Below, piece after piece: positions 1-64,000 of a stretch of DNA of 64,000 nucleotides. Each line of letters begins with the position of its first letter. Positions within the stretch are counted from its first letter, which is position 1. Source of the stretch: Candidatus Bathyarchaeota archaeon (GTDB lineage Archaea > Thermoproteota > Bathyarchaeia > TCS64 > PIYN01); NCBI GenBank assembly GCA_003601775.1, contig PIYN01000014.1, positions 10,479 to 74,478 on the forward strand. Direction: 5' to 3'. The notes below the pieces were generated by a model. The model had not been told where the DNA came from. It was given only the letters and a program-made list of their open reading frames with translations, and searched no databases. Both the position numbers and the translations under genes were made by a program.

Positions 1-256
1 GGAAGGTGCGCTCATCCCCCGACCTCGCCGCTATCAGTATCCCCTCCAAGGCCTTGATGTATCCGGCTACGTACTCAAGGTTCTCCTGCCGCTTCCTCTT
101 CGACATGGACCTCCTCCGAGACGGCCTGTGGATCTTGGAGAAGATCAGCCCCAACTCGATGGAGGAGAGCATCCTCTCCGCATCGGCGAACTTCCTCCCC
201 AGGATGTTGTCGAAGAAGGCCACGATATCCTCCTGGGTCTTACCCGTCCCGAGCAT
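1..256 (-). CDS. hypothetical protein, only the N-terminal 85 aa in window (C-terminus lies beyond window start)
   Basis: ATG at 256..254 (minus strand), 4 nt after the radA stop codon. The frame stays open to position 1. Translation is MLGTGKTQEDIVAFFDNILGRKFADAERMLSSIELGLIFSKIHRPSRRR... It is absent from the ORF track because it runs off the window edge. Confidence 0.35.
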   Translation of the reverse strand, partial: MLGTGKTQEDIVAFFDNILGRKFADAERMLSSIELGLIFSKIHRPSRRRSMSKRKRQENLEYVAGYIKALEGILIAARSGDERTF

Positions 257-260
257 CCCC

Positions 261-1250
261 CTACATCACATCCTCGTCGCTCTCTACCCCCCTCTCCGTG
301 ATCCTTATCGGGACCTCCCCCTCGGGGAGGAAGGGGCTGACGGTGAGCCGCGCGATGCGGGTCTCCCCCCTACCCTTGCGGAGGAAGATCCGAGTATGGC
401 TCATATGACCCAGGATATGCCCCCCGACGGGCGCGACCATCTTAGCGAAGAAGACGTCGGGCTGGGCCATCACCTGATTCGTGACGACGGCACAGGCGTT
501 GAAGGCCCTCGCCAGCCGGATGAGCTTATGTAGGTGCTTGTTCAACATCTGCTGCCTCGCGGCCAGCATCTCCCTCCCCAGGTACTCGCTCCTGAAGTGG
601 GAGGTGAGGCTGTCGATGATGATGAGCCTGATGTTGTTCTCCTTGATCACCTCATCTGCATTCTCCAGGAGGATCATCTGGTGGCTGGAGGTATAGGCCT
701 CCGCGTATATGATCCTCTTCAGGGCCTCCTTGGGGTCGAGGCCGAACCTGGGGGCGATCTGCATGATCCTATCCGTCCTGAAGGTATTCTCGGTGTCGAT
801 GTAGAGGGCCCCCCCATCGAGGCCGCCCTTCTCCGGCGGGAGCTGAACAGTTAGGCAGAGCTGCTGGCAGATCTGCGACTTCCCGGTCCCGAACTCCCCG
901 TAGAACTCAGTGATGGACTGGGTCTCGATCCCCCCAGCGAGGAGCTTGTCGAGGGCGCCGCATCCGGTCGTCAGCCTCCGGACGTTGCTCCTCAACTTGA
1001 TGAGCTCATCCCCCCTCACGAAGGTGATCGCCATGGACTTCCTGGCGGCCTCTATGATCTTCGCGGCCGTCGCCTCCCCGATCCCCGCCGCCGTGACCTC
1101 CTGGACGGCGGCCGTCGCGAGGGACTCGACGGTCTTGAAGCCGATCTGCCTGAGCTTTGAGGCTGTGGCAGGGCCTACCCCTGGGAGGTCCTCCAGGGTC
1201 TTGTACTTCGCCCTATAGTAGTCCATACGCTCCGAGGCCATTTTTCTCAC
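261..1250 (-). CDS. radA: DNA repair and recombination protein RadA (archaeal RecA/Rad51 homologue)
   Basis: 329 aa with N-terminal HhH region (LEDLPGVGPATASKL) and Walker A GEFGTGKSQ. Full-length similarity pattern to archaeal RadA, with no intein insertion. Confidence 0.9.
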   Translation of the reverse strand: MRKMASERMDYYRAKYKTLEDLPGVGPATASKLRQIGFKTVESLATAAVQEVTAAGIGEATAAKIIEAARKSMAITFVRGDELIKLRSNVRRLTTGCGALDKLLAGGIETQSITEFYGEFGTGKSQICQQLCLTVQLPPEKGGLDGGALYIDTENTFRTDRIMQIAPRFGLDPKEALKRIIYAEAYTSSHQMILLENADEVIKENNIRLIIIDSLTSHFRSEYLGREMLAARQQMLNKHLHKLIRLARAFNACAVVTNQVMAQPDVFFAKMVAPVGGHILGHMSHTRIFLRKGRGETRIARLTVSPFLPEGEVPIRITERGVESDEDVM

Positions 1251-1270
1251 ACGAAAAGGGGTCTAAACCT

Positions 1271-1290
1271 TCTTTTTAACTTAACTATCT
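1271..1290 (-). promoter_or_regulatory. putative TATA-box/BRE region for radA (TTAAAAAG on minus strand about 25-40 nt upstream of the ATG)
   Basis: AT-rich hexamer in an otherwise GC-rich intergenic spacer upstream of radA start at 1250. Confidence 0.25.
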
Positions 1291-1350
1291 CGAATAGATC
1301 ATCTACTGTTACCCTGAGCCCTTCTCCTCTTCCCCTCCTCTACAGGCGCC

Positions 1351-1572
1351 CTATTCGCCTCTGCGTCCTTCCTCAGAGCCCTTCTCGTCGACCTCGACTA
1401 TAAGGTGCCCCCTGTAGCCACAGTCCTCACAGACGTAGATGGCAGGGAGAAACCCGAGACCCATCCTCTCCATACGAATATGGCTCTTACCGCATCTGGG
1501 ACAGACTTTAAGGCCACCTCTCCCACGCCTTATCTGCCTCAGGGCCTCGAGGAACTCCCTCAATGTCTTCAA
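1351..1572 (-). CDS. small C4 zinc-ribbon protein (CPRCG...CEDCG), function unknown
   Basis: 73 aa ORF with two CxxC pairs, tightly packed between radA and the SUI1 gene. Confidence 0.45.
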   Translation of the reverse strand: MKTLREFLEALRQIRRGRGGLKVCPRCGKSHIRMERMGLGFLPAIYVCEDCGYRGHLIVEVDEKGSEEGRRGE

Positions 1573-1575
1573 GTC

Positions 1576-1884
1576 CTACTGGACCTCTATATTCTCAGCT
1601 GGGAAACCCAGCTCGATGAGGATCTCCCTCACAGCCTCCCTGTGGTCTCCCTGGAGGAGGATCTTCTGGTTCTTCGCGGTCCCACCACATGCACACTTGG
1701 ACTTCAGCTTGGCCGCCAACTTGCTCAGCTTCATCTTCTTAGAATCGATCCCGTCGATGACCGTCATCGTCTTCCCCCACTTCCGCACCTCCAGCCTTAT
1801 ACGAATCCTCTGCTGCTCCTTCTCCATCTCCCCGCAGACACAAAGGTCCTTGGGCAGCCCGCAGACAGGACAGATCTCCGCCAT
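1576..1884 (-). CDS. translation initiation factor aIF1 / SUI1 homologue
   Basis: 102 aa with N-terminal CPVCGLPKDLCVCG zinc knuckle followed by a SUI1 fold region (IRIRLEVRKWGKTMTVIDGI...LQGDHREAVREILIELGF) typical of archaeal SUI1. Confidence 0.85.
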   Translation of the reverse strand: MAEICPVCGLPKDLCVCGEMEKEQQRIRIRLEVRKWGKTMTVIDGIDSKKMKLSKLAAKLKSKCACGGTAKNQKILLQGDHREAVREILIELGFPAENIEVQ

Positions 1885-1939
1885 TATCTGGAGAGGATGT
1901 ACCCATAGGGCTATTTAAGCTTTGACGCTAATTCTCCAG

Positions 1940-2560
1940 TTATGAGGGCTGGAAGTATCTCTGGAGGAGGGAGAAGGCCTCCAGGGCGTCCTTCGCGTCG
2001 AGGATGATGACCGTGTTGGTGAAGCAGGAGATGAACTCGAGGATGTTGATGTTCCTCCCCGCGAGGAGCTGGGTGATGAAGGCGACGAACCCAGGCGTCC
2101 TCTCGACCTCAGGCGGACTCGTCAGGATGAGGGCCACCAGGTTGCTCGTGACCTCGACGTCCTCCCCCAGTGCATCCTCGTCCTTTAGCTCCGTCTGGTC
2201 GACTATGTAGACGTGGCTATCCGTCAGGTGGGCGGTGAAGAGATAGGGGATCTTTAACTCCTCGCGGGAGATGATCACAGCTATCTTATCCTGTAGCCGG
2301 ACCTTCGTCCTCCGCAGCAGGTCTATCACCTTCTCCTCCTGCAGCCCCTTCCTCCGGGCCAGCTCATCCCTGACCCTGAGCACAGCAGCCTTAACGGCCT
2401 CGGGGCTCCCCCTCCCAATCTCCTCGTGCAGCATCCTGGAGAGGGCTGAGTAGTTCACTATGTTCAGCCTCAGCGCGTCGACGAGGAAGGGCCTCTTCTC
2501 CAGGATCTCCTTCACGAGTCGTGCGACCGATTTTGACTTATTTGAAACACTATTGCTCAT
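1940..2560 (-). CDS. putative amino-acid-responsive transcriptional regulator (N-terminal wHTH plus C-terminal ACT-like domain)
   Basis: 206 aa. The N-terminal helix-rich DNA-binding-like region and C-terminal beta-alpha-beta-beta-alpha pattern resemble archaeal ACT-domain regulators of amino acid metabolism. It is divergent from argG. Confidence 0.5.
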   Translation of the reverse strand: MSNSVSNKSKSVARLVKEILEKRPFLVDALRLNIVNYSALSRMLHEEIGRGSPEAVKAAVLRVRDELARRKGLQEEKVIDLLRRTKVRLQDKIAVIISREELKIPYLFTAHLTDSHVYIVDQTELKDEDALGEDVEVTSNLVALILTSPPEVERTPGFVAFITQLLAGRNINILEFISCFTNTVIILDAKDALEAFSLLQRYFQPS

Positions 2561-2576
2561 ATCTGCATTAAATATG

Positions 2577-2594
2577 TCATAAAATATATAAATT
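2577..2594 (+). promoter_or_regulatory. shared arg promoter motif TCATAAAATATATAAATT (copy 1, upstream of argG and of the divergent regulator gene)
   Basis: Identical 18-mer also at 5469..5486 upstream of argF. It contains a TATA-like ATATATAAA core about 45 nt upstream of the argG ATG. Confidence 0.45.
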
Positions 2595-2632
2595 TATTCC
2601 ATGATCCTTCTCTAAGCCTCTGGGAAGAGTGG

Positions 2633-3871
2633 ATGAGAATGGTGAAGAAGGTCGTCTTGGCCTATTCGGGCGGCCTGGACACGTCCGTCATGGTCAAGTG
2701 GATCCAGGAGCACTATGGGAGTGAGGTGGTGACCGTCACCCTCGACGTGGGGCAGGGGAAGGACCTGAAGGCGATCGAGGAGAAGGCCTGGATGCTCGGG
2801 GTCGTGAACCATTACTCCATCGACGCAAGGGAGGAGTTCGTGAACGACTACGTCGTCCCCGCCATCAAGGCGAACGCCCTGTACATGGATGCCTACCCCG
2901 TGAGCAGCTCCCTCTCCAGGCCCCTCATAGCGTCGAAGCTGGTGGAGGTCGCGGAGAAGGAGGGTGCCGACGCGGTGGCCCATGGGTGTACTGGGAAGGG
3001 GAACGACCAGGTGAGGTTTGATATCACGATAAAGTCGCTGAACCCTGACCTCAGGATAATTGCGCCGGTCAGGGAGTGGAATATGACGAGGGATAAGGAG
3101 ATCGAGTGGGCGAAGGAGCACGGCGTCCCCGTCCCAGTCACGGCGGACTCCCCCTACAGTATCGACCAGAACCTATGGGGGCGGTCCATAGAGTGCGGCA
3201 TCATAGAGCACCCCGACGTGGAGCCCCCCGAGGAGGTCTTCGAGTGGACTGCCCCCATAGAGGAGACGCCCGACGAGCCCGAGTACATCACCATAGGCTT
3301 CGAGGAGGGGGCGCCCGCCTCCCTCAACGGGGAGGAGATGACCCCCCTGGAGATCATCGAGGAGGTCCAGGGGATAGCCGGGAAGCATGGAGTCGGGCGC
3401 ATAGACCACATGGAGGATCGGATAGTCGGCCTGAAGTCCCGTGAGGTATATGAGGCCCCGGCCGCCACCGTCATCCTGAAGGCTCATGCCGATTTGGAGA
3501 AGATGGTGCTGACCCGCCACGAGAAGCTCTTCAAGAGGCACGTCGACCACGAGTGGGCCGTGCTGGTCTACACTGGGCTCTGGATGGACCCCCTCAAGGA
3601 GGCCCTCGACGCCTTCATAGAGAAGACCCAGGAGAGGGTGACGGGTGAGGTGACCGTCAAGCTCTTCAAGGGGAACGCCCAGGTGGTGGGGAGGTCCTCC
3701 CCCTCCTCCCTCTACGACCTCAGCCTCGCGACCTACGATATCACCACCACCTTCGATCAGACCGCTGCAATCGGGTTCATCGAGCTCTGGGGGCTGCCGA
3801 CCGTCACTTACTGGGCCCTGAAGAGGAAGCAGGGGCGGGTTCCTCTCCAACAGAGGACGGCGATACCTTAG
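2633..3871 (+). CDS. argG: argininosuccinate synthase
   Basis: PP-loop AYSGGLDTS near the N-terminus and the ArgG signature GCTGKGNDQVRF; about 410 aa. The start is possibly the second ATG at 2639 (MVKKVVLAYSGG). Confidence 0.93.
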   Translation: MRMVKKVVLAYSGGLDTSVMVKWIQEHYGSEVVTVTLDVGQGKDLKAIEEKAWMLGVVNHYSIDAREEFVNDYVVPAIKANALYMDAYPVSSSLSRPLIASKLVEVAEKEGADAVAHGCTGKGNDQVRFDITIKSLNPDLRIIAPVREWNMTRDKEIEWAKEHGVPVPVTADSPYSIDQNLWGRSIECGIIEHPDVEPPEEVFEWTAPIEETPDEPEYITIGFEEGAPASLNGEEMTPLEIIEEVQGIAGKHGVGRIDHMEDRIVGLKSREVYEAPAATVILKAHADLEKMVLTRHEKLFKRHVDHEWAVLVYTGLWMDPLKEALDAFIEKTQERVTGEVTVKLFKGNAQVVGRSSPSSLYDLSLATYDITTTFDQTAAIGFIELWGLPTVTYWALKRKQGRVPLQQRTAIP

Positions 3872-5371
3872 GTCGGGTCCAACGTCGATAGGTAGCCCTC
3901 AACAGCCTTCCTCAGGCGCCTCTTAGCCGCCTCCACGGCGGACCTCTTCCCCTCCAACTCGCCTCTACACGCCTCAAGCCTCTTCCGCCGGTCCCTGAGC
4001 ATCCTCTCCACCTCCTCCGGCCGTGGACCTCCTCGTGACCTCCTCCTCGAGAGGCTGGAGAGGGGGTCGGTCACCTCTCTGAGGAACCCCTCATCCACCT
4101 CGACCCGTCTCCCGAGGACCCTGAACGAGGCCTCCGCCACCTCATCCGGCTTGAGGTCGCGGAGGCTCCCGCCCTCCTCCAGCGTCTTCTTCACGAGGGC
4201 CGCGACGAGCCAAGGGGAGTCCCTTCTCCGCGACGAGGCCCTCCGCGACGTCGAGGGCGATGGCGAGGCTCCCCTCAACTGCCTCTCGCATCCGACCCTC
4301 CCTCACCTTCAGGGTGGAGATGATGCCCGTCATGACCTCGAGGCACGTCTTAACAGTGTCGAGGCACCTCCAGAGGGGGGGCTTCGTACCCTGCAGGTCC
4401 TGATAGTAGCCGCTGGGGACCCCCTTCACCATCGTCAGCAGCTCCATCAGGGCGCCGTAGACCTCCCCCGTCTTCCCTCGGATGAGCTCCAGGGTCGAGG
4501 GGTTCTTCTTCTGGGGCATGATGCTCGAGGAGGAGGAGTACTCGTCGGCGACCTCGACGTAGCCGAACTCCGCCGTGGACCACTCGATGAGGTCTGCGGC
4601 GACGCGGCTCAGATGGGACATGAGGATCGCGGAGACGGAGGCCGTCTCGATGGCCCAGTCCCTCCCACTCGTCGCGTCGATGGAGTTCTCGACGAGGCCG
4701 TCGAAGCCCAAGAGCTCCGTCGTCCTCCCCCTGTCGATGTTGATGCTGGTGCCGCCCACGGGCCCGGACCCGAGGGGGTTCCTGTTGACCCTGCCGTAGC
4801 AGTCCATGAGGCGCTGGAAGTCGCGGAGGAGGGCGTCGGCGTAGGCCATCAGGTAGTGGGCGAAGGTCCCGATCTGTGCATGCTGGCCGTGGGTATAGAG
4901 GATCATCACCGTCTCCCTGTGCCGATCTGCCTTCTCCAGGAGGGCCTCGACGAAGTCCAGGACTCTCTCACCCATCTCCAGGATCTCGTCCCTGACCCTG
5001 AGGCGTACGTCGACCATCACCTGGTCGTTTCGACTGCGTCCCGTGTGGAGCATCCCCCCCGCCTCTATGCCTATCTTCTTGATGACCCGGGCCTCGATGT
5101 ACTCGTGGATGTCCTCGAACTCCGCCCCTATCTCCACCTCACCCCTCCGCCACTCGCCCCGGATCTCCTCCAGCGCGGAGAGGATGAGCTTCAACGCCTC
5201 TAAGGGGATGACGCCCTGCTCGTGGAGCATGATGTCATGGGCCTCCGTCCCATCTATGTCGTCCTCGAAGATCCTGAGGTCCTCGACGACGGAGGTATGG
5301 AACCGGGCGGTCCTATCATCGAACCTCTTATCCAGCCTCGACCTGAACAAGCTGCCCGTCAGGGATACCAC
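3868..5371 (-). pseudogene. argH: argininosuccinate lyase, reading frame split by a frameshift near 4200-4240 (ORFs 4142..5371 and 3868..4278)
   Basis: The upstream ORF carries the fumarate-lyase signature GSSIMPQKKNPS and ends ...LVAEKGLP then reads out of frame. The remaining C-terminus (...LVAALVKKTLEEGGSLRDLKPDEV...) continues in another frame in the overlapping ORF. Confidence 0.8.
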
Positions 5372-5468
5372 CGAACACCTATAATCTTCTTACGACTAAA
5401 AAGCATACGGATCTGCCCATGAAGTCATCTCATATGTGACAGTTTTGAGTGCAATTGCAACATTCATA

Positions 5469-5486
5469 TCATAAAATATATAAATT
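5469..5486 (+). promoter_or_regulatory. shared arg promoter motif TCATAAAATATATAAATT (copy 2, between divergent argH and argF)
   Basis: Exact repeat of 2577..2594, about 55-70 nt upstream of the argF start. Confidence 0.45.
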
Positions 5487-5540
5487 CGTTGTAGGGTTTG
5501 TCCTCTGAAATCCTTGGAGAGAGGTTGAGTAGGTGATGGG

Positions 5541-6476
5541 GTGGACGAGGGGAGGCGAATGGTCAGGCATCTTTTAAGCGACTTCGACCTCAACAGGGAG
5601 GAGATCCTGGAGATCCTGGACCTCGCCGAGGAGATGAAAGGGGACCCGGGTAGATATGGGGATGCGCTCAGGGGGAAGACCCTGGTCATGCTCTTCGAGC
5701 TGCCGTCCCTCAGGACGAGGGTCTCCTTCGAGGCGGCTATGACCCAGATGGGGGGACACGCCATCTTCTACAGCATCGCCGGAGGGAGCTTCACGAGGGG
5801 CGAGACCCTGAGGGACGGCGTGAGGGTCCTGAGCAGGTACGCCGACTGCATCATGGCCCGGGTCTTGAGGCAGGAGGACATCGAGAGGATCGGGGAGGTG
5901 GCCTCCGTCCCCGTCATCAACGGGATGACGATGAAGTACCACCCCTGCCAGAACATCGCTGACCTCCTCACCATCAGGGAGAAGAAGGGGACCTTGAAGG
6001 GTCTGAAGATCGCCTACGTGGGAGACGGCGGGTGCAACACGGCCCACTCCACCATCATCGGCTGCAGCAACGTCGGGATGGACGTGACGGTCGTCTGCCC
6101 GGAGGGGGCGAGGTACAGCCCCGACCCCGAGATCCTGAGGAGGGCGAGGGAGCGGGCGTCGGGGAGGATAGAGGTCTGCCACGACCCCCTCGAGGGCGTG
6201 GAGGGGGCGGACGTCATCTACACGGATACCTGGATCAGCGCGGGAATGGAGGAGGAGAAGGAGGAGCGGATGAGGGTCTTCCCACCCTTCCAAGTCAACT
6301 CGGAGCTGGTGGGGAGGGCGAAGGAGGACTGCATCGTGATGCACTGCCTCCCAGCCCATAGGGGCTACGAGATCACGGACGAGGTGATGGACGCCCCCTA
6401 CTCCGCCGTCCTCGACCAGGCCGGGAACAGGATGCACACAGAGAAGGCGATCATCTACTGGCTCCTGAGGCAGTGA
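5541..6476 (+). CDS. argF: ornithine carbamoyltransferase
   Basis: Carbamoyl-phosphate binding motif SLRTR (within ...LFELPSLRTRVSFEAAMTQMGG) plus HPCQ and HCLP motifs; 311 aa. An alternative ATG at 5559 (MVRHLL) is preceded by GGAGG. Confidence 0.92.
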   Translation: MDEGRRMVRHLLSDFDLNREEILEILDLAEEMKGDPGRYGDALRGKTLVMLFELPSLRTRVSFEAAMTQMGGHAIFYSIAGGSFTRGETLRDGVRVLSRYADCIMARVLRQEDIERIGEVASVPVINGMTMKYHPCQNIADLLTIREKKGTLKGLKIAYVGDGGCNTAHSTIIGCSNVGMDVTVVCPEGARYSPDPEILRRARERASGRIEVCHDPLEGVEGADVIYTDTWISAGMEEEKEERMRVFPPFQVNSELVGRAKEDCIVMHCLPAHRGYEITDEVMDAPYSAVLDQAGNRMHTEKAIIYWLLRQ

Positions 6477-6558
6477 GGGAGTTCCATGGCGATCCAGGCG
6501 TTGGAGGCAGCCAGGGATGGGGTCCAGAGGGCTTCCCCCAGAGGAGGGGGAAAGGCCC

Positions 6559-7689
6559 ATGAAGCCTGTCTATAGGGCCGCCCTGGCGCTTGAGGACGGC
6601 TCGGTCTTTTTAGGATCCGGTTTCGGCTACCCCTGCGAGGTCTCAGGGGAGGTCGTCTTCAACACCGGGATGGTCGGCTACCCCGAGTCCCTGACCGATC
6701 CATCCTACTCCGGGCAGATCCTCGTCCAGACCTATCCCCTCATAGGGAACTACGGGGTCCCCTCCAGGGACATCGTGGACGGTTTCGGCCTGCCTCTGCA
6801 CTTCGAGTCCGATAGGATCCAGGTCAGGGGATACGTCGTCCACTCCCTCTCCCGGCATCCGAGCCACTGGTCCTCGAAGCGCCCCCTCAGCGAATGGCTC
6901 TACGAGGAGAGGATCCCCGGCCTCTCCGGGATAGATACAAGGAGATTGACGAAGAAGCTGAGGGTGAAGGGGACGATGCTCGGCGTCCTCAAGGTCGCCG
7001 AGGAGATCGACTTGGACGAGCTGGTCGGAAAGGTCAAGGAGGTCGAGGACCCGAATGAGGGGGACCTCGTCGCGGGCGTCACCGTCGAGGAGCCCGTCTT
7101 CCACGGGGCCGAGAGGTCCCCGAGGGTCGTCGTGATAGACTGTGGGGTGAAGTACGGGATACTGAGGGAGCTCCTGGCGAGGGGGGTGGGGGTGGTGAGG
7201 GTCCCCTACGACTACCCGCTCGACGGGATACTGGACCTCGACCCCTCAGGCATCGTGATCTCCAACGGCCCCGGGGATCCGAAGAGATGCGTCGAGACGA
7301 TAAGGACGGTGGAGGGGCTCCTTGAGACAGGCCTTCCCGTGATGGGGATCTGCCTTGGCAACCAGCTCCTCGCCCTCGCCGCCGGGGCCGATACCTATAA
7401 GCTCAAGTTCGGACATAGGGGGCAGAACCACCCCTGCCTCGACCTGTCCAGCGGCAGGTGCTACATCACGAGCCAGAACCACGGCTTCGCCGTTGACGCC
7501 GAGAGCCTGAGGGGGACGGGCTTCGAGGTCTCCTTCATCAACGCCAACGACAGGAGCGTCGAGGGGATCAGGCACGGGGAGAAGCCCGTCTTCGCGTCCC
7601 AGTTCCACCCAGAGGGGTCGCCTGGGCCCTACGACACGACCTTCCTCTTCGACGATTTCCTGAGGGAGGTGAGGGGATGCCGAGGTTAG
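6559..7689 (+). CDS. carA: carbamoyl-phosphate synthase small (glutamine amidotransferase) subunit
   Basis: CarA N-terminal domain (MKPVYRAALALEDGSVFLGSGFG) and class-I GATase catalytic motif GICLGNQLL. The ATG at 6559 is preceded by GGAGG. The ORF track extends it to 6517. Confidence 0.9.
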   Translation: MKPVYRAALALEDGSVFLGSGFGYPCEVSGEVVFNTGMVGYPESLTDPSYSGQILVQTYPLIGNYGVPSRDIVDGFGLPLHFESDRIQVRGYVVHSLSRHPSHWSSKRPLSEWLYEERIPGLSGIDTRRLTKKLRVKGTMLGVLKVAEEIDLDELVGKVKEVEDPNEGDLVAGVTVEEPVFHGAERSPRVVVIDCGVKYGILRELLARGVGVVRVPYDYPLDGILDLDPSGIVISNGPGDPKRCVETIRTVEGLLETGLPVMGICLGNQLLALAAGADTYKLKFGHRGQNHPCLDLSSGRCYITSQNHGFAVDAESLRGTGFEVSFINANDRSVEGIRHGEKPVFASQFHPEGSPGPYDTTFLFDDFLREVRGCRG

Positions 7690-10600
7690 AGTGGGTCAGG
7701 AAGGTCCTGATCCTGGGGAGCGGGGCGATAAAGATCGGGGAGGCGGGAGAGTTCGACTACTCGGGGGCTCAGGCCATTAAGGCCCTGAAGGAGGAGGGGA
7801 TCGAGGTCGTCCTCGTGAACCCAAATATCGCGACGATCCAGACGGATGAGAGGTTCGTCGACAGAGTCTACTTCGTCCCCATCACCCCCGAGTTCGTCGA
7901 GGACGTCATAAGGGAGGAGCGCCCCGACGGCATCCTCCTGGGCTTCGGGGGGCAGACGGCCCTCAACTGCGGGGTGGAGCTCGACGAGAGGGGCGTCCTG
8001 GAGAGGTACGGCGTGGAGGTCCTCGGGACGGGGATCGAGTCCATAAGGATCGCCGACGACCGCGACCGCTTCAGGGAGACGATGCTGAAGAATGGGGTGC
8101 CCATCCCCAGGAGTGGAAAGGCGACGAGCGTGGAGGAAGCCGTCGAGGTCGCCGAGCGGATCGGGTACCCCGTGATGGTGAGGGTCTCCTACACCCTCGG
8201 GGGGAGAGGGACGGGAGTCGCTGAGGATGAGAGGGACCTGAGGTACCTCGCCTGGAGGGGCCTCGCCCAGAGCAGGATAGGGCAGATCCTCGTCGAGGAG
8301 TATCTGGGGAAGTGGAAGGAGGTCGAGTACGAGGTGATGAGGGACTCCGCAGACAACTGCACCATCGTCTGCAACATGGAGAACTTAGACCCCATGGGCA
8401 TCCACACAGGGGAGAGCATCGTCGTCGCCCCCTCCCAGACCCTGACGAACAGGGAGTACCACCTCCTCCGTTCGACGAGTTTCAAGGTCGTGAGGGCCCT
8501 CGGCATCGTGGGGGAGTGCAACATCCAGTTCGCCCTCGACCCCGACGGCGAGGAGTTCAAGGTCATAGAGGTGAACTCCCGCCTCTCCAGGAGCTCCGCC
8601 CTCGCCTCCAAGGCGACGGGCTATCCCATCGCCTATATCGCCGCGAAGCTCGCCATAGGCTACACCCTCCCGGAGCTCATGAACAAGGTCACGGGGGTCA
8701 CGACGGCCTGCTTCGAGCCGGCCCTCGACTACGTCGTCGTCAAGATCCCGAGGTGGGACTTCCAGAAGTTCAGGCGGGTGGACCGGGAGATCGGGACGCA
8801 GATGAAGTCCGTGGGGGAGGTCATGGCCATCGGGAGGAACTTCAAGGAGGCGATCCAGAAGGCCGTCAGGATGCTCAACATCGGACGGGAGCTGACGGAT
8901 GAGGGGGAGGAAGAGAGCGAGGCCAAGATCCTCTACATGCTCAAGCACCCGACGGACGAGCGCCTCTTCTACATCATCAAGGCCCTGAGAAGGGGGATGA
9001 CCCCTGAGGAGATCCACAGACTGACGGGGATCGACCCCTGGTTCCTCCACGAGCTCAAGGAGATAGTGGAGCTCCACGAGTCTCTGAAGAGGAGCCCCCT
9101 GACGCCGGGGCTCCTCAGGAGAGCTAAGCAGCTGGGCTTCTCTGACAGGAAGATCGGGGAGCTGACGGGGAGGAGTGAGGGGGAGGTGCGCGAGATGAGG
9201 CGGTCCCTCGGCATCACCCCCGTGGTGAAGCAGATCGACACGCTGGCCGCCGAGTGGCCAGCCGTGACCAACTACCTCTACATGACCTATAACGGCGACG
9301 AGGACGACATAGACTTCAGGCCGGAGAGGAAGGTCATCGTCCTCGGCTCCGGCTGCTACAGGATCGGCTCGAGCGTCGAGTTCGACTGGTGCTGCGTGAA
9401 CATGGCCTGGGCCCTGAAGGAGCGGGGGGTCGAGGAGGTGATCATGGTGAACTACAACCCTGAGACCGTCTCGACGGACTACGACGTCCTGGACAAGCTC
9501 TACTTCGAGGAGCTGACCCTGGAGAGGGTGTTGGATATCGTGGAGAAGGAGAGGCCCCTGGGCGTCGTCGTCAGTGTCGGGGGGCAGATCCCCAACAACC
9601 TGGCCCTCGGCCTTGCGAGGAACGGCGTGAGGATCCTCGGAACCTCGGCGGAGGACATCGACAGGGCAGAGGACCGGTCAAAGTTCAGCAGGCTCCTGGA
9701 CGACCTCGGGATCGAGCAGCCCCCTTGGAGCAGGCTGGAGGACCTAGAGAGCGCTAAAGCCTTCGCCCGGGAGATCGGCTACCCCGTCCTGATAAGGCCC
9801 TCCTACGTCCTCTCAGGCTCCGCGATGAGGGTCGTCTTCGACGAGGAGCACCTGGAGGAGGCGCTGAGGGAGGCGGCGAGGGTCTCGAAGGAGTACCCCG
9901 TCGTCGTCTCAAAGTTCATCTTAGGGGCCAGGGAGGTGGAGGTCGACGCCGTCTCCGATGGGGAGCACGTCTTCATCGGCGCGATCATCGAGCATGTGGA
10001 GAACGCCGGCGTCCACTCTGGCGACGCGACGATGTCCATACCCCCGCTCTCACTCCCCGAGGAGGTAAAGGAGGAGATCCGGCGCTGCACCAGGAGGATC
10101 GCGAGGAGCCTGAGGATCAGGGGCCCCTTCAACATCCAGTACCTCGTGAAGGATGGGCGGATCTACGTCATAGAGTGTAACCTCAGGGCCTCGAGGAGCA
10201 TGCCCTTCGTCTCCAAGACCGTGGGCGTCAACCTCATGGAGGTGGCCGCCGACGCCATCCTCGGCCGGGGGGTCGTGGATGGGGAGGGGGAGCCCAGGAG
10301 GTGGGGCGTCAAGACCCCCCAGTTCTCCTTCATGAGGCTCGAGGGGGCGGACCCCGTGACGGGGGTGGAGATGGTCTCTACGGGGGAGGTCGCCTGCTTC
10401 GGGGAGGACTTCGAGGAGGCCTTCCTGAAGTCCCTCATCGCCTCCGGCATAAAGATCCCCGAGGAGGGAGACCCCATCCTCATCACCGTCGGGGGGGAGA
10501 AGGACAGGATCATCCCCCTGGCGAGGAGGCTCGCCGAGGCCGGGTTCAGGCTCTACGCGACGGAGCACACGGGGGAGGCCCTCCGGCGGGAGGGGGTGCC

Positions 10601-10883
10601 CTGCGAGGTCCTGAGGAAGGTGAGTGAGCCCGGGGACCCGAACATACTGGATTACCTCATGGAGGGCAAGATCAAGATGGTCATAAACATCCACGGCCTG
10701 AACGACGGACCCCTCTCGAGGCAGATACTGGAGGACGAGTACCTCATCAGGAGGAGGGCCGTGGAGTTCGGGGTCCCCGTCATCACAAACCTGGAGCTGG
10801 CCGACGCCCTCACGAGGATTCTCGTTAGTCGGAGGGGGAAGAGGTTAATAAAAGAGGTGGGGCATACTTCTCCCCGTCGATAG
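7677..10883 (+). CDS. carB: carbamoyl-phosphate synthase large subunit
   Basis: 1068 aa with duplicated ATP-grasp halves (KVLILGSGAIKIGEAGEFDYSG ... KVIVLGSGCYRIGSSVEFDW) and a C-terminal MGS-like domain; overlaps the carA stop. Confidence 0.95.
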   Translation: MPRLEWVRKVLILGSGAIKIGEAGEFDYSGAQAIKALKEEGIEVVLVNPNIATIQTDERFVDRVYFVPITPEFVEDVIREERPDGILLGFGGQTALNCGVELDERGVLERYGVEVLGTGIESIRIADDRDRFRETMLKNGVPIPRSGKATSVEEAVEVAERIGYPVMVRVSYTLGGRGTGVAEDERDLRYLAWRGLAQSRIGQILVEEYLGKWKEVEYEVMRDSADNCTIVCNMENLDPMGIHTGESIVVAPSQTLTNREYHLLRSTSFKVVRALGIVGECNIQFALDPDGEEFKVIEVNSRLSRSSALASKATGYPIAYIAAKLAIGYTLPELMNKVTGVTTACFEPALDYVVVKIPRWDFQKFRRVDREIGTQMKSVGEVMAIGRNFKEAIQKAVRMLNIGRELTDEGEEESEAKILYMLKHPTDERLFYIIKALRRGMTPEEIHRLTGIDPWFLHELKEIVELHESLKRSPLTPGLLRRAKQLGFSDRKIGELTGRSEGEVREMRRSLGITPVVKQIDTLAAEWPAVTNYLYMTYNGDEDDIDFRPERKVIVLGSGCYRIGSSVEFDWCCVNMAWALKERGVEEVIMVNYNPETVSTDYDVLDKLYFEELTLERVLDIVEKERPLGVVVSVGGQIPNNLALGLARNGVRILGTSAEDIDRAEDRSKFSRLLDDLGIEQPPWSRLEDLESAKAFAREIGYPVLIRPSYVLSGSAMRVVFDEEHLEEALREAARVSKEYPVVVSKFILGAREVEVDAVSDGEHVFIGAIIEHVENAGVHSGDATMSIPPLSLPEEVKEEIRRCTRRIARSLRIRGPFNIQYLVKDGRIYVIECNLRASRSMPFVSKTVGVNLMEVAADAILGRGVVDGEGEPRRWGVKTPQFSFMRLEGADPVTGVEMVSTGEVACFGEDFEEAFLKSLIASGIKIPEEGDPILITVGGEKDRIIPLARRLAEAGFRLYATEHTGEALRREGVPCEVLRKVSEPGDPNILDYLMEGKIKMVINIHGLNDGPLSRQILEDEYLIRRRAVEFGVPVITNLELADALTRILVSRRGKRLIKEVGHTSPRR

Positions 10884-10898
10884 GGAGTTGCTCTGCGG

Positions 10899-11210
10899 AT
10901 GTCTCAGGTAAGGGAACTCCTCGAGATAGTGGAGAGGTCGATGCCCTTCCCCCCGAGGGTCATCGCCGGCTATAGCAGGCTCAGCCAGGTCTTCACGAGC
11001 GGGGACCTGGCCCGGGTCTGCGGGATCCCCCCCTCCACGGCGAAGTTCTACGTGAGGAAGATGGTCGCCCTCAGGATGGTGACGAAGATACCCAACAGGA
11101 AGAAGTACCAGAAGTACGCCAACGCCAAAGAGTTCTCCAGCTGGCTCAAGGACCTCATAAGGCTCGTCATCGTCCCCCTGGAGCGGGGGGAGATCGAAGT
11201 CCCGGAGTAG
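10899..11210 (+). CDS. small winged-helix (HTH) protein, putative transcriptional regulator
   Basis: 103 aa; predicted HTH SGDLARVCGIPPSTAKFYVRKMVALRMV; 15 nt after carB and upstream of the hjc/lon pair. Confidence 0.4.
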   Translation: MSQVRELLEIVERSMPFPPRVIAGYSRLSQVFTSGDLARVCGIPPSTAKFYVRKMVALRMVTKIPNRKKYQKYANAKEFSSWLKDLIRLVIVPLERGEIEVPE

Positions 11211-11272
11211 GCGACCCCGAGGCGCCGGAGTCCGGATTAACGGGGACCGGCTATATTTTTAATCCTCAGATG

Positions 11273-11288
11273 CCGTCTTTATAGACGG
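11273..11288 (+). promoter_or_regulatory. perfect palindrome CCGTCT-TTAT-AGACGG directly downstream of a TATA-like CTATATTTTTAAT box, immediately before the hjc start
   Basis: 6-bp inverted repeat with 4-nt spacer, read directly; in a position expected to overlap the transcription start (operator-like). Confidence 0.3.
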
Positions 11289-11290
11289 GG

Positions 11291-11752
11291 ATGTCGCTGA
11301 GGGATCTGGCCCGCGGGGGGAAGGGAGGCGGGAGGCCCTATAGGAGGTTCCTGACCGCGAAGGAGGTGAGGAGGATGAGGAAGAGGGGCTACGACGCCGA
11401 GCGTGAGATCGTGGGGAGGCTCCGCGAGGCCGGGTTCATGGCCGTGAGGATCCCCGTCAGCGCCCCGAGCAACGAGCCCCTCCCCGACGTCTTCGCCGTG
11501 AAGGGCGACAGGATCCTGGCGATAGAGGTCAAGAGCCAAGGGAGGTACGCCTACTTCAAGAAGAAGCAGGTGGAGAAACTCTTCCAATTCCTGGAGATCC
11601 ACAGGATCTACAGCAAGAGGATGGCCGTCCTCGCTGCCAAGTTCAAGTGGGCGGGCTGGTCCCTCATCATCGCCGATGAGCCCCGGGACTACTCCATAAA
11701 GCGGGGTGAGGGGCTGAGCTTCGAGGAGTTCCTGAGGAAGTGTCTCGAGTAA
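11291..11752 (+). CDS. hjc: Holliday junction resolvase Hjc (archaeal PD-(D/E)xK nuclease)
   Basis: Core KRGYDAEREIVGRLREAGFMAVRIPVS...PDVFAVKGDRILAIEVKS carries the Hjc catalytic D...E-x-K arrangement. There is a 28-aa basic N-terminal extension if the start at 11291 is used; an alternative start is ATG 11375. Confidence 0.8.
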   Translation: MSLRDLARGGKGGGRPYRRFLTAKEVRRMRKRGYDAEREIVGRLREAGFMAVRIPVSAPSNEPLPDVFAVKGDRILAIEVKSQGRYAYFKKKQVEKLFQFLEIHRIYSKRMAVLAAKFKWAGWSLIIADEPRDYSIKRGEGLSFEEFLRKCLE

Positions 11753-11779
11753 CCCCTCTGCTGGGGGAGATAATCTTTA

Positions 11780-14194
11780 TTGTGGGGGAAGGGGAGTAAT
11801 TCTTTGAATGAGATGGTCGAGGAGTTATCCTACCAGCAGGTGCGGAGGTTCTGCTCCTTCGACTTCGGCTGTGAGACGACGGAGGAGGTCCCGTCTCTCA
11901 AGGGGATCATCGGCCAAGAGCGGGCGGTGAAGGCCCTCCTCTTCGGCCTCAACATCAAGGAGAGGGGCTTCAACATCTACGTCTCGGGCTACCCAGGGAC
12001 GGGGAGGAGGACGGCCTGCCTGAGGTTCCTGGAGGAGATCGCCAGGGACAAGCCCACCCCCTCCGACTGGTGCTATGTATACAACTTCGACGACCCCCAC
12101 CACCCGAAGGCCCTGGAGCTCCCCCCTGGGAAGGGGAGGGAGTTCAGGGAGGATATGAGGGCCTTCATAGAGAACGTGGGGAGGGCCCTCTCAAAGGCCT
12201 TTGAGAGCGAGGAGTACGGGAAGAGGAGGGCCTCCATCCTTGAGGAGGTGAACAGGGAGCGGGCGGAGCTCTCCCGGAAGCTCTCCCTGACGGCGAAGCA
12301 GCAGGGCTTCCTCCTCCAAAGGACACAGATCGGGGTTCTCCTCGTCCCGGTCATGGAGGGGCGGCCACTCAAGGAGGAGGAGTTCGCGAGGCTCCCCGAG
12401 GAGGTGAAGAGGGAGATACAGAAGAGGAGGCGCTACCTGGAGGAGGAGCTGAGGACGACGATGAGGGCCTTCAGGGAGCTGGAGAAGAAGGCCGACGCCA
12501 GGATCCAAGAGCTGAACCGGGAGGTCGCCCTCTACGCCATGGAGCAGTTGATGAATGGGATGATGGAGAAGTACGGCGACATCGAGAGGGTGAAGGAGTA
12601 CCTCGAGGAGGTCCGGGAGGACATCGTCAAGAACCTCAGCCTCTTCCTCGGGAAGCAGGAGGAGAAGCCGACCCCCTTCCCCTTCTCCCAGATGGCCCCT
12701 CCGCCCATGAGGAGATATGAGGTTAACCTCATCGTCGACAACTCCAAGACGAAGGGCGCACCGGTGATCATGGAGCTCAACCCGACGTATCCGAACCTCT
12801 CTGGGAGCATAGAGAAAGAGGCGCGCTTCGGGGCCCTCGTCACGGACTTCACCATGATCAGGGGTGGGGCCCTTCACAGGGCGAACGGCGGCTACCTCGT
12901 GATGTATGCTGAGGACCTCCTCGCAAACCCCCTCTCCTGGGAGACGCTGAAGAGGGCTCTCATGAACGAGCAGATAACCATAGAGGACGTCACGGCGAGG
13001 CTGGGGCTGATCGCGACGAGGTCCCTGAGGCCTGAGCCCATACCCTTCACCGGGAAGGTCGTCCTCATAGGGAACCCAGCCCTCTACTACTTGCTCTACC
13101 AGTTCGACAGGGACTTCAAGGAGCTCTTCAAGGTGAAGGCGGACTTCGACGTGACCATGGACCGGAACGAGAAGAACCTCAGGGACTACGCCTCCTTCGT
13201 CTGCACCCTCTGCAGGAAGGAGGGGCTGAAGCATCTGGACGCCGAGGCGTTGAGGGAGGTCGTCGAGTACAGCTCCCGGCTGGCGGAGGACCAGATGAAG
13301 CTCTCCACCCGCTTTGCCGAGATCTCCGACATCATCAGGGAGGCCTCCTTCTACGCCGAGCAGGAGGGGGCGGATTACGTCTCGAGGAGGCATGTGAAGA
13401 GGGCCCTGGAGGAGAAGGTCTACAGGTCGAACCTGATCCAGGAGAAGATCAACGAGATGATCGCCCGTGGGCAGCTCTTCATAGACACGGACGGGGAGAA
13501 GGTGGGGCAGGTGAACGGCCTCGCCGTCATCAGCCTCGGGGACTTCGAGTTCGGGAAGCCCTCCAGGATCACGGCGACCGTGGCCGTGGGGAAGGAGGGG
13601 GTGATAGACATCGAGCGCGAGTCGGAGCTGGGGGGGAGGATCCACACGAAGGGGGTCCTCATCCTCAGCGGCTACCTCTCGGGGAGGTACGCCCAGAACG
13701 CCCCCCTCAGCCTCTCGGCGAGGCTCGTCTTCGAGCAGAGCTACACAGGCGTCGAGGGTGACAGCGCCTCCAGCGCCGAGCTCTACGCCCTCCTCTCCGC
13801 CCTCTCGGGGCTCCCCCTCAAGCAGTACATAGCCGTCACGGGCTCGGTGAACCAGAAGGGGGAGGTCCAGCCCATCGGGGGCGTCAACTCTAAGATCGAG
13901 GGCTTCTTCGAGGTCTGCAAGAAGAAGGGCCTGACGGGGAAGCAGGGGATCATGATCCCCTACAGCAACGTCCAGAACCTCATGCTGAAGGACGAGGTGG
14001 TGGAGGCCATAAGGGAGGGGAAGTTCCACATCTACCCCGTGAAGACCATAGACGAGGGGATCGAGATCCTCACGGGCGTGAAGGCCGGAGAGAGGAGGCC
14101 TGACGGGACCTACGAGGAGGGGACTGTGAACGACCTGGTCCAGAAGAGGCTCCTGAAGATGGCCGAGAGGCTCAAGGAGTACACCACACCCTAA
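11780..14194 (+). CDS. Lon-like protease (LonC/COG1067-type): AAA-like domain with degenerate Walker A, long coiled-coil insert, C-terminal Lon S16 protease domain
   Basis: 804 aa; the P-loop position reads GYPGTGRRT (Lys replaced by Arg). The Lon protease domain has catalytic Ser in GDSASSAE and Lys in IGGVNSKIEG. There is no transmembrane insertion, unlike archaeal LonB. Confidence 0.85.
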   Translation: MWGKGSNSLNEMVEELSYQQVRRFCSFDFGCETTEEVPSLKGIIGQERAVKALLFGLNIKERGFNIYVSGYPGTGRRTACLRFLEEIARDKPTPSDWCYVYNFDDPHHPKALELPPGKGREFREDMRAFIENVGRALSKAFESEEYGKRRASILEEVNRERAELSRKLSLTAKQQGFLLQRTQIGVLLVPVMEGRPLKEEEFARLPEEVKREIQKRRRYLEEELRTTMRAFRELEKKADARIQELNREVALYAMEQLMNGMMEKYGDIERVKEYLEEVREDIVKNLSLFLGKQEEKPTPFPFSQMAPPPMRRYEVNLIVDNSKTKGAPVIMELNPTYPNLSGSIEKEARFGALVTDFTMIRGGALHRANGGYLVMYAEDLLANPLSWETLKRALMNEQITIEDVTARLGLIATRSLRPEPIPFTGKVVLIGNPALYYLLYQFDRDFKELFKVKADFDVTMDRNEKNLRDYASFVCTLCRKEGLKHLDAEALREVVEYSSRLAEDQMKLSTRFAEISDIIREASFYAEQEGADYVSRRHVKRALEEKVYRSNLIQEKINEMIARGQLFIDTDGEKVGQVNGLAVISLGDFEFGKPSRITATVAVGKEGVIDIERESELGGRIHTKGVLILSGYLSGRYAQNAPLSLSARLVFEQSYTGVEGDSASSAELYALLSALSGLPLKQYIAVTGSVNQKGEVQPIGGVNSKIEGFFEVCKKKGLTGKQGIMIPYSNVQNLMLKDEVVEAIREGKFHIYPVKTIDEGIEILTGVKAGERRPDGTYEEGTVNDLVQKRLLKMAERLKEYTTP

Positions 14195-15130
<936 letters not shown>

Positions 15131-15209
15131 AGAACTCCCCCCACCCCAAGCAGGAGGAACATCCATAACTTTATCTCATCCTAACTGGAACTTCTGATGG
15201 GGACTCCAG

Positions 15210-16481
15210 ATGGGAATCTTCGAGATAGAGGCCGTGAAGGCGAGGGAGATCCTGGACTCGAGGGGAAACCCCACCGTCGAGGTCGAGGTCCACACTGGAG
15301 GAGGGGTCGTCGGAAGGGCGGCGGTCCCAAGCGGGAAGTCTCGGGGAAGATACGAAGCGGTGGAGCTGAGGGATGGGGGACGACGCTACCACGGGATGGG
15401 CGTCCTCAACGCCGTGAGGAACGTGAACGAGGTCATAGGACCGAGGCTGAGGGGGATGGACGTCAGAGACCAGAGAGCCATCGATGAGACGATGATCCAA
15501 CTCGACGGGACGGAGAACAAGTCGAGGCTCGGCGCCAACGCGATCCTCGGCGTCTCCCTGGCCGCCGCTAAGGCCGCCTCCGCCGCCGAGGGCCTCCCCC
15601 TCTACCTCCACCTCGGCGGGGAAGGGGCGAAACTCCTCCCCATACCCTTCATGAACATCATAAACGGGGGGGAGCACGCCGGGAACGACCTCGACTTCCA
15701 GGAGCATATGGTGATCCCGCTGGGTGCGCGGAGCTTCTCCGAGGCGCTGAGGATCGGCGTCGAGGTCTACCAGGAGCTGAGGGCGATCCTCGTGAGGAGG
15801 TATGGGCGGGCCGCCGTGAACGTCGGGGATGAGGGGGGCTTCACCCCACCGATGAAGAGCTCTTCGGAGGCGCTGGAGGCGATCATGGAGGCCGTGGAGG
15901 AGATGGGGTATGAAGGGGAGTGCTCCCTTGGCTTGGATGTGGCGGCCTCCTCCCTCTACAGGGAGGGGAAGGGGTACCTGGTTGAGGGGAGGTACCTGAG
16001 CCGGGGGGAGCTCATCCAGCTCTACAGGGACTTGGCGGATGCGTATCCCATCGTCTCCATCGAGGACCCCTTGGAGGAGGGGGACTTCGAGGGCTTCGCC
16101 CAGGTGACGCGGGAGATGAGGAGCGTCCAGATCGTGGGGGACGACCTCTTCGCGACCAACGTTGGGAGGCTGAGGATGGGGATTGAGAGGGGGGCGGCGA
16201 ACTGCCTCCTCTGGAAGGTCAACCAGGTTGGGACCCTCACGGAGGCGCTGGAGGCGGCGGACCTCGCGAAGGAAAACGGCTACGCCGTCCAAGTCTCCCA
16301 CAGGTCTGGTGATACAGAGGACACCTTCGTCGCGGACCTCGCCGTCGGGATCTCCTCCGGCCAGATAAAGACGGGGGCGCCCTGCAGGGGGGAGAGGACG
16401 GCGAAGTACAATAGGCTCCTGAGGATCGAGGAGGAGCTGGGCGGCAGGGCGAGGTACCCCAGGGGGCTGAGGACCCCCTGA
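15210..16481 (+). CDS. eno: enolase (phosphopyruvate hydratase)
   Basis: N-terminal EIEAVKAREILDSRGNPTVEVEV and the enolase signature ...SHRSGDTEDTFVADLAV; 423 aa. Confidence 0.95.
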   Translation: MGIFEIEAVKAREILDSRGNPTVEVEVHTGGGVVGRAAVPSGKSRGRYEAVELRDGGRRYHGMGVLNAVRNVNEVIGPRLRGMDVRDQRAIDETMIQLDGTENKSRLGANAILGVSLAAAKAASAAEGLPLYLHLGGEGAKLLPIPFMNIINGGEHAGNDLDFQEHMVIPLGARSFSEALRIGVEVYQELRAILVRRYGRAAVNVGDEGGFTPPMKSSSEALEAIMEAVEEMGYEGECSLGLDVAASSLYREGKGYLVEGRYLSRGELIQLYRDLADAYPIVSIEDPLEEGDFEGFAQVTREMRSVQIVGDDLFATNVGRLRMGIERGAANCLLWKVNQVGTLTEALEAADLAKENGYAVQVSHRSGDTEDTFVADLAVGISSGQIKTGAPCRGERTAKYNRLLRIEEELGGRARYPRGLRTP

Positions 16482-16542
16482 GTTAAGGGATATATAGGAG
16501 TTCCCCAGGTAGGTTACTGTCCATCGATGAGGAGGGACCGGG

Positions 16543-17286
16543 TTGAGGAATGAGTTGAAGAGGAGGCTCAAGGCCGGGGAGAGGACCCTCGGCCTCTGGA
16601 TGAGCATCGAGAGCCCCATCGTCTCGGAGCTCCTCTCCGGGCTCGGCTTCGACTGGTTCGTCTTCGATCTGGAGCACAGCCCCCTGGACGTCTACACCGC
16701 CCAGACCCTGATGCAGGCGATGAGGGAGGAGACGACGCCCATCATCCGCGTCGCATGGAACGACCCCGTACTCATCAAGTTGGCGCTGGACGTCGGGACC
16801 TATGGCGTCGTCATCCCCTGGGTGAATAACAGGGAGGAGGCGAGGAGGGCCGTCGAGGCCTGTAAGTACCCCCCAGAGGGCATAAGGGGGTGCGGCCCGA
16901 GGAGGTCCGCCCTCTTCGACCCCGAGTACTTCGAGACGGCGAACGAGGAGATCCTCGTCATCGCCCAGATAGAGACGAGGGAGGCGGTGGAGAACATCGA
17001 GGAGATCGCCTCAGTGGACGGCATAGACGTCTTCTTCATAGGGCCCTACGACCTCTCGGCCTCCTACGGACATCTCGGCAGGCTCGAGGCCCCGCCCGTG
17101 CAGAGGGCCATAGAGAGGGTGTTGGAGGTCGCGAAGGAGGCGGAGGTCGCCCCTGGCATCTACGGGGGAGGAGGGAAGACACCGAGGGAGCGCTACGACG
17201 AGGGATTCCAGTTCATAGCCCTCGGAGAGGATCTGGATCTGCTTAGACGTGGGGCCAGGGAGGTGCTCAGGCCCTTCAGGGAGTAG
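16543..17286 (+). CDS. HpcH/HpaI family 2-keto-3-deoxy-acid aldolase
   Basis: 247 aa; TIM-barrel aldolase pattern (LGLWMSIESPIVSELL...VFDLEHSP...AQIETREAVENIEEIASVDGIDVFFIGPYDLS) typical of HpcH/HpaI/KDR aldolases. Confidence 0.75.
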   Translation: MRNELKRRLKAGERTLGLWMSIESPIVSELLSGLGFDWFVFDLEHSPLDVYTAQTLMQAMREETTPIIRVAWNDPVLIKLALDVGTYGVVIPWVNNREEARRAVEACKYPPEGIRGCGPRRSALFDPEYFETANEEILVIAQIETREAVENIEEIASVDGIDVFFIGPYDLSASYGHLGRLEAPPVQRAIERVLEVAKEAEVAPGIYGGGGKTPRERYDEGFQFIALGEDLDLLRRGAREVLRPFRE

Positions 17287-17302
17287 TTCAGGAGGAGCTA
17301 TC

Positions 17303-17503
17303 ATGCCCCGGAGGAAGAAGAACCTCTGCCCCAACTGCGGGACCGAGGTGAAGGAGCCCTACAAGACCTGGCAGCTCATCGCCCCCTTCCCGGATAAGAA
17401 GGGGAGGATCACCATCACCTCGATGGGGATGTACGAGTGCCCCAAGTGCGGGAAGAAGTTCAGGGGCGTGGTGGGAAAAATTAAGCTGGGCGTAGAGGAG
17501 TAG
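17303..17503 (+). CDS. small basic zinc-ribbon protein (CPNCG...CPKCG), possibly Elf1-like
   Basis: 66 aa from the ATG at 17303, which is preceded by GGAGG; basic N-terminus MPRRKK then C4 zinc ribbon. Confidence 0.45.
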   Translation: MPRRKKNLCPNCGTEVKEPYKTWQLIAPFPDKKGRITITSMGMYECPKCGKKFRGVVGKIKLGVEE

Positions 17504-17510
17504 GAGCCTC

Positions 17511-18716
17511 TTACTCGAACTCTATCGTCGCCGGCGGCTTCGGCGTGATATCGAAGTAGACCCCAGAGACCTTGGGACAGGCCTCGAGGATCTCCGCGGC
17601 GGTCGCCTTCAGGAGGGACCAGGGCGCCTCGGCCACCTCAGCCGTTATGAAGTCCTTGGTCTTCACCGCCCTGACGGCTATGAGATAGTCCCCCTCCTCT
17701 CTCCCATCGATCCGATATAGGATGTGTGTGAACTCCCGATGCCTCTCTTGTAGGGCCGACTGCAGACGTCTCATCCTTCCCCACTCCAACTCCAGCGTCC
17801 TCCCCTGGGGATCCTCCGCCGAGACCGTGAGGACGCTCCCATAGGCCCTCCTCCCCTCGAAGATCCCCGTCCCCCGATCCCTTAGGGTGCGGGCCCTCAC
17901 CCGGGTCGCTGGGATGCCGAGGATGGACGCCGCCTCCTCTTGGACCTCCCCTCCCTCCTCCTCGTAGGCCTCGTCGAAGATCGCGGCGAAGTACTGGGCC
18001 GCCCCGATCCCCTTGAGTCCCTCTTCCACCGCCGCCGTCGCCCTCTTGAGCTCCTCCAGCTTCTCAGCCCTTATCTCCCCGACGACCCTGACGGAGAGCC
18101 CCGGCCCTGGGAAGGGCTGCCTCTCCGAGACCTCGGGTGGGGCGCCAAGGTAGCGGGCGACCTCCCTGACCTGATGCTTATAGAGGGCTTTAACAGGCTC
18201 TATGACCTTGAAACCGAAGCGCTCCACGGGGTCTATCCCGATCTGCTCCAGGATGTTGTGCTGGGTCTTTATCCCTCCCACCGTCTCCACGATATCCGCC
18301 TTTATCGTCCCCTGGACCAGGTAGGTGCACCCCTCCCTCTCAGCCGTCTCCCCCAGCACCCGGTAGAAGGTCTCCCTGAAGGCCTTCCTCTTCTCCTCCG
18401 CGTCCCTCAGCCCCCTCAAGGCCTCCATGAAGCGCTCCCTCTCATCCAGCACCTTCACGGGGAGGCCTAGGGGCGGCGAGGAGAGGATCCTCTTAACCCG
18501 CTGGGGCTCCCCGAGCCTCATGAAGTTGTCGTCTATGAAGACGCAGATGAGGTTATCCCCGATCGCCCTATGGGTCAGGACGGCGGAGGTGGTGCTGTCG
18601 ACTCCCCCGGAGACGGCGATGAGGGCCTTGGCGTCCCCGACCGCTCTCCTTATCTCCTCCACCTGCCTCTCCACGAAGGCCTCTACATCAAAAACCTCAG
18701 ACATCGAAACCTCCAA
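17511..18716 (-). CDS. guaA: GMP synthase (glutamine-hydrolysing) subunit B (ATP pyrophosphatase subunit)
   Basis: PP-loop SGGVDSTTSA; C-terminus ...TPKPPATIEFE matches the GMP synthase dimerisation domain end. 401 aa, about 90 aa longer than typical archaeal GuaA-B because of an internal insert. Confidence 0.8.
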   Translation of the reverse strand: MEVSMSEVFDVEAFVERQVEEIRRAVGDAKALIAVSGGVDSTTSAVLTHRAIGDNLICVFIDDNFMRLGEPQRVKRILSSPPLGLPVKVLDERERFMEALRGLRDAEEKRKAFRETFYRVLGETAEREGCTYLVQGTIKADIVETVGGIKTQHNILEQIGIDPVERFGFKVIEPVKALYKHQVREVARYLGAPPEVSERQPFPGPGLSVRVVGEIRAEKLEELKRATAAVEEGLKGIGAAQYFAAIFDEAYEEEGGEVQEEAASILGIPATRVRARTLRDRGTGIFEGRRAYGSVLTVSAEDPQGRTLELEWGRMRRLQSALQERHREFTHILYRIDGREEGDYLIAVRAVKTKDFITAEVAEAPWSLLKATAAEILEACPKVSGVYFDITPKPPATIEFE

Positions 18717-18753
18717 TAAATACCTCCTGAAGTAGTGATATAAATAGGGTTTC

Positions 18754-19314
18754 TTACTTAAGCCCCTTCATCAGATCCTCCTCGAAGATGGGGCGGGCCA
18801 TCTCCCAGGCGTCCTCCCCATCCATGTAGTACCCCACAATCCTCCTCGTCTTCCTGAACCCCAGCTTACTATAGAGCCTCAAGGCAGGCTCGTTCGATAC
18901 CCTCACCTCCAAGAAGCACTCCGTTGCACCGTACTCCACCGCGGCGTTCCTCATAGCCCGGAGCATGAGGGCGGTCGCGATCCCCCTCCTCCGATAGGCC
19001 TCCATGACGGCTATGGAGACGACGTGGCAGAGCCTCGTCAGGCGTAGGGCCCTGAGCTTCGATAAACCCCTCTCGATACGGCACATGATGTAGCCCTGGA
19101 TCTCGTCGTCCGCGACGGCGACGAGGAAGGTCTTGGGGAACCTATTATATAGGTCGAGGTAGAAGAAGGTGCTGTAGTTCTCAGGCAGGCACCGGGTATT
19201 TATCTCGATGACCCTATCGAGGTCCTCCCGCCGGAAGGTCCTGATCTCGAACCCCTCCAAGATCAAGGGCGACGCCTTCAAACACTCTCTGTTAGAACCT
19301 TTAAAGGTTTTCAC
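18754..19314 (-). CDS. GNAT family N-acetyltransferase (Ard1/RimI-like N-terminal acetyltransferase)
   Basis: 186 aa with acetyl-CoA binding motif RRRGIATALM and conserved EVRVSNEPALRLYSKLGF. Confidence 0.8.
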   Translation of the reverse strand: MKTFKGSNRECLKASPLILEGFEIRTFRREDLDRVIEINTRCLPENYSTFFYLDLYNRFPKTFLVAVADDEIQGYIMCRIERGLSKLRALRLTRLCHVVSIAVMEAYRRRGIATALMLRAMRNAAVEYGATECFLEVRVSNEPALRLYSKLGFRKTRRIVGYYMDGEDAWEMARPIFEEDLMKGLK

Positions 19315-19382
19315 TATAAAACCTTCATGGAGTAAATGCCCTTTTAAATACTGAGAGAGGAAGATCCTCTGAGGGTCGAGAC

Positions 19383-20261
19383 ATGATCGTCATACCTGGG
19401 CCCTCCTCACCGGGGCTTGGAGAGAAGGTCGCAGAGGGATTGGGCGTCGAGGTAGTCCCTGTGGAGCATAGGCTCTTCCCCGATGGGGAGAGCTACATAC
19501 GTCTAAAGGGCTCGGTGAGGGGAGAGGAGGTCGTCATCGTCCAGACGACTTCGCCGCCCCAAGATAGGCACCTCATCCAGCTCTTCCTCCTGGCCCGGAC
19601 GGCGAAGGACTATGGGGCTGAGAAAGTCGTCGCCGTCGTCCCCTACCTCGCCTATGCCCGACAGGATAAGCGTTTTCTGGAGGGCGAGGCCCTAAGCATC
19701 GATGTCGTCATCCGCCTGATCGAGGCCTCGGGCGTCGATGCCCTATTGACCCTCGATATCCACTCCCCCGATGTCTTAGAAAGGTTCACGATACCGGTCA
19801 AGAGCCTCTCTGCCATCCCCCTCATCGCCGAGCACCTCAAGGCCAAGGGCTTCGAGGGAGCCTTCAGCCTCTCCCCCGATAAGGGGGCCATCGAATTGGC
19901 CAAGATGGGTGACGCCGTCCTCGGCGGAGGATACGACGCCCTGGAGAAGGCTCGGGATCGACACACGGGGGAGGTGAGGACAAGGGAGAAGAGGCTCCCA
20001 GTGGAGGGGAGGGACGTCATCATCTTCGACGACATGATCTCCACGGGAGGGACGATGGCCCTGGCTGTGGGCCTCGCGAAGAAGTGTGGGGCGAGGAGGG
20101 TCGTCGCCGCCTGCACCCACCCGCTGCTGGTGGGGAGGGCGGTGGAGAGGATCCTCGAGGCAGGGGCGGATGAGATCGTGGGGACCGACTCGGTCCCTGG
20201 GCCCCACAGCGTCGTCTCGGTCGCCCCTCTCATCGTCGAGGGACTGTCGGACCTCCTGTGA
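19383..20261 (+). CDS. prs: ribose-phosphate pyrophosphokinase
   Basis: PRPP-binding motif VIIFDDMISTGGT and the N-terminal Prs domain; 292 aa. Confidence 0.9.
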   Translation: MIVIPGPSSPGLGEKVAEGLGVEVVPVEHRLFPDGESYIRLKGSVRGEEVVIVQTTSPPQDRHLIQLFLLARTAKDYGAEKVVAVVPYLAYARQDKRFLEGEALSIDVVIRLIEASGVDALLTLDIHSPDVLERFTIPVKSLSAIPLIAEHLKAKGFEGAFSLSPDKGAIELAKMGDAVLGGGYDALEKARDRHTGEVRTREKRLPVEGRDVIIFDDMISTGGTMALAVGLAKKCGARRVVAACTHPLLVGRAVERILEAGADEIVGTDSVPGPHSVVSVAPLIVEGLSDLL

Positions 20262-20303
20262 GGGCAAGACATATCTGTCCCCTCTCCCACATCCTCCCCG
20301 GAG

Positions 20304-20654
20304 TTGGCTGTGATGAGTAGCAGGATACGCCTTAAGGTCGCTTCCGTGAGGGCCGTGAGGGACGTGGAGATGAGGGAATGCTACCAGATAGAGTTCGTGG
20401 AGGTGAGGGAGAGACCCCCCATGGTGATGATGACCCCTCCCGAGGTCCCAAAGGAGATCAGCGACATGATGATCGAGATCAGCAGAGGCGTTCAGAGGAT
20501 CCTCCCCGGCGCCCAGGTGAAGCAGTACGAGCTGAAGAAGATGACCCTCATACTCACAGCGGAGGAGCTGGAGGCCTTCAAACTGAAGCCCTACCCCAAC
20601 CAGACCTACGAACTCACAATAACGGAGGGAACCCTAAACTTCAAGGAGATATGA
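20304..20654 (+). CDS. hypothetical protein (116 aa), no recognisable domain
   Basis: ORF with host-like GC-rich codon usage between prs and sucC. Confidence 0.3.
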   Translation: MAVMSSRIRLKVASVRAVRDVEMRECYQIEFVEVRERPPMVMMTPPEVPKEISDMMIEISRGVQRILPGAQVKQYELKKMTLILTAEELEAFKLKPYPNQTYELTITEGTLNFKEI

Positions 20655-20803
20655 AACTTAGAGACCGCAGAGATTGAGAAAATTAACTATCTATGTCACC
20701 TATTCTGATTGGGATCTAAGGGAGAGGAGTTATGTGTTTGCTCACTCCTTTTTAAGCTGATGATCCCCATTCTGTCTTAGAAGGCTCTCGGAGTGGTTGG
20801 CGG

Positions 20804-21949
20804 TTGAATCTCCTCGAGTTTGAGGCTAAGGAGGTCTTCTCCAGGTATGGGATACCGGTCCCGCGGGGGGAGGTCGCCTCGACGCCCTCTCAGGCGGAGG
20901 AGGTGGCGGAGAGGCTTGGAGTGCCTGTGGCCGTCAAGGCGCAGGTGGCGGCTGGAGGGAGGGGGAAGGCCGGTGGGATCCTCTTCGCCGAGACGCCCCA
21001 GGAGGCGAGGGACGTGGCGGGGAGGCTACTGGGGAGCGAGATCCATGGCCTCAGGGTGAGGAAGGTCCTCGTGGAGGAGAGGCTCAGGATAAAGAGGGAG
21101 CTCTACTTCGGGATCACCGTGGATAGGTCGAGTAGGTGCTACGTCGCCATCGCCTCCTCTGAGGGCGGGGTCGAGATAGAGGAGGTCGCCGCCACGGCCC
21201 CGGAGAGGATCGTCAGGTTCCCCATCGATCCCCTCTATGGCCTCAAGTCCTACCATGCCCTACGGATCGCCAAGGCCCTGGGCTACAGCGGCAGACAGTT
21301 GAGGAGCCTCTCCTCCCTCTTCCATCGCCTATATACCTTGGCGGTGGAGCAGGACGCGGAGTTGACGGAGATCAACCCCCTCGTGGAGACCCCTGAGGGG
21401 GAGTTCATCGCGGCGGATGCCCGGTTGAACATCGACGACAACGCCCTCTTCAGGCACCCCGAGTTCAAGGAGAGGCTCTTCTCGGAGGAGCGGGGTGACC
21501 TCACGCCGGAGGAGCTGGAGGCGAGGAGGAGGGGGCTGGCCTACGTCAAGCTCGACGGGGAGATCGGCGTCATCGGGAACGGCGCTGGGTTGACGATGGC
21601 GACCCTCGACATGATCAGGCTGCAGGGAGGGAGGGCGGCGGACTTCCTCGACTTGGGGGGCGGGGCCTCCTCGGAGAGGATGTCCTCGGCCCTGAGCCTC
21701 CTCTTCTCCGACCCGAGGGTGAGGGTGGTCCTCATCAACATCCTCGGGGGGATAACCCGATGCGATGAAGTGGCCCGGGGCATCCTCGAGGTGAAGGAGA
21801 AGATGGGCTTCCGGAGGCCGATAGTGGTGAGGATGATAGGGACGAACGAGGAGGAGGGGAGGCGCATCCTCAGGGAGGCCGGCGTCGAGGTCCTGGAGAG
21901 CATGGAGGAGGCCGCCGAGAGGGCGGTGGAGATCGCGAGGAGGGAGTAG
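20804..21949 (+). CDS. sucC: succinyl-CoA synthetase beta subunit
   Basis: ATP-grasp N-terminus [20 protein letters not shown] and ligase-CoA domain [13 protein letters not shown]...[11 protein letters not shown]. Confidence 0.9.
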
Positions 21950-21950
21950 G

Positions 21951-22829
21951 ATGGGCATCTTCGTGGACAGGGAGACGAGGGCGATCGTCCAGGGGATCAC
22001 AGGGACCCAGGGGCGCTTCCACACCAGGCTCATGCTGGACTACGGGACGAAGATCGTCGCCGGCGTCACCCCGGGGAGGGGGGGGATGGAGGTCCACGGC
22101 GTGCCTGTCTACGACACCATCGAGGAGGCCCTCGGGAAGCACGAGGCGGAGGCCTCCATCATCTTCGTCCCCGCCCCCTTCGCCCTCGACGCGGCCCTCG
22201 AGGCTCTGGAGAACGGCCTCAAGACCATCGTCATCATAACGGAGGGCATCCCCATCAGGGACTCGATGGAGATCGTGGCCAGGGCCAAGCAGCGTGGCGC
22301 CACCATCATAGGGCCCAACACCCCAGGCGTGATAACTGTGGGGGAGTGTAAGCTCGGGATCATGCCCGCCCAGGTCTTCAAGGAGGGATCAGTGGGGGTC
22401 GCCTCCAGGAGCGGGACGCTGACCTACGAGATCGCAGCAGCCATCTCCCGTGGGGGCTTCGGTGTCTCGACCTGCGTAGGGATCGGCGGCGACCCCATCA
22501 CGGGCCTCAACTTCGTCGAGGTCCTGGAGCGGTTCAGGGACGACCCCTCCACGGAGGCGGTGATCCTCATAGGGGAGATCGGCGGGGACCTGGAGGAGAG
22601 GGCCGCAAGGTACATCTTGGAGCAGGGTTATCTGAAGCCCGTCGCGGCCTTCATCGCCGGGAGGAGCGCAGTGGCGGGGAAGAGGATGGGGCACGCGGGG
22701 GCGATCATCCAGGGGAGGGCTGGGACGGCTGAGAGCAAGATCCAAGCCTTGAGAGAGGCGGGAGTGGAGGTCGCTGAGAGGCCTGGGGAGATCGCTAAGA
22801 TCGTGGGAGAACTGCTGGGCAGAGATTAG
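21951..22829 (+). CDS. sucD: succinyl-CoA synthetase alpha subunit
   Basis: CoA-binding domain [21 protein letters not shown], with the phospho-histidine loop in SRSGTLTYE plus the MGHAGAI motif; translationally coupled to sucC. Confidence 0.9.
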
Positions 22830-22849
22830 GCAAAAAAGAGGGAAAAGCC

Positions 22850-23083
22850 CTACTTCATCGCCTTCAGAGCCCTTTGGAGGCTCCTCACCACCCCCTCCAT
22901 CCCCTCGACGGCCTCGGATAGATGAGCCGCGGCGGACGATAGACCCATCTCCTCCGCCCTCTCAGCCCACTCCCTGAAGCTCTCCCCGTGCTCTCGGCTG
23001 TGCTCGATCCAGTGCTCCAGGAGTTTCTCCAGTCTGAGCCTGTCTTCCTCCAAACCCTTAACCTCAGAGGATAGAGCCCACAT
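22850..23083 (-). CDS. small helical hypothetical protein (77 aa)
   Basis: ORF immediately downstream of 23096..23602 on the same strand. Confidence 0.3.
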   Translation of the reverse strand: MWALSSEVKGLEEDRLRLEKLLEHWIEHSREHGESFREWAERAEEMGLSSAAAHLSEAVEGMEGVVRSLQRALKAMK

Positions 23084-23095
23084 CTGGATATAAGC

Positions 23096-23602
23096 CTATC
23101 CGCCCTTCTCCACCCTCATCCTCACGAGGCAGGGCTCCTCAACCGAGGCCCTGTACCGTTCCAATAGGAGCCTCAGCCTCGGGTCGAACCTCCTGAGGAC
23201 CGCCTCTATGGAGGGGAGGGTGATGTGGGTGCAGAGGCCCTCCATCCAGAAGCCGCACTCGAGGCCTATATCGAGGTAGGCCTCGTAGATGGGGCACCTC
23301 CCCACCCGGATCAGGGCCCCCTCCTCTCCCTCCTTCTCCACGGTGAACTGGACGCCGAGGTCCCCCATGAAGCAGCGGTAGACCTCTAACCCCCTTTCCA
23401 AGGAGTCTGTCATCCCCTTAAGAGAGGATAACTCCTTCTCAACGATCTCCGCCTGGCGCTCCACAGCCCTTGAGAGGGACTCGAGGGCCCTATCAGTCCC
23501 CAGTCTCTCTATGACCTCCATGAGGAATAAAAAGCAGAGGGCGTAGACCCTACGGACGCCGTTGAATGGGTCCCTCTCCCCCAGGGGGCTTCCAGACCTC
23601 AC
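23096..23602 (-). CDS. Cys-containing hypothetical protein (168 aa), co-transcribed downstream of the acdA-type gene
   Basis: 4-nt overlap with the upstream gene stop. Conserved-looking segment GRCPIYEAYLDIGLECGFWMEGLC. Any assignment (for example ATC-hydrolase-like) is tentative. Confidence 0.4.
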   Translation of the reverse strand: MRSGSPLGERDPFNGVRRVYALCFLFLMEVIERLGTDRALESLSRAVERQAEIVEKELSSLKGMTDSLERGLEVYRCFMGDLGVQFTVEKEGEEGALIRVGRCPIYEAYLDIGLECGFWMEGLCTHITLPSIEAVLRRFDPRLRLLLERYRASVEEPCLVRMRVEKGG

Positions 23603-25026
23603 TCCTTCCCAGCCTTTTCCAGGTACTGCTTGTACCTCCAGAGGGCGCCCATCACCTCGGCGGCCCGTTCGGGGGTGATGTAGACGGGTACCCTCGCCTC
23701 CTCCAAGATCTTCGAGGCCTCGGGCTCTATATCCGCCGCGGGGTTGATGACGAGGACGGGCTTCTCATACTTCTTGTAGGTCGCAATCAGTTGGTCGTTC
23801 AGCCACTTGTAGATCCCCATGAAGTCCTCGGGCTTCACGTCGGGGAACATGGTGTGCATAACGGAGGTCCCAAGGCCGATAGTGATGAGGCCGTCGATCT
23901 CGGGGTCGCTGAGGACGATCTCAGGGACTCTGAGGAAGGAGTTCATGTTCAGCGAGGCGGTGAGGTCCACGGGGTTCCTGGGGTTCCCGAAGGGGGGTAT
24001 CACCTTCAGTATCTCCTTCTGCCGCTCCTCCGATAGCGTCGGGACGGTGAGGCCGTTCTGGACGAGGGAGTCCGTCGTCTCGACGCAGATCCCCCCGGAG
24101 TTCGAGACGACGCCGATCCTGTTCCCCTTCGGGAGGGGCGCGTAGAGGAAGCCCTTGATGATGTCGAACATCTGCGTCGCATCCCTGGCTCTTATGATCC
24201 CCGCCTGCTTGAACATCGCGTCGTAGAGCTTATCGGACCCCGCAAGGGCGCCGGTGTGCGACGCGGCGGCCCTCCCCCCCGCCTCCGTCGTCCCCACCTT
24301 GATAACGACGATGGGTTTCTTCTTCGTCACCTCCCTCGCCACCTCGAAGAACTCCCTCCCCCGCTTCAGGCCCTCGATGTACATCGCGATGACCTTGACC
24401 CTATCGTCCTCGCCGAAGTACCTGATGTAGTCGACCGCGGTCAGGTCGGCCTCGTTCCCGGAGCTGATGAAGGAGGAGATGCCGACGCCCATCGCCGAGG
24501 CGCGGAGGTAGAGTTGGAGGCCATATCCGCCGCTCTGTGAGATGAAGGCGACCTCTCCCTTCTCATGGAGGAAGGGTATCATGAGGGCGCTCAGTTTCGC
24601 CTCAGAGCTGCAGATGCCCATGCAGTTGGGCCCGATGAACCGCATCCCCCCCTTCCTCGCTATCTCGACGATCTCGTCTTGGAGACGCTTCCCCTCCTCT
24701 CCGGTCTCGCCGAAGCCTGAGGTGATGATGACGGCGCCCTTCACGCCCTTCTCGACGCAATCTCGCATCACCGTCGGGACGATCCTCGCCGGGACGACGA
24801 TGATCGCCATATCCACATCCTCGGGGACCTCCGTCACCCGCGGATAGACCTTCAGCCCCAGGATCTCCTTCTCCCTCGGGTTGATGGGGTAGAGCCGCCC
24901 CTCGTAGCCGCCCTTGATGATGGCTGAGAGGAGCATGTGCCCCCACTTGAAGGGGTCCTTAGAGGCGCCGATGACGGCTATGCTCGAGGGGTAAAGGATC
25001 TTGTCTAGGGCCTCTTTGGCTTCCAT
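23599..25026 (-). CDS. acetyl/acyl-CoA synthetase (NDP-forming) alpha subunit
   Basis: 475 aa; CoA-binding Rossmann SIAVIGASKDPFKWGH, succinyl-CoA-synthetase-like flavodoxin domain with GPNCMGI and ISQSGGYG motifs. Confidence 0.8.
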   Translation of the reverse strand: MEAKEALDKILYPSSIAVIGASKDPFKWGHMLLSAIIKGGYEGRLYPINPREKEILGLKVYPRVTEVPEDVDMAIIVVPARIVPTVMRDCVEKGVKGAVIITSGFGETGEEGKRLQDEIVEIARKGGMRFIGPNCMGICSSEAKLSALMIPFLHEKGEVAFISQSGGYGLQLYLRASAMGVGISSFISSGNEADLTAVDYIRYFGEDDRVKVIAMYIEGLKRGREFFEVAREVTKKKPIVVIKVGTTEAGGRAAASHTGALAGSDKLYDAMFKQAGIIRARDATQMFDIIKGFLYAPLPKGNRIGVVSNSGGICVETTDSLVQNGLTVPTLSEERQKEILKVIPPFGNPRNPVDLTASLNMNSFLRVPEIVLSDPEIDGLITIGLGTSVMHTMFPDVKPEDFMGIYKWLNDQLIATYKKYEKPVLVINPAADIEPEASKILEEARVPVYITPERAAEVMGALWRYKQYLEKAGKE

Positions 25027-25129
25027 CTCTCCTCAACTCCAAGCTTCCTCTCTAATGGGATGGGAATCTATATAAAAGTGGTCCCATAGACTTATAGGGA
25101 TTGCCCAAGAAGGGGTTAGGTGAGTTGGG

Positions 25130-25516
25130 ATGGTAAGGTTTCTGAGCGAGGAGTACTTCAAGCACGTCCAGAAGGTCGCGAACACCGACGAGGAGTTCCA
25201 GATAAAGGCGAGGGGCTTCACCGGCTCCTTCACCTTCAAGGTTACGGATAAGGAGGACCTCCCACCCATCTACGTGATGTTCGAGGATGGGAAGATCACG
25301 GAGGTCAGGGAGCTCAAGGAGGGGGAGGAGACGGACTACGCCCTCGAGGGACCCTATGAGATCTGGGTGAAGGTGAACAAGGGGGAGCTGGATGGGGCGA
25401 ACGCCATAATGACGAGGCAGCTGAGGTTCCTGGGGAGCATGAGTAGCATCATAAGGTATAGCAAGGCCTTCCTGAGGCTCTTCACCGTTATGTCAGAGGT
25501 GGAGGTCGAGTACTGA
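25130..25516 (+). CDS. SCP2 sterol-carrier-like domain protein
   Basis: 128 aa; C-terminal pattern GELDGANAIMTRQLRFLGSMSSIIRYSKAF resembles the SCP2 fold. Confidence 0.5.
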   Translation: MVRFLSEEYFKHVQKVANTDEEFQIKARGFTGSFTFKVTDKEDLPPIYVMFEDGKITEVRELKEGEETDYALEGPYEIWVKVNKGELDGANAIMTRQLRFLGSMSSIIRYSKAFLRLFTVMSEVEVEY

Positions 25517-25557
25517 CCTGAGGAATCGCACCCCTTCCTTTTTATAAAAATGGAGGT

Positions 25558-26778
25558 TTAGACCCTCTCCTTCAAGAGATCCCCGAGGATCTTGATGCCC
25601 TCGACGATGCCCTCCTTCGAGGGGAAGCTGTAGTTGAGGCGCATGTAGTTCGTCTTAGACGGGTCTGTGAAGAAGTTGGAGCCGGGTATGTAGGCCACAC
25701 CCCTCTCGACTGCCTCGAAGACCATCTCGGAGGCATCTACTCCTTCGGGAAGCCTCACCCAGAGGAAGAGACCCCCTCTCGGCCTGTTCCACTCGGCCTC
25801 CTTCGGGAAGTAGACCTCCATCGACTCGAGCATCAGGTCCCGCTTCTCCCGGTAGACGTCGGTCACCTTCCTGACCTGCCTCTCTACCACCCCCCTGCTG
25901 AGGAGCTCTGAGGCCACGTACTGGCTGAGGCCGTCGGAGCAGAGGTCTACGGCGCTCTTGGCTATGGCCAGCTTCTTCACGATCTCCTCCTCTGCTGCCA
26001 CCCACCCGATCCTGAGGCCTGGGGAGACGATCTTCGAGAAGGTGCTGAGGTAGATGACCCTCCCGCCCTCGTCGAAGGCCTTGATGGGTGTGGGTGGCTC
26101 CCCCTCGAAGGCTATGTACCCATAGGGGTTGTCCTCCACTATGAGGAAGTCATGCTCCTCCGCCATCTCGAGCAGTCTCCTCCTATTGGGCTGAGGCATG
26201 ACGACCCCCGTGGGGTTCTGGAAGGAGGGAACCACGTAGAGCATCTTCATGCCCTTACCCTCTCTCCTAAGCCTCTCCAGTTCCTCCTCCAGAGCTCCCA
26301 GATTGAGGCCTTCATCGCCGACGGGGATGGTGAGGAACCGGGGGGAGAACTGCTTGAAGGCGGAGAGGGCCGCCAGGTAGGTGGGTGAACCGACGCCTAT
26401 GATGTCGCCCTCATTTATGAAGACCCTGGAGATGAGGTCGAGGGCCTGCTGGGACCCCGTCGTCACGAGGACCTCCCTCTCCGGGTCCACGGTTATCTCA
26501 CTCCCCTTCATGAACTTTGATAGGGCATCCCTCAGCCTCCAATACCCTTGATTCGAGCCGTATTGGAGGATCTCCCTCCATGCAGTATCGGGGACCTCCT
26601 GGAGCACCTCCCTGATTTCGGCGACTGGCAGGGAGGGGGGGTCGTAGCTCCCTCCGGTGAGGGAGATGAGCTTCTTCCCCTTCTTCGCCATCTCGAAGGC
26701 CGCCAACACGATTTCCGTGATGATCCCGGGCTTGTAGCTCCTCCCGAGGTCTGAGAAGAACCTATCCTTCCCAACCAT
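25558..26778 (-). CDS. PLP-dependent aminotransferase, class I/II (2-aminoadipate/aromatic aminotransferase-like)
   Basis: Fold-type I pattern with PLP-Lys in STFSKIVSPGLRIGW and NPTG motif. The start is set at MVGKDRFF because the longer ORF (to 26901) would overlap the divergent porG. Confidence 0.75.
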   Translation of the reverse strand: MVGKDRFFSDLGRSYKPGIITEIVLAAFEMAKKGKKLISLTGGSYDPPSLPVAEIREVLQEVPDTAWREILQYGSNQGYWRLRDALSKFMKGSEITVDPEREVLVTTGSQQALDLISRVFINEGDIIGVGSPTYLAALSAFKQFSPRFLTIPVGDEGLNLGALEEELERLRREGKGMKMLYVVPSFQNPTGVVMPQPNRRRLLEMAEEHDFLIVEDNPYGYIAFEGEPPTPIKAFDEGGRVIYLSTFSKIVSPGLRIGWVAAEEEIVKKLAIAKSAVDLCSDGLSQYVASELLSRGVVERQVRKVTDVYREKRDLMLESMEVYFPKEAEWNRPRGGLFLWVRLPEGVDASEMVFEAVERGVAYIPGSNFFTDPSKTNYMRLNYSFPSKEGIVEGIKILGDLLKERV

Positions 26779-26862
26779 CTCCCGATGCTCTCCAACCCTT
26801 AAATCAAAAGCACTATATTTAACCCTTGGGACTCCCATAGGAGGCTTGAGGGTGGATCTCCC

Positions 26863-27423
26863 TTGATCGAGGAGATAAGGCTTCATGGGAGGGGTGGACA
26901 AGGCGTCGTCGTAAGCGGGGAGCTGATGGCCATAGCGGCCTCCTACGAGGGAAAGTTCTGCAGGGCCTTCCCCTTCTACGGGGCGTCGAGGAGAGGTGCA
27001 CCCGTCGTCGCCTTCGTCCAGATAGGAGACCCGGAGGAGGCGACGAGGGCCCAGGTCTACACGCCGAGGTACCTCTTCATCCTCGACCCGAGGATGGTCG
27101 GGGCCGCCGGCGTGATCAAGGGGCTGAAGGAAGGGGGGGTAGCCGTGGCGAACTCCGGTAAAGAACCTGAGGAGGTCGCGGATTCCCTCGGGGTGAAGCT
27201 CTCTAAGGTGGGTGTCGTCGATGCCACCGCAATAGGGATCGAGATCCTCGGGAGGCCGATCCCCAACACGGCCCTCTTAGGGGCCTTCGCTAAGACGACC
27301 GGCCTCCTCCGCCTGAACTCTCTGGAGAGGGCGATCAGGAAGAGGTTCCAGGGCGAGGCCGCCGAGCTGAACGTGAAGGCCGCCGAGATGGGTTATGAGA
27401 GGGTCAGAATCTGGGAGCCTTAG
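26863..27423 (+). CDS. porG: 2-oxoacid:ferredoxin oxidoreductase gamma subunit (cluster 1)
   Basis: IRLHGRGGQGVV N-terminus typical of POR/VOR gamma subunits; 186 aa. Confidence 0.85.
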   Translation: MIEEIRLHGRGGQGVVVSGELMAIAASYEGKFCRAFPFYGASRRGAPVVAFVQIGDPEEATRAQVYTPRYLFILDPRMVGAAGVIKGLKEGGVAVANSGKEPEEVADSLGVKLSKVGVVDATAIGIEILGRPIPNTALLGAFAKTTGLLRLNSLERAIRKRFQGEAAELNVKAAEMGYERVRIWEP

Positions 27424-27435
27424 GAGGTTGCCGTC

Positions 27436-27714
27436 TTGGTCTTGGCGAAGGGTGAGGTCTCCGAGGTGAAGGGGCTGATGCTCCGGGGAGGGAGGAGCGT
27501 CGGAGGGCGGTACGTCGCCGACTGGCGTACCTTCAGGCCGGTCGTCGATGCCAGTAAGTGTAGGAAGTGCTGGCTCTGCGTGATGTACTGCCCCGAGGGG
27601 GCGATAGGAAGGGGAGAGGAAGGGGCCGTCATTGACCTCCGCTTCTGTAAGGGCTGCGGCATCTGTGCCAATGAATGTCCCGCAGGGGCGATAGAGATGG
27701 TGAGGGAGGAGTGA
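27436..27714 (+). CDS. porD: 2-oxoacid:ferredoxin oxidoreductase delta subunit (2x[4Fe-4S] ferredoxin)
   Basis: Two ferredoxin cysteine motifs CRKCWLCVMYCP and CKGCGICANECP; TTG start preceded by GGAGG. Confidence 0.85.
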   Translation: MVLAKGEVSEVKGLMLRGGRSVGGRYVADWRTFRPVVDASKCRKCWLCVMYCPEGAIGRGEEGAVIDLRFCKGCGICANECPAGAIEMVREE

Positions 27715-27718
27715 GGAT

Positions 27719-29815
27719 ATGACCGAGTTCGACGTGATGCCGGGGAATAAGGCCGTCGCCTACGGCGTGAAGCTCTCAAGGGTCGAGGTAGTCCCGATCT
27801 ACCCCATCACCCCCCAGACCACCATCGTCGAGTACATAGGGGAGTTCATAGCCAACGGGGAGCTGGAGGCGGAGTACATCCAGGCCGAGGGGGAGCACAG
27901 CGCCATGGGTATGGCCATAGGCGCCTCCCTCGCCGGCGCCCGAGCCTTCACGGCCTCCTCCTCCCAGGGGGTCGCCTACATGCACGAGTGCATAGCCCAG
28001 GCCCCAGGCTACCGGACCCCCATCGTCATGGCGGTGGCGAACAGGACCCTCGGCTGGTACTGGGCCCTCGGCCCCGACTACTCGGATATCATGCCGGAGC
28101 TCAACCTCGGCTGGATCGTCCTCATGGCGGAGAGCAACCAGGAGTGCCTCGATACGGTCATACAGCTCTACAGGGTCGCCGAGGACCCCAGGGTCCTCCT
28201 CCCTGCGATGATGTCCCTCGACGGCTTCTACCTCTCCTACTCCTACGAGAAGGTGCTGATACCAGACCAGGAGGTCGTGGACGAGTTCCTACCCCCCTAT
28301 GTGGCGAAGTATCCTGTGGACCCGACCATAAGCGATAAGTGGCCGGCCCCGGGGCTCCCCCCTGCCCTCCACACGACCTACCGGAGGCTCTTCGAGGAGG
28401 TCCTGGGGGACGCGAAGAGGGTCATAAAGGAGGTGGACGAGGAGTTCAGGGAGATCTTCGGGAGGGGGTACGGCGGCCTCCTGGAGGAGTACAAGTGCGA
28501 GGGGGCCGAGGCCGTCCTGGTCACGATGGGGTCCATGACGACGGCGGCGAGGAGGGCTGTGGACAGGCTCAGGAGGGAGGGAAAGAGGATCGGCCTCGTG
28601 AAGCTGAGGGCCCTCAGGCCCTTCCCAAAGGAGGAGTTCAGGAGGATCGCTGAGGAGGTCAACGTCATAGGGGTGGTGGATAGGATGGTCCTCCATGGGA
28701 CGGGAGGCGGCGGGGTCTTCGCAGACCTGAAGTCGGCGCTCTATAGCCTCGAGGAGAGGCCGAAGCTCCTGAACTTCGTCGCTGGTATGGGCGGCGATGA
28801 TATCTCGGTGGAGGACTTCATGGCGATGGGGAGGAAGGTCCATAGGGTCCTGGAGACGGGTCGTGTGGAGAGGGAGGTCGAGTTCGTCGAGCACCCACTT
28901 CCGCCCTCCCGCGGCCCCGTGCCCATGGAGAAGATGCCCATCTACCCCTCGAGCGGCGGGTGCGCCGGCTGCGGTGCGAGCATCGCCCTCAGGAACATCC
29001 TGGACGTCCTGGGCCTCAACACAGTCGTCATAAACCCTCCGAGCTGTGCCACGGTCAACTACTCCGCGCAGGTCTCCGTCCCCTGGGTCCTGGCCAACTA
29101 TGCGGCGGGTCCCGCCTATGAGACGGGTGTCTTCCGCGCCTACAGGATCAAGGGGAAGACCGGCAGGATCGCCGTGATCGGCTTCTCGGGGGACGGGGGG
29201 ACGGTGGATATCGGCCTCCAAGCCCTCTCCGGGGCGGCTGAGCGGGGGGAGTCCATGATCTGGATCTGTTACGACAACGAGGCCTACATGAACACGGGGG
29301 TTCAGAGGAGCGGCTCCACGCCCCTCTTCTCGAGGACCACCTCCACGCCCGTGGGGAAGCTATGGAGGGGGAAGGGGCAGCGGCGTAAGAACATGGTCCT
29401 CATCATGGCCGCCCATAGGATACCCTACATCGCGACTGCCTCCATCGCCTACCTCCCGGACCTGAGAAGGAAGGTAAAGAGGGCGGCGGAGATCACCGCT
29501 GCCGGGAGGGGCCTCGCCTACATCCACATCCAACAGCCCTGTCCGACGGGCTGGTACTTCCCCGTGGATAAGACCGTGGAGGTCGCGAGGCTCGCCGTGG
29601 AGACAGGCGCCTGGCCCCTCCTGGAGATCGAGGAGGGAAGGCTGAGGATCAACTTTAAGCCGAGGAAACTAAAGCCCATCGGGGAGTACCTCAGGCTCCA
29701 GGGGAGGTTCAGGCACCTGACGGAGGAGGAGATCGCGGAGATACAGAGAGTCGTGGAGGAGGACTGGAGGTCCTGGCTCGAGCTGGAGAAGATGGGGAAG
29801 CTACCCTGGTACTGA
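27719..29815 (+). CDS. porA: 2-oxoacid:ferredoxin oxidoreductase fused alpha-beta subunit
   Basis: 698 aa. The N-terminal 400 aa align to the alpha subunit (YPITPQTTIVEY...). A Pro-rich linker HPLPPSRGPVP joins a complete beta subunit (MEKMPIYPSSGGCAGCG ... TPP-binding GDGG..NEAYMNTG). Separate alpha and beta genes exist in the paralogous cluster at 46833..49026. Confidence 0.85.
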   Translation: MTEFDVMPGNKAVAYGVKLSRVEVVPIYPITPQTTIVEYIGEFIANGELEAEYIQAEGEHSAMGMAIGASLAGARAFTASSSQGVAYMHECIAQAPGYRTPIVMAVANRTLGWYWALGPDYSDIMPELNLGWIVLMAESNQECLDTVIQLYRVAEDPRVLLPAMMSLDGFYLSYSYEKVLIPDQEVVDEFLPPYVAKYPVDPTISDKWPAPGLPPALHTTYRRLFEEVLGDAKRVIKEVDEEFREIFGRGYGGLLEEYKCEGAEAVLVTMGSMTTAARRAVDRLRREGKRIGLVKLRALRPFPKEEFRRIAEEVNVIGVVDRMVLHGTGGGGVFADLKSALYSLEERPKLLNFVAGMGGDDISVEDFMAMGRKVHRVLETGRVEREVEFVEHPLPPSRGPVPMEKMPIYPSSGGCAGCGASIALRNILDVLGLNTVVINPPSCATVNYSAQVSVPWVLANYAAGPAYETGVFRAYRIKGKTGRIAVIGFSGDGGTVDIGLQALSGAAERGESMIWICYDNEAYMNTGVQRSGSTPLFSRTTSTPVGKLWRGKGQRRKNMVLIMAAHRIPYIATASIAYLPDLRRKVKRAAEITAAGRGLAYIHIQQPCPTGWYFPVDKTVEVARLAVETGAWPLLEIEEGRLRINFKPRKLKPIGEYLRLQGRFRHLTEEEIAEIQRVVEEDWRSWLELEKMGKLPWY

Positions 29816-29834
29816 AGGCCCCCCTCTTTTTTAT
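29816..29834 (+). terminator. archaeal oligo-T terminator (C-run then TTTTTT) after porAB
   Basis: CCCCCCTCTTTTTTAT read directly downstream of the stop codon; a near-identical element follows the second POR cluster. Confidence 0.5.
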
Positions 29835-29860
29835 CAGAAGGCTCTAATATCTCCTCCAAG

Positions 29861-29879
29861 TATCCACCTTCGGTGGATA
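29861..29879 (+). promoter_or_regulatory. perfect 8-bp hairpin TATCCACC-TTC-GGTGGATA ending 1 nt before the start codon of the ThrRS-editing-domain gene
   Basis: Inverted repeat read directly; position suggests transcript-end stabiliser or translational control of the downstream gene. Confidence 0.35.
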
Positions 29880-29880
29880 T

Positions 29881-30294
29881 ATGAGGGTCCTACAGCTCCA
29901 CTGCTCGGAGTTCAGCTACTCCGTCAGGAGGGAGACGCCGGTCGCGGAGAGGCCGGCGGAGCCGAGGGAGGAGCGCCTCGAGAACGTCCTCGTCTGCCTC
30001 ATCTGCTTCGAGAAGGGGGATGAGCACCGCATCGAGGCGCTCATCGAGAGCTTCGTCGAGAGCCTCAGGGTCGATACCTCGCGCCTGGGGTGTAGGAGGC
30101 TCCTCCTCTACCCCTACGCCCACCTATCTAAGAACCTGGGCTCGGCCAGGTCGGCGAAGGAGTTCATGAAGAGGCTCAGGGACCGCCTTGTAGAGGAGGG
30201 CTTCGAGGCCCATAAGTCGCCCTTCGGCTGGTATAAGGCCTTCTCCCTCACCTGCCTCGGCCACCCCCTGGCAGAGGCCTACAGGGAGTTTTAG
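29881..30294 (+). CDS. free-standing archaeal ThrRS-type editing domain protein (tRNA-Thr_ED fold; DTD2-like D-aminoacyl-tRNA deacylase candidate)
   Basis: 137 aa. MRVLQLHCSEFSY..., ...LLLYPYAHLS... and ...SPFGWYKAFSLTCLGHPL match the hallmark blocks of the N-terminal editing domain of archaeal threonyl-tRNA synthetase. Confidence 0.6.
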   Translation: MRVLQLHCSEFSYSVRRETPVAERPAEPREERLENVLVCLICFEKGDEHRIEALIESFVESLRVDTSRLGCRRLLLYPYAHLSKNLGSARSAKEFMKRLRDRLVEEGFEAHKSPFGWYKAFSLTCLGHPLAEAYREF

Positions 30295-30299
30295 GGGAT

Positions 30300-31463
30300 T
30301 CAGAGGCGGGTGAGCTGCTTCTCCGCCTCCCCCACCGCCGTCCCCGCCTCGACAGGGTATCCGAGTTCCATCAGGGACATCTCCAGCGCCGCCAGCGTCG
30401 CGACCACGTCGTTCGCCGTCACCGTCCCCATGTGTCCGATCCTGAAGGTCCTCCCGGCCAGCCTCCCGAGGCCGCCGGCGACGATGACCCTGTACTTCTC
30501 CCTCATCAGCCTCCTCACCTCCTGCTCCGCCACCCCCTCAGGGGCCTCTGGGACGGTCAGGGAGTTGGCCCTGTACCCCTCCCTCGGGAAGAGGGTCAGC
30601 CCCAGGGATTGGACCCCCCTCCTGACGGCCTCGGCTATGACCTCGTGCCTCCTCCACCGCTCCTCCAATCCCTCCTCCATTACGATGCGGAGGGCCTCCC
30701 TCAGGGCCAGGAGCAGCGGGACGGAGGGGGTTGCGAAGTACCTCTGCGGGTTCTCCATCACGGGGAGCCACCTCCTCAGATCGGCGTAGTAGTCGGTCAC
30801 CGGCGTCTCCCTCCCCTCAACGACCCTCCAGGCATCATCGCTGAAGGTGAGGAGGGTGAGCCCCGGGGGAGCCCCTATCGCCTTCTGGCTCCCCGTGAGG
30901 CAGACGTCTATGCCCCACTCGTCCACCTTCACCGGCATCGCGCCTATGCCGCAGACGGTGTCGACGATGTATAGGGCATCGAAGTCCCTCGCCGCCTCGC
31001 CGACCTTATCGATGGGGTTCGCGATCCCCGTCGAGGTATCGACGTGCTCAACCGTCAAGGCCTTGTAGGGCTTCTCCTCCAACCTCTCCCTCACCAACCC
31101 CACGTCGACGGGCTCCCCCCACTCAAAGGTGAGGCGGTCCACCTCCCCTCCATGGGCCCTGACGAGGTCCTTGAACTTCTCGCCGAAGAACCCATTCTCC
31201 ACGCAGAGAACCCTGTCCCCCGGCTCGACGACATTAGCTATCGCCGCCTCCATCCCGAGGGTCCCCGACCCAGAGAGGATGAAGACCCTCCCCTCCGAGA
31301 GGAAGAGCCTCCTCGTGAGCTCAAGAGCCTCCCTGAAGGCCTCGACGAACTCGCCGCTCACGTGGCTCACAACGGGCTTCGCCATGACCCTCAAGACCCT
31401 CGGGGAGACCATGGTGGGACCGGGGATCATTAAGAGTTCACGTTCATCACCCATACTCAGCAC
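30300..31463 (-). CDS. class V aminotransferase (serine-pyruvate/alanine-glyoxylate aminotransferase family)
   Basis: 387 aa; N-terminal LMIPGPT, PLP-Lys in CLTGSQKAIGAPPG. Confidence 0.8.
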   Translation of the reverse strand: MLSMGDERELLMIPGPTMVSPRVLRVMAKPVVSHVSGEFVEAFREALELTRRLFLSEGRVFILSGSGTLGMEAAIANVVEPGDRVLCVENGFFGEKFKDLVRAHGGEVDRLTFEWGEPVDVGLVRERLEEKPYKALTVEHVDTSTGIANPIDKVGEAARDFDALYIVDTVCGIGAMPVKVDEWGIDVCLTGSQKAIGAPPGLTLLTFSDDAWRVVEGRETPVTDYYADLRRWLPVMENPQRYFATPSVPLLLALREALRIVMEEGLEERWRRHEVIAEAVRRGVQSLGLTLFPREGYRANSLTVPEAPEGVAEQEVRRLMREKYRVIVAGGLGRLAGRTFRIGHMGTVTANDVVATLAALEMSLMELGYPVEAGTAVGEAEKQLTRL

Positions 31464-31565
31464 CGATGAAATATCTCCGGATGGGGTAATTAACGTTTTT
31501 GAGAAGCCGTTCCCCTCGATCCTTCTGCTGGGGCAAATTAAATATAGGGACAGGTCGAGTCTCTA

Positions 31566-32831
31566 ATGGGGTTTCTCGCCTTGAAGAGGGTTGTCGTCCC
31601 TAACCTCGAGTGGTATGGCGATCAGCCGCTTGAGCTGCTCTTCCCGGAGCGATGGGAGGTCACGAGGTGTAGGATGGAGGGGGAGGGGAAGCGGGGGCTC
31701 CGGGACGAGGAGATCAGGGCGGCGCTGGAGAACCCCGTGGGGACGAAGCCCCTCTCCCGGCTGGCGGAGGGGCATGAGGAGGTCGTCATCCTCTTCGACG
31801 ACATGACCCGACCCACCAAGACATACAGGGTCCTCCCCTTTATCCTCGAGACCCTGGAGAAGGCGGGGATACCAGATGAGAACGTCCGCCTCATCATGGC
31901 GACGGGGTCTCACGGCCCCCATGGCCGCCTCGACTTCGTGAAGAAGCTGGGGGAGGAGGTCGTCGAGCGCTATCCCGTCTATAATCATAACCCCTACGAC
32001 AACCTCGAGGACCTCGGGGAGACAAGTAGGGGGACGCCTGTGAAGGTCAATGCGGAGGTGATGGGGTGCGACCTGAAGATCGGGATCGGCTCGATCCTCT
32101 TCCACAGGCTCATGGGCTTCAGCGGCGGAGGGAAGATCATCATGCCCGGCGTAGCGGGGATCGAGACCATCCAGCACAACCATGGGGATGTCGGCGGCTT
32201 CGGGGCTGGGAGGAGACCCCATCCCTCCACGGGGTACCTGAGAAACGAGGGGAACGTGATGCGCCTGGACGCGGAGGAGGCCGCGAGGATGGCGGGCCTC
32301 GACTTCAAGGTCGATATGGTTATAAACCTGAGGCGGGAGCCCATAGCCCTCTTCGCAGGGGACTTCGTCGAGGAGCAGAGGCTCGGGGCGCAGAGGGCCT
32401 ACAGGGAGCACGCGACGGAGACGCCGAGGGAGATGGACATAGTCGTCGTGAACGCCTACGCCCGGGCGAACGAGCCCCACATCGCGATGTGGGCCGCCTA
32501 CACCTCCGTGAAGGAGGACGGAACGATCGTCCTCATCCCCAACGCCCCAGACGGCGAGATCAACCACTGGATCTTCGGGCGCCACGGGAAATGGCATGGG
32601 GGGCGGCTCTGGGGACCCAGGCCCAGAAGACCGCTTCAGAGGGGGAGGAGGCTGATCATATACTCGCCCTACAGGGAGCGGACCCTCGAGATGAAGTTCG
32701 GCCTCCCGGAACAGGTCACTTGGGTGAAGACCTGGGTGGAGGTCCTGGAGGAGTTAAGGAACAACTATCCGGGGCGCGCCAGGGTCGCGGTCTACCCCGA
32801 TGCGACGCTCGGCTATCCGCGGACCGCCTGA
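31566..32831 (+). CDS. LarA-family (nickel-pincer-dependent lactate racemase-like) protein
   Basis: 421 aa; DUF2088/LarA N-terminal domain pattern with conserved His clusters (ATGSHGPHG, IQHNHGD). Confidence 0.7.
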   Translation: MGFLALKRVVVPNLEWYGDQPLELLFPERWEVTRCRMEGEGKRGLRDEEIRAALENPVGTKPLSRLAEGHEEVVILFDDMTRPTKTYRVLPFILETLEKAGIPDENVRLIMATGSHGPHGRLDFVKKLGEEVVERYPVYNHNPYDNLEDLGETSRGTPVKVNAEVMGCDLKIGIGSILFHRLMGFSGGGKIIMPGVAGIETIQHNHGDVGGFGAGRRPHPSTGYLRNEGNVMRLDAEEAARMAGLDFKVDMVINLRREPIALFAGDFVEEQRLGAQRAYREHATETPREMDIVVVNAYARANEPHIAMWAAYTSVKEDGTIVLIPNAPDGEINHWIFGRHGKWHGGRLWGPRPRRPLQRGRRLIIYSPYRERTLEMKFGLPEQVTWVKTWVEVLEELRNNYPGRARVAVYPDATLGYPRTA

Positions 32832-32907
32832 GCCCCGGGGACCCCGCCTCCTCCGATCTTCGAGCGGAGGCAAATGAGATAAGTCAGGTCGTGGGATTCC
32901 TCCGTGA

Positions 32908-33844
32908 GATGCCTGTCTCAGAGGAGGCCCGGGCCCATTCAGGGGAGCACGTCCTCTTCCAATCCCTATCGAGGGTCTTCAGGGGGATGGAGTCCGTAAA
33001 GGTCGTCCTGGGCCCTGGGAAGAAGCAGCTCTTCGTGAGATACAGCGGTGAGATCGACTGGGATGGGGTGTTGGAGGCGGAGAAGCTGGCGAACAGGGTT
33101 ATACGGGAGGACAGGAGGATAAGGGTCGTCGTCGGCGACAGGGAGGAGGTGAGGAGAAGATACGGGAGGAGGCTGAGGGGGAGGTGGGACCTGATCAAGG
33201 ATAAGCAGATCAGGATCGTCGAGGTCGAGAACTTTGACTACGTGGCCTGTAAGGGGGAGCACGTCCAGAGGACCGGGGAGATCGGCTTCATCGTCGTAAA
33301 GGGCTTCAGGAAGACCAGGAGGGGGGAGTACGAGATCCAGTTCGAGGTCGGGGAGAGGGCCTGGGAATACGCCCTGGAGTCGAAGAGGCTCGCCATGAGA
33401 CTCGTCGAGATCCTCGGGACGACCCCGGAGATCGCTGAGGAGACGGCGAGGAACCTCAGGGAGGAGGCCCAGAGGCTGAGGAGGGGGATGAGGGAGGCGA
33501 GTAAGAGGGCCTTGGAGAACCTGAAATATGAGGAGGTGAGAGGAGTACGGGTCTACTCCGGGGTCTTCGAGGGCCTCGATAGGAGGGAGCTGGTGAAGAG
33601 GGCGGCGGACCTGAGGAAGGAGGGGAATACCGTTGTGGTCCTCGGGGACCTCTCAGGCTTCCTCGTCATGGGGAGGAGCGACGACCTCGGCTTCAACGTG
33701 ATCCCCCTACTGGAGAAGGGCTGCCGCTTTCTCGGCGGGAGGTGTGGGGGGAGGGAGAAACTCGCCTTTGGAGGAGGGTTTAAGTCCAAGGACCTGAGGG
33801 AGGCCGTCGACCTAATAAAGAGAGAACTGACTAAGATCCTATGA
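32908..33844 (+). CDS. alaX: AlaX-like alanyl-tRNA editing protein (editing domain plus Gly-rich DHHA1-like C-terminal domain)
   Basis: Zinc-binding HxxxH (HSGEHV) and CxxxH (CKGEHV) motifs of the AlaRS/ThrRS second-additional domain; C-terminal GGRCGGREKLAFGGG glycine motif. The start is uncertain: the frame is open far upstream, and the first ATG after the LarA stop was used. Confidence 0.6.
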
Positions 33845-35061
33845 AGGGGGAAAGGAGGTATTGGATGTTCAAGACATCGATAAGCGGTCTCAGCCCTGAT
33901 GAGATCTGGGAGCGCGTCCAGGGCTTCTCCTCCTGGATCGAGGTGGACCTGGACAGTATCGGGCATAACCTCTCCCAGATCAGGGAGCTCGTGGGCGACC
34001 GAGGGATCATCCCTGTGGTCAAGGCGAACGCCTACGGACACGGCCTCATACCCATCGTCAGGTTCCTCATGGAGGAGGGGGTGGAGACCTTCCTCGTGGC
34101 GAAGCTGGAGGAGGCCCTCGCGATCCGGGGGGCGGGGCTCAAGTGTGGCGTCTTGAACATGGACCCCCTCTTCTCCGACCGACAGTTCAGGACCGTTGTC
34201 TCAGAGGAGATCGCCCAGACGGTCTTCACGTTAGAGGCGGCTGAGAGGCTCTCGAGGGCCGCTGAGGAGGTAGGAAAGCCGGCGAGGGTCCACGTTAAGG
34301 TCGATACGGGGCTCGGGAGGGTCGGGGTGAGGTACGACAGGGCAGCGGAGTTCGTCAAGCGGATTAGCGGGCTACCCGGGCTGGTCGTCGAGGGGCTCTT
34401 CTCCACCTTCACGGAGGCGAAGCCCTTCGACGAAGTCCAGCTCCGGAGGTTCCTGGAGGTAGACGCCTCCCTGAGGCGGTCCGGCGTCGAGGTCCCCCTC
34501 AGGCATATGGCGAGCAGCGACGCCCTCCTCTCCCTCCCGGAGGCCTACCTGGATGCCGTGAGGCCGGGGATCATCCTCTACGGTTACTACCCCTCTGAGA
34601 GGGCTGAGGAGGAGAGGAGGGTGGAGCTGAGGCCCGCGTTGAGGCTTAAGGCCCGGGTCGAGCTCGTGAAGTGGTTGGAGGCGGGGGACTCTGTCTCCTA
34701 CCTCAGGGCTTACATGGCGGAGAGGAGGATGAGGGTGGCGACGATCCACGTTGGGTACTCCGACGGCTACCCTCACACCCTCTCCAACAAGGGCTCGATC
34801 CTACTGGGAGACCGAGAGGCAGAGATCATCGGCCGGGTCTCCGCCAACCACTTCGTCGTGAGCCTCGACGGCCTCGGCGACGTGGAGGAAGGAGATGAGG
34901 CCCTCCTTCTGGGCGGCGATGGGGAGACATCCCTGAGTAGAGTCGCCTGGAAGGCAGGAACGTCCACCTACAAGGTCCTGATCGGCCTCAGCCCGCTCCT
35001 GCCGAGGGTCTACCTCAAGGGGGGAGCCCCTGTGGACCTCTGGCCCCCTCCCCTGTGGTAG
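33841..35061 (+). CDS. alr: alanine racemase (PLP-dependent)
   Basis: PLP-lysine motif VVKANAYGHG and the two-domain racemase organisation; 406 aa. Start is possibly MFKTSI at 33865. Confidence 0.85.
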   Translation: MKGERRYWMFKTSISGLSPDEIWERVQGFSSWIEVDLDSIGHNLSQIRELVGDRGIIPVVKANAYGHGLIPIVRFLMEEGVETFLVAKLEEALAIRGAGLKCGVLNMDPLFSDRQFRTVVSEEIAQTVFTLEAAERLSRAAEEVGKPARVHVKVDTGLGRVGVRYDRAAEFVKRISGLPGLVVEGLFSTFTEAKPFDEVQLRRFLEVDASLRRSGVEVPLRHMASSDALLSLPEAYLDAVRPGIILYGYYPSERAEEERRVELRPALRLKARVELVKWLEAGDSVSYLRAYMAERRMRVATIHVGYSDGYPHTLSNKGSILLGDREAEIIGRVSANHFVVSLDGLGDVEEGDEALLLGGDGETSLSRVAWKAGTSTYKVLIGLSPLLPRVYLKGGAPVDLWPPPLW

Positions 35062-35150
35062 GGGGGTGACGGCTGTTTCGGGTCGAGGGGGAGAGGGAGT
35101 CTTATAAAGCCTTTAAGGAGTGGATAACTTAAACCAGATCAAAATCGCCT

Positions 35151-37565
35151 GTGGTGAGAGTTTTCTTGTGGCCGGCTCCCTTGGGATGGGCTCTGAGTCT
35201 CGTGATGCTCCTCTTCCCAGGCATCCTCCTGACAAGGCTGCTCTTCAGAGGGGGTGATGTCGGGGCTATAGATTTCTCCCTCTCCGCCCTCGTCCTGGGG
35301 TCCGCCCTGACCGTGTTGCCCACGGCCCTTCTGGGCCCCTATCTAAGGGGCTTCCCCTCCCTCTACGCCAGGGTCCTCCTGCCGGGCATCTGGCTGGCGA
35401 CCGCCTTCCTCTTCGCCCTCGCCGTCGCCAGAAGAAGGGTTGAGGTGAGGTGGGATGAGATCAAAAGAGGGGTCAGGGCAAAGGTCTTAGGCGCCCTTAG
35501 GTTCGGCGGCCTCGAAGGACTGATATTCTTCGCGGTCCCCCTCTTCGTCTTCCTCTACTCCGCCCTGAACATCTTCGTCGTTGACGCCGTGGGGTGGACG
35601 GCCTGCAGCTACTACATACCCCTCGCCCGGATGATCTACCAGAGTGACCTCATCCCTGCCTACGACCCCTACTATAACCTCGGGGAGCCCGTGGCGAAGC
35701 CCCCCCTCCCCTCCCTCCTCTACTCAACCCTCTTCTTCCAGACCTCCAGCACGGATCACCGGGTCCTCGCCCTCATCCCCCTCCTCCTCGGCCTCGGCTC
35801 CACCCTCTGCGTCTACGCCATAGCCCGCATAGCCCTCGATAGGCGGACCTCCACCCTCTCAGCCGTCGTCTTCACCGCGACCCCCCTCTTCATGAAGTGC
35901 TTCGCCTTCTCCTATCTCTACTCCGCCGACCTCTTCGCCCTCTTCTTCTTCTCCACGGCCCTCTATACATACCATCTCTCCCAGAGGAAGGGAGACCACA
36001 GGATGGCGGTCGTCTCCGGACTCTCCTCCTCCCTGGCCATCCTCTCCCGTTCCTACTGCCTCTACGTCCTCCTCCTAACCCTCCTCCTCATTCACGCCAT
36101 CCTCTCGGGGGAGAGGAGACAACAGGCGATCTTGGTGGGTTTTATCGCCCTCTCAGTAGGCGTCTCGGGTCTCCTCATCGGGGGTGGGGGACTCCCCCTC
36201 TTGGCCCTCGGCGTCCTCGTGATGGCGGGGGTGCTCCTCATCAACCGGGATGCGGCCATGGATGAGGGCGCCGGGGGTAAGAGGCTTCGATCGTTGCTCA
36301 TCGTCCTCGCGTTGGCCTCCCTCAGCCTCCCCTGGTATCTCCGCAACTTCCTCCTCTTCGGCGACCCCGTCTACCCTAACCTCGGACCAATCTTCCACAC
36401 GAGCCCCCTCTCAGACGACTTCGTGGGGGACCTCTTCCATGAGATCTCCAAGGTCTACTGGAGGCCAGCTGGGGAGTCCTCCCACGTCGGGAGCCTCCTG
36501 AATACCGCCCTGGTCCCGCTCCTCTCCTTCGACTTCGGGATCTTCCTCTTCCTCTTCAAGGTCTCCGGCCTCCTCTCCCTCATCCGAGGGAGGAGCCCCC
36601 TAAACACTCTCCTCTCCCCCTGGGCCGCCGTGTCCTACGTCACATGGCTCCTCCTCTTCAACTACTCGACGAACTACCTCATCCAAGTTCTACCCCTCCT
36701 CTCCATCCTCTGCGCCGTCGGGATGATGAAGATCTACGGCAGACTGGAGGATTTCGTCGGCCACCTCTTGGGGGAGGACAGGGAGCCCAGGGTCTTCGTC
36801 TTGACCACTGTCTTCTCCCTCTTCGGATACTACCTCCTCTACTACCTGGACCTCTGGGGTCTGCTACCCCAGGCCCTCTCATCCCTCTATGTAAGGGCCC
36901 TCTACCTCAGCCTCCCCCTCTTAGAGGGCCTCGCCCTCTCCCTCCTCCCCCTCCTCATCCTCCCCCCCGCCCTCCTCTCCTCCATAGTCAAGGGGATTTG
37001 GGGGCACCATCTCCACCTGGGGATCGATGAGAGAAAGAGGACCCTGGCCTCGGCGGCCCTCCTGGGAGGACTCCTCATCACCTTCAGCCTCTACATAGCG
37101 CCCAGGGGGATAGTCGGGGTCTTCAAGGAGGCGGCTATTGGGGGAGTCTTCTCCTGGGAGGAGGCCCAGGGGCTGGGTGCCTTCATCGAACGCGAGGTCC
37201 CTCCGGGGGAGGTCGTCGTCTCCCTCACTCCCGAGCCGATGAGGCTGCTCATGGATCACGAGGTCCTCTACCTCTTCACCCCTGGAGGGCTATACGGCCT
37301 CAAGGACCTCCTCTTGACCCAAGACGAGGAGACGATCGTGAAGACTCTGAGGGAGAGGGGTATCACCTACTTCATCGTCCCAGAGCCCACCCAGGGAGGC
37401 GACACGGGTATAACGACCTATAAGGCCCTGAAACAGGAGATGATCTACAAGGCCTACCTTTTCCTCACCCAGAGGTTCAAGATCTTCAACCTCCTCCAGC
37501 GGGAGGGGGGTCCCTTCAGGGAGGTCTTCTCAAACGGGTCCTACGCTGTATACCACCTCTCGTAG
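35151..37565 (+). CDS. large polytopic membrane protein, GT-C-fold glycosyltransferase candidate (ArnT/PMT-like), no AglB WWDYG motif
   Basis: 804 aa; more than 12 hydrophobic segments in the N-terminal about 550 aa, then a soluble C-terminal domain; first gene of the GT cluster. Confidence 0.55.
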   Translation: MVRVFLWPAPLGWALSLVMLLFPGILLTRLLFRGGDVGAIDFSLSALVLGSALTVLPTALLGPYLRGFPSLYARVLLPGIWLATAFLFALAVARRRVEVRWDEIKRGVRAKVLGALRFGGLEGLIFFAVPLFVFLYSALNIFVVDAVGWTACSYYIPLARMIYQSDLIPAYDPYYNLGEPVAKPPLPSLLYSTLFFQTSSTDHRVLALIPLLLGLGSTLCVYAIARIALDRRTSTLSAVVFTATPLFMKCFAFSYLYSADLFALFFFSTALYTYHLSQRKGDHRMAVVSGLSSSLAILSRSYCLYVLLLTLLLIHAILSGERRQQAILVGFIALSVGVSGLLIGGGGLPLLALGVLVMAGVLLINRDAAMDEGAGGKRLRSLLIVLALASLSLPWYLRNFLLFGDPVYPNLGPIFHTSPLSDDFVGDLFHEISKVYWRPAGESSHVGSLLNTALVPLLSFDFGIFLFLFKVSGLLSLIRGRSPLNTLLSPWAAVSYVTWLLLFNYSTNYLIQVLPLLSILCAVGMMKIYGRLEDFVGHLLGEDREPRVFVLTTVFSLFGYYLLYYLDLWGLLPQALSSLYVRALYLSLPLLEGLALSLLPLLILPPALLSSIVKGIWGHHLHLGIDERKRTLASAALLGGLLITFSLYIAPRGIVGVFKEAAIGGVFSWEEAQGLGAFIEREVPPGEVVVSLTPEPMRLLMDHEVLYLFTPGGLYGLKDLLLTQDEETIVKTLRERGITYFIVPEPTQGGDTGITTYKALKQEMIYKAYLFLTQRFKIFNLLQREGGPFREVFSNGSYAVYHLS

Positions 37566-37645
37566 GTGTCAAGGCTGGAGGGGGTTTAATTATTAAGGAA
37601 TTGAACTCCTTTAAAGAAGGGTTGTAGGGTCCTGAGGGTGCTGGG

Positions 37646-38734
37646 TTGAAGATCGTCTATGTGACGCCGAGGTATCGCCCCTACCGCGGCGGTATCGAGA
37701 GGGCCGTGGAGGAGGTCGCCGTGAGGCTCTCAGCCAGGGGATACAAGGTCCTCGTCGTCACCACGGACCCCTCGGGGCGACTGCCGAGGCGGGAGGTCCT
37801 GGAGGGCGTGGAGGTGAGGCGCCTCCGCGCCCCCAGCGACTCCTATTACCTCTCGCTCGGCCTCTACAGGGAGTTGGAGAGAAGTGGGGGCGATATCCTC
37901 CACGCCCACAGCTTCCATGCCCTCCCCTCCCTCGTAGCGGCACGGGCGAAGGGGAGCAGGAGACTCGTGGTCTCCCCCCACTACCACGGCCACGCCCACA
38001 CACCCTTCAGGGAGACACTCTTCCAGGTCTACAAGAGGACCGCCCTCAAGACCATCGTCTCAGCCTCCGACAGGATCCTCTGCGTCTCAGAGTATGAGCG
38101 CATGCTGGTCCAGAGGGACTTCCCAGAATCCGCCCCCAAGACTCTCGTCATACCCAATGGCATAAACATGGAGAGGCTGAGAGGGGTCAAGTGGCACCCA
38201 AGAGCTGATGGACTGAAGATCCTCTACGTCGGCCGGATCGAGGCCTACAAGAACCTGGACAAGGCGATAGAGGCGGTCAGGGTGCTCAGGGAGAGGGGAT
38301 GGGACGTGAGACTGACCATCGTGGGCCGAGGACCCCACAAGCCTCAGCTGAGGAGGATGGCTGAGAGGATCGGGGTGGACGAACTAATAGAGTGGAAGGA
38401 GGATCTGACGGAGGAGGAACTCTACGAGGAGTACTCCTCCTCCAAGGTCTTCCTCCTCCTCTCCACGGACGAGGCCTTCGGGATCGCAGCGGTGGAGGCC
38501 ATGACCATCGGCCTCCCAACAGTCCTCGCGAGGGCCGCGGCCCTATCCACCTACGTCGAGGAGGGCCTCGCCCTTGGCGTCGACCCTCCCTTCGACCCAG
38601 AGGCCGTGGCCGACAGGATCCTCGAGGCCTCCTCGGGTTGGACGCCAGACAAGCGGCGTATCCAACACCGCTTCCTCTCATGGGATGAGGTGGTGGATCG
38701 GTTGGAGGAGGTCTACCAAACCCTGAGGGGATGA
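37646..38734 (+). CDS. GT4 family glycosyltransferase (GT-B fold)
   Basis: 362 aa; N-terminal MKIVYVTPRY...GGIERAV, C-terminal E-x7-E region FGIAAVEAMTIGLPTV. Confidence 0.8.
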   Translation: MKIVYVTPRYRPYRGGIERAVEEVAVRLSARGYKVLVVTTDPSGRLPRREVLEGVEVRRLRAPSDSYYLSLGLYRELERSGGDILHAHSFHALPSLVAARAKGSRRLVVSPHYHGHAHTPFRETLFQVYKRTALKTIVSASDRILCVSEYERMLVQRDFPESAPKTLVIPNGINMERLRGVKWHPRADGLKILYVGRIEAYKNLDKAIEAVRVLRERGWDVRLTIVGRGPHKPQLRRMAERIGVDELIEWKEDLTEEELYEEYSSSKVFLLLSTDEAFGIAAVEAMTIGLPTVLARAAALSTYVEEGLALGVDPPFDPEAVADRILEASSGWTPDKRRIQHRFLSWDEVVDRLEEVYQTLRG

Positions 38735-38740
38735 CCCGCC

Positions 38741-40684
38741 TTGTCTCCCCTAACCCCCCTTGAGGCCCTGTACTTCTCCCTCCTCTTCTTCCTCTCCCTC
38801 CTCTCCCTCGGCCGAGCCCTGAGGATCCTCGTCCGTGGACTCCTTGGAGGGGGGTCCCTGGGAGATCATGGGTTCCTCGATTCCCTGGGGATCGATCTCT
38901 CCCTCGGGACAGCCCTCATACCCCTCCTCACCCTCCTCCTCACCTCCCTCGGCCACCTGCTGAACAGGACCTCAGTCTATCTGCTCCTCCTCTCCTCCCT
39001 CGCCCTGGTGCTGCTCCACACCCTTCGAGAGAGGGGGGGAGGAGATGGACTCCGCGGCCTCTCCAGAGAGCTCCCCCTCCTCTCTATCCTTGTCCTCTCC
39101 CTCCTCCTCAGGCTCATCCCCTCCCTCGGCCTCTACGTCCACGGCGGCGATGACCCGAAGCTCTACTCCCTCCTCACGCTCAGGATCCTGGAGGAGGGGG
39201 GGTACACCCAGTCCTGGGGGCGCTACACCCTCCCCGGGTGGAACATCGTGAGGGATTCCCACCTCTTCATGGAGGGCTTCGAGGCCCTCGCAGCCTTCTT
39301 CCACCTCCTCACGGGTGTGGCGGTCCCGAAGGTCGTCCTCCTCACCACGATGCTCTACAGCGGCCTCACGCCCCTCTCCCTCTACGTCCTCGCCAAGAAG
39401 CTATATAGGGCGGGGCGGACGGCGGCCTTCTCCTCCCTCCTCATCGGCGTCGTCTCCCCGACCCCCCTCCTCTTCGCCGAGTGGGGTGGACATGGGGAGA
39501 TCGTCGCAGCCTACTTCCTCCTCCCCGCAACTCTCTCCCTGATGCTGAACATCCTCAGAGGTGGGCGGGGCCGTGAGGACCCGGTGCTCGCTTCCGTCCT
39601 GATGGCCGGGATGCTCCTCACCCAGGTCCTCTCAGTCGTTTACCTCCTGGCCTTCCTCCTCCCCATCCTCCTCAGGGTTCTCTTGAGACGTGATGTAAGG
39701 AGCCTGGGCATCTGCCTCCTGCCCCTCGCAGCCTCCATCCTCCTCGTCTCCCCCCTCTACGTCCCAGCCCTCCTCGAGTCCCTGGGCTCAACTGAGGTAC
39801 TCCCGCCCGGCATCTTCGGCTGGGGGGCCGCCGAGGAGTACACCTTCCTCAAGAGGTACGACCTCCCACACTCCCTCTTGGACCTCCCCCTCCTCTGCGC
39901 CCACCTCTGGAGCCCCACCATCACCCTTCTGGGACTATTGGGCCTCCTCTCCTCGTGGAGAAGGAACAGGGCCCAAGGGTTCTACCTCGCTTCTTGGTGT
40001 TTCCTCCTCTTCCTCATCAACGAGAACAACCCCTTCGGCCTCTACCACATCAAGTTCCCCCTCTGGAACCTCCTCTTCCCGGAGCGCTTCGCCCTCGCCA
40101 TGGTTCTCCCCCTTACCCTCCTGGGAGGCCTCGGCCTCAATAGACTCCAAGAGGCCCTATCGGGTTTCAAGCCCCGCTGGAGGAGTCTCTCCCTCGTGGT
40201 GGTCCTCCTGCTCCTCCTCCCCGATGCTGCGTATCGATGCGTCCAGATGAGCCGTGTCCCCCTGAGGGCCTCGCCCGTGACGGGGGAGGATATGGAAGCA
40301 TTCCTCTGGATAGGAAATCACACGCCGGAGGACGCCCTCTTCTTCGTCTCAGATGCCGATGCAGGGCAGTGGATCCCCGTCTTCACGGGGAGGAGGGTCT
40401 TCCCCTTGGAGACGGTCATGAATAACCCGGAGATGGTGATCCTGGGGCGGAACCTGACCCGGCTGTCTCTCCAGACCCCCTCCGACCCGAGGATCTATGA
40501 CCTCCTGAGGGAGAACGGCATCGACTACATATACATCGGCGCAAAGGCCATACTCGACAAGGAGAAGTTCAACGAGACCCACGTCCAAGCCCTCCTGGAT
40601 ACCGGTAGGTTCCGGGTCGTCTACCCGGAGGGGGATCACCCCACCCCCTCACCCGTAACGATTTTAGAGGTCTCATCCCCTTGA
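38741..40684 (+). CDS. second large polytopic membrane protein, GT-C-fold glycosyltransferase candidate
   Basis: 647 aa; multiple TM segments with a GGDDP acidic loop motif after TM1 (...LYVHGGDDPKLYSLL...) and a C-terminal soluble domain; lacks the AglB WWDYG motif. Confidence 0.5.
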   Translation: MSPLTPLEALYFSLLFFLSLLSLGRALRILVRGLLGGGSLGDHGFLDSLGIDLSLGTALIPLLTLLLTSLGHLLNRTSVYLLLLSSLALVLLHTLRERGGGDGLRGLSRELPLLSILVLSLLLRLIPSLGLYVHGGDDPKLYSLLTLRILEEGGYTQSWGRYTLPGWNIVRDSHLFMEGFEALAAFFHLLTGVAVPKVVLLTTMLYSGLTPLSLYVLAKKLYRAGRTAAFSSLLIGVVSPTPLLFAEWGGHGEIVAAYFLLPATLSLMLNILRGGRGREDPVLASVLMAGMLLTQVLSVVYLLAFLLPILLRVLLRRDVRSLGICLLPLAASILLVSPLYVPALLESLGSTEVLPPGIFGWGAAEEYTFLKRYDLPHSLLDLPLLCAHLWSPTITLLGLLGLLSSWRRNRAQGFYLASWCFLLFLINENNPFGLYHIKFPLWNLLFPERFALAMVLPLTLLGGLGLNRLQEALSGFKPRWRSLSLVVVLLLLLPDAAYRCVQMSRVPLRASPVTGEDMEAFLWIGNHTPEDALFFVSDADAGQWIPVFTGRRVFPLETVMNNPEMVILGRNLTRLSLQTPSDPRIYDLLRENGIDYIYIGAKAILDKEKFNETHVQALLDTGRFRVVYPEGDHPTPSPVTILEVSSP

Positions 40685-40696
40685 GTTCCTTGAAAG

Positions 40697-41845
40697 TTGG
40701 TCGCCTTGAGGATCGCCCAAGTCGTCCCCTACTGCTCAGCCGCCTTCGGTGGAGGGTACGAATACGAACTCTCGAGGGCCCTCGTGAAGCTGGGTCACGA
40801 GGTCACAATCTTCACCTCAGACAGGACGCCCTACAGATATAGGTTGAGTGTCGACGAGGAGGAAGCTCACCACAAAGTCCGCATCCGGAGGTTCAGGGCC
40901 CTCCTCGACCTGAGGGAGCTCCCGGTCCCTCCATCCATGCTCCCGGGGCTCCTCGATGAGGACCTCGACGTTATACAGACGAGCGAGCCCTTCCAGCTCT
41001 GCTCCCTCTACGCCGCCCTCGCCTCGAGGAGCCGGGGAGTACCCTTGGTGGTGAGCCAGCATCTGTATTATAAGCCCTGGGACCCCCTCAAGAGGCTCGG
41101 CCTACGCCTCTCCGAGGCCCTCTACGGACGCTTTGTGCTGAGCACCGCCAAGCGGATCATCGCCATCTCCACGGCGGCGAGGTCCTACTTGAAGGAGAAG
41201 GGCGTGGAGGAGGGGAAGATCGAGGTCATCCCCATCGGGGTGGACGCCGACAGGTTCACCCCCACGGCCGAACCCTATGGGCCGTTGATGGAGGAGGCCG
41301 AGGGGAGGAAGGTGATCCTCTTCGTGGGGCGCCTCACAGGGTACAAGGGGGTTAAATACCTCCTCCAAGCCTTCAGCCGCCTGCTGAAGGAGTACAGGGA
41401 GGTGGTCCTCTGCATCAGGGGGGACGGCCCCGAGAGGCCCTATCTCCTCCAACTTGAATCAAAGCTGGATCTGAGGGAGAGGATCCTCTGGCTCGGTTAC
41501 GTGGCGAACAGGGATATGCCCTCCCTATACACCTCGTCAAACCTCTTCGTCCTCCCATCCCTCATCGAGCCCTTCGGCATCTCCGCCCTGGAGGCCATGG
41601 CCTCCGGGAGGCCCGTGGTCGCCACCCGGGTGGGGGGGCTGGCAGACCTGGTGGAGGAGGGCGTGAACGGTTACCTGGTCCCCCCATGCTCCATCGAGGG
41701 GCTGGAGGAGGCGATGCTGAGGATACTGGAGGACGAGGGGCTGGAGAGGAGGCTCGGCAGGGAGGGGAGGAGGAGGGCGGAGAGGTACTTCAGCTGGGAC
41801 GTCGTGGCCCGGCGAATACTATCCCTCTACGGGGAACTCCTCTGA
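40697..41845 (+). CDS. GT4 family glycosyltransferase (GT-B fold)
   Basis: 382 aa; FVGRLTGYKGVKYLL and E-x7-E motif EPFGISALEAMASGRPVV. Confidence 0.8.
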   Translation: MVALRIAQVVPYCSAAFGGGYEYELSRALVKLGHEVTIFTSDRTPYRYRLSVDEEEAHHKVRIRRFRALLDLRELPVPPSMLPGLLDEDLDVIQTSEPFQLCSLYAALASRSRGVPLVVSQHLYYKPWDPLKRLGLRLSEALYGRFVLSTAKRIIAISTAARSYLKEKGVEEGKIEVIPIGVDADRFTPTAEPYGPLMEEAEGRKVILFVGRLTGYKGVKYLLQAFSRLLKEYREVVLCIRGDGPERPYLLQLESKLDLRERILWLGYVANRDMPSLYTSSNLFVLPSLIEPFGISALEAMASGRPVVATRVGGLADLVEEGVNGYLVPPCSIEGLEEAMLRILEDEGLERRLGREGRRRAERYFSWDVVARRILSLYGELL

Positions 41846-41908
41846 GACCATGTATATGAATCCTTCATCACCAAAGAATATAAGTAACATAAAGTAAAAC
41901 TCTCTAAG

Positions 41909-42658
41909 TTGGGGGCCATGACGGAAGAAGAAGACGGCGATCTGCTAATTCTAATACCTGCCTATGATGAGCCCGAGGGACTAAAGATGGTCCTGGGAGA
42001 GATCATGGAGAACATCGACCCACATATCCTCGTGGTGAGCCGCCCCCCAGGCCATGTCCAAGGGAAGATCGCCGAGGGCTTCGGGGCCGTAGTCTTCGAC
42101 CAGTGGAGCAGGGGGAAGGGGGCGGCCCTGAAGGAGGCCTTGGACTATATCGAGAAGAACCATTATTCCCCCAAGTACGTAGCCCTGATAGACGCGGATT
42201 ACACCTACCCCGTGAGGTACATCGACGAGATGGTGGAGATCCTGAGGAAGAACCCCAAGGTGGGGATGGTCACGGGGAACCGCTTCCCCACCTGGATCAA
42301 GGGCTTCAGGGACACCCTCAAGGCCCTCCTAAACCCCTATTACATTGGGAATAGGATCCTCTCAGTGCTCCATAGGTTTCTTAACGGCGTGCGTATGAAG
42401 GATCCCTTCACCGGCCTCCGGACCATTAGATATGATCTGATCAGGGGCTGGAGGCCGAGGTCGAGAAGCTTTGATATCGAATGCGAACTCAACGATCTCA
42501 TATTGAATGAGAGAAGGTATGAGGTCGTTGAGATACCTATAGAGTACAGGGAGAGGGTTGGAAAGAAGAAGCTCGGGTTGAGGCATGGCTTTATCATCCT
42601 CCTCAGGATCTGCGCCCTGGCCCTGGATCGTCTCTTAGGGAAGAGGACTCGGAGATAG
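41909..42658 (+). CDS. GT2 family glycosyltransferase (dolichyl-phosphate sugar synthase-like, GT-A fold)
   Basis: 249 aa; LILIPAYDE...IDADYTYP (DxD) pattern of DPM1/DPG-synthase-like enzymes. Confidence 0.7.
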   Translation: MGAMTEEEDGDLLILIPAYDEPEGLKMVLGEIMENIDPHILVVSRPPGHVQGKIAEGFGAVVFDQWSRGKGAALKEALDYIEKNHYSPKYVALIDADYTYPVRYIDEMVEILRKNPKVGMVTGNRFPTWIKGFRDTLKALLNPYYIGNRILSVLHRFLNGVRMKDPFTGLRTIRYDLIRGWRPRSRSFDIECELNDLILNERRYEVVEIPIEYRERVGKKKLGLRHGFIILLRICALALDRLLGKRTRR

Positions 42659-42660
42659 GG

Positions 42661-43410
42661 ATGGATCTCTTCTTCCTCGTCCTCGCGAGGGACGGGCGGG
42701 GGGTTGAGGAGAAGATCGAGGAACTCAACGCCCTGGGCGTCCCCTATATCATTGTCTGTGGGGAGCGGCTCTCCACCCCGAATACGGTGTATCGAAAGCC
42801 TCTGGGCAAGTATGATGCGATAAACTTCGGCGCCCGGCTCATCGGGGAGGCGGAGATCATCTGCCTGAACGACGTGGACACGAAGATCCACAACTTCTCG
42901 GAGGCCTTAAAGCCCCTTCAGGATGAGGAGGTCGGATTGGTCTATTGCAGAGTGGTCGTGGAGGGGGGGCCGCAGCCGAGGTTCTACCGTCTCCTCGACG
43001 CCATAAGGTCGAGGGTCCCAGTAGCGGCGAGCGGGGAGCTGATGGTCCTCCGCAGGGAGCTCTTTGAGAGGTTGATCCCCCTCAAGCCCTGCAGGGCTGA
43101 GGATACCTATATCCTCTTCAAGACCCTCGAGCTGGGCTACAGGGCGGTCTTCTGCAGGGATTGCTGGGTGACGACGACCCGCACCGAGACCCTGGAGGAG
43201 GAGGTCGCCTATAAGCGGAGGACGGTGGGGGGGATCTACCAGGCCCTCTCCTACACTCGACCCCCTCCCTTGGTCAGGGTCTTCTACCTCCTCCTACCCC
43301 TCGCCGCCCCCCTGCTCCTCGCCCTGGGGAGGGTCGGGTACTACTGGACGAGAGGCATAATAGAGGGGGCGGCCTCCCTCCTCAGGAAGGAGGAGAGGGG
43401 GCGTTTCTGA
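42661..43410 (+). CDS. GT-A-like glycosyltransferase with C-terminal membrane anchor
   Basis: 249 aa; IICLNDVDTK (DxD-like) and a hydrophobic C-terminal segment LLLPLAAPLLLAL; start codon overlaps the preceding gene stop. Confidence 0.5.
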   Translation: MDLFFLVLARDGRGVEEKIEELNALGVPYIIVCGERLSTPNTVYRKPLGKYDAINFGARLIGEAEIICLNDVDTKIHNFSEALKPLQDEEVGLVYCRVVVEGGPQPRFYRLLDAIRSRVPVAASGELMVLRRELFERLIPLKPCRAEDTYILFKTLELGYRAVFCRDCWVTTTRTETLEEEVAYKRRTVGGIYQALSYTRPPPLVRVFYLLLPLAAPLLLALGRVGYYWTRGIIEGAASLLRKEERGRF

Positions 43411-43459
43411 CGATAAGGATATTAGGGATCGGACGTTAGCATCATGGGGATGAAGGGTT

Positions 43460-43639
43460 ATGTGCGAGTTTAAGGTCTTCTTGGAGGGTAAGGAGATCTT
43501 CAGGGATGTCATCTACGCCAAGATGGTGGGCGAGGACTTGGTCTTGAGGGACGTGATGGGGGAGGTCCGGAGGTTCCCGAACTCGAGGATCGCTGAGATG
43601 GACGTAGCCTCTGCGAGACTCGTCATCGAGAGGGGTTGA
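43460..43639 (+). CDS. CooT-like small nickel-binding protein candidate (59 aa, begins MC)
   Basis: ORF below the 60-aa track cutoff, found by translating the gap after the GT cluster: MCEFKVFLEGKEIFRDVIYAKMVGEDLVLRDVMGEVRRFPNSRIAEMDVASARLVIERG. The N-terminal Met-Cys and the length match the CooT family. Confidence 0.4.
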   Translation: MCEFKVFLEGKEIFRDVIYAKMVGEDLVLRDVMGEVRRFPNSRIAEMDVASARLVIERG

Positions 43640-44132
43640 GTCCCTATCCTCTCAGGAGTTAGGCGATTTGGGGCGTAAAACCCTCCTTGAAGAGTGGAAG
43701 ATCGAGGAGACGATCAAGAGGTTGCAGAAGGAGACCTTCACGTCCTCGATTTCATAGAGGCGTTCCGGGAACTCTATCCATCTGATTGGCGAAAGCTGGT
43801 CGAGAGATTTGGCTTTTACGGCGAGAGACGGAGATACACTGTGAGTACCTATCTCCAACAGGCTCGATATTTATTCGCATAAGCCCTACTCCCTCCTACT
43901 CTCCTTCACGAGATGGAAGGAAAGGAGGGGGAAGAGACTATAGGAGGACCACTAAGGAGAAGAGGAGGCTCTTCGGGAGCCCCTGGATAGCAGTGTATCG
44001 GAAGAGGCCTCAGCACTGAGGAGTAAAGCCGATAACCATAGCCCGCGGAGATGAAAATTGGGGATTCTTTGATCAGAAACCCGTTGGTAGTTGCCATGGC
44101 GGTCAGTCTTGGAAACTTCATATAGGGGTTGA

Positions 44133-44924
44133 ATGGAGAATTCTCCGGTGGTAGAGATGTTTGTGGAGACCCATGGACACCTGGTGGGGGTCAGAGGGGA
44201 GCGTGACCTCGATGCGGTGGTCAGAAGGGCTGAGGAGGCGGGCGTCGTCCTCATCCTCACGGCCGGGATAGACCTCCCCTCCTCCGTAAAGGCGGTTGAG
44301 GTCGCCAAGAGATATGAGACGGTGAAGGCCTGCGTGGGGATACACCCCTGGTACGCGGACGAGTACGATGAGGAGGCGGAGAGGAGGCTGAGGGAGCTGG
44401 CCGGGGAGAGGGAGGTCGTCGCCATAAGCGAGATCGGCCTCGACTTCTTTGGGAGGATGACCCACAGCTGGAGTTTCACCTCAGAGTACATAGAGGAGGA
44501 GGTCCAGTATAGGACCCTCCGGGGGCAGTTGGGGCTCGCGAGGGAGCGTGGGCTCCCCGTCATCGTCCATGACCGGGCGAAGGGGTTCGAGACGCTGGAG
44601 ATCTTGGAGGAAGAGGGCGTCTCTGAGATCGGGGGAGCCATCCACGGCTTCTCCAGGGACCTCGACTACGCAAGGAGGTGCATCGACCTCGGTGTCTACC
44701 TCTCCGTATCCGACCGGGCGCTATCCAGGCCGGAGAACGAGGGCTTGAGGGAGGCCGTGAAGGAGATCCCCTTGGAGTGGCTGCTGACGGAGACGGATAC
44801 GGGGAACCCGGAAGGGGTCGTGAAGGCGGCCGAGAGGATAGCCGAGCTGAAGGGGTTGACCACGGAGGAGGTCGGGGAGGCGACCACCTCCAACTTGAGG
44901 AGGCTCCTCAAGATCCCGGACTAA
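44133..44924 (+). CDS. tatD: TatD family metal-dependent hydrolase/DNase
   Basis: 263 aa; N-terminal VETHGHL metal-binding motif and the TatD TIM-barrel pattern (ISEIGLDF, VHDRA). Confidence 0.8.
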   Translation: MENSPVVEMFVETHGHLVGVRGERDLDAVVRRAEEAGVVLILTAGIDLPSSVKAVEVAKRYETVKACVGIHPWYADEYDEEAERRLRELAGEREVVAISEIGLDFFGRMTHSWSFTSEYIEEEVQYRTLRGQLGLARERGLPVIVHDRAKGFETLEILEEEGVSEIGGAIHGFSRDLDYARRCIDLGVYLSVSDRALSRPENEGLREAVKEIPLEWLLTETDTGNPEGVVKAAERIAELKGLTTEEVGEATTSNLRRLLKIPD

Positions 44925-45029
44925 CCTCCATCTTTTTCCTCAGGGTTGAGATGCCTCACGGCGCCTCGATGCAAGCCTATTTAAGGCGTCCCGTCACAGA
45001 AGTCTTGAGGATTAGAGGGGAGAGCTGAG

Positions 45030-45911
45030 TTGGGTGAGGAGTTCCTTAGGAGATACTACGAACTCAGTAGTGAGAAGGAGAGTTTCCTCTGCGTCGGCCT
45101 CGACCCTGTCCCTCCCTCTGTGCGGGATAGGTTCGTGATCCCGAGGCACCTCATCGAGGAGCACGGCCTCAGGGAGGGGGTGAGGCGCTTCTCTCTGGAG
45201 ATCGTCGAGGCCGTAGCGCCCTACACGCCGATGATCAAGGTGAACGCCTGGTACGTCCTCCCCCTCCTCCCCTTCGAGGAGGTGGGGGAGATCGTCGACG
45301 CCGTGAAGGAGGCAGGGTGCCTCGCCCTCCTCGATGCGAAGATCACCGATATCGGGAGCACGAATGCCGTGAGCCTGCACTGGATCGAGGAGATGGGCTT
45401 CGACGCCGTGACCCTCAGCCCCTTCCCCGGGTATCAGGGGGGGACCGATGTGGTCTATAGGTGGGCCGAGGACACGGGTAAGGGCGTCTTCGTCCTCTGC
45501 AGGATGTCCAACCCCGGGGCCCGGGACTACCAGTCGAGGAAGGTCGAAGAGGAGCCCCTTTACAGGCTCATCGCGAGGGACGCTGCCATGCACGGTGCGG
45601 ACGGCTTCGTCGTGGGGTGCACAGCCGAGGAGGAGTTGGGGGAGGTGAGGGAGATCATCGGGGAGGAGAGGCTCATCCTCGCCCCAGGACTCGGCCCCCA
45701 GGGAGGCAACCCAGAGACCGCCTTCAGGCTCGGCGCCAACAGGAGGGGGGAGGGATTGATCGTCTCGGCCTCCCGGTCCATCGACTACGCCTACACAGTC
45801 CTGGGCTGGCCCGAGGAGAGGTACGCGGAGGCCGCCGCGGAGCAGGCGAGGAGGCAGAGGGACCGTCTTAACAAGATCAGGCGGCTGGTCATGGGAGGGG
45901 AGAGAAGTTAG
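45030..45911 (+). CDS. pyrF: orotidine 5'-phosphate decarboxylase (type 2)
   Basis: LCVGLDP and DAKITDIGST motifs; 293 aa. Confidence 0.8.
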   Translation: MGEEFLRRYYELSSEKESFLCVGLDPVPPSVRDRFVIPRHLIEEHGLREGVRRFSLEIVEAVAPYTPMIKVNAWYVLPLLPFEEVGEIVDAVKEAGCLALLDAKITDIGSTNAVSLHWIEEMGFDAVTLSPFPGYQGGTDVVYRWAEDTGKGVFVLCRMSNPGARDYQSRKVEEEPLYRLIARDAAMHGADGFVVGCTAEEELGEVREIIGEERLILAPGLGPQGGNPETAFRLGANRRGEGLIVSASRSIDYAYTVLGWPEERYAEAAAEQARRQRDRLNKIRRLVMGGERS

Positions 45912-45968
45912 TCGCTTCCAACGCTCCTGACCTTACAATAACTTTAATATTCAGTTGTAGTAAGACTT

Positions 45969-46550
45969 TTGGATGTCGAGGGGTGTGCTTTGGAGGAGAG
46001 ACTCATAGAGGTGAGGTTCCACGGGCGGGGAGGGCAGGGGGCGTGGACCGCCTCCCAACTCCTCGCCCTTGGAGGGCTGAAGGAGGGGAAGCACGTCCAG
46101 AGCTTCCCCACCTTTGGGCCGGAGAGGGCGGGGGCGCCGATCCAGGCCTTCACCCGCATAAGCGACAGGCCTATAAACCTCCACTCGAGGGTCTATGAGC
46201 CGGACATCGTGGTGGTCCTAGATCCAACCCTACTGGGACCCGGGGTCGCCGAGGGGGTGAGCCGGGGGACCCTCCTTGTGGTCAACACCGGCGAGGGCCC
46301 CCAAGAGGTGAGGAAGGTGCTCGGCCTGAAGGAGAACGAGGTCTGGGTGGTCGACGCCACGGAGCTCGCCATGAGGATCCTGGGACGCCCCATCACGAAC
46401 ACGGCGGTCCTCGGGGCCCTCCTGAGGGCGAGGGAGGTCATAAGCCTCGAGTCACTGCTGGAGGCCGTGAGGGAGAGGTTCCCCGGGAGGGTTGGAGAGC
46501 TGAACGTGAAGCTCGTCCAAGAGGCCTATAGGGAGGCGAGGAATAGATGA
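45969..46550 (+). CDS. porG: 2-oxoacid:ferredoxin oxidoreductase gamma subunit (cluster 2)
   Basis: VRFHGRGGQGAW N-terminus; paralogue of 26863..27423. Confidence 0.85.
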   Translation: MDVEGCALEERLIEVRFHGRGGQGAWTASQLLALGGLKEGKHVQSFPTFGPERAGAPIQAFTRISDRPINLHSRVYEPDIVVVLDPTLLGPGVAEGVSRGTLLVVNTGEGPQEVRKVLGLKENEVWVVDATELAMRILGRPITNTAVLGALLRAREVISLESLLEAVRERFPGRVGELNVKLVQEAYREARNR

Positions 46551-46831
46551 CGGGACAGAAGAGCGCACCCGGATGGAGGGAGCTGCCGCATGGGGCCGTT
46601 CCCTATAAGTCGAGCAGGGAGTATAAAACGGGGGACTGGGGGGTCCTCAAGCCCAAGATCGACTTTGGGAGGTGCACGAAATGCACCCTCTGCCATTTCT
46701 ACTGCCCCGAGGGAGCTATAAGGATGAGGGGGGACGGGTACCCTGAGGTCGACTATGACTTCTGTAAGGGCTGCGGCATCTGCGCCGCCGAGTGCCCCGT
46801 CAAGTGCATCGAGATGGTGAGGAGGGGCTGA
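46547..46831 (+). CDS. porD: 2-oxoacid:ferredoxin oxidoreductase delta subunit (cluster 2)
   Basis: CTKCTLCHFYCP and CKGCGICAAECP ferredoxin motifs. Confidence 0.85.
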   Translation: MTGQKSAPGWRELPHGAVPYKSSREYKTGDWGVLKPKIDFGRCTKCTLCHFYCPEGAIRMRGDGYPEVDYDFCKGCGICAAECPVKCIEMVRRG

Positions 46832-46832
46832 G

Positions 46833-48053
46833 ATGACAGTGGTAGAGCAGAAATTATTGGGACTCAACGGGGACGAGGCCGTCGCCTACGCGATAAAGCA
46901 GGTCAACCCAGACGTCGTCGCGGCCTACCCCATCACGCCCCAGACGATCATCGTCGAGAGGTTCTCCGAGTACGTCGCCGATGGGGAGGTGGAGACGGAG
47001 TTCATCGCCGTCGAGTCGGAGCACAGCGCCCTCAGCACCTGCATAGGGGCCGAGGCCGCCGGAGGAAGGGCCTTCACCTGCACCGCCGCCAACGGCCTCG
47101 CCCTGATGTGGGAGATGACCTACATAGCCGCCTCCCTGAGGCTACCCATCGTCATGGCCGTGGTCAACAGGGCGCTGAGCGCCCCCATCAACATCCACAA
47201 CGACCACAGCGACTCCATGGGGGCGAGGGACAGTGGGTGGATACAGCTCTACTGCGAGAACAGCCAAGAGGCCTACGATACCGCCATCCAGGCCTGGAGG
47301 ATCGGGGAGCACCCGGAGGTCCAGCTCCCCGTGATGATCTGCCTCGACGGCTTCATCCTGAGCCACACGCTGGAGAACGTCCTGACCCTGCCAGACGAGG
47401 TCGTCAGGGAGTTCATCGGGGAGAGATCCTTCCCGAGGGTCCAGGGGCACCTGGGTGAGGCGGAGTTCAGGCTCGACCCGGAGCACCCCATCACCATGGG
47501 CCCCCTTGACCTCTACGACTTCTACTTCGAGCACAAGAGGCCACAGGTGGAGGCGATGAAGAGGGCGCTCCCAGTGATAGAGGAGGTAGGAAGGGAGTAT
47601 GGGCGGATCTCGGGGAGGACCTACAGCCTCCTCCACCCCTACAGGCTCGAGGACGCGGAGATCGCCGTCGTCGGCCTCGGCTCAACGATGGGGACGGCGA
47701 GGGTTGTGGTAGACCGGCTGAGGAGCCGAGGCGTCAAGGCCGGTCTCCTGAGGGTCAGGGCCTTCAGGCCCTTCCCCGCGCACGAGATCCTGAAGGCTCT
47801 CTCCCACGTCGAGGCTGTGGGGGTGCTGGACAGATGCGCCAGCTTCGGCGCCCTTGGGGGCCCCCTCTTCATGGAGGTGAGGAACGCCTTCTACGACTCT
47901 GCGGAGCGTCCCATCATCTCCGACTACATCTACGGACTCGGGGGGAGGGATATGTCCATGGAGATGCTCGAGGAGGTCTTCAAGAGCCTGGAGGAGGACA
48001 GGAGGGCGGGGAGGCCTCTGGAGCTCGTCAGATACATCGGGTTGAGGGAGTGA
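46833..48053 (+). CDS. porA: 2-oxoacid:ferredoxin oxidoreductase alpha subunit (cluster 2)
   Basis: 406 aa; AYPITPQTIIVERF N-terminal block. Confidence 0.85.
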   Translation: MTVVEQKLLGLNGDEAVAYAIKQVNPDVVAAYPITPQTIIVERFSEYVADGEVETEFIAVESEHSALSTCIGAEAAGGRAFTCTAANGLALMWEMTYIAASLRLPIVMAVVNRALSAPINIHNDHSDSMGARDSGWIQLYCENSQEAYDTAIQAWRIGEHPEVQLPVMICLDGFILSHTLENVLTLPDEVVREFIGERSFPRVQGHLGEAEFRLDPEHPITMGPLDLYDFYFEHKRPQVEAMKRALPVIEEVGREYGRISGRTYSLLHPYRLEDAEIAVVGLGSTMGTARVVVDRLRSRGVKAGLLRVRAFRPFPAHEILKALSHVEAVGVLDRCASFGALGGPLFMEVRNAFYDSAERPIISDYIYGLGGRDMSMEMLEEVFKSLEEDRRAGRPLELVRYIGLRE

Positions 48054-48054
48054 G

Positions 48055-49026
48055 GTGGGTGAGATGAGTCTGAGAGAGATGGCCAAGCAGCCCGACCTCC
48101 TGGCCCCTGGGCACAGGCTCTGCGCCGGGTGCGGGGAGGCCGTCACTGCGAGGCTCGTCCTCAAGGCCGTGAGGGGTCCGACGATCGTGACGGCGGCGAC
48201 AGGGTGCCTCGAGGTGGCGACGACCATCTTCCCCTACACCGCCTGGGACCTGCCCTGGATACACACCGCCTTCGAGAACGCCGCGGCGAACGCCAGCGGG
48301 ATAGAGGCCGCCTTCAGGGCCATGAAGAGGAAGGGGCGTGGGCCCCTGGCGAAGTACGAGCACATAGACGTCATCGCCTTCGCGGGTGACGGGGGGACCT
48401 ACGACATCGGCCTCCAGGCCCTCAGCGGGGCCCTTGAGCGGGGACACGACTTCGTCTACGTCCTCCTCGACAACGAGGCCTACATGAACACGGGGATCCA
48501 GAGGAGCGGGGGGACGCCTCGATGCGCGGCGACGACGACGAGCCCCGCGGGGAGGGTCATCCCAGGGAAGAGGGAGTGGAAGAAGCCCATAGATGAGATC
48601 GTCGTGGCCCATGAGATACCCTACGTCGCCACCGTGAGCGCCTCCTACCCCACTGACCTTATCCGGAAGATGCGATGCGCCCTGGAGGCCGAGGGACCCG
48701 CCTTCATCCATGCCTTCGTCCCCTGCCCCAGAGGGTGGCGATTCCCCTCTGAACAGACGATAGCCCTGGGACGCCTCGCCGTCCAAACCTGCCTCTTCCC
48801 CCTCTGGGAGTGCAGGCTGGAGGAGGGGAGGCCGAGGTACACGCTCTCGAGCCCCAGCCTCTCCATCGCAAAGAACCCGGAGAGGAAGAGGCCAATAGAG
48901 GAGTACCTCGAGAAACAGGGACGCTTCAGGCACCTCTTCAGGCCCGAGAGGAGGGACGACCTCATCAAGGAGATACAGGAGTGGGTCGACCTTAAGTGGG
49001 AGAGACTCCTGGAGAAGGCCCTCTAA
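48055..49026 (+). CDS. porB: 2-oxoacid:ferredoxin oxidoreductase beta subunit (TPP-binding, cluster 2)
   Basis: CAGCGEAV Fe-S cysteines and TPP motif GDGGTYDIG...NEAYMNTG. Confidence 0.85.
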   Translation: MGEMSLREMAKQPDLLAPGHRLCAGCGEAVTARLVLKAVRGPTIVTAATGCLEVATTIFPYTAWDLPWIHTAFENAAANASGIEAAFRAMKRKGRGPLAKYEHIDVIAFAGDGGTYDIGLQALSGALERGHDFVYVLLDNEAYMNTGIQRSGGTPRCAATTTSPAGRVIPGKREWKKPIDEIVVAHEIPYVATVSASYPTDLIRKMRCALEAEGPAFIHAFVPCPRGWRFPSEQTIALGRLAVQTCLFPLWECRLEEGRPRYTLSSPSLSIAKNPERKRPIEEYLEKQGRFRHLFRPERRDDLIKEIQEWVDLKWERLLEKAL

Positions 49027-49040
49027 CCCCCTTTTTTTAT
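49027..49040 (+). terminator. archaeal oligo-T terminator (CCCCC TTTTTTT) after the second POR operon
   Basis: C5-T7 run read directly after the porB stop. Confidence 0.5.
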
Positions 49041-49093
49041 CGCTTAACTTAAAGCCCCGGCGCCCGATTGTTTAACAGGGGAGGATCTCACTA

Positions 49094-49837
49094 ATGGATG
49101 AGCATAGATCTCTTAAGGAACTCATAGCCAGGAGGATCGCCGGGGAGATCGTCCTCTCCCCCAACCCCGGCCTCGCAATGAGGAAGTGGAGGACCCTCTT
49201 CGGGGTAACTCAGGTACAGATGGCCTCTGAGATGGGGCGCTCCCCCTCCGTGATCAGCGACTACGAGGCCGGGAGACGACGGTCTCCCGGCGCCGCCTTC
49301 ATCAGGAGGTTCGTGGAGGCCCTCATCGAGATCGATGAGAGGACGGGAGGCCACTACATCCAGAACCTCGCCAGGATGACCCTCGCCCCCAGCGACGCCT
49401 TCATCGATATCCGGGAGTTCACCATACCCGTGAAGGTGCGTGAGATCTGCGAGGCCGTAGAGGCGGATGTCCTCGTCGGTGAGGAAGAGATGGACCTCGA
49501 CATCTTCGGCTACACCATCATAGACAGCCTCAAGGCCATCCAGACCCTCTCAGGCCTCGACTTCTACAGGCTCTTCGGCTCCACCAGTGAGAGAGCCCTC
49601 ATCTTCACAGGGGTGACGAGGGGAAGATCACCGATGATCGCCATAAAGATCAGCCCCTTCAAGCCACGCCTCGTCGTGCTCCACGGCAAGATCGAGAAAG
49701 TAGACGACCTCGCCGTGATGCTCGCCAGACACGAGAACGTCCCCTTAGCCCTCTCGAAGAAGCCCTCGGTAGAGGAACTGGTGGACGCCCTTGATCGACT
49801 ATACAAGAGGGCACTATCTCAAACTGCAAAAAAATGA
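49094..49837 (+). CDS. archaeal XRE-type HTH transcriptional regulator with conserved C-terminal domain
   Basis: 247 aa; HTH_3-like segment LFGVTQVQMASEMGRSPSVISDYEAG followed by an about 170-aa domain. Confidence 0.6.
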   Translation: MDEHRSLKELIARRIAGEIVLSPNPGLAMRKWRTLFGVTQVQMASEMGRSPSVISDYEAGRRRSPGAAFIRRFVEALIEIDERTGGHYIQNLARMTLAPSDAFIDIREFTIPVKVREICEAVEADVLVGEEEMDLDIFGYTIIDSLKAIQTLSGLDFYRLFGSTSERALIFTGVTRGRSPMIAIKISPFKPRLVVLHGKIEKVDDLAVMLARHENVPLALSKKPSVEELVDALDRLYKRALSQTAKK

Positions 49838-50158
49838 ACCTCTCCTCATCTTATCCTTCCCTTTCTCATACCTGAACGGAGATCCTAAAAGGGTGACTGA
49901 GGGGATCAAGGAAGGTAATAAATCAAATCTAGAGATGGTCTGTAGAAGAACCATCAAATGAGGGATAGACCCCCTAAAGTCATGAGGCGCTCTGTCACCC
50001 TTAAACGATAGGTCAAGGATTTTATTTTAATTGAATATTTGAAATTTGAGAAGAATTCAACGATATAAGTCGAACTAAGAATTTAAATGGTTAAATTTAT
50101 ATATCAAACACCCTCCTTAAGTTAGGATTGATAGGTTAAATAAAATAGGTGGATCTGG

Positions 50159-50335
50159 ATGGGAGAGGAAGAGAAGGAGGACTATACAGTCCCTGTGTAC
50201 ATCGGCCTGAAACACTCAATCGTCGTCGAGTTGGACAATATCGCCGCCGAGTGGGGAACTACAGTGAGCAGGGCTTGTCAGAGGATCATAACAGAGTACG
50301 TGAAGAACTGGGTTAGCGAAAAGGAGAAGAAATAG
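50159..50335 (+). CDS. ribbon-helix-helix (CopG/Arc-like) small DNA-binding protein candidate (58 aa)
   Basis: Sub-threshold ORF in the AT-rich spacer: MGEEEKEDYTVPVYIGLKHSIVVELDNIAAEWGTTVSRACQRIITEYVKNWVSEKEKK, showing a beta-strand then two helices characteristic of RHH proteins. Confidence 0.4.
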   Translation: MGEEEKEDYTVPVYIGLKHSIVVELDNIAAEWGTTVSRACQRIITEYVKNWVSEKEKK

Positions 50336-50341
50336 CATCAC

Positions 50342-50551
50342 TCATCGAGGATCATCCCTTTTTGCCGTTGTTCCAAATCGAAGTTTATAATACATCACAA
50401 GGATGAAGACGCCCACAAAAGAGAGAATTAAAGTGTATAATGCGACCATTGCGGGGCCGACTTCTTCAATCAATCTTCCCAAAAAATGGGCCGCGAAGGT
50501 GATAAGTACCATCAAAAGAGTTGCGATTATCATCTGTTTACGCGTTAACAT
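50342..50551 (-). CDS. small membrane protein (2 predicted TM helices, 69 aa)
   Basis: Hydrophobic segments IIATLLMVLITFAAHFL and ALYTLILSFVGVFILVMYY; AT-rich codon usage. Confidence 0.35.
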   Translation of the reverse strand: MLTRKQMIIATLLMVLITFAAHFLGRLIEEVGPAMVALYTLILSFVGVFILVMYYKLRFGTTAKRDDPR

Positions 50552-50624
50552 AGGGTCCCTTTGTTAGTGGACTTAACGGCCATATATTAAAATATTGATG
50601 AAATATATTGTTTCTTGACGGGGA

Positions 50625-52082
50625 TTGGATAGGATGTTGAGTTTACGATATTACATTGATACGGAACTTCAAGAAGAGGCCTTTGGGGCTTTGTTTGATT
50701 TCATCATGAAGTACTATCTCTACCGAAATCCCCAGTATTATAAAGATATCAGGAGGACGCGGGTGGGGGATGTCGAGGTATTGGAGTTCACGGCTATCCC
50801 GAGGCATAAGAAGTGGTCTATGGAGGTCGAGGTGCGGGGAGTTAAGCCTCTCGAGGTGAGGATGAGGCCCAGCAACAGGCTCGTGCCTATGACCGTCATT
50901 AATAGGATAAGGACCCATCTATTGATGGGGGTCATCACCTTCGAGGAGAGCGTCGCGAGGGGCAGAACTTACTTTGCATGGGTTGGTAGGGGGAAGGCGA
51001 TCGACGAGAGGGAGCTGAGTCGAGGCAAGAAGATGATATATGCGCTCTTCACGGGGAACATGATGCTCTCTTACCTCACCTTCATCTTAGCAAGTTCCCT
51101 ATTCCTCCCGGTCTTCAAATTTTACATCCCAATAGCCTTCCTACTCTTTCAATTCGTATTAATGATTTTGTCTCACAGGATACTCATACTATCCGGAGAC
51201 TGGATAGTAGACCAGGAGAACTCCACCGTTCACATCCTAAAGTTTCACATCCCCACGAGGGTCTTGATGGAGATCCCCGCCGAGATAGGGATCAGGAGCT
51301 TGATGGAGATAAGGGAGGAGATCTACAGGAGGACCCTCAAGGTCGGGAGGAGCATAGATCGCCAGACGGCTCTTGAGGTCTTCTCAATGTATGGGATAGA
51401 CGTCGTCCCTGAGGAGACCGAGGCCAAGGCCGTGAACATCTATGAGTTGACTAAGTCTGCTGTGGAGAGGTTTCACCTCCCGATGCCGAGGTTAGCGGTG
51501 GTGAACACCGTCGTACCAAACGCCCTCTCGGCAGGTCCCAGCCCGCGGTTAGGCACGATCCTCATATCCACAGGCCTATTGGCTAGACTCGATGAGGATG
51601 AGTTACTCGGGATTCTGGGACATGAACTCAGTCACCTCAAGAACAGGGACTCCCTCGTTCTATTCATATTCTCATCGATCGCCTATCTTCTCCAGCTACG
51701 CCTATTTCCACTCCTTCTCTGGTTCTTCTGGTTCACCTTCTTCCCCTACCTCTATATCTACCTATTCATGGCCCTGATCATGGGGGGCGTCTACTTCGTA
51801 TCTAAGATCCTTGAGGCCAGGTGTGACCTCGAGTCGGCGATCTACGTAGGGAAGCCCGATGCCCTCGCAAGGGCCCTGAAGAAGCTGGGCTTTCAGAAAT
51901 TCAGATTTGAGAAGATATCCGGCATAAAGATCCAGGACTGGTTCCGATTAGAGCCTCATCCTCCAATCAGTTTCAGGATCTCCCGTCTGGAGGCCCTGGA
52001 GTCGCCGGGGAAGATCAGGTCCCCCCTCATCCAATCCATGAGGGACTGCCTCTCAGGTTTCTTCTCCTCGCTTAGAATATAA
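50625..52082 (+). CDS. membrane zinc metallopeptidase, M48 (HtpX/Ste24-like) with about 170-aa N-terminal extra domain
   Basis: HExxH in LGILGHELSHLKNRD flanked by hydrophobic helices; lower GC and A/T-ending codons compared with neighbours. Confidence 0.7.
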   Translation: MDRMLSLRYYIDTELQEEAFGALFDFIMKYYLYRNPQYYKDIRRTRVGDVEVLEFTAIPRHKKWSMEVEVRGVKPLEVRMRPSNRLVPMTVINRIRTHLLMGVITFEESVARGRTYFAWVGRGKAIDERELSRGKKMIYALFTGNMMLSYLTFILASSLFLPVFKFYIPIAFLLFQFVLMILSHRILILSGDWIVDQENSTVHILKFHIPTRVLMEIPAEIGIRSLMEIREEIYRRTLKVGRSIDRQTALEVFSMYGIDVVPEETEAKAVNIYELTKSAVERFHLPMPRLAVVNTVVPNALSAGPSPRLGTILISTGLLARLDEDELLGILGHELSHLKNRDSLVLFIFSSIAYLLQLRLFPLLLWFFWFTFFPYLYIYLFMALIMGGVYFVSKILEARCDLESAIYVGKPDALARALKKLGFQKFRFEKISGIKIQDWFRLEPHPPISFRISRLEALESPGKIRSPLIQSMRDCLSGFFSSLRI

Positions 52083-52183
52083 TCTTCTACTGTTCCCTGG
52101 GGTCCATCTCCCAGTTCCTGTAGGCTATGATCGATTCTCTTAAAAGATTAAAATAGTTAGGGACGTTATATTATCGAGTAGAT

Positions 52184-52497
52184 ATGGCTGAGAGGTATAG
52201 GGTGAAGATAACGGTCTTGAAGAGGTCGAGGCCGGAGGAGGTCTTCAGGGAGTCGCCTATCAAGGGTGGGCCGACCCGGGCCTGTGAGGGCTTTAGGAGT
52301 TCATCGTCGATGAGTCGGGGAGGATGCCGGAGGGTTTCTGCTCCTGGGCCTGGGATGATATATCCAAGGTGGTGAACGTCCTCCGCTTCGGCGGGAACTT
52401 CCCCTGGTTCGAGGAAGAAGGCATCTCCATAAACTGCTGCACCGATGGGCTTAGACCAGTCATCTTCAAGATAGAGCGCATCCAAGCGGGGGATTAA
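52184..52497 (+). pseudogene. TIGR04076-like small protein gene interrupted by a frameshift near 52295
   Basis: N-terminal part MAERYRVKITVLKRSRPEEVFRESPIKGGPTRACEGF (track ORF 52184..52375) continues in another frame as EFIVDESGRMPEGFCSWAWDDISKVVNVLRFGGNFPWFEEEGISINCCTDGLRPVIFKIERIQAGD, ending at 52497. Confidence 0.45.
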
Positions 52498-52531
52498 GGA
52501 TAGGATCCCGGGACGGACAGAGGAGTCTGAC

Positions 52532-53671
52532 TTGAGAGTCCTCGTCTTAGGCTGCGGTAATATAGGGTCCGTCATCGCAAGGGACTTCGCCGAGTCCATG
52601 GAGGAGTCTCAGATAGTCGTCGCTGATAGGGAAGAAGAGAGGGCCAAGAAGGTAGCTTCGAGCATAGAGGATGCAGCCTGGATCACTGTAGACGCGACGG
52701 ACTACGCTGGATTAGTGGAAGTTCTCAGGGGATTCGACTTAGTCATCGGGGCGCTCCCCGGCGACTACGGCTACCAGGCCCTCAAGGCCGCCATAGAGGC
52801 GGGAGTCGATATGGTGGATGTCTCCTTCACCCCCGAGGACCCCCTTGAATTGGACAGGGCGGCAAAGGAGGCGGGGGTCACCATCATCCCCGACTGCGGT
52901 GTAGCCCCCGGCCTCTCCAATATGCTGGTGGGGTACGCCTCAGCCAAGCTCGACCGGGTTCTGGAGGCCCACATCTTGGTCGGGGGTCTTCCAGAGCATC
53001 CCGTCCCTCCACTGGGGTACACTGTCACTTGGTCGGCGGAGGGACTCATCGACGAGTACATGAGGGATGTACGCATCGTCGAGGGTGGGCGCCTCACCAT
53101 CGTCCCCGCCCTGAGTGGATTGGAGGAGATCGACTTCCCCGGCGTGGGGAGGCTCGAGGCCTTCTACACCGATGGCCTCCGGACACTTCTCCACACCCTG
53201 AGGGGGGTGGAAAGTATGTGGGAGAAGACCCTCAGGTATCCGGGTCACGTGGAGAAGATAAGGCTCCTCAAGGCACTGGGCTTCTTCGACGAGGAGCCTG
53301 TGACCGTCGGGAGGGTTGAGGTCTCTCCCCGCCTCGTGACCGCCAGGCTCTTGGAGAGGAGCCTGAGGAGGCCTGAGGTCGGCGATCTCCTCGTGATGAG
53401 GGTCGAGGTGGCCGGTGAGAGGGGGGGTGAGGAGGTTCGGTTTAGGTATTACCTCCTTGATCGATACGATAGGGAGAGGGGAGTGACGGCGATGGCGAGG
53501 ACCACGGCATACACAGCATCCATCGTCGCTGGTAAGTTGGCACGGAGCATCATCAAGGAGAGAGGGATAGTCCCGCCGGAGAGGCTCGGCATGGACGAGG
53601 GCCTCTTCAAGGAGATCCTATCGGCTCTCAGGGATAGAGGGGTAAGGGTCGAGGAGTTCCATGTAGAATAG
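52532..53671 (+). CDS. saccharopine dehydrogenase family NAD(P)-dependent oxidoreductase (paralogue 1)
   Basis: N-terminal Rossmann motif VLVLGCGNIGSV and the Sacchrp_dh C-terminal domain; 379 aa; TTG start. Confidence 0.75.
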   Translation: MRVLVLGCGNIGSVIARDFAESMEESQIVVADREEERAKKVASSIEDAAWITVDATDYAGLVEVLRGFDLVIGALPGDYGYQALKAAIEAGVDMVDVSFTPEDPLELDRAAKEAGVTIIPDCGVAPGLSNMLVGYASAKLDRVLEAHILVGGLPEHPVPPLGYTVTWSAEGLIDEYMRDVRIVEGGRLTIVPALSGLEEIDFPGVGRLEAFYTDGLRTLLHTLRGVESMWEKTLRYPGHVEKIRLLKALGFFDEEPVTVGRVEVSPRLVTARLLERSLRRPEVGDLLVMRVEVAGERGGEEVRFRYYLLDRYDRERGVTAMARTTAYTASIVAGKLARSIIKERGIVPPERLGMDEGLFKEILSALRDRGVRVEEFHVE

Positions 53672-53877
53672 GCTGACGGACGGCACCTCCGCGTTTCCAT
53701 GAGTAGAGGGTAAGTAAACGTAACTTTTTTCTAAATACTCGCCCCATTCAACTTAGATAGCGAGGGTGGGGGTTATAGAGGAGAGAGAAGTCTTCTTATG
53801 TCCCTTCTGCGGTGCCCCCTTCAGGGAAGTTATCCCCGCTGGCGTGACTCAGGTGAAATCACCCCGACGTCCTCGCC

Positions 53878-54264
53878 GTGGGGTTATGCACGAGCTGTGG
53901 GAGGAGCTACTGCGCCCGTTGCCTCCATATCATGAGGGTTACTGAGAAGACTTCTGGGCAGCTTCTATACTCCTACATCTGTCCGAGTTGCCTTGAGGAG
54001 ATCAACGCCAAGCGTGTCAGAAACTACCGTGTATGGGGCCTCCTATATCTGGCCTTCGGCTTCTTCCTCCTCCTATTTCTCGGGTTTAAGAGCGAGGAGG
54101 CCGCAGGCCTATTGGTGTGTAGTTTCATCTGTTGGGTGTTTGGGGTTGGATTCCTGGGTTATAGTGAGTACAGGAAGAGGTATCCCTGGGAGGCGCCTGA
54201 GACCGTCTACGAAAGGAACCTGAGGAAACAGGCGTTACAGAAGATGGACGTTGAGGAGGTTTAA
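53878..54264 (+). CDS. zinc-ribbon membrane protein (CTSCG..CARC / CPSC followed by two TM helices)
   Basis: 128 aa. An upstream overlapping frame (from about 53766) encodes another CPFCG zinc-knuckle, so the gene may be longer and frameshifted. Confidence 0.4.
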   Translation: MGLCTSCGRSYCARCLHIMRVTEKTSGQLLYSYICPSCLEEINAKRVRNYRVWGLLYLAFGFFLLLFLGFKSEEAAGLLVCSFICWVFGVGFLGYSEYRKRYPWEAPETVYERNLRKQALQKMDVEEV

Positions 54265-54330
54265 AGGGAGATATTAAAGTCTCCCGAGTTCTGGTCCAGG
54301 GAACGCCTGGAGAGGAAGATAAAGGGATAC

Positions 54331-55032
54331 ATGCTCGAACGGGGGCTGAGCCGCGAGGAGGCGATCAGGGAGATAGCGCTCGAGGTGGGGCTGCCTAAGC
54401 CTCCGCCGAAGCCTCCCTCTCCTGAGGAGATCGTGGCGGCGGAGAGGCGTGCGAGATTCTATGGAAAGATTACGAGGGTGGCCGCCCTCCTCCTCGGGGT
54501 CGCTACCATACTGGGAATAGCCGGCGCGGTATACACTCATGGGGTGGAGATCGGCACCGCTGAGTGCAATTGGGACGCCCTGGGTCCAGTCAGCCCGGGT
54601 ATCCACGTGATGATAACGCCCAGTGATCCGAGGACGATGAATAAAAGAGGGTTTGGGAGATACTTCGTCAATCAGGGGTCGTCAGATAACTTCGTGAGCC
54701 TGGTTATATGTGGAGGAGGTCTCTGCGATATCGAGTTCAAGGGAGCCACCCTCCACCCATTTATGAAAAAGATCAAGGTAAAAGTCACGTTCTATACCTG
54801 CGGGCGCTGTCACTCATTCCTTTTTGGTGGCTCAGCCTGCGGAGAACCCCACCGTGAGACAGTTACGGTGTTCTTGGGGAAGCTACCCCCAGGCAGTTAC
54901 CATGTGGTCGTCGATATCTACTATGGGGGCGCTGTTTATTGGGTGGAATTCAACGGGGAATGGTATCGACAGACGGAGTCGGGGACGTCTGGGGGGAGGG
55001 AGACCCTCCATGCATTCTTCACTATATACTAA
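54331..55032 (+). CDS. membrane-anchored Cys-rich protein (1 TM then 8-Cys extracytoplasmic domain)
   Basis: 233 aa; TM segment VAALLLGVATILGIAGAV; Cys pattern CNWD...CGGGLC...CGRCHSFLFGGSACGEPH. Confidence 0.4.
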   Translation: MLERGLSREEAIREIALEVGLPKPPPKPPSPEEIVAAERRARFYGKITRVAALLLGVATILGIAGAVYTHGVEIGTAECNWDALGPVSPGIHVMITPSDPRTMNKRGFGRYFVNQGSSDNFVSLVICGGGLCDIEFKGATLHPFMKKIKVKVTFYTCGRCHSFLFGGSACGEPHRETVTVFLGKLPPGSYHVVVDIYYGGAVYWVEFNGEWYRQTESGTSGGRETLHAFFTIY

Positions 55033-55113
55033 CTCCTCCCCTTCGCCCTCAGCCCTTAATCTGAGCAATAGTTTAAATATATAGTGAATCAACAGTAGGA
55101 TGGGTGAAGGTGG

Positions 55114-56286
55114 ATGAAGGTCGCCGTTCTGGGGGCTGGGCTTATGGGTCCAGCCCTCGCTTGGGACTGCACTGAGAGCGATGAGGTCTCGGAGGTTCTG
55201 CTCTGCGATATCGACCCCGTGAAGCTGGAGAGGGCCGCAGGGTGGATGGGGAACCCCGAGAAGCTCTCGACGAAGCGGCTGGATGTAACGGATAGGGAGG
55301 CCCTCGTCGAGACCTTGAGGGACTACGACGTCGTGGGCATCGCCCTCTTGAGGTGGCTGAACGTGGAGGCGATGAGGGGGGCCATCGAGGCAGGAGTAAG
55401 CGCCGTCGACTTGGCATCCCCCCCAAGGGATGCCTGGTCCGAGATCGACGGGCTCGCGAAGGAGGCGGGCGTCACGGTGATCCCGGGGTGCGGCGTCGAG
55501 CCGGGCCTCAGCGACCTCCTCGCCGCCTATGGTATGGACCAGTTGGACGAGGTTGAGGCAGTGGATATCTGGTGCGGGGGGATACCCCAAGACCCGAAGC
55601 CACCTCTGGATTACAAGATCGTGTTCGGCGGACCCTATCTCCCGCTGCGGCCTGGGATGGTGAAGGTCATCGAGGATGGGGAGGAGAGGGAGGTGAGGAG
55701 GTATACCCTCGGCGAGCCCATCGAGTTCGAGGGTATCGACAGGCCTCTGGAGTGCTTCTATGACGGCTTCCCCGAGACCCTCTATGAGCATGAGAAGTTC
55801 AAGAGGGTGAAGCGGTGCACCGAGAAGACGGTGAGATACTCGGGGTACTGTGAGAAGGTCAACTTCCTGGATCAGTGCGGCCTCCTGAGTCGGGAGCCTA
55901 TAGAGTTCAAGGGACAGAAGATCGTCCCCTTCGAGGTCTTCAGCAAGATCATCTACCCGAAGGTGAGGATGGAGGAGGGTGAGAAGGACCTCACCGTCCT
56001 GAGGGTCGTGGTGGAGGGGAGGAAGGACGGGAGGGAGACCGTATACAGGTTTGAGATGGTGGACTACTACGACGAGGAGAGGAGGATGACCTCCATGGCC
56101 CGTACGACCAGCTATACCGCTGCCATAGTCGCGCGGATGATCGGGAGGGGGGAGATCGCTGAGAAGGGGCTTGTCCCACCGGTGAGGGTCATCAGGGGGA
56201 GGCTCTTCGAGAGGCTCATGGCTGAGCTCGCAGAGAAGGGGGTCGTCATAAAGGAGAGCGTAGAGGTGAGGAGGACCCTCCCATAG
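55114..56286 (+). CDS. saccharopine dehydrogenase family NAD(P)-dependent oxidoreductase (paralogue 2)
   Basis: MKVAVLGAGLMG Rossmann start; same domain order and many shared blocks with 52532..53671 (for example MARTT(A/S)YTA(S/A)IVA). Confidence 0.75.
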   Translation: MKVAVLGAGLMGPALAWDCTESDEVSEVLLCDIDPVKLERAAGWMGNPEKLSTKRLDVTDREALVETLRDYDVVGIALLRWLNVEAMRGAIEAGVSAVDLASPPRDAWSEIDGLAKEAGVTVIPGCGVEPGLSDLLAAYGMDQLDEVEAVDIWCGGIPQDPKPPLDYKIVFGGPYLPLRPGMVKVIEDGEEREVRRYTLGEPIEFEGIDRPLECFYDGFPETLYEHEKFKRVKRCTEKTVRYSGYCEKVNFLDQCGLLSREPIEFKGQKIVPFEVFSKIIYPKVRMEEGEKDLTVLRVVVEGRKDGRETVYRFEMVDYYDEERRMTSMARTTSYTAAIVARMIGRGEIAEKGLVPPVRVIRGRLFERLMAELAEKGVVIKESVEVRRTLP

Positions 56287-56363
56287 GTCGGCACATCTTC
56301 CCTATTTTTAGGTAAATAGAGTCGAAACCCCTAAAACCCCTCTGAGGGAGATTATAACGGGAG

Positions 56364-57311
56364 TTGTTATCTATGTCCGCGGCCTTTCACGGTGCAGAGT
56401 ATTGTTGGATGAATGGCGAGGTCATCAGGACGGAGGAGGCCCTCGTCTCGGTGATGGAGCCCATCTACCTCGGGATCTTCGAGGGGATAAAGGCCTATGT
56501 GGAGGGGGATATCCTCGGCGAGGGGCGTCTAAACATCTTCCAGTGGAAGCCCCATATAGACCGGCTGTGGAGGAGCGCCGCCGTCTGCGGGATAAAGATA
56601 CCCTACACGAAGGAGGAGCTCCTGGAGACGACGAGGGAGACGATCAGGGCCAACGGCTTCAGGACGAACGTCTACATCCAACCCCGGATCTGGCCCAAGG
56701 CGGGGACGGGGCGCTACCTTGCGGAGGAGTTCCACGTCGTCATCCCCGTATGGAGGTTCGAGACCCGCCTGGGGAGAGATAACCCCCGGTTCAGCCAGGA
56801 ACGCAGGTTCATGGTCAGCTCCTGGAGGCGCATCTCCTCCGATGCCCTACCCCCACAGGCGAAGGCCTGGGCGAACTATGCGAACTCCGGCCTCGCGGCG
56901 AGGGAGGCGAGGAGGCTCGGCTACGACGGTGCGATCTTCCTGGATCGCAGGGGCTTCGTCAGCGAGGGGACGGGCGCCTGCCTCATGATAGTGAGGGATG
57001 GGAAGGTCATCACTCCGCCGGTCACCGCCTCCATCCTCGAGAGCATCACCAGGGGGACCTTCCTGAGGATGCTGCCGGAGGACCTGGGCATCCCCGTCGA
57101 GGTGAGAGATATTACACGCGTGGAGCTCTACGCCTCAGATGAAGCCTTCCTCTGTGGGACAGGGGCGGAGGTCACTCCAATAACGAGCGTGGAGGACATC
57201 CCCCTGGGAGAGGAGTACCCCGGGCCCATAACGAGGCGGATAGCGGAGTACTACGCCGAGGTCCTGGCCGGGAACGTGGAGAAGCGCAGGGGATGGCTGA
57301 CGCCCGTATGA
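56364..57311 (+). CDS. ilvE: branched-chain amino acid aminotransferase (PLP fold-type IV)
   Basis: 315 aa; fold-type IV pattern with EGTGACLMIV and the N-terminal WMNGEV region. Confidence 0.8.
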   Translation: MLSMSAAFHGAEYCWMNGEVIRTEEALVSVMEPIYLGIFEGIKAYVEGDILGEGRLNIFQWKPHIDRLWRSAAVCGIKIPYTKEELLETTRETIRANGFRTNVYIQPRIWPKAGTGRYLAEEFHVVIPVWRFETRLGRDNPRFSQERRFMVSSWRRISSDALPPQAKAWANYANSGLAAREARRLGYDGAIFLDRRGFVSEGTGACLMIVRDGKVITPPVTASILESITRGTFLRMLPEDLGIPVEVRDITRVELYASDEAFLCGTGAEVTPITSVEDIPLGEEYPGPITRRIAEYYAEVLAGNVEKRRGWLTPV

Positions 57312-57339
57312 TCCCCCCTATTTTTTACCTGGGTACGCC

Positions 57340-58025
57340 TCAGGGGGACTGATGAAAGCGGACGACGAGGACCCTCACAAGGTCGGAGGTGTTCTCACAC
57401 CAGTCGGCGACCATCTCGAGGGCGTCGAAGAACATGTTGAGAAGAATCAAGAAGGGCGTCTCGAAGCCGCTGAAGTCCAGGGTGAGGAAGAGCCTCCGCG
57501 CGTCGGCATACATCTCATCAATCTCCTCCTCGATATCCTCCACCTTATAGGCGAGCTTCAGGGAGACCTCCGGGTCTATCGTGAGGCTGTTTATGCTCTT
57601 CCTCAAGGTGAGGACACACCCCTTTAACTCCCCGGCCATCCTCTCCGCCGCCCTCTTCATCTCCTCCGGGATCTTCTCGAACTCGAGGAGGTCCAAGATC
57701 CTCCCTGCCTCCTTCGCCCAGTCTGCCACCCAGTCCATAGCCCTGACGAGCTCCATGAGGTCCTCCCTGACGGTGGGCGGAAGAGTTCCCTTGGTCAGGA
57801 GGCTCTCGGCCAGCGTCCTCCTCACCCCGTCGGCCTCGCTCTCCATCCTGGAGAGCCTCTTAAAAGATGCCTCCTTCTCCTCTAAGTCCCCTCTTGATGC
57901 AGCCTTGATCATCCTCTCCAGTTCTACAACACAATCCTCCGTCAGTCCCAGGTGCTTATTCACGTTCTCGAGGACCTGCCTCTCCCTCCGGGAGCTGAAC
58001 CAGTCGAGGAGCCTCCTGCTCATAG
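57340..58025 (-). CDS. DUF47 (PhoU-like) family protein
   Basis: Helical protein with a PhoU-like two-repeat architecture. The ATG at 58025 directly abuts the stop of the upstream ABC ATPase gene; the longer track ORF (to 58098) would overlap it. Confidence 0.55.
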
Positions 58026-59102
58026 GGATTCCTCCTTCTCGAAGAGGTAGACCTTCTCCGGGGCGAAGGTGATGGAGACGGCCTCTCCTACCTCCCAAAT
58101 CCTCTCTGACATCATCAAGGGCACCTCCACGATGAACTCCTGCTTGGTCTCCAACTCAATTAGATATTCCATGAATCCCAGTAAAAACATCTTCTCCTTC
58201 ACAATTCCATGAAGGTTGTTCACGGTCTCCTCGGTCCTGGGCAGGATGTCGGCGTCCTCAGCCCTCACAACGACGTGGACCTCTGAGCCTGGGGGCATCG
58301 TCCTCCTCGAGGAGCGAAAGGTGAAGCCCTCCGGCGTCGTGACCTCCGTGAAGCCCCCGTCGGCTCGAGTCACCTCCCCGCTGAAGAGGTTGATGTCGCC
58401 CATGAAGTCCATGACGAAGAGGGTCCTCGGGTTCTCGTAGACCTCCCTCGGGGTCCCCACCTGCTCCACCGACCCCCTATGTAGGACCGCTATGCGGTCG
58501 GAGATCGTCATCGCCTCCTCCACGCTGTTAGTCACATGGATAGCCGTCAAACCCAGGTCCTTCACGATCCTCCTGAGGTCATGGGCGAGGGCGGTCCTTA
58601 TCTTCGCGTCCAAGGCCCCGAGGGGTTCGTCGAGGAGGAGGATCCTCGCCCCGGAGGTAAGGGCCCTGGCGAGGGCGACCCTCTGCTTCATCCCCCCGCT
58701 GAGCTCGTCCGGGAGCGCGTCTGGGCGGTCCTCGAGGAGGACCATCTCCAGCATCTCCTCGGCCACCTTCCTCGTCGCCTCCGGGTCCTCCCCCCTGACC
58801 CTCGGCCCGTAGCAGACGTTCTCCCAGACGTTGTAGTGGGGGAAGAGGGCGAAGGTCTCGAAGACGAAGCCGACCCTCCGATCCTCGGGTGGGACGCCCC
58901 TCATGGGCCTGCCGTCGAAGTAGATCTCCCCCTCATCGGGTTCGAGGAGCCCGGCGATGAGCATCAGGGTCGTCGTCTTCCCGCTCCCTATGGGGCCAAG
59001 GAGGGTGAAGTACTCGCCGTCACGTATCTCGAGGGAGAGGTCCCTCACGGCCACGACCTCGCCGAACCTCTTCGTCACCCCCTCCAACCTGATCTCAGGC
59101 AT
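58020..59102 (-). CDS. ABC transporter ATP-binding protein with C-terminal TOBE domain (PotA/FbpC/ModC-like), copy 2
   Basis: Walker A GPIGSGKTT, signature LSGGMKQR, Walker B LLLDEPLGALD, then about 120-aa beta-rich TOBE region. Confidence 0.85.
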   Translation of the reverse strand: MPEIRLEGVTKRFGEVVAVRDLSLEIRDGEYFTLLGPIGSGKTTTLMLIAGLLEPDEGEIYFDGRPMRGVPPEDRRVGFVFETFALFPHYNVWENVCYGPRVRGEDPEATRKVAEEMLEMVLLEDRPDALPDELSGGMKQRVALARALTSGARILLLDEPLGALDAKIRTALAHDLRRIVKDLGLTAIHVTNSVEEAMTISDRIAVLHRGSVEQVGTPREVYENPRTLFVMDFMGDINLFSGEVTRADGGFTEVTTPEGFTFRSSRRTMPPGSEVHVVVRAEDADILPRTEETVNNLHGIVKEKMFLLGFMEYLIELETKQEFIVEVPLMMSERIWEVGEAVSITFAPEKVYLFEKEESL

Positions 59103-59110
59103 AGCACCAC

Positions 59111-60226
59111 CTACCTCAGGGCGAGCTCGTACCGCAGGTCCTCAGGGTAGGGATAGACCAACACCTTCTCGGCGGGGAAGATTAGGTAGACCCTCTCCCC
59201 CTCCCCGAAGAACCTCCCCAACCTCGTGGGCTGCTTCACCTCCACGAGGTCCCCGTTGTCCAACTCGACCCTATACCTTATGATCTTCCCGAGGAAGGCC
59301 GCCCTGATCACACGCCCCGGCAGGGCGTTCAACCCCTCCGCCTTCCCCTCTTCGAGGAGTATGTTCTCACGCCTCACCCCGATGACGACCCTCGACCCGG
59401 CCCTCAGGTTCGATCCACCGGCCTCGATGAGTAGGTCCCCCCTCAGCCTCACGAGGGATCTCTCCCCGCTCCTCTCGATGACCCCCTCGAGGAAGTTCGT
59501 CTCCCCCACGAAGTTCGCGACGAAGATGGAGGCGGGCCGCTCATAGAGCTCCATGGGCGTGCCGACCTGGAGGACCCTCCCCCTCCTGAAGACTGCGATC
59601 CTGTCCGCTATCGCCATCGCCTCCTCCTGGTCGTGGGTCACGTGGATCGCGGTGAGCCCCCGGCCCTTCACCAAGCTCCTGAGGGTGAAGCGGAACCTCT
59701 CCCGCGTCTCAGGGTCCAGGGAGCCGAGGGGCTCGTCCAAGAGGAGGAGCCTCGACCCCTTCGCGAGGGCGCGGGCGATGCTGCACCTCTGGAGCTCCGG
59801 GGCGCCCAGCTCCTCAGGGTACCTATCGGCGACCTCGTTCAGTCCGGCGACCTCCAGGGCCTGGTAGACCCTCCTCTCGATCTCCTCCTCGTCCAGCCCC
59901 TGGATCATCAGGCTGTAGGCGACGTTCTCGTAGACGGTCATGAAGGGGAAGATCTCGAAGTGCTGGAAGACGAGCCCGATGTTCCTGTCCTCCGGGGGGA
60001 TTCCGGAGACGTCCCTCCCATCGATGTAGACCCTCCCCTCATCGGGCTTCGTCAACCCTGCTATGATGCGCAGGGTCGTGGTCTTCCCGCAGCCCGAGGG
60101 GCCGAGGAGGACGAAGTACTCCCCGTCCCTCACGTGGAGGTTCAGACCCTCCACTGCTATGACCCTGCCATACCGCTTCGTCACGTTCACGAGCCTCACA
60201 TCGGGCATCTCTTCACTCCCACCCAA
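59111..60226 (-). CDS. ABC transporter ATP-binding protein with C-terminal TOBE domain, copy 1
   Basis: Walker A GPSGCGKTT, signature elements and Walker B LLLDEPLGSLD; paralogous to the adjacent ATPase. Confidence 0.85.
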   Translation of the reverse strand: MGGSEEMPDVRLVNVTKRYGRVIAVEGLNLHVRDGEYFVLLGPSGCGKTTTLRIIAGLTKPDEGRVYIDGRDVSGIPPEDRNIGLVFQHFEIFPFMTVYENVAYSLMIQGLDEEEIERRVYQALEVAGLNEVADRYPEELGAPELQRCSIARALAKGSRLLLLDEPLGSLDPETRERFRFTLRSLVKGRGLTAIHVTHDQEEAMAIADRIAVFRRGRVLQVGTPMELYERPASIFVANFVGETNFLEGVIERSGERSLVRLRGDLLIEAGGSNLRAGSRVVIGVRRENILLEEGKAEGLNALPGRVIRAAFLGKIIRYRVELDNGDLVEVKQPTRLGRFFGEGERVYLIFPAEKVLVYPYPEDLRYELALR

Positions 60227-61940
60227 GGACGTACCTGAGGATGAGGAGGAGGGTGAGGGAGATGGCGATGAGGAGGACGCAGGCGAAGGCCGCCGCCGGC
60301 AGGGCGAGGGACTCGACCCACTGGACGATGAGGACCGGGACCGTCCTCGAGAGGCCCATGACGACGATGGTCGCCCCCGTCTCCCCCAGGCTCCTCGTGA
60401 AGGCCATGATCGCCGCCGCGAGGATCCCCTCCCTCATGGAGGGGAGGATGACAGTCCTGAAGACCGTCAGGGGCGGAGCCCCGAGGGTCCTCGCGGCCTC
60501 CTCAAGGTGGGGGTCGAGGCCCTCAACGACGGCGGTGAGGGGGCGGACGACGTAGGGGTAGGTGAAGCCGATGTGGACGAGGACGACCATCCAGAAGCCG
60601 GGGCCGAGGAGGTTGAGGCCCTTCGTTCCCCAGAAGAGGAAGAAGGAGAAGCCGAGGGCGGAGGTGGGGACCGTCAGGGGGATATCCACCAGGGCGTCGA
60701 GGAGGCCCCTGAGTCGGCCGAGGTTCTTCCTCACGAGCAGGAAGGCCATGGGGAGGCCCGCCAGGATGTTGACGCCTGTCGCGAGGGCCGCGACCTTGAA
60801 GGAGGTGATGATGCTGGATTGAAGGGCGGGCCACTTCTTGTCAGGGGCCAGGAAGACCTGGTAGAAGGCGCCGAGGTTGGGGTTGCCTGTGTAGGGGCTC
60901 CCTCCCCACCATCTGATGAGGTAGGTGAAGATGAAGGAGGAGGGGATGAGGATGAGGAGGACGAAGAAGGAGAAGGTCATGAGGTCCCGGAGGTGCCTCT
61001 GAGCCCGCCCGCTGAGGAGCCGCTCAGCCCTCGGCCAGGCCTCCTTGATGGGGAGGCCGAACCTCTCGGCCGAGAAGCGGAGTAGGGCGAGGAGGAAGGC
61101 TGAGATGGAGACAAGGATCATGGAGAGGAAGGCGGCGGGGGGGATCATGAGCAGCTGACGGTACTCGACAACAAGGAGGGGGGCCGTGTAGAAGGCCCCC
61201 GCGACGATGAGGGTGGCCCCAGTCTCCCCCAGGCTCCTCGTGAAGCAGAGGATGGAGCCGGCCAGGAGGCCGCTCTTTATCAGCGGCGCCGTCACCGTCC
61301 TGAAGACAGTGAAGGGGGGTGCCCCGAGGGTCCGGGCAGCGTGCTCGAGGGTCTGATCCACCGACTCTATGATCTCCTTCAGCGACCTCACGATGTAAGG
61401 GTAGGAGAAGGCGACGTGGGTGAGGATGATGAGGAGGGGGCCCCGGGAGAACAGCCCGCCCTCGAGGCCGAGAAGGCCGCCGATGCCGTCGATGCTCCCC
61501 CAGAAGAGGTAGAGGGAGAAGCCCAGGGCCGCCGTCGGGACGGCCATGGGGAGGTCGACGAGAGTGTCGACGAGGCGTTTCCCCCTGAAATCGTACCGGG
61601 CGAGGATGAGGGCCATGGGGAGCCCTATGAGGACGTCTATAAAGGTGACCACGGCCGCGATCTCGAAGGACCTGAGGAGGCCCCTCTGGATCATGTTCCA
61701 TCTGAGGGCCCCCTGCCCGATCTGGGCGAAGAAGGGATCCGCGAAGACGGTCTGGTAGACCTCACCCCAGCTCCTAAGGACCAAGAGGAAGATGGATAGG
61801 GGAGGGCCGACAACGAAGATGAGGAGGAAGAGGAGGACTAAGGCATCCCTCAGGAGGCTGAACCCCCTGCTCGAGAGCCTCCTCTCAACCCGCACCAAGA
61901 GCCTTCTCCAGCTCATCCCCCAGGCCTCGATATCAGCCAT
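60213..61940 (-). CDS. ABC transporter fused double permease (two tandem 6-TM domains)
   Basis: 575 aa with two repeats each carrying the EAA-like loop (...ARTLGAPPFTVFRTV... and ...ARTLGAPPLTVFRTV...). Confidence 0.8.
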   Translation of the reverse strand: MADIEAWGMSWRRLLVRVERRLSSRGFSLLRDALVLLFLLIFVVGPPLSIFLLVLRSWGEVYQTVFADPFFAQIGQGALRWNMIQRGLLRSFEIAAVVTFIDVLIGLPMALILARYDFRGKRLVDTLVDLPMAVPTAALGFSLYLFWGSIDGIGGLLGLEGGLFSRGPLLIILTHVAFSYPYIVRSLKEIIESVDQTLEHAARTLGAPPFTVFRTVTAPLIKSGLLAGSILCFTRSLGETGATLIVAGAFYTAPLLVVEYRQLLMIPPAAFLSMILVSISAFLLALLRFSAERFGLPIKEAWPRAERLLSGRAQRHLRDLMTFSFFVLLILIPSSFIFTYLIRWWGGSPYTGNPNLGAFYQVFLAPDKKWPALQSSIITSFKVAALATGVNILAGLPMAFLLVRKNLGRLRGLLDALVDIPLTVPTSALGFSFFLFWGTKGLNLLGPGFWMVVLVHIGFTYPYVVRPLTAVVEGLDPHLEEAARTLGAPPLTVFRTVILPSMREGILAAAIMAFTRSLGETGATIVVMGLSRTVPVLIVQWVESLALPAAAFACVLLIAISLTLLLILRYVLGWE

Positions 61941-63040
61941 AGGTCCGTTATGCTCTGGAGCACCCTCCCATCCTCCGGTGCCTCCAAGATCGGGGAGAGG
62001 ATCTCCGCTGAGACCCCGTTCTCGACGCTGAAGACCTCGGGGTCGAGGTCGACCTCGGGGTTCACGGGCCTGAATCCATGCTCCATCGCGATCCTCTGGA
62101 TCTCAGGGAGCACCAGGAAGTTGTAGAACTCCTCGGCCGCCTCCCTCTGCTCCTCTGAGACCCAGGGGGCGTTGAGGATACAGAAGGGGTGGTCGCTCAT
62201 GAGGACCCCCTCCTCGGGGTAGACGACGACGAGCCTCTGGCCCCACCTCGCCATGGGCTCCCCCTGACGATTCTTCTCTATGACGAGGTTCTCGTAGACG
62301 ATGAAGACGTTGAGGCCGGAGGGGCCACTGTTCGTCGCCTGATCCGCGAGGAAGCCGGTGCTCTCCCCATACATTACGGACCTTCCCTCGATGTCCCTCA
62401 GCCAGAGCCTCACATCCTCCCTCAACAGGTCCTCGTAGGTCAGGTTCTGGGTTGGGCATCCGGCGGCGGCGGAGACCTCCATGAGGAGGGCCATGAAGCC
62501 CGAGTTTGAGAGCTGTGGATCCGTGTGGGCGAACTTGAGGTCCGAGTCCGGGGAGACTGCCAGCCGGTGGACGGAGTCCCATCCCGTGATGTTGTGTTCC
62601 TCGGCGTATCGCTCCCACGTGGCTATGACGACTGGGGAGGCGACCAACGGCCTCCAGGACTCGACGAGCACACTCTTACCGCCGTACTCCTCCCTCCACA
62701 TGTAGTTCGCGAGGGGGATCCAGACGGAGGAGGCGGGGCTCCAGATGACGGGCTTGACCCAGCCGAGGATAATCTGATTCATCGACTCCCTCGACCCCAG
62801 GGCGATGAAGTGGATCTCCAAGGTCCTATTTGGGTGATGCTCCCTCCACCATTTCTGGAAGAGGGGGGTAACGGCCTCGATCCACCCCCTCTTCTCAGAA
62901 CCATAGACCATTGTAAGAACGACCACGTTTCCCTCCGTGGGGGCAGAGGGGAGGATCAAGAGAACCGCGAGGATGAGGAGGAGGGAGAGGAGACCCAAGT
63001 TCCTGAACCTCCTAAGCCTTCTCCTCCTCAAACGCTGCAT
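61913..63040 (-). CDS. ABC transporter substrate-binding protein (family-1 solute-binding protein), N-terminal signal/anchor
   Basis: 375 aa; basic N-terminus then hydrophobic LGLLSLLLILAVLLIL; type-II periplasmic binding fold pattern. Confidence 0.65.
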   Translation of the reverse strand: MQRLRRRRLRRFRNLGLLSLLLILAVLLILPSAPTEGNVVVLTMVYGSEKRGWIEAVTPLFQKWWREHHPNRTLEIHFIALGSRESMNQIILGWVKPVIWSPASSVWIPLANYMWREEYGGKSVLVESWRPLVASPVVIATWERYAEEHNITGWDSVHRLAVSPDSDLKFAHTDPQLSNSGFMALLMEVSAAAGCPTQNLTYEDLLREDVRLWLRDIEGRSVMYGESTGFLADQATNSGPSGLNVFIVYENLVIEKNRQGEPMARWGQRLVVVYPEEGVLMSDHPFCILNAPWVSEEQREAAEEFYNFLVLPEIQRIAMEHGFRPVNPEVDLDPEVFSVENGVSAEILSPILEAPEDGRVLQSITDLWLISRPGG

Positions 63041-63203
63041 CTCTAAGGCCCCCGGAGATGGATGGGGAAGGGATGGACCATTTCCTTCTATATTTCTCCT
63101 CTAAGGAGATATAAACATTCAACCTTAAAGAACCCATAAGAAGCCTACCCATCCTCAAAGCGTTTATTTTAAATAGCCTCATAATATTTAATCGGTGTAT
63201 CGG

Positions 63204-64000
63204 ATGGAGAAGGTCAAGTCTCCCCGGATCATCACAGAGATACCCGGGCCGAAGACTAGGGAGTTCTTGAAGGAGCTGGGATTGCCGGTCGAGTATGCGC
63301 GCATCTACCCCATGCCCGTCGAGGCTGAGGGGATCTGGATGAAGGACCTCGACGGCAACATCTTCATCGACTTCATCTCCGGGAGGTGCGTCGTCAACGT
63401 AGGTCACCGGCACCCGAAGGTCGTCCAAGCGATAAAGGAACAGGCCGATAGGATCATCCATGGGACCGGCCTCCTCAGGGCGAAGCTCACGAAGCGCCTC
63501 GCCGAGGTCACCCCCGGGGACTTCCCCAAGAACGTCGTCTTCCCCCTCTCCGGCTCAGGGACCAACGACGCGGGGATAAAGCTCGCCCGATGGTCGAGTA
63601 GACGCCCCTACATCATCGCCTTCACGGGCGCCTACCACGGCGTGACCTACGGCGCCCTCTCTGTCTCCTCCTACCTCCCGAGGATGGTGAAGGGCTACGG
63701 ACCCAACCTCCCAGGCATATACCACATGCCCTACCCCTACTGCTACCGATGCCCCTTCAGGCTCGAGCACCCCGACTGCGACCTCCAGTGCCTCAGGTAC
63801 ATGGAGGACTACGCCTTTAAGAGCTACCTCCCGCCAGAGGAGGTCGCGGCCGTCCTCTTCGAGCCCATCGAGGGGGACGCGGGGTGGATCGTCCCACCCG
63901 ACGACTGGCTCCCCACTCTGAAGAGGATCTGCGATGACCATGGCATCCTCCTCATCGCCGAGGAGGTGCAGACGGGCTTCGGGCGCACCGGGAAGTGGTT
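63204..64000 (+). CDS. class III aminotransferase (4-aminobutyrate/acetylornithine/diamine aminotransferase family), 3'-truncated by window end
   Basis: ATG at 63204; MEKVKSPRIITEIPGPKTREFL...GSGTNDAGIKLAR...EPIEGDAGWIVPPDDWL...AEEVQTGFGRTGKW matches the class-III signature region; open to the window end. Confidence 0.8.
   Translation, partial: MEKVKSPRIITEIPGPKTREFLKELGLPVEYARIYPMPVEAEGIWMKDLDGNIFIDFISGRCVVNVGHRHPKVVQAIKEQADRIIHGTGLLRAKLTKRLAEVTPGDFPKNVVFPLSGSGTNDAGIKLARWSSRRPYIIAFTGAYHGVTYGALSVSSYLPRMVKGYGPNLPGIYHMPYPYCYRCPFRLEHPDCDLQCLRYMEDYAFKSYLPPEEVAAVLFEPIEGDAGWIVPPDDWLPTLKRICDDHGILLIAEEVQTGFGRTGKW

Follow-up and report, generated by a model that had tools for sequence, protein, structure and literature searches.

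The closest known relatives of the protein described here are LonC of Meiothermus taiwanensis (MtaLonC; PDB 4FW9, 4FWD and 8K8V) and TTC1975 of Thermus thermophilus (MEROPS S16.007). These proteins show no ATPase activity, degrade unfolded substrates independently of ATP and act as holdases. Cryo-EM and crystal structures of MtaLonC contain phosphate and no nucleotide in the P-loops, from which their authors concluded that nucleotide recognition has been lost, and the MtaLonC structural paper describes a helical-hairpin extension (HHE) bearing a hook. Two insertions are specific to LonC: CX3GLX(G/E) after the helix of the catalytic Lys and phi-X2-A-phi in helix alpha5 (Liao et al. 2012). MEROPS is reported to list only eight LonC members. 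The literature that we surveyed held no characterised Arg-type or archaeal LonC, and a search for work on Lon in Bathyarchaeia returned nothing useful.

Here we analyzed a Lon-like gene in a 64-kb stretch of Bathyarchaeota DNA (the window). With a probability of about 0.85, we consider its product a soluble, full-length Lon protease of the LonC subfamily with a dead ATPase module that acts on unfolded proteins without ATP, as MtaLonC does; it is an ordinary member of a described family.

The lonC gene and its product

The mechanical open reading frame, which the sequence-only reading had adopted, spans 11780 to 14194 on the forward strand and encodes 804 aa from the first in-frame TTG. The likely start is instead the ATG at 11813 (793 aa; Table 1), which we favour because the N-termini of homologues align from the point “MVxELS” and because the 99%-identical protein in NCBI record RJS89422.1 is 793 aa long. 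All residue numbers follow this start. In GC content, the gene matches the surrounding DNA.

Table 1 Features of the lonC locus (positions in the window).
Feature	Position	Strand	Details
103-aa ORF, possibly HTH	10899..11210	+	15 nt after carB; weak HTH matches (E about 0.009) that miss the Pfam cutoffs
hjc, Holliday junction resolvase, 153 aa	11291..11752	+	Pfam Hjc, E 4.6e-20; directly upstream of lonC
AT-rich TATA-like box ATAATCTTTATT	11770..11781	+	In the 60-nt hjc-lonC spacer
lonC	11813..14194	+	793 aa + stop; Pfam domains, MtaLonC match, homologue N-termini
Degenerate Walker A / P-loop GYPGTGRRT	11987..12013	+	Residues 59-67
LonC_helical (PF20437)	12065..12166	+	Pfam, E 1.1e-19, 70.5 bits vs cutoff 24
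Helical-hairpin extension (HHE), predicted	12131..12646	+	Predicted secondary structure, between Walker A and Walker B
Hydrophobic beta-hairpin at HHE tip, predicted (GFLLQRTQIGVLLVPVMEGRP)	12305..12367	+	Predicted strands 166-171 and 174-181
AAA_32 (LonB-like AAA alpha/beta)	12752..13150	+	Pfam
Walker B-like GGYLVMYAEDL	12887-12919	+	Residues 359-369, within AAA_32
AAA+ lid (LonB_AAA-LID)	13232..13426	+	Pfam, E 2.9e-26
Lon S16 protease domain	13475..14071	+	Pfam Lon_C
Catalytic Ser651 in GDSASSAE	13757-13780	+	Lon S16 protease domain
Catalytic Lys694 in GGVNSKIEG	13877-13903	+	Lon S16 protease domain
LonC insertion 1, CKKKGLTG	13916-13939	+	Residues 702-709
LonC insertion 2, VVEAI	13997-14011	+	Residues 729-733
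Thioredoxin-reductase-like gene	14207..15130	+	12 nt downstream of lonC; TTG start, GGAGG 7 nt upstream

The product carries four Pfam domains (LonC_helical, AAA_32, LonB_AAA-LID and Lon_C), and its best PDB match by phmmer was MtaLonC, with an E-value of 1.1e-93 over residues 37-769. Neither residue of the Ser651-Lys694 dyad varied in any of 151 sequences (the window protein and 150 cluster representatives), and the catalytic Ser is preceded by the Asp typical of LonB and LonC (GDSAS). The two LonC-specific insertions were likewise present and well conserved across the same sequences: in insertion 1, the Cys was found in 148, the two Gly in 138 and 140 and the Leu in 136, while the Ala of insertion 2 was found in 140. 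No transmembrane segment was detected in the protein, its highest Kyte-Doolittle mean over 19 residues being 1.23 against the usual threshold of 1.6.

The site occupied by the membrane anchor in LonB is taken here by the HHE, predicted (pLDDT about 73-90) as a pair of long helices, at residues 107-163 and 196-254, joined by a beta-hairpin (residues 166-181) that is conserved in the alignment of homologues. By analogy with the MtaLonC structures, this hairpin is likely a substrate-binding “hook”. Full-length MtaLonC cryo-EM chains (8k8v and 8k91) were the top Foldseek matches to the predicted model (1e-33), followed by LonB (5e-18), although identity in the MtaLonC alignments was a modest 24–27%. 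The AlphaFold2 model, built from a 22-sequence alignment (mean pLDDT 62.6, pTM 0.46, residues 539-656 and with them the first half of the protease domain unresolved), was used solely for the HHE region and this coarse ranking; because it is poor overall, structural support leans mainly on sequence homology.

These results agree with most of what the sequence-only reading had proposed for the protein itself, i.e., a protease of LonC rather than membrane-LonB type with an intact S16 domain, a degenerate Walker B, no membrane anchor and a long coiled-coil insert, the last corresponding to residues about 107-278 with their two predicted very long helices and beta-hairpin. The comparison of LonB and LonC profiles that it had suggested gave the same answer, the LonC_helical match lying well above its cutoff and the LonB match far below (see below). 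No second Lon was found within the window.

P-loop and Walker B states across the LonC family

In the P-loop, Arg65 stands at the position of the canonical Lys, and Arg66 at that of the Ser or Thr; the phmmer alignment places R65 opposite the P-loop Lys of MtaLonC (GPPSLGKHE). The Walker B-like motif, aligned with GGYLILDALSL of MtaLonC, has Tyr in place of the Asp and Ala in place of the Glu.

The P-loop Arg had been singled out beforehand as an oddity. The substitution is real, but Arg was found in 112 of the 120 closest homologues, in 51 of the 81 sequences of a set comprising the window protein and 80 species representatives, and in 78 of the 151 sequences with cluster representatives, 68 of which have Lys. 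By these counts, Arg is the majority state in the clade and the state of about half of LonC representatives, and thus not peculiar; nearly all archaeal LonCs sampled have a fixed Arg-type P-loop, G-x-P-G-T-G-R-x-T. At least 146 of the 148 sequences ungapped there (151 in all) retain the scaffold G-x-x-G-x-G-[RK], and G59, G62, T63, G64 and T67 are invariant in the alignment of homologues. At the Walker B Glu position, 116 of 151 sequences have Ala. Whether the P-loop has Lys or Arg showed no clear relation to which residue replaces or retains the Walker B Asp.

The family itself is large. At least 594 LonC loci were confirmed in species-representative genomes, and the best-scoring 150 cluster representatives (50% identity) are all near-full-length relatives, which makes LonC a very large family across many archaeal and bacterial phyla. 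Its Lys and Arg forms are about equally common, and the studied MtaLonC is of the Lys form. Public entries for this protein and others related to it carry the names “ATP-dependent protease”, “AAA family ATPase” or “ATP-binding protein”; judging from the motifs, these names are likely mis-annotations, as the ATPase motifs are gone.

Genomic context and competing readings

Genes for arginine and pyrimidine biosynthesis, RadA, enolase, thioredoxin reductase (trxR) and GMP synthase lie around lonC in the window. The catalytic E/D/E-x-K residues of Hjc are readable in its sequence. An internal start for Hjc at ATG 11375, after the GGAGGTGA motif, was considered and rejected, the basic N-terminal extension (MSLRDL...) being conserved as protein sequence in seven of seven syntenic loci. 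The spacers upstream of hjc (80 nt from the 103-aa ORF) and of lonC (60 nt) each hold an AT-rich TATA-like box, while the tight junctions are those between carB and the ORF (15 nt) and between lonC and trxR (12 nt, with GGAGG). An equivalent hjc-lonC spacer with a box of the TTTAAAT, TTTTTAT or TTTATT type recurs in all seven syntenic loci, in genomes of about 62% GC. The box in the window is thus a putative separate promoter, from which lonC would probably be transcribed, and lonC and the downstream trxR are probably co-transcribed in this genome.

Across 86 LonC loci, hjc adjoins lonC in only seven, all from Bathyarchaeia and forming contiguous leaves of one LonC sub-clade in a neighbour-joining (NJ) tree. 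Two of the seven have identical LonCs, and LonC identity among them goes down to about 61%. They share housekeeping flanks (argF/carB, trxR, enolase, HpcH, RadA and SUI1); the small HTH gene is present in six and absent from L081, the closest distinct relative (80% identical). A thioredoxin-reductase gene follows lonC in 10 of the 86 loci, again all Bathyarchaeia, and seven other Bathyarchaeia loci have a small ORF of nuclease fold (DUF559) 0.7–1.9 kb downstream. When ORFs within 3 kb of lonC were clustered over the 86 loci, no family-wide partner emerged: all clusters were lineage-specific and the largest covered at most 11 loci. Overall, lonC stands alone, and lineage-specific synteny accounts for its having hjc and the small HTH gene nearby. 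The sequence-only reading was right to place hjc directly upstream, while the tight wHTH-hjc-lon unit that it described is overstated, given the two spacers and their boxes; its small wHTH protein exists as an ORF with weak HTH matches, and the linkage, whose conservation in relatives it had proposed to check, is confined to one sub-clade.

Two other readings of the protein and its setting fare poorly against these data. A merely divergent ATP-dependent membrane Lon of LonB type could be suspected, since the AAA alpha/beta domain, the lid and the Asp before the active-site Ser are shared with archaeal LonB (Thermococcus onnurineus LonB, TonLonB; PDB 3K1J), and the LonB equivalog TIGR00764 is the top NCBIfam match. 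That match, however, reaches 171.3 bits, far short of the 516.6 cutoff, and covers only residues 316-763, and TonLonB reached an E-value of 5.4e-37 in the same phmmer search, 57 orders of magnitude behind MtaLonC. Furthermore, LonB has two membrane-spanning helices in its AAA domain, canonical Walker A and B motifs (GxxGxGK[ST] and hhhhDE) and ATPase activity, whereas here the HHE sits at the anchor site, membrane helices are missing, the Walker A Lys and Thr and the Walker B Asp and Glu are all replaced (Arg-Arg and Tyr-Ala) and both LonC-specific insertions are present; together these refute a LonB identity, to which we give almost no credence. It is also very improbable that LonC, Hjc and the small HTH protein form a nuclease–protease module acting in DNA-repair control or in a BrxL-like defence, e.g., with LonC degrading Hjc or a regulator. 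The persistence of the hjc neighbour down to about 61% LonC identity and the DUF559 ORFs elsewhere in Bathyarchaeia would fit such a module, but the wider housekeeping context is syntenic in the seven loci as well, which points to common descent instead of selection to keep the two genes together. Against the module also speak the confinement of the pair to a single sub-clade, the absence of the HTH gene from L081, the separate TATA-like boxes of hjc and lonC and the lack of any neighbour kept across the family. As for BrxL, PADLOC families gave no match to LonC, Hjc or the HTH ORF, no BREX or defence genes lie nearby and the architecture differs; what is shared is a distant Lon-protease-like C-terminal fold (marginal Foldseek E-value of 0.03 over 102 columns), so that the defence analogy drawn earlier is not supported and the protein is not a BrxL member. 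The hjc neighbour is hence no pointer to a new nuclease–protease system, and the biological advance is incremental.

Proposed mechanism and comparison with known Lon systems

By analogy with MtaLonC and Thermus TTC1975, LonC would assemble as a ring, a hexamer and perhaps also a heptamer, with a chamber walled by the C-terminal protease domains and their Ser651-Lys694 dyads; the HHEs would form a basket over the pore, their hydrophobic beta-hairpins catching unfolded polypeptides. ATP hydrolysis by the AAA-like module should not be possible, because Arg-Arg replaces Lys-Ser/Thr in Walker A and Tyr-Ala replaces Asp-Glu in Walker B; LonC would then degrade, or merely hold, proteins that are unfolded or only loosely structured to begin with, with no unfolding driven by ATP. 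The strongly conserved P-loop scaffold with its basic residue has probably kept the ability to bind phosphate or some other anion, and probably helps the ring to assemble, as in MtaLonC.

Alternatively, the Arg-type P-loop might still bind a nucleotide or another phosphorylated ligand without hydrolyzing it, and this binding might decide whether the ring is open, a hexameric protease or a heptameric holdase, making LonC ligand-regulated rather than constitutive. We regard this as possible but rather unlikely. The extended scaffold G-x-x-G-x-G-[RK]-x-[TS] is among the best conserved motifs outside the protease domain, and this conservation could reflect a retained nucleotide-dependent step instead of simple phosphate binding; MtaLonC binds ATPgammaS 1:1 by ITC, and its closed hexamers, with phosphate in the P-loops, are driven by ATPgammaS, inhibitor or substrate. 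In addition, Lys and Arg states swap repeatedly on the NJ tree, which would follow if a positive charge alone sufficed. On the other hand, phosphate is all that the MtaLonC P-loops hold, consistent with the loss of nucleotide recognition that its authors deduced, the site following the basic residue is occupied by many different amino acids (T, K, R, H, M, L or E) and conservation is also lacking at the Walker B Asp. A bolder version, in which the Arg-type P-loop is a sensor of phosphate or a phospho-ligand that gates ring closure and the protease/holdase switch, with lonC-trxR perhaps a small stress operon here, is more doubtful still; if true, it would make LonC a metabolite- or stress-regulated proteostasis device. 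The constitutive, ATP-independent LonC protease thus remains our preferred reading.

Among archaeal proteins, Lon-like-Ms of Methanobrevibacter smithii (Msm_1754) is, like the window protein, soluble, and occurs there as a second Lon-like protein beside LonB. It was rejected as an archaeal precedent: its Walker A and B motifs are canonical, it is ATPase-active and has Tyr at the Ser position, and it groups with Bacillus and Clostridium proteins in a different family. MtaLonC, in contrast, shares with the window protein the complete domain order (N-terminal region, P-loop, LonC_helical/HHE, AAA_32, lid and S16 protease), the Asp-Ser...Lys active site, both LonC-specific insertions and the absence of transmembrane segments and of a Walker B Glu. 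The two differ in the P-loop, with Arg-Arg here and Lys-His in MtaLonC, in the Walker B Asp, present in MtaLonC (GYLILDA) and Tyr here, in length, the window protein exceeding the 732-residue PDB chains of MtaLonC by about 60 residues, and in host, which is here an archaeon.

Family assignment and distribution of the window protein

The Lon-type protease gene studied here (lonC) encodes a full-length LonC. Among all PDB sequences, the top match was Meiothermus taiwanensis LonC (MtaLonC; “TTC1975 peptidase”, 4FWD and related entries; E = 1.1e-93), in one alignment spanning residues 37–769, while the Thermococcus onnurineus membrane LonB (3K1J) matched residues 317–765 only (E = 5.4e-37). Pfam recovered the full LonC architecture, i.e., LonC_helical (PF20437, 70.5 bits), AAA_32 (182 bits), LonB_AAA-LID (91.7 bits), and Lon_C, and the best NCBIfam match, the LonB equivalog TIGR00764, remained below its cutoff (171 vs 516.6 bits). 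LonC proteins are defined by a LonB-like active site, two protease-domain insertions (CX3GLX(G/E) and phi-X2-A-phi), and the lack of both transmembrane segments and canonical AAA+ motifs (Liao et al. 2012). As far as sequence can tell, all these features are found here: the catalytic Ser is preceded by Asp, as in LonB and LonC, the insertions read CKKKGLTG (residues 702–709) and VVEAI (729–733) and are conserved across 80 species representatives and 150 cluster representatives, and no membrane anchor is predicted since no 19-residue Kyte-Doolittle mean exceeds 1.23. Database scores, insertions, and absent transmembrane segments thus agree with the sequence-only reading of a soluble LonC-type protease rather than a membrane LonB, and the open reading frame and motifs it quoted were all found (GYPGTGRRT, a degenerate Walker B GGYLVMYAEDL, GDSASSAE, and GGVNSKIEG). 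Databases label this protein and its relatives as ATP-dependent or ATP-binding. No second Lon was found within the 64-kb window.

The true start is most likely ATG 11813, giving 793 aa, because “MVxELS” is the residue 1 alignment point for 21 homologues and RJS89422.1 (NCBI; Candidatus Bathyarchaeota archaeon MAG, 83-kb contig), 99% identical, also has 793 aa.

The LonC family is large and widespread: with one genome per GTDB species, at least 594 relatives were confirmed. The best 80 of these (47–62% identity) came from many bacterial phyla and, among archaea, from Bathyarchaeia, Methanomicrobiales, Methanomassiliicoccales, Methanofastidiosum, Methanomethylicia, and Promethearchaeota. LonCs assigned to Candidatus Acidoferrum sp. 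(L001, 4.4-kb contig, 61% identity) and Actinomycetota (L015, 3.9-kb contig, 54%) fell beside or among Bathyarchaeia on a neighbor-joining (NJ) tree; these are probably mis-binned archaeal contigs, not transfers.

Features of the window
Feature	Position	Strand	Description
Arginine/carbamoyl-phosphate cluster and RadA	261-10883		Order partly common to syntenic relatives
Small ORF	10899-11210	+	103 aa, possible HTH
hjc	11291-11752	+	Holliday junction resolvase
Hjc N-terminal extension	11291-11374		~28 residues, basic (MSLRDLARGGKGGGRPYRRFLTAKEVRR...)
TATA-like box	11770-11781		ATAATCTTTATT, hjc-lonC spacer
lonC ORF	11780-14194	+	804 aa counted from first in-frame TTG
Walker B region	12887-12919		GGYLVMYAEDL, includes Asp368
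lonC-trxR gap	14195-14209		lonC stop to TTG start
HTH_31/HTH_3 protein	49094-49837		Adjoins Peptidase_M48 gene
Low-GC stretch	50001-52000		GC 0.47 vs ~0.62 elsewhere
Peptidase_M48 (HtpX-like) protein	50625-52082	+	485 aa, in low-GC stretch

P-loop arginine across the family

R65-R66-T67 align opposite K-H-E of the MtaLonC GPPSLGKHE, so that both the Walker A Lys and the Mg-coordinating Ser/Thr are substituted. In Walker B, Tyr and Ala stand in place of Asp and Glu. The P-loop arginine had been singled out as an oddity, a view the wider family contradicts: it occurs in 112 of the 120 closest homologues (60–99% identity; 7 Lys, one other as a regex artefact), in 51 of 81 sequences when 80 GTDB species representatives are taken with the window (27 Lys, 2 Leu, 1 gap), and in 78 of 151 when the window is added to the best 150 cluster representatives at 50% identity (68 Lys, 2 other, 3 gaps). 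It is therefore no peculiarity of this protein. Lys and Arg interchange many times on the NJ tree, with archaeal clades nearly all Arg, and this state showed no clear pattern with what occupies the Walker B Asp position. Of the 148 ungapped sequences in the cluster-representative alignment, at least 146 have the G-x-x-G-x-G-[RK] scaffold; the residue after it is unconstrained (T, K, R, H, M, L, or E), and Ala occupies the Walker B Glu position in 116/151. We read this as a family in which ATP hydrolysis would be dead throughout, yet a positively charged, presumably phosphate-binding P-loop is maintained, which fits the phosphate observed in MtaLonC P-loops. Separately, an Asp is common (95/151) at the fourth residue past the hydrophobic Walker B strand (Asp368 here); the position just before it is Glu in 26/151 only, the canonical Walker B Asp/Glu being lost.

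Gene neighborhood and the hjc adjacency

Upstream of lonC lie RadA, a DUF7523/ACT protein, argininosuccinate synthase, a Lyase_1 protein, ornithine/aspartate carbamoyltransferase, carA, carB, the small ORF, and hjc; a thioredoxin-reductase-like gene (trxR), enolase, HpcH aldolase, and GMP synthase follow. The sequence-only reading took small ORF, hjc, and lonC for a tight unit reminiscent of nuclease pairings in defense islands such as BrxL, here with housekeeping genes as neighbors. Among the best 80 of at least 594 relatives, however, Hjc and the small ORF precede lonC at one locus only (L003, Bathyarchaeia). Contigs of four close metagenomic homologues (80, 73, 67, and 64% identity) gave five further loci, all with hjc immediately upstream and trxR downstream; argF or carB upstream is common to them, several also carry RadA/SUI1 upstream or enolase/HpcH downstream, and the whole region is syntenic. 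Overall, hjc adjoins lonC in 7/86 loci (two of which, L084 and L085, have identical LonCs), all contiguous leaves of a single NJ sub-clade; trxR lies ≤3 kb downstream in 10/86, and no family-wide partner emerged, the largest neighbor cluster covering ≤11 of 86 loci. PADLOC matched none of the three products (LonC, Hjc, and the small ORF), and in a Foldseek search the C-terminal domain of BrxL reached only E = 0.03. We conclude that the hjc adjacency is gene order inherited within one Bathyarchaeia lineage, not a nuclease–protease module.

The small ORF, 15 nt downstream of carB, is kept at 57–75% identity in five related loci and is missing from L081, a relative at 80% identity, in which hjc comes right after carB (L081:5388-5466); its HTH Pfam matches are sub-threshold and it has no NCBIfam family. 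The hjc-lonC spacers (60–90 nt) each hold an AT-rich TATA-like box, which argues against a tight hjc-lonC unit and suggests a separate putative lonC promoter. In the window, a short gap and a GGAGG 7 nt ahead of the trxR TTG start suggest lonC-trxR co-transcription; the window shares a gap of 12–14 nt with L081 and L082, and that of L083–L085 is 36–72 nt and T-rich, so that tight coupling is restricted to the closest relatives.

The Hjc extension precedes the region matched by Hjc models and is translated, since its initial MSLRDL shows protein-level conservation across the seven syntenic loci (the window, L003, and L081–L085). In another Bathyarchaeia group (L006, L007, L012, L017, L018, L026, and L073), a second small nuclease-fold gene lies close to lonC, 0.7–1.9 kb downstream: a DUF559 ORF (116–119 aa; Vsr-like endonuclease fold; Pfam E = 3.4e-8; e.g., L018:11145-11504), directly preceding a trxR homologue in L018 and L012. 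This is probably lineage synteny. The GC of lonC (~0.62) equals that of its surroundings; the low-GC stretch may be a foreign insertion, and no Rfam match was found within 48–56 kb.

Predicted structure and mode of action

The AlphaFold2 model was poor overall (mean pLDDT 62.6) and confident for residues ~100–280, where two very long helices (107–163 and 196–254), in line with the coiled-coil-type insert proposed earlier, are bridged by a beta-hairpin (166–181). This predicted element corresponds to the helical-hairpin extension (HHE) with “beta-hairpin hooks” known from MtaLonC, and its conserved hydrophobic hairpin reads GFLLQRTQIGVLLVPVM. Foldseek ranked full-length MtaLonC cryo-EM chains first (1e-33) and LonB second (5e-18) for this poor model.

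MtaLonC and TTC1975 are without ATPase activity and processively degrade unfolded substrates without ATP. The MtaLonC HHEs form a basket whose inward hydrophobic hooks recognize substrates and give holdase activity, with closed hexamers as the protease form and heat-induced heptamers as the chaperone form. Given the retained dyad, HHE with hydrophobic hairpin, and P-loop scaffold, the window protein would act in the same mode (probability about 0.85). The main variant, regulation of assembly by a P-loop ligand, is compatible with this mode of action and less likely. No characterized Arg-type or archaeal LonC was found in the LonC literature examined.

Follow-up and report, generated by a model that had tools for sequence, protein, structure and literature searches.

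In full-length archaeal threonyl-tRNA synthetase (ThrRS; PRK03991) the core and the anticodon-binding domain lie in one polypeptide, and the N-terminal editing domain is joined by a linker to the class II core. The crenarchaeal ThrRS-ed (Sulfolobus, Aeropyrum ThrRS-2) is a trans-acting editing subunit for a ThrRS without an editing domain; it measures 380-570 aa, contains a degenerate core and an HGTP anticodon-binding domain (PF03129), and is reportedly the Ser-tRNA(Thr) hydrolase described by Korencic and colleagues in 2004. Its partner, ThrRS-cat, belongs to the bacterial-like type.

Stand-alone "tRNA-Thr-ED" proteins without an anticodon-binding domain were defined by Mukai et al. (2017, mBio; PMC5424206) and are widespread in prokaryotes. 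Two groups of these proteins adjoin clade VII SepCysS, and they were proposed to hydrolyse aminoacyl-tRNA, possibly Ser-tRNA(Cys); in MSBL1/Hadesarchaea, tRNA-Thr-ED genes occur alongside full-length ThrRS (PMC5424206, Text S1). The SepCysS-associated subgroup is often found with tRNA-Cys and sulfur genes. The isolated P. abyssi editing domain, as the work of Novoa (2015) is related in PMC11295145 and PMC8762117, takes Ser-tRNA-Thr and refuses other Ser-tRNAs. Discriminator U73 has been proposed as the recognition element for this isolated domain, and Mukai et al. (2022, Front Genet; PMC8762117) argued that the editing domain alone reads U73. The Mukai sequence set contains no Bathyarchaeota members, and a search of the literature on ThrRS editing in Bathyarchaeia and Asgard archaea found nothing beyond Mukai et al.

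The protein described here is encoded in a 64-kb stretch of DNA from a Candidatus Bathyarchaeota archaeon, the whole of which was analysed and is referred to as the window. It is an editing-domain-only (ED-only) protein and an uncharacterised addition to the already described stand-alone tRNA-Thr-ED proteins, with which it shares a single PF08915 domain (about 130-145 aa), a gene of its own and the lack of an anticodon-binding domain. The gene is in one sense an ordinary one, because its family, its fold and its probable chemistry are known. Mukai's widespread group has lost the Y-K pair and the Glu (…FGYF…SLAKVFK), whereas the type found in the window, here called Bathy-type, keeps the full ThrRS pocket. 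Mukai's SepCysS-linked groups have other C-termini or a Cys-rich tail, and the gene of the window is not beside SepCysS. The protein also has an editing domain homologous to that of crenarchaeal ThrRS-ed and a similar predicted role as a trans-acting editing subunit; it lacks both the degenerate core and the HGTP domain, however, and its presumed partner is an archaeal-type ThrRS without an editing domain (ED-less), unlike the crenarchaeal system.

A single-domain ThrRS-type editing protein

The ORF is intact, with 137 codons and its TAG stop inside the interval (Table 1), and its codon-position GC of 0.57/0.42/0.91 is like that of the genuine genes of the window (61% GC). PF08915 (tRNA-Thr_ED) is the only Pfam family matched at E<=1, with an E-value of 4.1e-41 and 140.7 bits (cut-off 30.2); this greatly exceeds what chance would give, and the alignment places residues 1-136 of the protein on positions 1-136 of the 137 in the profile. 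A first-pass annotation had placed a ThrRS-type editing domain here from three hallmark blocks, which is borne out by the end-to-end profile match and by the presence of all three blocks at residues 2-13 (RVLQLHCSEFSY), 76-83 (LYPYAHLS) and 114-130 (PFGWYKAFSLTCLGHPL). Its description of the domain as free-standing, with neither catalytic nor anticodon-binding domains, also holds, as the protein stops at 137 aa and a convergent gene lies beyond. In a search of PDB sequences, the protein matches the ThrRS editing domains of M. jannaschii (4rrf, E 4.6e-25) and P. abyssi (1y2q/2hl1, E 3e-22) as well as A. pernix ThrRS-2 (4rr6, E 1.5e-19). The NCBIfam models PRK03991 (136.9 bits, cut-off 484) and PRK14938, a Ser-tRNA(Thr) hydrolase (98.4 bits, cut-off 362), are matched over model positions 1-137 of 613 and 1-131 only, respectively. 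Two GenBank proteins from Candidatus Bathyarchaeota archaeon are 100% identical to the ED-only protein, RLI33914.1 (DRO56_00530) and RJS89381.1 (CW700_04440), and the NCBI family name already in use is "threonyl-tRNA synthetase editing domain-containing protein".

Exactly 137 aa are found in 109 of the 120 closest database homologues, and all the named ones belong to Bathyarchaeota/Bathyarchaeia. This constant length and the conserved C-terminus AYRE[FY]-stop are kept across hundreds of clusters in at least six genomic contexts. Pairwise dN/dS of the gene is 0.07-0.22, and the gene is under purifying selection. The ORF is a genuine, selected gene for a single-domain ThrRS-type editing protein.

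An AlphaFold2 model of the ED-only protein was built on 62 family members and has a pLDDT of 88.2 and a pTM of 0.83. The first 23 PDB structures in a Foldseek search with this model are all archaeal ThrRS editing domains (E 1e-15 to 5e-13, TM 0.80-0.89, 31-35% identity), and the solved structures matched include 4rrr, 3pd3, 4rrf, 1y2q and 4rr6. The protein is predicted from this model to have the DTD-like alpha/beta fold of the solved P. abyssi, M. jannaschii and A. pernix domains. With the P. abyssi Pab-NTD (1Y2Q/2HL1/3PD3) and M. jannaschii 4RRF it shares the Pfam family, the length and the fold (TM 0.86-0.89) at 33-35% identity. The residues of the seryl-adenosine pocket of P. abyssi (P80, A82, H83, A94, F117, Y120, K121, H130, E134) all have equivalents in the ED-only protein, and these are 100% conserved in 121 family members and also in alignment A2. 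All Ser-binding and catalytic residues are identical to those of the archaeal ThrRS domain, the invariant H81, Y118, K119, H128 and E132 corresponding to Pab H83, Y120, K121, H130 and E134. Where the cis domain runs on into its linker, the ED-only protein ends five residues past the last strand (…AEAYREF-stop), and C8, C42, D65, R68, G87, S88 and S113 are invariant specifically in the Bathy-type ED-only family.

Ranks 24-50 of the fold search are all DTD structures of the DTD1 type from P. falciparum (TM 0.64-0.76, E 1e-7 to 1e-5), to which the ED-only protein is 15-19% identical. The domain had initially been labelled "DTD2-like", with DTD2 said to share the fold of the ThrRS editing domain. 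This label is wrong, because no DTD2 is present among the 50 best PDB fold matches, the DTD motifs are absent and the pocket is ThrRS-like; the DTD2 profile (PF04414) likewise gives no match at E<=1. The DTD2 fold is not known to be related to that of the ThrRS editing domain. DTD2, an archaeal/plant enzyme, resembles the ED-only protein in general activity class only, as an archaeal aminoacyl-tRNA deacylase, which is the activity predicted for the ED-only protein. The ED-only domain has a DTD(1)-like fold with a ThrRS-like pocket, in keeping with the literature, where the ThrRS editing domain is called DTD-like and DTD2 is listed as a separate isoform (PMC11295145).

Upstream of the gene, a T6 tract directly follows the stop codon of the pyruvate:ferredoxin oxidoreductase (POR) operon, as read from the sequence, and the intergenic region also contains the A/T-rich, TATA-like stretches TTTTTATC and CTAATATC. 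GGTGGA is located 5-10 nt ahead of the ED-only ATG. The region is likely to contain a putative POR terminator followed by the ED-only gene's own promoter and ribosome-binding site. Downstream, a catalytic or anticodon-binding domain cannot follow the ORF because the convergent class-V aminotransferase gene fills the adjacent DNA. This aminotransferase is AGXT/BhcA-like, and its SepCysS match has only 20% identity (E 3e-5). No tRNA genes, SepRS or SepCysS were found within the 64-kb window.

Table 1. Coordinates of features in the window and at the other loci discussed
Feature	Sequence	Coordinates	Strand	Remarks
POR operon	Window	26863-29815		Upstream of ED-only gene
Intergenic region	Window	29816..29880	+	65 nt, fused POR alpha/beta stop to ED-only start
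ED-only gene (tRNA-Thr-ED, single domain)	Window	29881..30294	+	ATG to TAG, 137 aa
Class-V aminotransferase gene	Window	30300..31463	-	Convergent; 3' end about 5-6 nt past ED-only stop
LarA-family homologue	Window	31566-32831	+
AlaX-like gene	Window	32987-33844	+
Alanine racemase gene	Window	33841-35061	+
2-oxoacid:ferredoxin oxidoreductase set	Window	45969-49026
ED-less ThrRS gene	L130	4511-5968	-	485 aa
ED-only gene	L130	8001-8414		137 aa
Stretch missing from L121, L123	L130	4809/4863-6124		About 1.3 kb
Three PF08915 paralogues with SAM methyltransferase and SepCysS genes	L153	4724-8922		Paralogues within 2.5 kb
YbaK/ProX-type gene	L104	15281-15745
YbaK/ProX-type gene	L160	4115-4573
Cys-rich small ORF	L093	2745-2951
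Cys-rich small ORF	L096	1027-1233
Cys-rich small ORF	L101	2716-2925
Cys-rich small ORF	L029	about 2540-2750

Several other genes of the window were annotated. The POR operon is one of two 2-oxoacid:ferredoxin oxidoreductase sets, and its alpha and beta subunits are fused into one 698-aa protein. A homologue of the LarA-family nickel-pincer 2-hydroxyacid racemases, which scores under all NCBIfam cut-offs and is closest to the malate racemase LarAH6 (230 bits), lies between the aminotransferase gene and an AlaX-like trans-editing gene. The AlaX-like product combines tRNA_SAD HxxxH/CxxxH with DHHA1, scores under the AlaXM cut-off and has the C-terminal part of archaeal AlaRS as its best match. 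It is abutted by an alanine racemase gene (TIGR00492, 305 bits, cut-off 168), with an overlap of 4 nt if the racemase begins at its first ATG (33841), and the pair resembles an AlaX-alr operon that lies 2.7 kb downstream of ED-only. That the lactate/alanine racemase genes nearby might point to hydroxyacyl- or D-aminoacyl-tRNA editing was considered and rejected.

Relatives of the ED-only protein and their gene neighbourhoods

HMMER was run exhaustively against 1.8 billion representatives and found 639 matches, among which the Bathy-type ED-only family collapses to two representatives. Below these the scores drop from 210 to 136 bits, where other single-domain proteins of about 135 aa follow, and lower-ranked still are ThrRS-ed of 390-570 aa and ThrRS of about 615-640 aa. 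Single-domain versions were found in Culexarchaeia and Nitrososphaeria MAGs too, and the ED-only architecture is thus shared by several separate lineages. The Bathy-type clade has a bootstrap of 70% in a tree of the 136-column domain, its deeper placement being unsupported, and the family is separate from Mukai's SepCysS-associated proteins in both domain trees, the deep nodes of which are unsupported. A sister relationship of ED-only to the Bathyarchaeia cis domain, present in a first NJ tree, was not recovered with bootstrapping, in which only shallow clades are supported, and was not adopted.

With the ED-only alignment as query, a metagenome scan detected 545 relatives; the 80 best loci were retained. 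The window's close relatives have the gene order POR / ED / aminotransferase, the largest sublineage has Alba / ED / GlcD-like oxidase-EtfAB / PurB / YbaK-like / GrpE-DnaK, and other arrangements again are found in CP070640.1, a complete genome with an ED-only gene, and in hot-spring MAGs. The gene neighbourhood of ED-only is not kept between sublineages. Alba, the GlcD-like oxidase/EtfAB, PurB, the YbaK-like protein and GrpE-DnaK were considered as a functional operon, which was rejected because the arrangement looks like lineage synteny. The YbaK-like gene of this neighbourhood is a YbaK/ProX-type tRNA_edit gene (PF04073) about 5 kb from the ED-only gene, and it was observed at the two loci in Table 1 and at 12 further loci.

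At two of the metagenomic loci, L153 and L157, the Bathy-type ED-only gene (136 aa, ending in ...AEAYREF) lies between two other single-domain ED paralogues. The first paralogue resembles the SepCysS-associated kind (…PFGWEKVF…AESSRTIRF) and the second is of the widespread kind (…FGYFLEF…SLAKVWK). The cluster also holds a SAM methyltransferase and SepCysS (TIGR02539, 415.7 bits, cut-off 365), so that the adjacent SepCysS of Mukai's subgroup is found at these two loci and not in the window. Three different single-domain PF08915 paralogues are likewise present within 2.5 kb at L165, again with SAM methyltransferase and SepCysS genes, as they are at L157 and at L153 (JGI Ga0315309_1002817). The occurrence of triple paralogues with SepCysS suggests that stand-alone editing domains may have diversified in specificity.

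ThrRS architecture in Bathyarchaeia and Asgard archaea

Species-representative genomes were scanned with an archaeal ThrRS core profile, which gave 23 Bathyarchaeia loci; the scan covers ThrRS with the archaeal-type core. At 21 of the 23 loci the ThrRS is full-length and has an N-terminal editing domain of its own. The two remaining ThrRS are ED-less (L029, 471 aa, GC 63%; L043, stop-to-stop frame of 487 codons), and no editing domain was found upstream in any frame, in the 3 kb examined for L029 and, for L043, in the 448 nt before the contig ends. A similar ED-less ThrRS is encoded by an unclassified archaeon (L052). The L029 protein beats the PRK03991 equivalog cut-off, yet covers model positions 155-612 only. 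It belongs to a tight clade with clusters of 83-92% identity and 469-474 aa, all without PF08915, whose members include OYT51189.1 (Bathyarchaeota ex4484_135), RLI09308.1 and RLI10954.1, the last two from the same RLI/DRO accession series as the window's RLI33914.1. ED-less ThrRS is present in GC-rich hydrothermal relatives (ex4484_135, Guaymas MAGs) and in two other lineages. The ED-less ThrRS clade lies on contigs of 57-67% GC and the window has 61%, as against 40-52% for Bathyarchaeia contigs with full-length ThrRS.

In the core tree, the ED-less ThrRS of Bathyarchaeia form one group with their ED-less counterparts from Odin-, Hod-, Hermod- and Promethearchaeota (bootstrap 90), and the Bathyarchaeia subset within this clade has a bootstrap of 100. 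The archaeal-type ThrRS observed in these Asgard archaea, including one on a 1.42-Mb Odin contig, are about 470-480 aa, all without an editing domain (L022, L023, L025, L030, L032, L033, L040; P0466, P0471, P0474, P0501). A Methanomethylicia ThrRS core query was uninformative, its best 120 matches being full-length ThrRS of about 60% identity from many phyla, and P0354 was rejected as an ED-less ThrRS because the sequence is cut by the contig end. No genes common to the ED-less ThrRS contigs and the window were found by tblastx, and no assembly with both ED-only and ED-less ThrRS was found by assembly accessions and GenBank accession blocks.

Two further observations were made at ThrRS loci. 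Directly upstream of the ED-less ThrRS gene in several Bathyarchaeia is a small ORF encoding a basic, Cys-rich protein of 68-69 aa (CSVVGC…YLC.EHYKE), for which there is no Pfam match. Archaeal-type ThrRS are also carried by MAG contigs labelled Saccharibacteria or 'bacterium' (L038, L039, L042, L044, L049), four of the five with the archaeal editing domain, and this is either horizontal transfer or mis-binning.

ED-only and ED-less ThrRS are physically linked on a 32.8-kb JGI contig (Ga0315288_10001246; L130), on which the two genes are 2 kb apart, and can therefore share a genome. The ThrRS scores 666.8 bits against PRK03991 (cut-off 484) over model positions 142-612. Two genes lie between them, one diphthamide-synthase-like and the other encoding a 136-aa protein with no assigned family. 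Two contigs that are 89-97% identical to L130 (L121, L123) lack about 1.3 kb relative to it, with most of the ThrRS gone, and keep the ED-only gene despite this loss. As the ThrRS is mostly gone, those strains must hold another ThrRS; the gap reflects either the loss of a redundant ThrRS copy in these strains or an assembly error.

Predicted function of the ED-only protein

The ED-only protein is predicted, with a probability of roughly 60%, to be a trans-acting L-seryl-tRNA(Thr) deacylase that most likely replaces the editing domain absent from the lineage's ThrRS. The protein itself is likely to be enzymatically active. Whether this genome pairs it with only an ED-less ThrRS is evenly balanced: the bases for the pairing are the one contig with both genes and the distribution at lineage level, and the ThrRS deletion in L121 and L123 is partly contrary. 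By analogy with the solved domains, the protein is probably a homodimer. It would act in trans as a post-transfer proofreading enzyme, binding the CCA-aminoacyl end of tRNA-Thr mischarged with L-serine by ThrRS and hydrolysing the ester bond of Ser-tRNA-Thr, while Thr-tRNA-Thr would be spared. Since ED-only has no anticodon-binding domain, the choice of tRNA must rest on the acceptor end. This GC-rich hydrothermal Bathyarchaeia lineage would have a two-gene ThrRS, with ED-only as the minimal editing subunit.

Other readings of the ORF differ in how well they fit these data. Zestosphaera has 128-aa and 407-aa pieces on one contig, and many truncated matches of 150-350 aa occur on short contigs, as would suit an ORF that is a decaying remnant, or the wrongly called 5' part, of a longer ThrRS or ThrRS-ed gene with a frameshift, the case in which the first-pass annotation would have fallen. 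That reading is refuted for the window by the end of the convergent gene about 5 nt past the ED-only stop, by the absence of ThrRS-like sequence in any frame of the 64 kb, by the retention of 137 aa and the C-terminus in so many clusters and contexts, and by dN/dS well under 1. The same annotation had offered two functions, of which the Ser-tRNA(Thr) deacylase is the best reading and the other, a D-aminoacyl-tRNA deacylase with DTD- or DTD2-like chiral proofreading, is very improbable. The latter draws on the DTD-related fold, and DTD, which likewise has no anticodon-binding domain, hydrolyses aminoacyl-tRNA at its acceptor end, as is predicted for ED-only. However, neither PF02580 (DTD) nor PF04414 is matched at E<=1 in Pfam, the motifs SQFTL and GPVT (NxGPVT, Gly-cisPro) are absent with no Gly-Pro anywhere in the protein, and the identity to DTD is 15-19%, compared with 33-35% to ThrRS editing domains. 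With these motifs missing and the residues behind the L-Ser specificity of the ThrRS domain invariant, chiral proofreading is not the expected activity.

Closer to the preferred reading is a role as an accessory trans-editing factor beside a self-editing ThrRS, in which ED-only would act on released Ser-tRNA-Thr as a 'third sieve' or on a different tRNA with U73. For the latter, the leading candidate is Ser-tRNA-Cys formed from dephosphorylated Sep-tRNA-Cys in SepRS/SepCysS organisms, following the hypothesis of Mukai et al. Most sampled Bathyarchaeia do carry a full-length ThrRS, and the MSBL1/Hadesarchaea, with their full-length ThrRS, and the tRNA-Thr-ED genes linked to clade VII SepCysS (PMC5424206) offer a precedent. 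L121 and L123, which lost the adjacent ED-less ThrRS and kept ED-only, are consistent with such a role, as is the placement of Bathy-type ED-only among ED paralogues, a SAM methyltransferase and SepCysS at L153 and L157; owing to the latter cluster, action on Ser-tRNA(Cys) stays in play as a competing or additional role. An accessory factor is nonetheless rather unlikely here. SepCysS linkage occurs at 2-3 of 83 loci, the window has neither SepCysS nor SepRS and its aminotransferase is AGXT/BhcA-like, the Bathy-type clade stands apart from Mukai's SepCysS-associated proteins in both trees (with the unsupported deep nodes), and ED-less ThrRS occurs in exactly the GC-rich lineage that resembles the window.

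More tentatively, a subset of Bathyarchaeia may possess a third, minimal ThrRS split, in which an ED-less ThrRS of the clade shared with Asgard archaea is combined with a 137-aa subunit that perhaps polices both tRNA-Thr and tRNA-Cys. The subunit would find its substrate by the acceptor end alone, tRNA-Thr and tRNA-Cys both having U73, and policing of both tRNAs would explain the presence of ED-only beside SepCysS in some genomes.

If the pairing with an ED-less ThrRS is true, Ser/Thr proofreading in these archaea would depend on a diffusible 15-kDa domain, and no natural ThrRS editing factor would be smaller than ED-only. It would then represent a third solution beside the cis arrangement of most archaea and the ThrRS-cat/ThrRS-ed arrangement of Crenarchaeota, and would offer a clean system for tRNA recognition by the DTD fold without an anticodon-binding module. 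If ED-only instead coexists with an editing-proficient ThrRS, it would be a candidate for the proposed clearance of Ser-tRNA(Cys) in SepRS/SepCysS organisms. The ED-less ThrRS clade, common to Asgard archaea and a part of the Bathyarchaeia, is relevant to the assembly of the synthetase and to its exchange.

What the first reader, a model, noticed from the sequence alone, without database searches (positions are those of the whole stretch)
35151..43410. Eight-kilobase glycosylation gene cluster with two large GT-C membrane enzymes lacking AglB signatures
Six consecutive same-strand genes: GT-C-like (804 aa), GT4, GT-C-like (647 aa), GT4, a DPM1-like GT2 (Dol-P-sugar synthase) and a membrane-anchored GT-A. 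Neither large polytopic protein has the WWDYG or DK motifs of the oligosaccharyltransferase AglB, but both have the multi-TM plus periplasmic-domain layout of GT-C transferases. The Dol-P-sugar synthase suggests a lipid-linked sugar donor. This looks like a self-contained pathway for an as-yet undefined surface glycan, or for S-layer or lipid glycosylation.
Basis: partly seen in the sequence, partly recalled or inferred. Interest (0 to 1): 0.6.

Follow-up and report, generated by a model that had tools for sequence, protein, structure and literature searches.

The report
Archaeal glycan cluster with OST-like enzyme
A Bathyarchaeota genome fragment carries a compact sugar-attachment gene cluster; one of its two large membrane enzymes is predicted to fold like the universal N-glycosylation enzyme but lacks that enzyme's target-recognition motif, so it probably glycosylates something else.

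Summary
No literal WWDYG occurs anywhere in the window.

The 804-aa protein (GT-C1) is a PMT_2-type GT-C with an AglB-like C-terminal domain. It has Thr150 where all 24 distant relatives have Asp.

The conserved core is GT4–GT-C2–GT4–GT2. GT-C1 is separable from it, and gene 6 is absent from more distant relatives. In Chloroflexota, DUF6541 genes lie in operons with AglJ/ArnC-like GT2 and GT4 genes.

Most likely reading: a dolichol-phosphate-sugar-dependent glycosylation module acting outside the membrane on an acceptor that is not an N-X-S/T sequon. Donor and acceptor are unknown. No flippase or sugar-activation gene lies in the window.

Verdict: a new variant of a known kind, of moderate interest.

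The parts
35151..37565 (+). GT-C1: an 804-aa polytopic membrane protein (NCBI aa). It has a PMT_2-type GT-C core, three extra N-terminal TM helices and a C-terminal alpha/beta domain.
   Evidence: Pfam PMT_2 at 38.5 bits. An HMM built only from 24 distant PMT_2/PMT relatives aligns residues 15-749 end to end at 270 bits. Only one 50%-identity cluster in 1.84e9 representatives scores below E 1e-30. The AlphaFold model failed for the TM part (pLDDT 39.6).
35592..35603 (+). GT-C1 'GWTA' (residues 148-151). Thr150 occupies the column of the loop-1 Asp that is invariant in the wider family.
   Evidence: This column is Asp in 24 of 24 distant relatives and Thr in all 6 full-length clade members. An independent HMM alignment pairs 'rgWDalhfYlP' with 'vGWTACSYYIP'.
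35661..35690 (+). GT-C1 clade-specific loop motif YDPYYNLGEP (residues 171-180). It contains Asp172 and Glu179, candidate substitute acidic residues.
   Evidence: Nearly identical in all six full-length clade members; one has YDPYLNLGEP. Not conserved in the distant relatives.
37152..37562 (+). GT-C1 C-terminal soluble domain (residues 668-804), which resembles the AglB central-core unit. 'VVVSLTPEP' (688-696) lies where 'xxxSWWDYG' would.
37646..38734 (+). GT4a: a cytoplasmic GT-B glycosyltransferase of CAZy family GT4 type. Its stop codon lies 6 bp upstream of the GT-C2 start.
   Evidence: Glycos_transf_1 5e-29 and Glyco_transf_4 5e-27. There is no equivalog-level match; the best are EpsE, stp2 and Agl16, all far below cutoff. 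Conserved next to GT-C2 in L001, L002 and L006.
38741..40684 (+). GT-C2: a 647-aa membrane protein predicted to have the STT3/AglB fold. Its sequence family is DUF6541/PTPS_related.
39149..39154 (+). GT-C2 first-loop diacidic pair Asp137-Asp138, within 'GGDDPKLY'. Asp138 is the candidate catalytic or metal-binding Asp.
   Evidence: Asp138 is present in 78 of 78 family members, and this column was not used to find them. It follows the fourth TM helix, after a strongly basic loop, so it should face outward by the positive-inside rule (read directly from the sequence; model).
40352..40375 (+). GT-C2 'DADAGQWI' (residues 538-545): a degenerate counterpart of the OST motif WWDYGxWI. The Asp, Gly, Trp and Ile are kept and both Trp of 'WW' are lost.
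   Evidence: phmmer against PDB gives human STT3A as best hit (E 0.1). It aligns EAFLWIGNHTPEDALFFVSDADAGQWI with [26 protein letters not shown]. The family consensus is GTDAGYWIP. This is the only D.G.W[IV] match in the window.
40283..40681 (+). GT-C2 C-terminal globular domain (residues about 515-647). It consists of a central-core unit only, as in the short AglB paralogs.
40697..41845 (+). GT4b: a second cytoplasmic GT4 glycosyltransferase, starting 12 bp after the GT-C2 stop.
   Evidence: Glycos_transf_1 8e-47. The closest solved relatives are generic GT4 enzymes: sucrose-phosphate-synthase-like, BshA, MshA and PimA. Conserved in L001 and L002.
41909..42658 (+). GT2: a small soluble GT-A enzyme of the polyprenyl-phosphate glycosyltransferase type (AglJ/DPM1/ArnC-like). 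It has a DAD motif at ORF residues 95-97. The likely start is at 41918.
   Evidence: NCBIfam AglJ 1.6e-27 (profile positions 2-218 of 293), Dol-P-hexose transferase 1e-17 and PpgS 1.5e-7, all below equivalog cutoffs. No TM segment. Conserved in L001 and L002.
42661..43410 (+). Gene 6: an accessory, strain-level GT2-like protein with one C-terminal TM segment. It is not part of the conserved core.
   Evidence: Only sub-threshold Glyco_trans_2_3 signals and a weak match to 6yv7, E 9e-4. Absent between GT2 and the CooT-like gene in L001 and L002. Present in three near-identical MAGs.

Best explanation
The locus is a lipid-phosphate-sugar-dependent glycosylation module that acts on the outer face of the membrane.

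Shown here:
- The conserved core is GT4a - GT-C2 - GT4b - GT2.
- GT-C2 is predicted to have the STT3/AglB fold. It keeps the invariant first-loop Asp (D138) but has DADAG in place of WWDYG.
- The GT2 belongs to the AglJ/DPM1/ArnC type.
- The same combination, an AglJ/ArnC-like GT2 plus GT4 genes flanking a DUF6541 GT-C, recurs in Chloroflexota operons.

Inferred:
- The GT2 loads a hexose from a nucleotide sugar onto dolichol phosphate at the cytoplasmic face.
- The two GT4 enzymes use nucleotide sugars in the cytoplasm, either to build the acceptor glycan or to extend the lipid-linked sugar.
- After flipping by a protein encoded elsewhere, GT-C2 uses its loop-1 Asp to transfer the lipid-linked sugar to an acceptor outside the cell.
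- The two Trp that form the Ser/Thr (+2) pocket of oligosaccharyltransferases are gone, so the acceptor is probably not a canonical N-X-S/T sequon. It could be another protein site, a glycan or a lipid.
- GT-C1 is a PMT_2-type GT-C with the same overall layout but Thr in place of the family's invariant Asp. It either works with a different acidic residue (D172 or E179 in the clade-specific YDPYYNLGEP loop) or is a non-catalytic partner.
For: - Motifs: DADAG aligns to WWDYG. D138 is present in 78 of 78 relatives.
- GT2 type.
- Conserved synteny of GT4-GT-C2-GT4-GT2 in relatives about 60% identical, despite rearrangements around it (first two genes in 37).
- Cross-phylum recurrence:
  - L043: AglJ-like GT2 (6.5e-35) - GT-C - GT4 - methyltransferase.
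  - L023: GT4 - GT4 - AglJ-like GT2 (2.6e-32) - GT-C - GT4.
  - L029: GT2 - GT2 - GT4 - GT-C - GT4.
  - 14 of 81 loci have a same-strand GT4 directly abutting the GT-C.
- GT-C1 relatives also sit beside an AglJ-like GT2 (L088) or inside glycan operons.
- Precedents: three-component systems of polyprenyl-P-sugar synthase, flippase and GT-C (PMC11127046, PMC7389260), and AglJ/AglD/AglS in Haloferax (PMC3871713).
- The WWD part of the motif forms the +2 Ser/Thr pocket (PMC3703281).
Against: - No biochemical data exist for any member of either GT-C family.
- Donor and acceptor are inferred only from gene neighbourhood.
- The GT2 scores far below the AglJ and Dol-P-hexose equivalog cutoffs and has no detectable sequence match to a solved structure.
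- No flippase lies in the 64-kb window.
- Sequence profiles of the GT-C2 family do not reach STT3/AglB significantly. The OST likeness therefore rests on one AlphaFold model built from 11 sequences, plus one sub-significant alignment (E 0.1).
- GT4 and GT2 genes are common, so some of the adjacency could be background.
- Close relatives share ancestry, so their synteny is weak evidence of functional linkage.
Confidence: 0.55

Rival explanations
1. GT-C2 is a true en-bloc oligosaccharyltransferase or ligase. In this reading the AglJ-like GT2 initiates a Dol-P-linked glycan, as AglJ does in Haloferax. The two GT4 enzymes extend it. After flipping, GT-C2 transfers the whole oligosaccharide to a protein or lipid acceptor that it recognises without the WWD pocket. 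GT-C1 then adds or helps add a further sugar, in an AglS-like role.
For: - The closest folds are OST catalytic subunits, and the C-terminal domain is the AglB core unit.
- The gene content mirrors both the pgl locus (from memory) and the Haloferax agl locus, where AglJ charges Dol-P and AglG/I/E extend the same lipid before AglB transfers it (PMC3871713).
- Operons with several GT4 and GT2 genes around a single GT-C look like glycan assembly plus one transfer step.
Against: - DPY19 uses Dol-P-mannose, a single-sugar donor, yet scores almost as well as STT3 in Foldseek (2e-8). Fold therefore does not decide the donor type.
- The second DXD and EL5 motifs of OSTs could not be located, and H251/E253 are not conserved outside the bathyarchaeal clade.
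- WW is lost.
- The family is mostly in Chloroflexota, where N-glycosylation is not known (own knowledge).
Confidence: 0.25
2. The cluster makes a membrane glycolipid or lipoglycan, by analogy with mycobacterial PIM/LM synthesis. There, GT4 enzymes PimA and PimB act inside the cell, the GT2 enzyme Ppm1 makes polyprenyl-P-mannose, and GT-C enzymes PimE and Mpt act outside. The acceptor would be a lipid, not a protein.
For: - The gene content matches: two GT4, one polyprenyl-P-sugar-synthase-type GT2 and two GT-C.
- PimA and PimB are among the solved relatives of GT4b.
- PimE and AftA/AftB/AftD appear among the structural matches of GT-C2.
- Loss of the peptide +2 pocket fits a non-peptide acceptor.
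Against: - The GT4 similarity is generic.
- No lipid-anchor synthesis genes lie nearby.
Confidence: 0.12
3. GT-C2 is simply this lineage's ordinary N-oligosaccharyltransferase: a highly diverged AglB that still recognises N-X-S/T.
For: It has AglB-like fold and size, close to the short AglB paralogs, which consist of a core unit only (PMC3703281). No canonical AglB lies in the window.
Against: - The Trp-Trp of WWDYG that forms the sequon pocket is absent in all 78 relatives.
- There is no Pfam STT3 match.
- The nearest relatives outside the clade are bacterial Chloroflexota.
- The window is only 64 kb of the genome, so a normal AglB could lie elsewhere.
Confidence: 0.05

Closest known systems
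AglB/STT3/PglB oligosaccharyltransferase catalytic subunits (CAZy GT66), especially the short A. fulgidus paralogs AglB-S1 and AglB-S2
   Different: WW of WWDYG is replaced by D-A (G-T in the wider family). No Pfam STT3 match exists, and the family profile finds no OST in PDB. There are three extra N-terminal TM helices. The second DXD, TIXE/SVSE and DK/MI motifs were not identified. The family is centred in Chloroflexota.
GT-C enzymes that use polyprenyl-phosphate monosaccharides: DPY19 C-mannosyltransferase, ArnT, PMT1/2/4 and ALG9/ALG12
   Different: There is no significant sequence match to any of them. GT-C1 lacks the loop-1 Asp that these enzymes need. The C-terminal domains resemble the AglB core unit rather than the MIR or TPR domains of PMT and TMTC.
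Three-component extracytoplasmic glycosylation systems (GtrA/GtrB/Gtr*, CsbB/GtcA/YfhO, polyprenyl-phosphoribose systems) and the S. mutans Pgf operon (PgfS, PgfM1, PgfE, PgfM2)
   Same: The logic is the same: a cytoplasmic GT2 makes a lipid-phosphate sugar and a GT-C uses it outside the cell (PMC11127046, PMC7389260). Pgf likewise pairs one GT2 with two large membrane proteins (PMC5856776).
   Different: No flippase gene lies in or near the cluster. Two GT4 genes are interleaved with the GT-C. The carrier would be dolichol phosphate in an archaeon. The GT2 lacks the TM anchor of GtrB-type enzymes.
Haloferax volcanii Agl pathway (AglJ, AglG/I/E, AglB, AglD, AglR, AglS)
   Same: The Agl pathway has an AglJ-type GT2 that charges Dol-P with hexose, soluble GTs that extend it, one GT-C that transfers it (AglB) and a second PMT-like GT-C that adds a sugar from Dol-P-mannose outside the cell (AglS) (PMC3871713, PMC4973528). 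The window has one gene of each kind.
   Different: All matches are below equivalog level. The transferase lacks WWDYG. There is no AglR-like flippase and there are no sugar-processing genes. AglS itself could not be compared, because no AglS sequence was available to the tools.
PIG-U / GAB1, the non-catalytic GT-C-fold subunit of GPI transamidase
   Different: No specific similarity of GT-C1 to PIG-U was shown. GT-C1's external loops are very strongly conserved, which would also fit an active enzyme with a relocated catalytic residue.

Membership tests
STT3/AglB/PglB oligosaccharyltransferase (GT66) | N-terminal multi-spanning TM domain plus a C-terminal globular domain containing the central-core unit | tested here: met
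STT3/AglB/PglB oligosaccharyltransferase (GT66) | WWDYG motif (the Ser/Thr +2 pocket) at the start of the C-terminal domain | tested here: not met
   GT-C2 has DADAG at the aligned position, and the family consensus is GTDAG. GT-C1 has SLTPE there. No WWDYG-like string occurs in the window.
STT3/AglB/PglB oligosaccharyltransferase (GT66) | First diacidic (DXD-type) motif in external loop 1 | tested here: met
   GT-C2 has D137-D138, and D138 is present in 78 of 78 relatives. For GT-C1 the equivalent family Asp is Thr150, so the feature is not met there.
STT3/AglB/PglB oligosaccharyltransferase (GT66) | Second DXD motif (EL2), TIXE/SVSE motif (EL5) and DK/MI motif | tested here: inconclusive
   A disordered loop at 350-381 lies where EL5 would be. 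H251 and E253 are conserved only within the bathyarchaeal clade. Model coordinates could not be superposed residue by residue with these tools.
STT3/AglB/PglB oligosaccharyltransferase (GT66) | Sequence-profile membership (Pfam STT3, PF02516) | tested here: not met
   GT-C2 has no STT3 hit. A GT-C1 fragment scores 20.8 bits against a cutoff of 24.5. Profiles A2 and A5 find no OST in PDB.
Pfam DUF6541 (PF20176) / PTPS_related (PF10131), GT-C clan CL0111, function unknown | HMM score above the gathering threshold | tested here: met
   GT-C2: PTPS_related 28.6 bits against 26.4; DUF6541 38.7 bits against 29 on residues about 105-318. Five of 11 relatives hit DUF6541, down to 2.9e-23. Clan membership of PTPS_related is stated in PMC7801869.
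PMT_2 / ArnT-PMT-like GT-C (Pfam PF13231; CAZy GT39/GT83-like) | HMM score above the gathering threshold over the TM core | tested here: met
   GT-C1 scores 38.5 bits against 26.1. Its distant relatives hit PMT_2 or PMT. One is named 'glycosyltransferase family 39 protein' by NCBI.
PMT_2 / ArnT-PMT-like GT-C (Pfam PF13231; CAZy GT39/GT83-like) | Conserved Asp at the start of external loop 1 (catalytic in ArnT, PMT, ALG6 and PglB, from the published structures; own knowledge) | tested here: not met
   Thr150 in all six clade members against Asp in 24 of 24 distant relatives.
Polyprenyl-phosphate glycosyltransferase GT2 (DPM1 / AglJ / GtrB / ArnC type) | GT-A fold with DXD, and best similarity to polyprenyl-phosphate-sugar synthases | tested here: met
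   Glycos_transf_2 at 26.9 bits against 23.3. DAD motif at ORF residues 95-97. The top three NCBIfam hits are AglJ, Dol-P-hexose transferase and PpgS.
Polyprenyl-phosphate glycosyltransferase GT2 (DPM1 / AglJ / GtrB / ArnC type) | Equivalog-level match to a characterised member, and a membrane anchor as in AglJ and GtrB | tested here: not met
   96.7 bits against the AglJ cutoff of 325, and 63.9 against 375. No TM segment. No sequence hit in PDB. Human DPM1 also lacks a TM anchor (own knowledge).
Three-component extracytoplasmic glycosylation system | A dedicated flippase (GtrA/SMR, MATE or Wzx type) encoded with the GT2 and the GT-C | tested here: not met
   The only ORFs in the window with three or more hydrophobic segments are GT-C1, GT-C2, an M48 peptidase and a fused ABC permease with EAA motifs. 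The flanking genes are housekeeping.
Haloferax-type AglS (Dol-P-mannose mannosyltransferase) | Sequence relationship of GT-C1 to AglS | not testable with these tools
   No AglS sequence was available. The literature says only that AglS is distantly PMT-like (PMC4973528).

The most novel reading that the evidence does not exclude
DUF6541-type proteins such as GT-C2 are a previously unrecognised sister family of the STT3/AglB oligosaccharyltransferases, spread through Chloroflexota, Bathyarchaeia and at least one Asgard lineage (Sifarchaeota). They would keep the OST scaffold and catalytic Asp but have swapped the sequon pocket, and so carry out a new kind of protein or envelope glycosylation. 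In the bathyarchaeal version, the Asp-less GT-C1 would be a catalytically dead GT-C-fold partner, in the manner of PIG-U, that presents the substrate or lipid.
Probability: 0.15. Interest if true: 0.8.

Novelty: new variant of a known kind. Interest (0 to 1): 0.55.

Why it matters
Oligosaccharyltransferases are defined by WWDYG, and surveys of N-glycosylation look for that motif. If a widespread family has the OST fold, an invariant catalytic Asp and a remodelled acceptor pocket, and sits in conserved GT2/GT4 operons in both Bacteria and Archaea, it would point to an unexplored route of surface glycosylation. That would be most relevant in uncultured, environmentally abundant groups such as Bathyarchaeia and Anaerolineae.

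It would also give a natural experiment on how the OST acceptor site evolves. The Asp-to-Thr change in GT-C1 offers a test case for non-catalytic GT-C proteins.

In practice, both proteins are currently 'hypothetical protein' in GenBank and could be re-annotated as GT-C family proteins.

Tried and rejected
- **Sequence searches of both large proteins against PDB.** The close-family profiles A1 and A2 found nothing useful. The wider GT-C2 family profile A5 found only a spurious FliQ match. The wider GT-C1 profile A3 gave one marginal hit, to 3vu0.
- **afdb50 fold search.** This library was not available.
- **Profile comparison of GT-C1 with GT-C2.** hhalign probability was 4.6% (E 0.009), with the same order of elements. 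This is suggestive of a shared layout but is not proof of paralogy. Comparison of GT-C1 with the first of the two Sifarchaeum membrane proteins showed no relationship.
- **Exact-sequence lookup of the window's own contig.** It returned nothing, so the rest of this MAG could not be scanned for a canonical AglB or a flippase.
- **Context of distant GT-C2 homologues P0016 and P0018.** Uninformative.
- **GT2 against PDB, alone and as a three-sequence profile.** No real hit.
- **tRNA and Rfam scans of the window.** Empty.
- **Rejected: the cluster is an AglB-free artefact or non-coding.** GC3, conservation and database presence all argue for real genes.
- **Rejected: gene 6 belongs to the core.** It is absent in L001 and L002.
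- **Rejected: alanine racemase is part of the pathway.** It is adjacent in several relatives, but there is no functional evidence, and it is not immediately upstream of GT-C1 in L002, where the contig ends close by.

Full report
**1. What is there**

The window is a high-GC (61%) fragment of a Candidatus Bathyarchaeota MAG. The 804-aa product is 100% identical to NCBI RJS89386.1, locus tag CW700_04465. Their third-codon-position GC is 0.75-0.86, which marks real coding sequence.

The spacing suggests sub-units:
- 80 bp between gene 1 and gene 2.
- 6 bp and 12 bp around gene 3.
- 63 bp of AT-rich, TATA-like sequence before gene 5.
- 2 bp before gene 6.

The flanking genes are housekeeping. Upstream are an AlaX-like gene, alanine racemase, aminotransferases and 2-oxoacid:ferredoxin oxidoreductase. 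Downstream are a CooT-like gene, TatD, OMP decarboxylase and a second oxidoreductase set. The window contains no AglB, no flippase-like polytopic protein and no sugar-nucleotide genes.

**2. The soluble enzymes**

Genes 2 and 4 are clear GT4-type GT-B enzymes. Neither has an equivalog-level assignment. Their closest solved relatives are generic: sucrose-phosphate-synthase-like, BshA, MshA and PimA.

Gene 5 is a small GT2 with a DAD motif and no TM segment. Its three best NCBIfam matches are all polyprenyl-phosphate glycosyltransferases: AglJ at 1.6e-27, haloarchaeal Dol-P-hexose transferase at 1e-17, and PpgS. All are far below the curated cutoffs, and no solved structure is detectable by sequence. 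'DPM1/AglJ-like' is therefore reasonable as a class but not as an orthologue.

Gene 6 has only sub-threshold GT2 signals, a weak match to the GT2 chain 6yv7 and one C-terminal hydrophobic segment.

**3. GT-C2 (647 aa)**

- **Sequence family.** It belongs to the uncharacterised families PTPS_related and DUF6541. PTPS_related is listed in the Pfam GT-C clan with unknown function (PMC7801869).
- **The WWDYG position.** The best PDB sequence hit of this domain is human STT3A. At E 0.1 the hit is not significant alone. It aligns EAFLWIGNHTPEDALFFVS-DADAG-QWI with [26 protein letters not shown]. The WWDYG site is thus present but degenerate: the Asp and Gly are kept, and a Trp-Ile pair like that of archaeal WWDYGxWI follows, while both Trp of 'WW' are lost. 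The Trp-Trp-Asp part forms the pocket for the +2 Ser/Thr of the sequon (PMC3703281). Canonical sequon recognition is therefore unlikely.
- **Catalytic loop.** After the fourth TM helix, and after a strongly basic loop, comes GGDDPKLY. By the positive-inside rule this loop faces outward.

**4. The GT-C2 family**

A scan of 185,579 species-representative genomes found no close relative. It did find 80 loci with relatives at 21-39% identity over the best aligned segment. The best is in the Asgard archaeon Ca. Sifarchaeum, at 28%, where the gene lies in tandem with a second large membrane protein that has a related C-terminal domain. Nearly all the others are Chloroflexota: Anaerolineae, Caldilineaceae and Dehalococcoidia.

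Across 78 members, R124, D138, P242, W248, W419, P457, D517, W523 and R551 are invariant or nearly so. None of these columns was used for the search. D540, G542, W544 and I545 are also invariant, but they were part of the search pattern.

Neighbourhoods are informative:
- 14 of 81 loci have a same-strand GT4 directly abutting the GT-C, and 26 have one within 3 kb.
- Three operons examined in detail read GT2-GT2-GT4-[GT-C]-GT4, GT2-[GT-C]-GT4-methyltransferase, and GT4-GT4-GT2-[GT-C]-GT4.
- In two of these three, the GT2 immediately upstream is again AglJ/PpgS/ArnC-like, at 6.5e-35 and 2.6e-32 over the whole AglJ profile.

The window's GT4-GT-C2-GT4-GT2 is therefore the archaeal version of a module conserved across domains.

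**5. GT-C1 (804 aa)**

- **Rarity.** Two searches of 5.8 billion proteins found only eight relatives, all close (59-63% identical) and bathyarchaeal where named. An exhaustive HMM search of 1.84 billion representatives found one cluster below E 1e-30 and 107 below 1e-3.
- **Wider family.** The distant hits are PMT_2/PMT proteins. One is from Heimdallarchaeota and is named a GT39-family protein.
- **Architecture.** An HMM built only from 24 of these distant proteins aligns GT-C1 from residue 15 to 749 (270 bits). They therefore share one architecture: three N-terminal helices, a basic cytoplasmic loop, the GT-C core and a C-terminal domain.
- **The lost Asp.** In that alignment, and in the MAFFT alignment, the family's invariant loop-1 Asp (consensus rGWDAxxxYxP) is Thr150 in all six full-length clade members. 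All 24 distant relatives have Asp. The clade instead has a conserved YDPYYNLGEP loop and many other conserved external-loop residues.
- **Conclusion.** GT-C1 has the same general build as GT-C2 but is neither a demonstrable OST nor a demonstrably active GT-C.
- **Context of relatives.** Those with the Asp intact lie next to an AglJ-like GT2 and a UDP-sugar dehydrogenase (L088), or inside large glycan operons.

**6. What is the unit?**

GT-C1 and GT-C2 homologues co-occur on every sufficiently long contig, judged by matching contig lengths and by the loci. In L001 the order is the same as in the window, minus gene 6. In L002 and L006, two or three opposite-strand genes (an unknown protein, an M20 peptidase and, in L006, an amino-acid kinase) separate GT-C1 from the block that begins GT4-GT-C2. 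That block is complete (GT4-GT-C2-GT4-GT2) in L001 and L002; in L006 the contig ends inside GT-C2. Gene 6 is found only in near-identical MAGs. The core is therefore four genes, GT-C1 is a loosely linked fifth, and gene 6 is a strain-level accessory.

**7. Mechanism**

*Shown:*
- The predicted fold of GT-C2.
- The motif substitutions in both large proteins.
- The class of the GT2.
- The conserved gene module.

*Inferred, by analogy with three-component systems and with Haloferax AglJ/AglD/AglS (PMC11127046, PMC7389260, PMC3871713):*
- The GT2 makes Dol-P-hexose.
- The GT4 enzymes work in the cytoplasm on the acceptor or on the lipid-linked glycan.
- A flippase encoded elsewhere moves the lipid-linked sugar across the membrane.
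- GT-C2 transfers it to a non-sequon acceptor outside the cell.

The main rival is en-bloc oligosaccharide transfer, which the OST-like fold and the pgl/agl-like gene content favour. Fold cannot decide between the two, because DPY19, which uses a Dol-P-mannose donor, scores almost as well as STT3. A PIM/LM-like lipoglycan pathway and a plain diverged AglB are less likely.

**8. Comparison and novelty**

The cluster works like known lipid-linked extracytoplasmic glycosylation systems. It fails the membership tests for GT66: no WWDYG and no STT3 profile match. GT-C1 also fails the active-site test for its own PMT_2-type family. Both large proteins are 'hypothetical protein' in GenBank. A full-text search found no paper on DUF6541, and only a passing listing of PTPS_related as a family of unknown function. 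I rate it a new variant of a known kind. It is interesting mainly because an OST-fold family with a remodelled acceptor pocket appears widespread and unstudied. Everything here is computational, and the key structural inference rests on one model.

Noticed in passing
window 33841-35061 (+), with the upstream ORF ending at 33844: A full-length alanine racemase (Ala_racemase_N and _C, 1.8e-59) sits in an archaeon, overlapping by 4 bp an AlaX-like gene (tRNA_SAD plus DHHA1). It lies immediately upstream of GT-C1. The trio AlaX-like, racemase, GT-C1 is also present in L001, L006 and L007. In L002 no racemase lies immediately upstream of GT-C1, though the contig ends about 1.6 kb away. A racemase next to an alanyl-tRNA-editing-type protein suggests D-alanine handling, but no link to the glycan cluster was shown.
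   Followed up: partly
window 43460-43639 (+): A 59-aa CooT-like protein (nickel-binding family), highly conserved with L001 and L002. It marks the downstream boundary of the cluster, and gene 6 is inserted between it and the GT2 only in this lineage.
   Followed up: partly
window 50001-52000 (GC 0.474 against 0.61 overall); gene at 50625-52082 (+): A sharp low-GC stretch contains a 4-TM M48-family peptidase gene, preceded by about 800 bp with no large ORF. This may be foreign or regulatory DNA.
   Followed up: no
window 26863-29815 (+) and 45969-49026 (+): Two separate gene sets for 2-oxoacid:ferredoxin oxidoreductase (POR gamma, POR_N/PFOR_II and TPP-binding domains) flank the glycan cluster. 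In the upstream set, alpha and beta are fused into one 698-aa protein.
   Followed up: no
window 52532-53671 (+) and 55114-56286 (+): Two paralogous saccharopine-dehydrogenase-family genes lie about 1.4 kb apart, separated by a 233-aa ORF (54331-55032) with no family match.
   Followed up: no
window 60213-61940 (-): A 575-aa internally duplicated ABC-transporter permease, with two 'EAARTLGAPP' EAA motifs (a fused two-domain permease). It is the only other large polytopic protein in the window and is not a flippase type.
   Followed up: partly
L008 4112-6145 and 6168-8174 (Ca. Sifarchaeum marinoarchaea); also L079 and L027 (Anaerolineae): Large polytopic membrane-protein genes occur as tandem pairs in other lineages. 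In the Asgard locus the two share a related C-terminal domain (BLASTP 9e-8), but only the second has the DAGQWI motif. That locus also carries a Ras-family small GTPase gene. L079 and L027 each hold two tandem DUF6541-type genes.
   Followed up: partly
window 15171-16619 (-), 5574-6560 (-), 31563-32597 (-): Sizeable ORFs (482, 328 and 344 aa) with no Pfam match. The last overlaps the 5' extension of the AlaX-like ORF, and either call may be spurious. The relative in L001 has a 309-aa AlaX-like gene, so the 592-aa ORF at 32066-33844 is probably over-extended.
   Followed up: no
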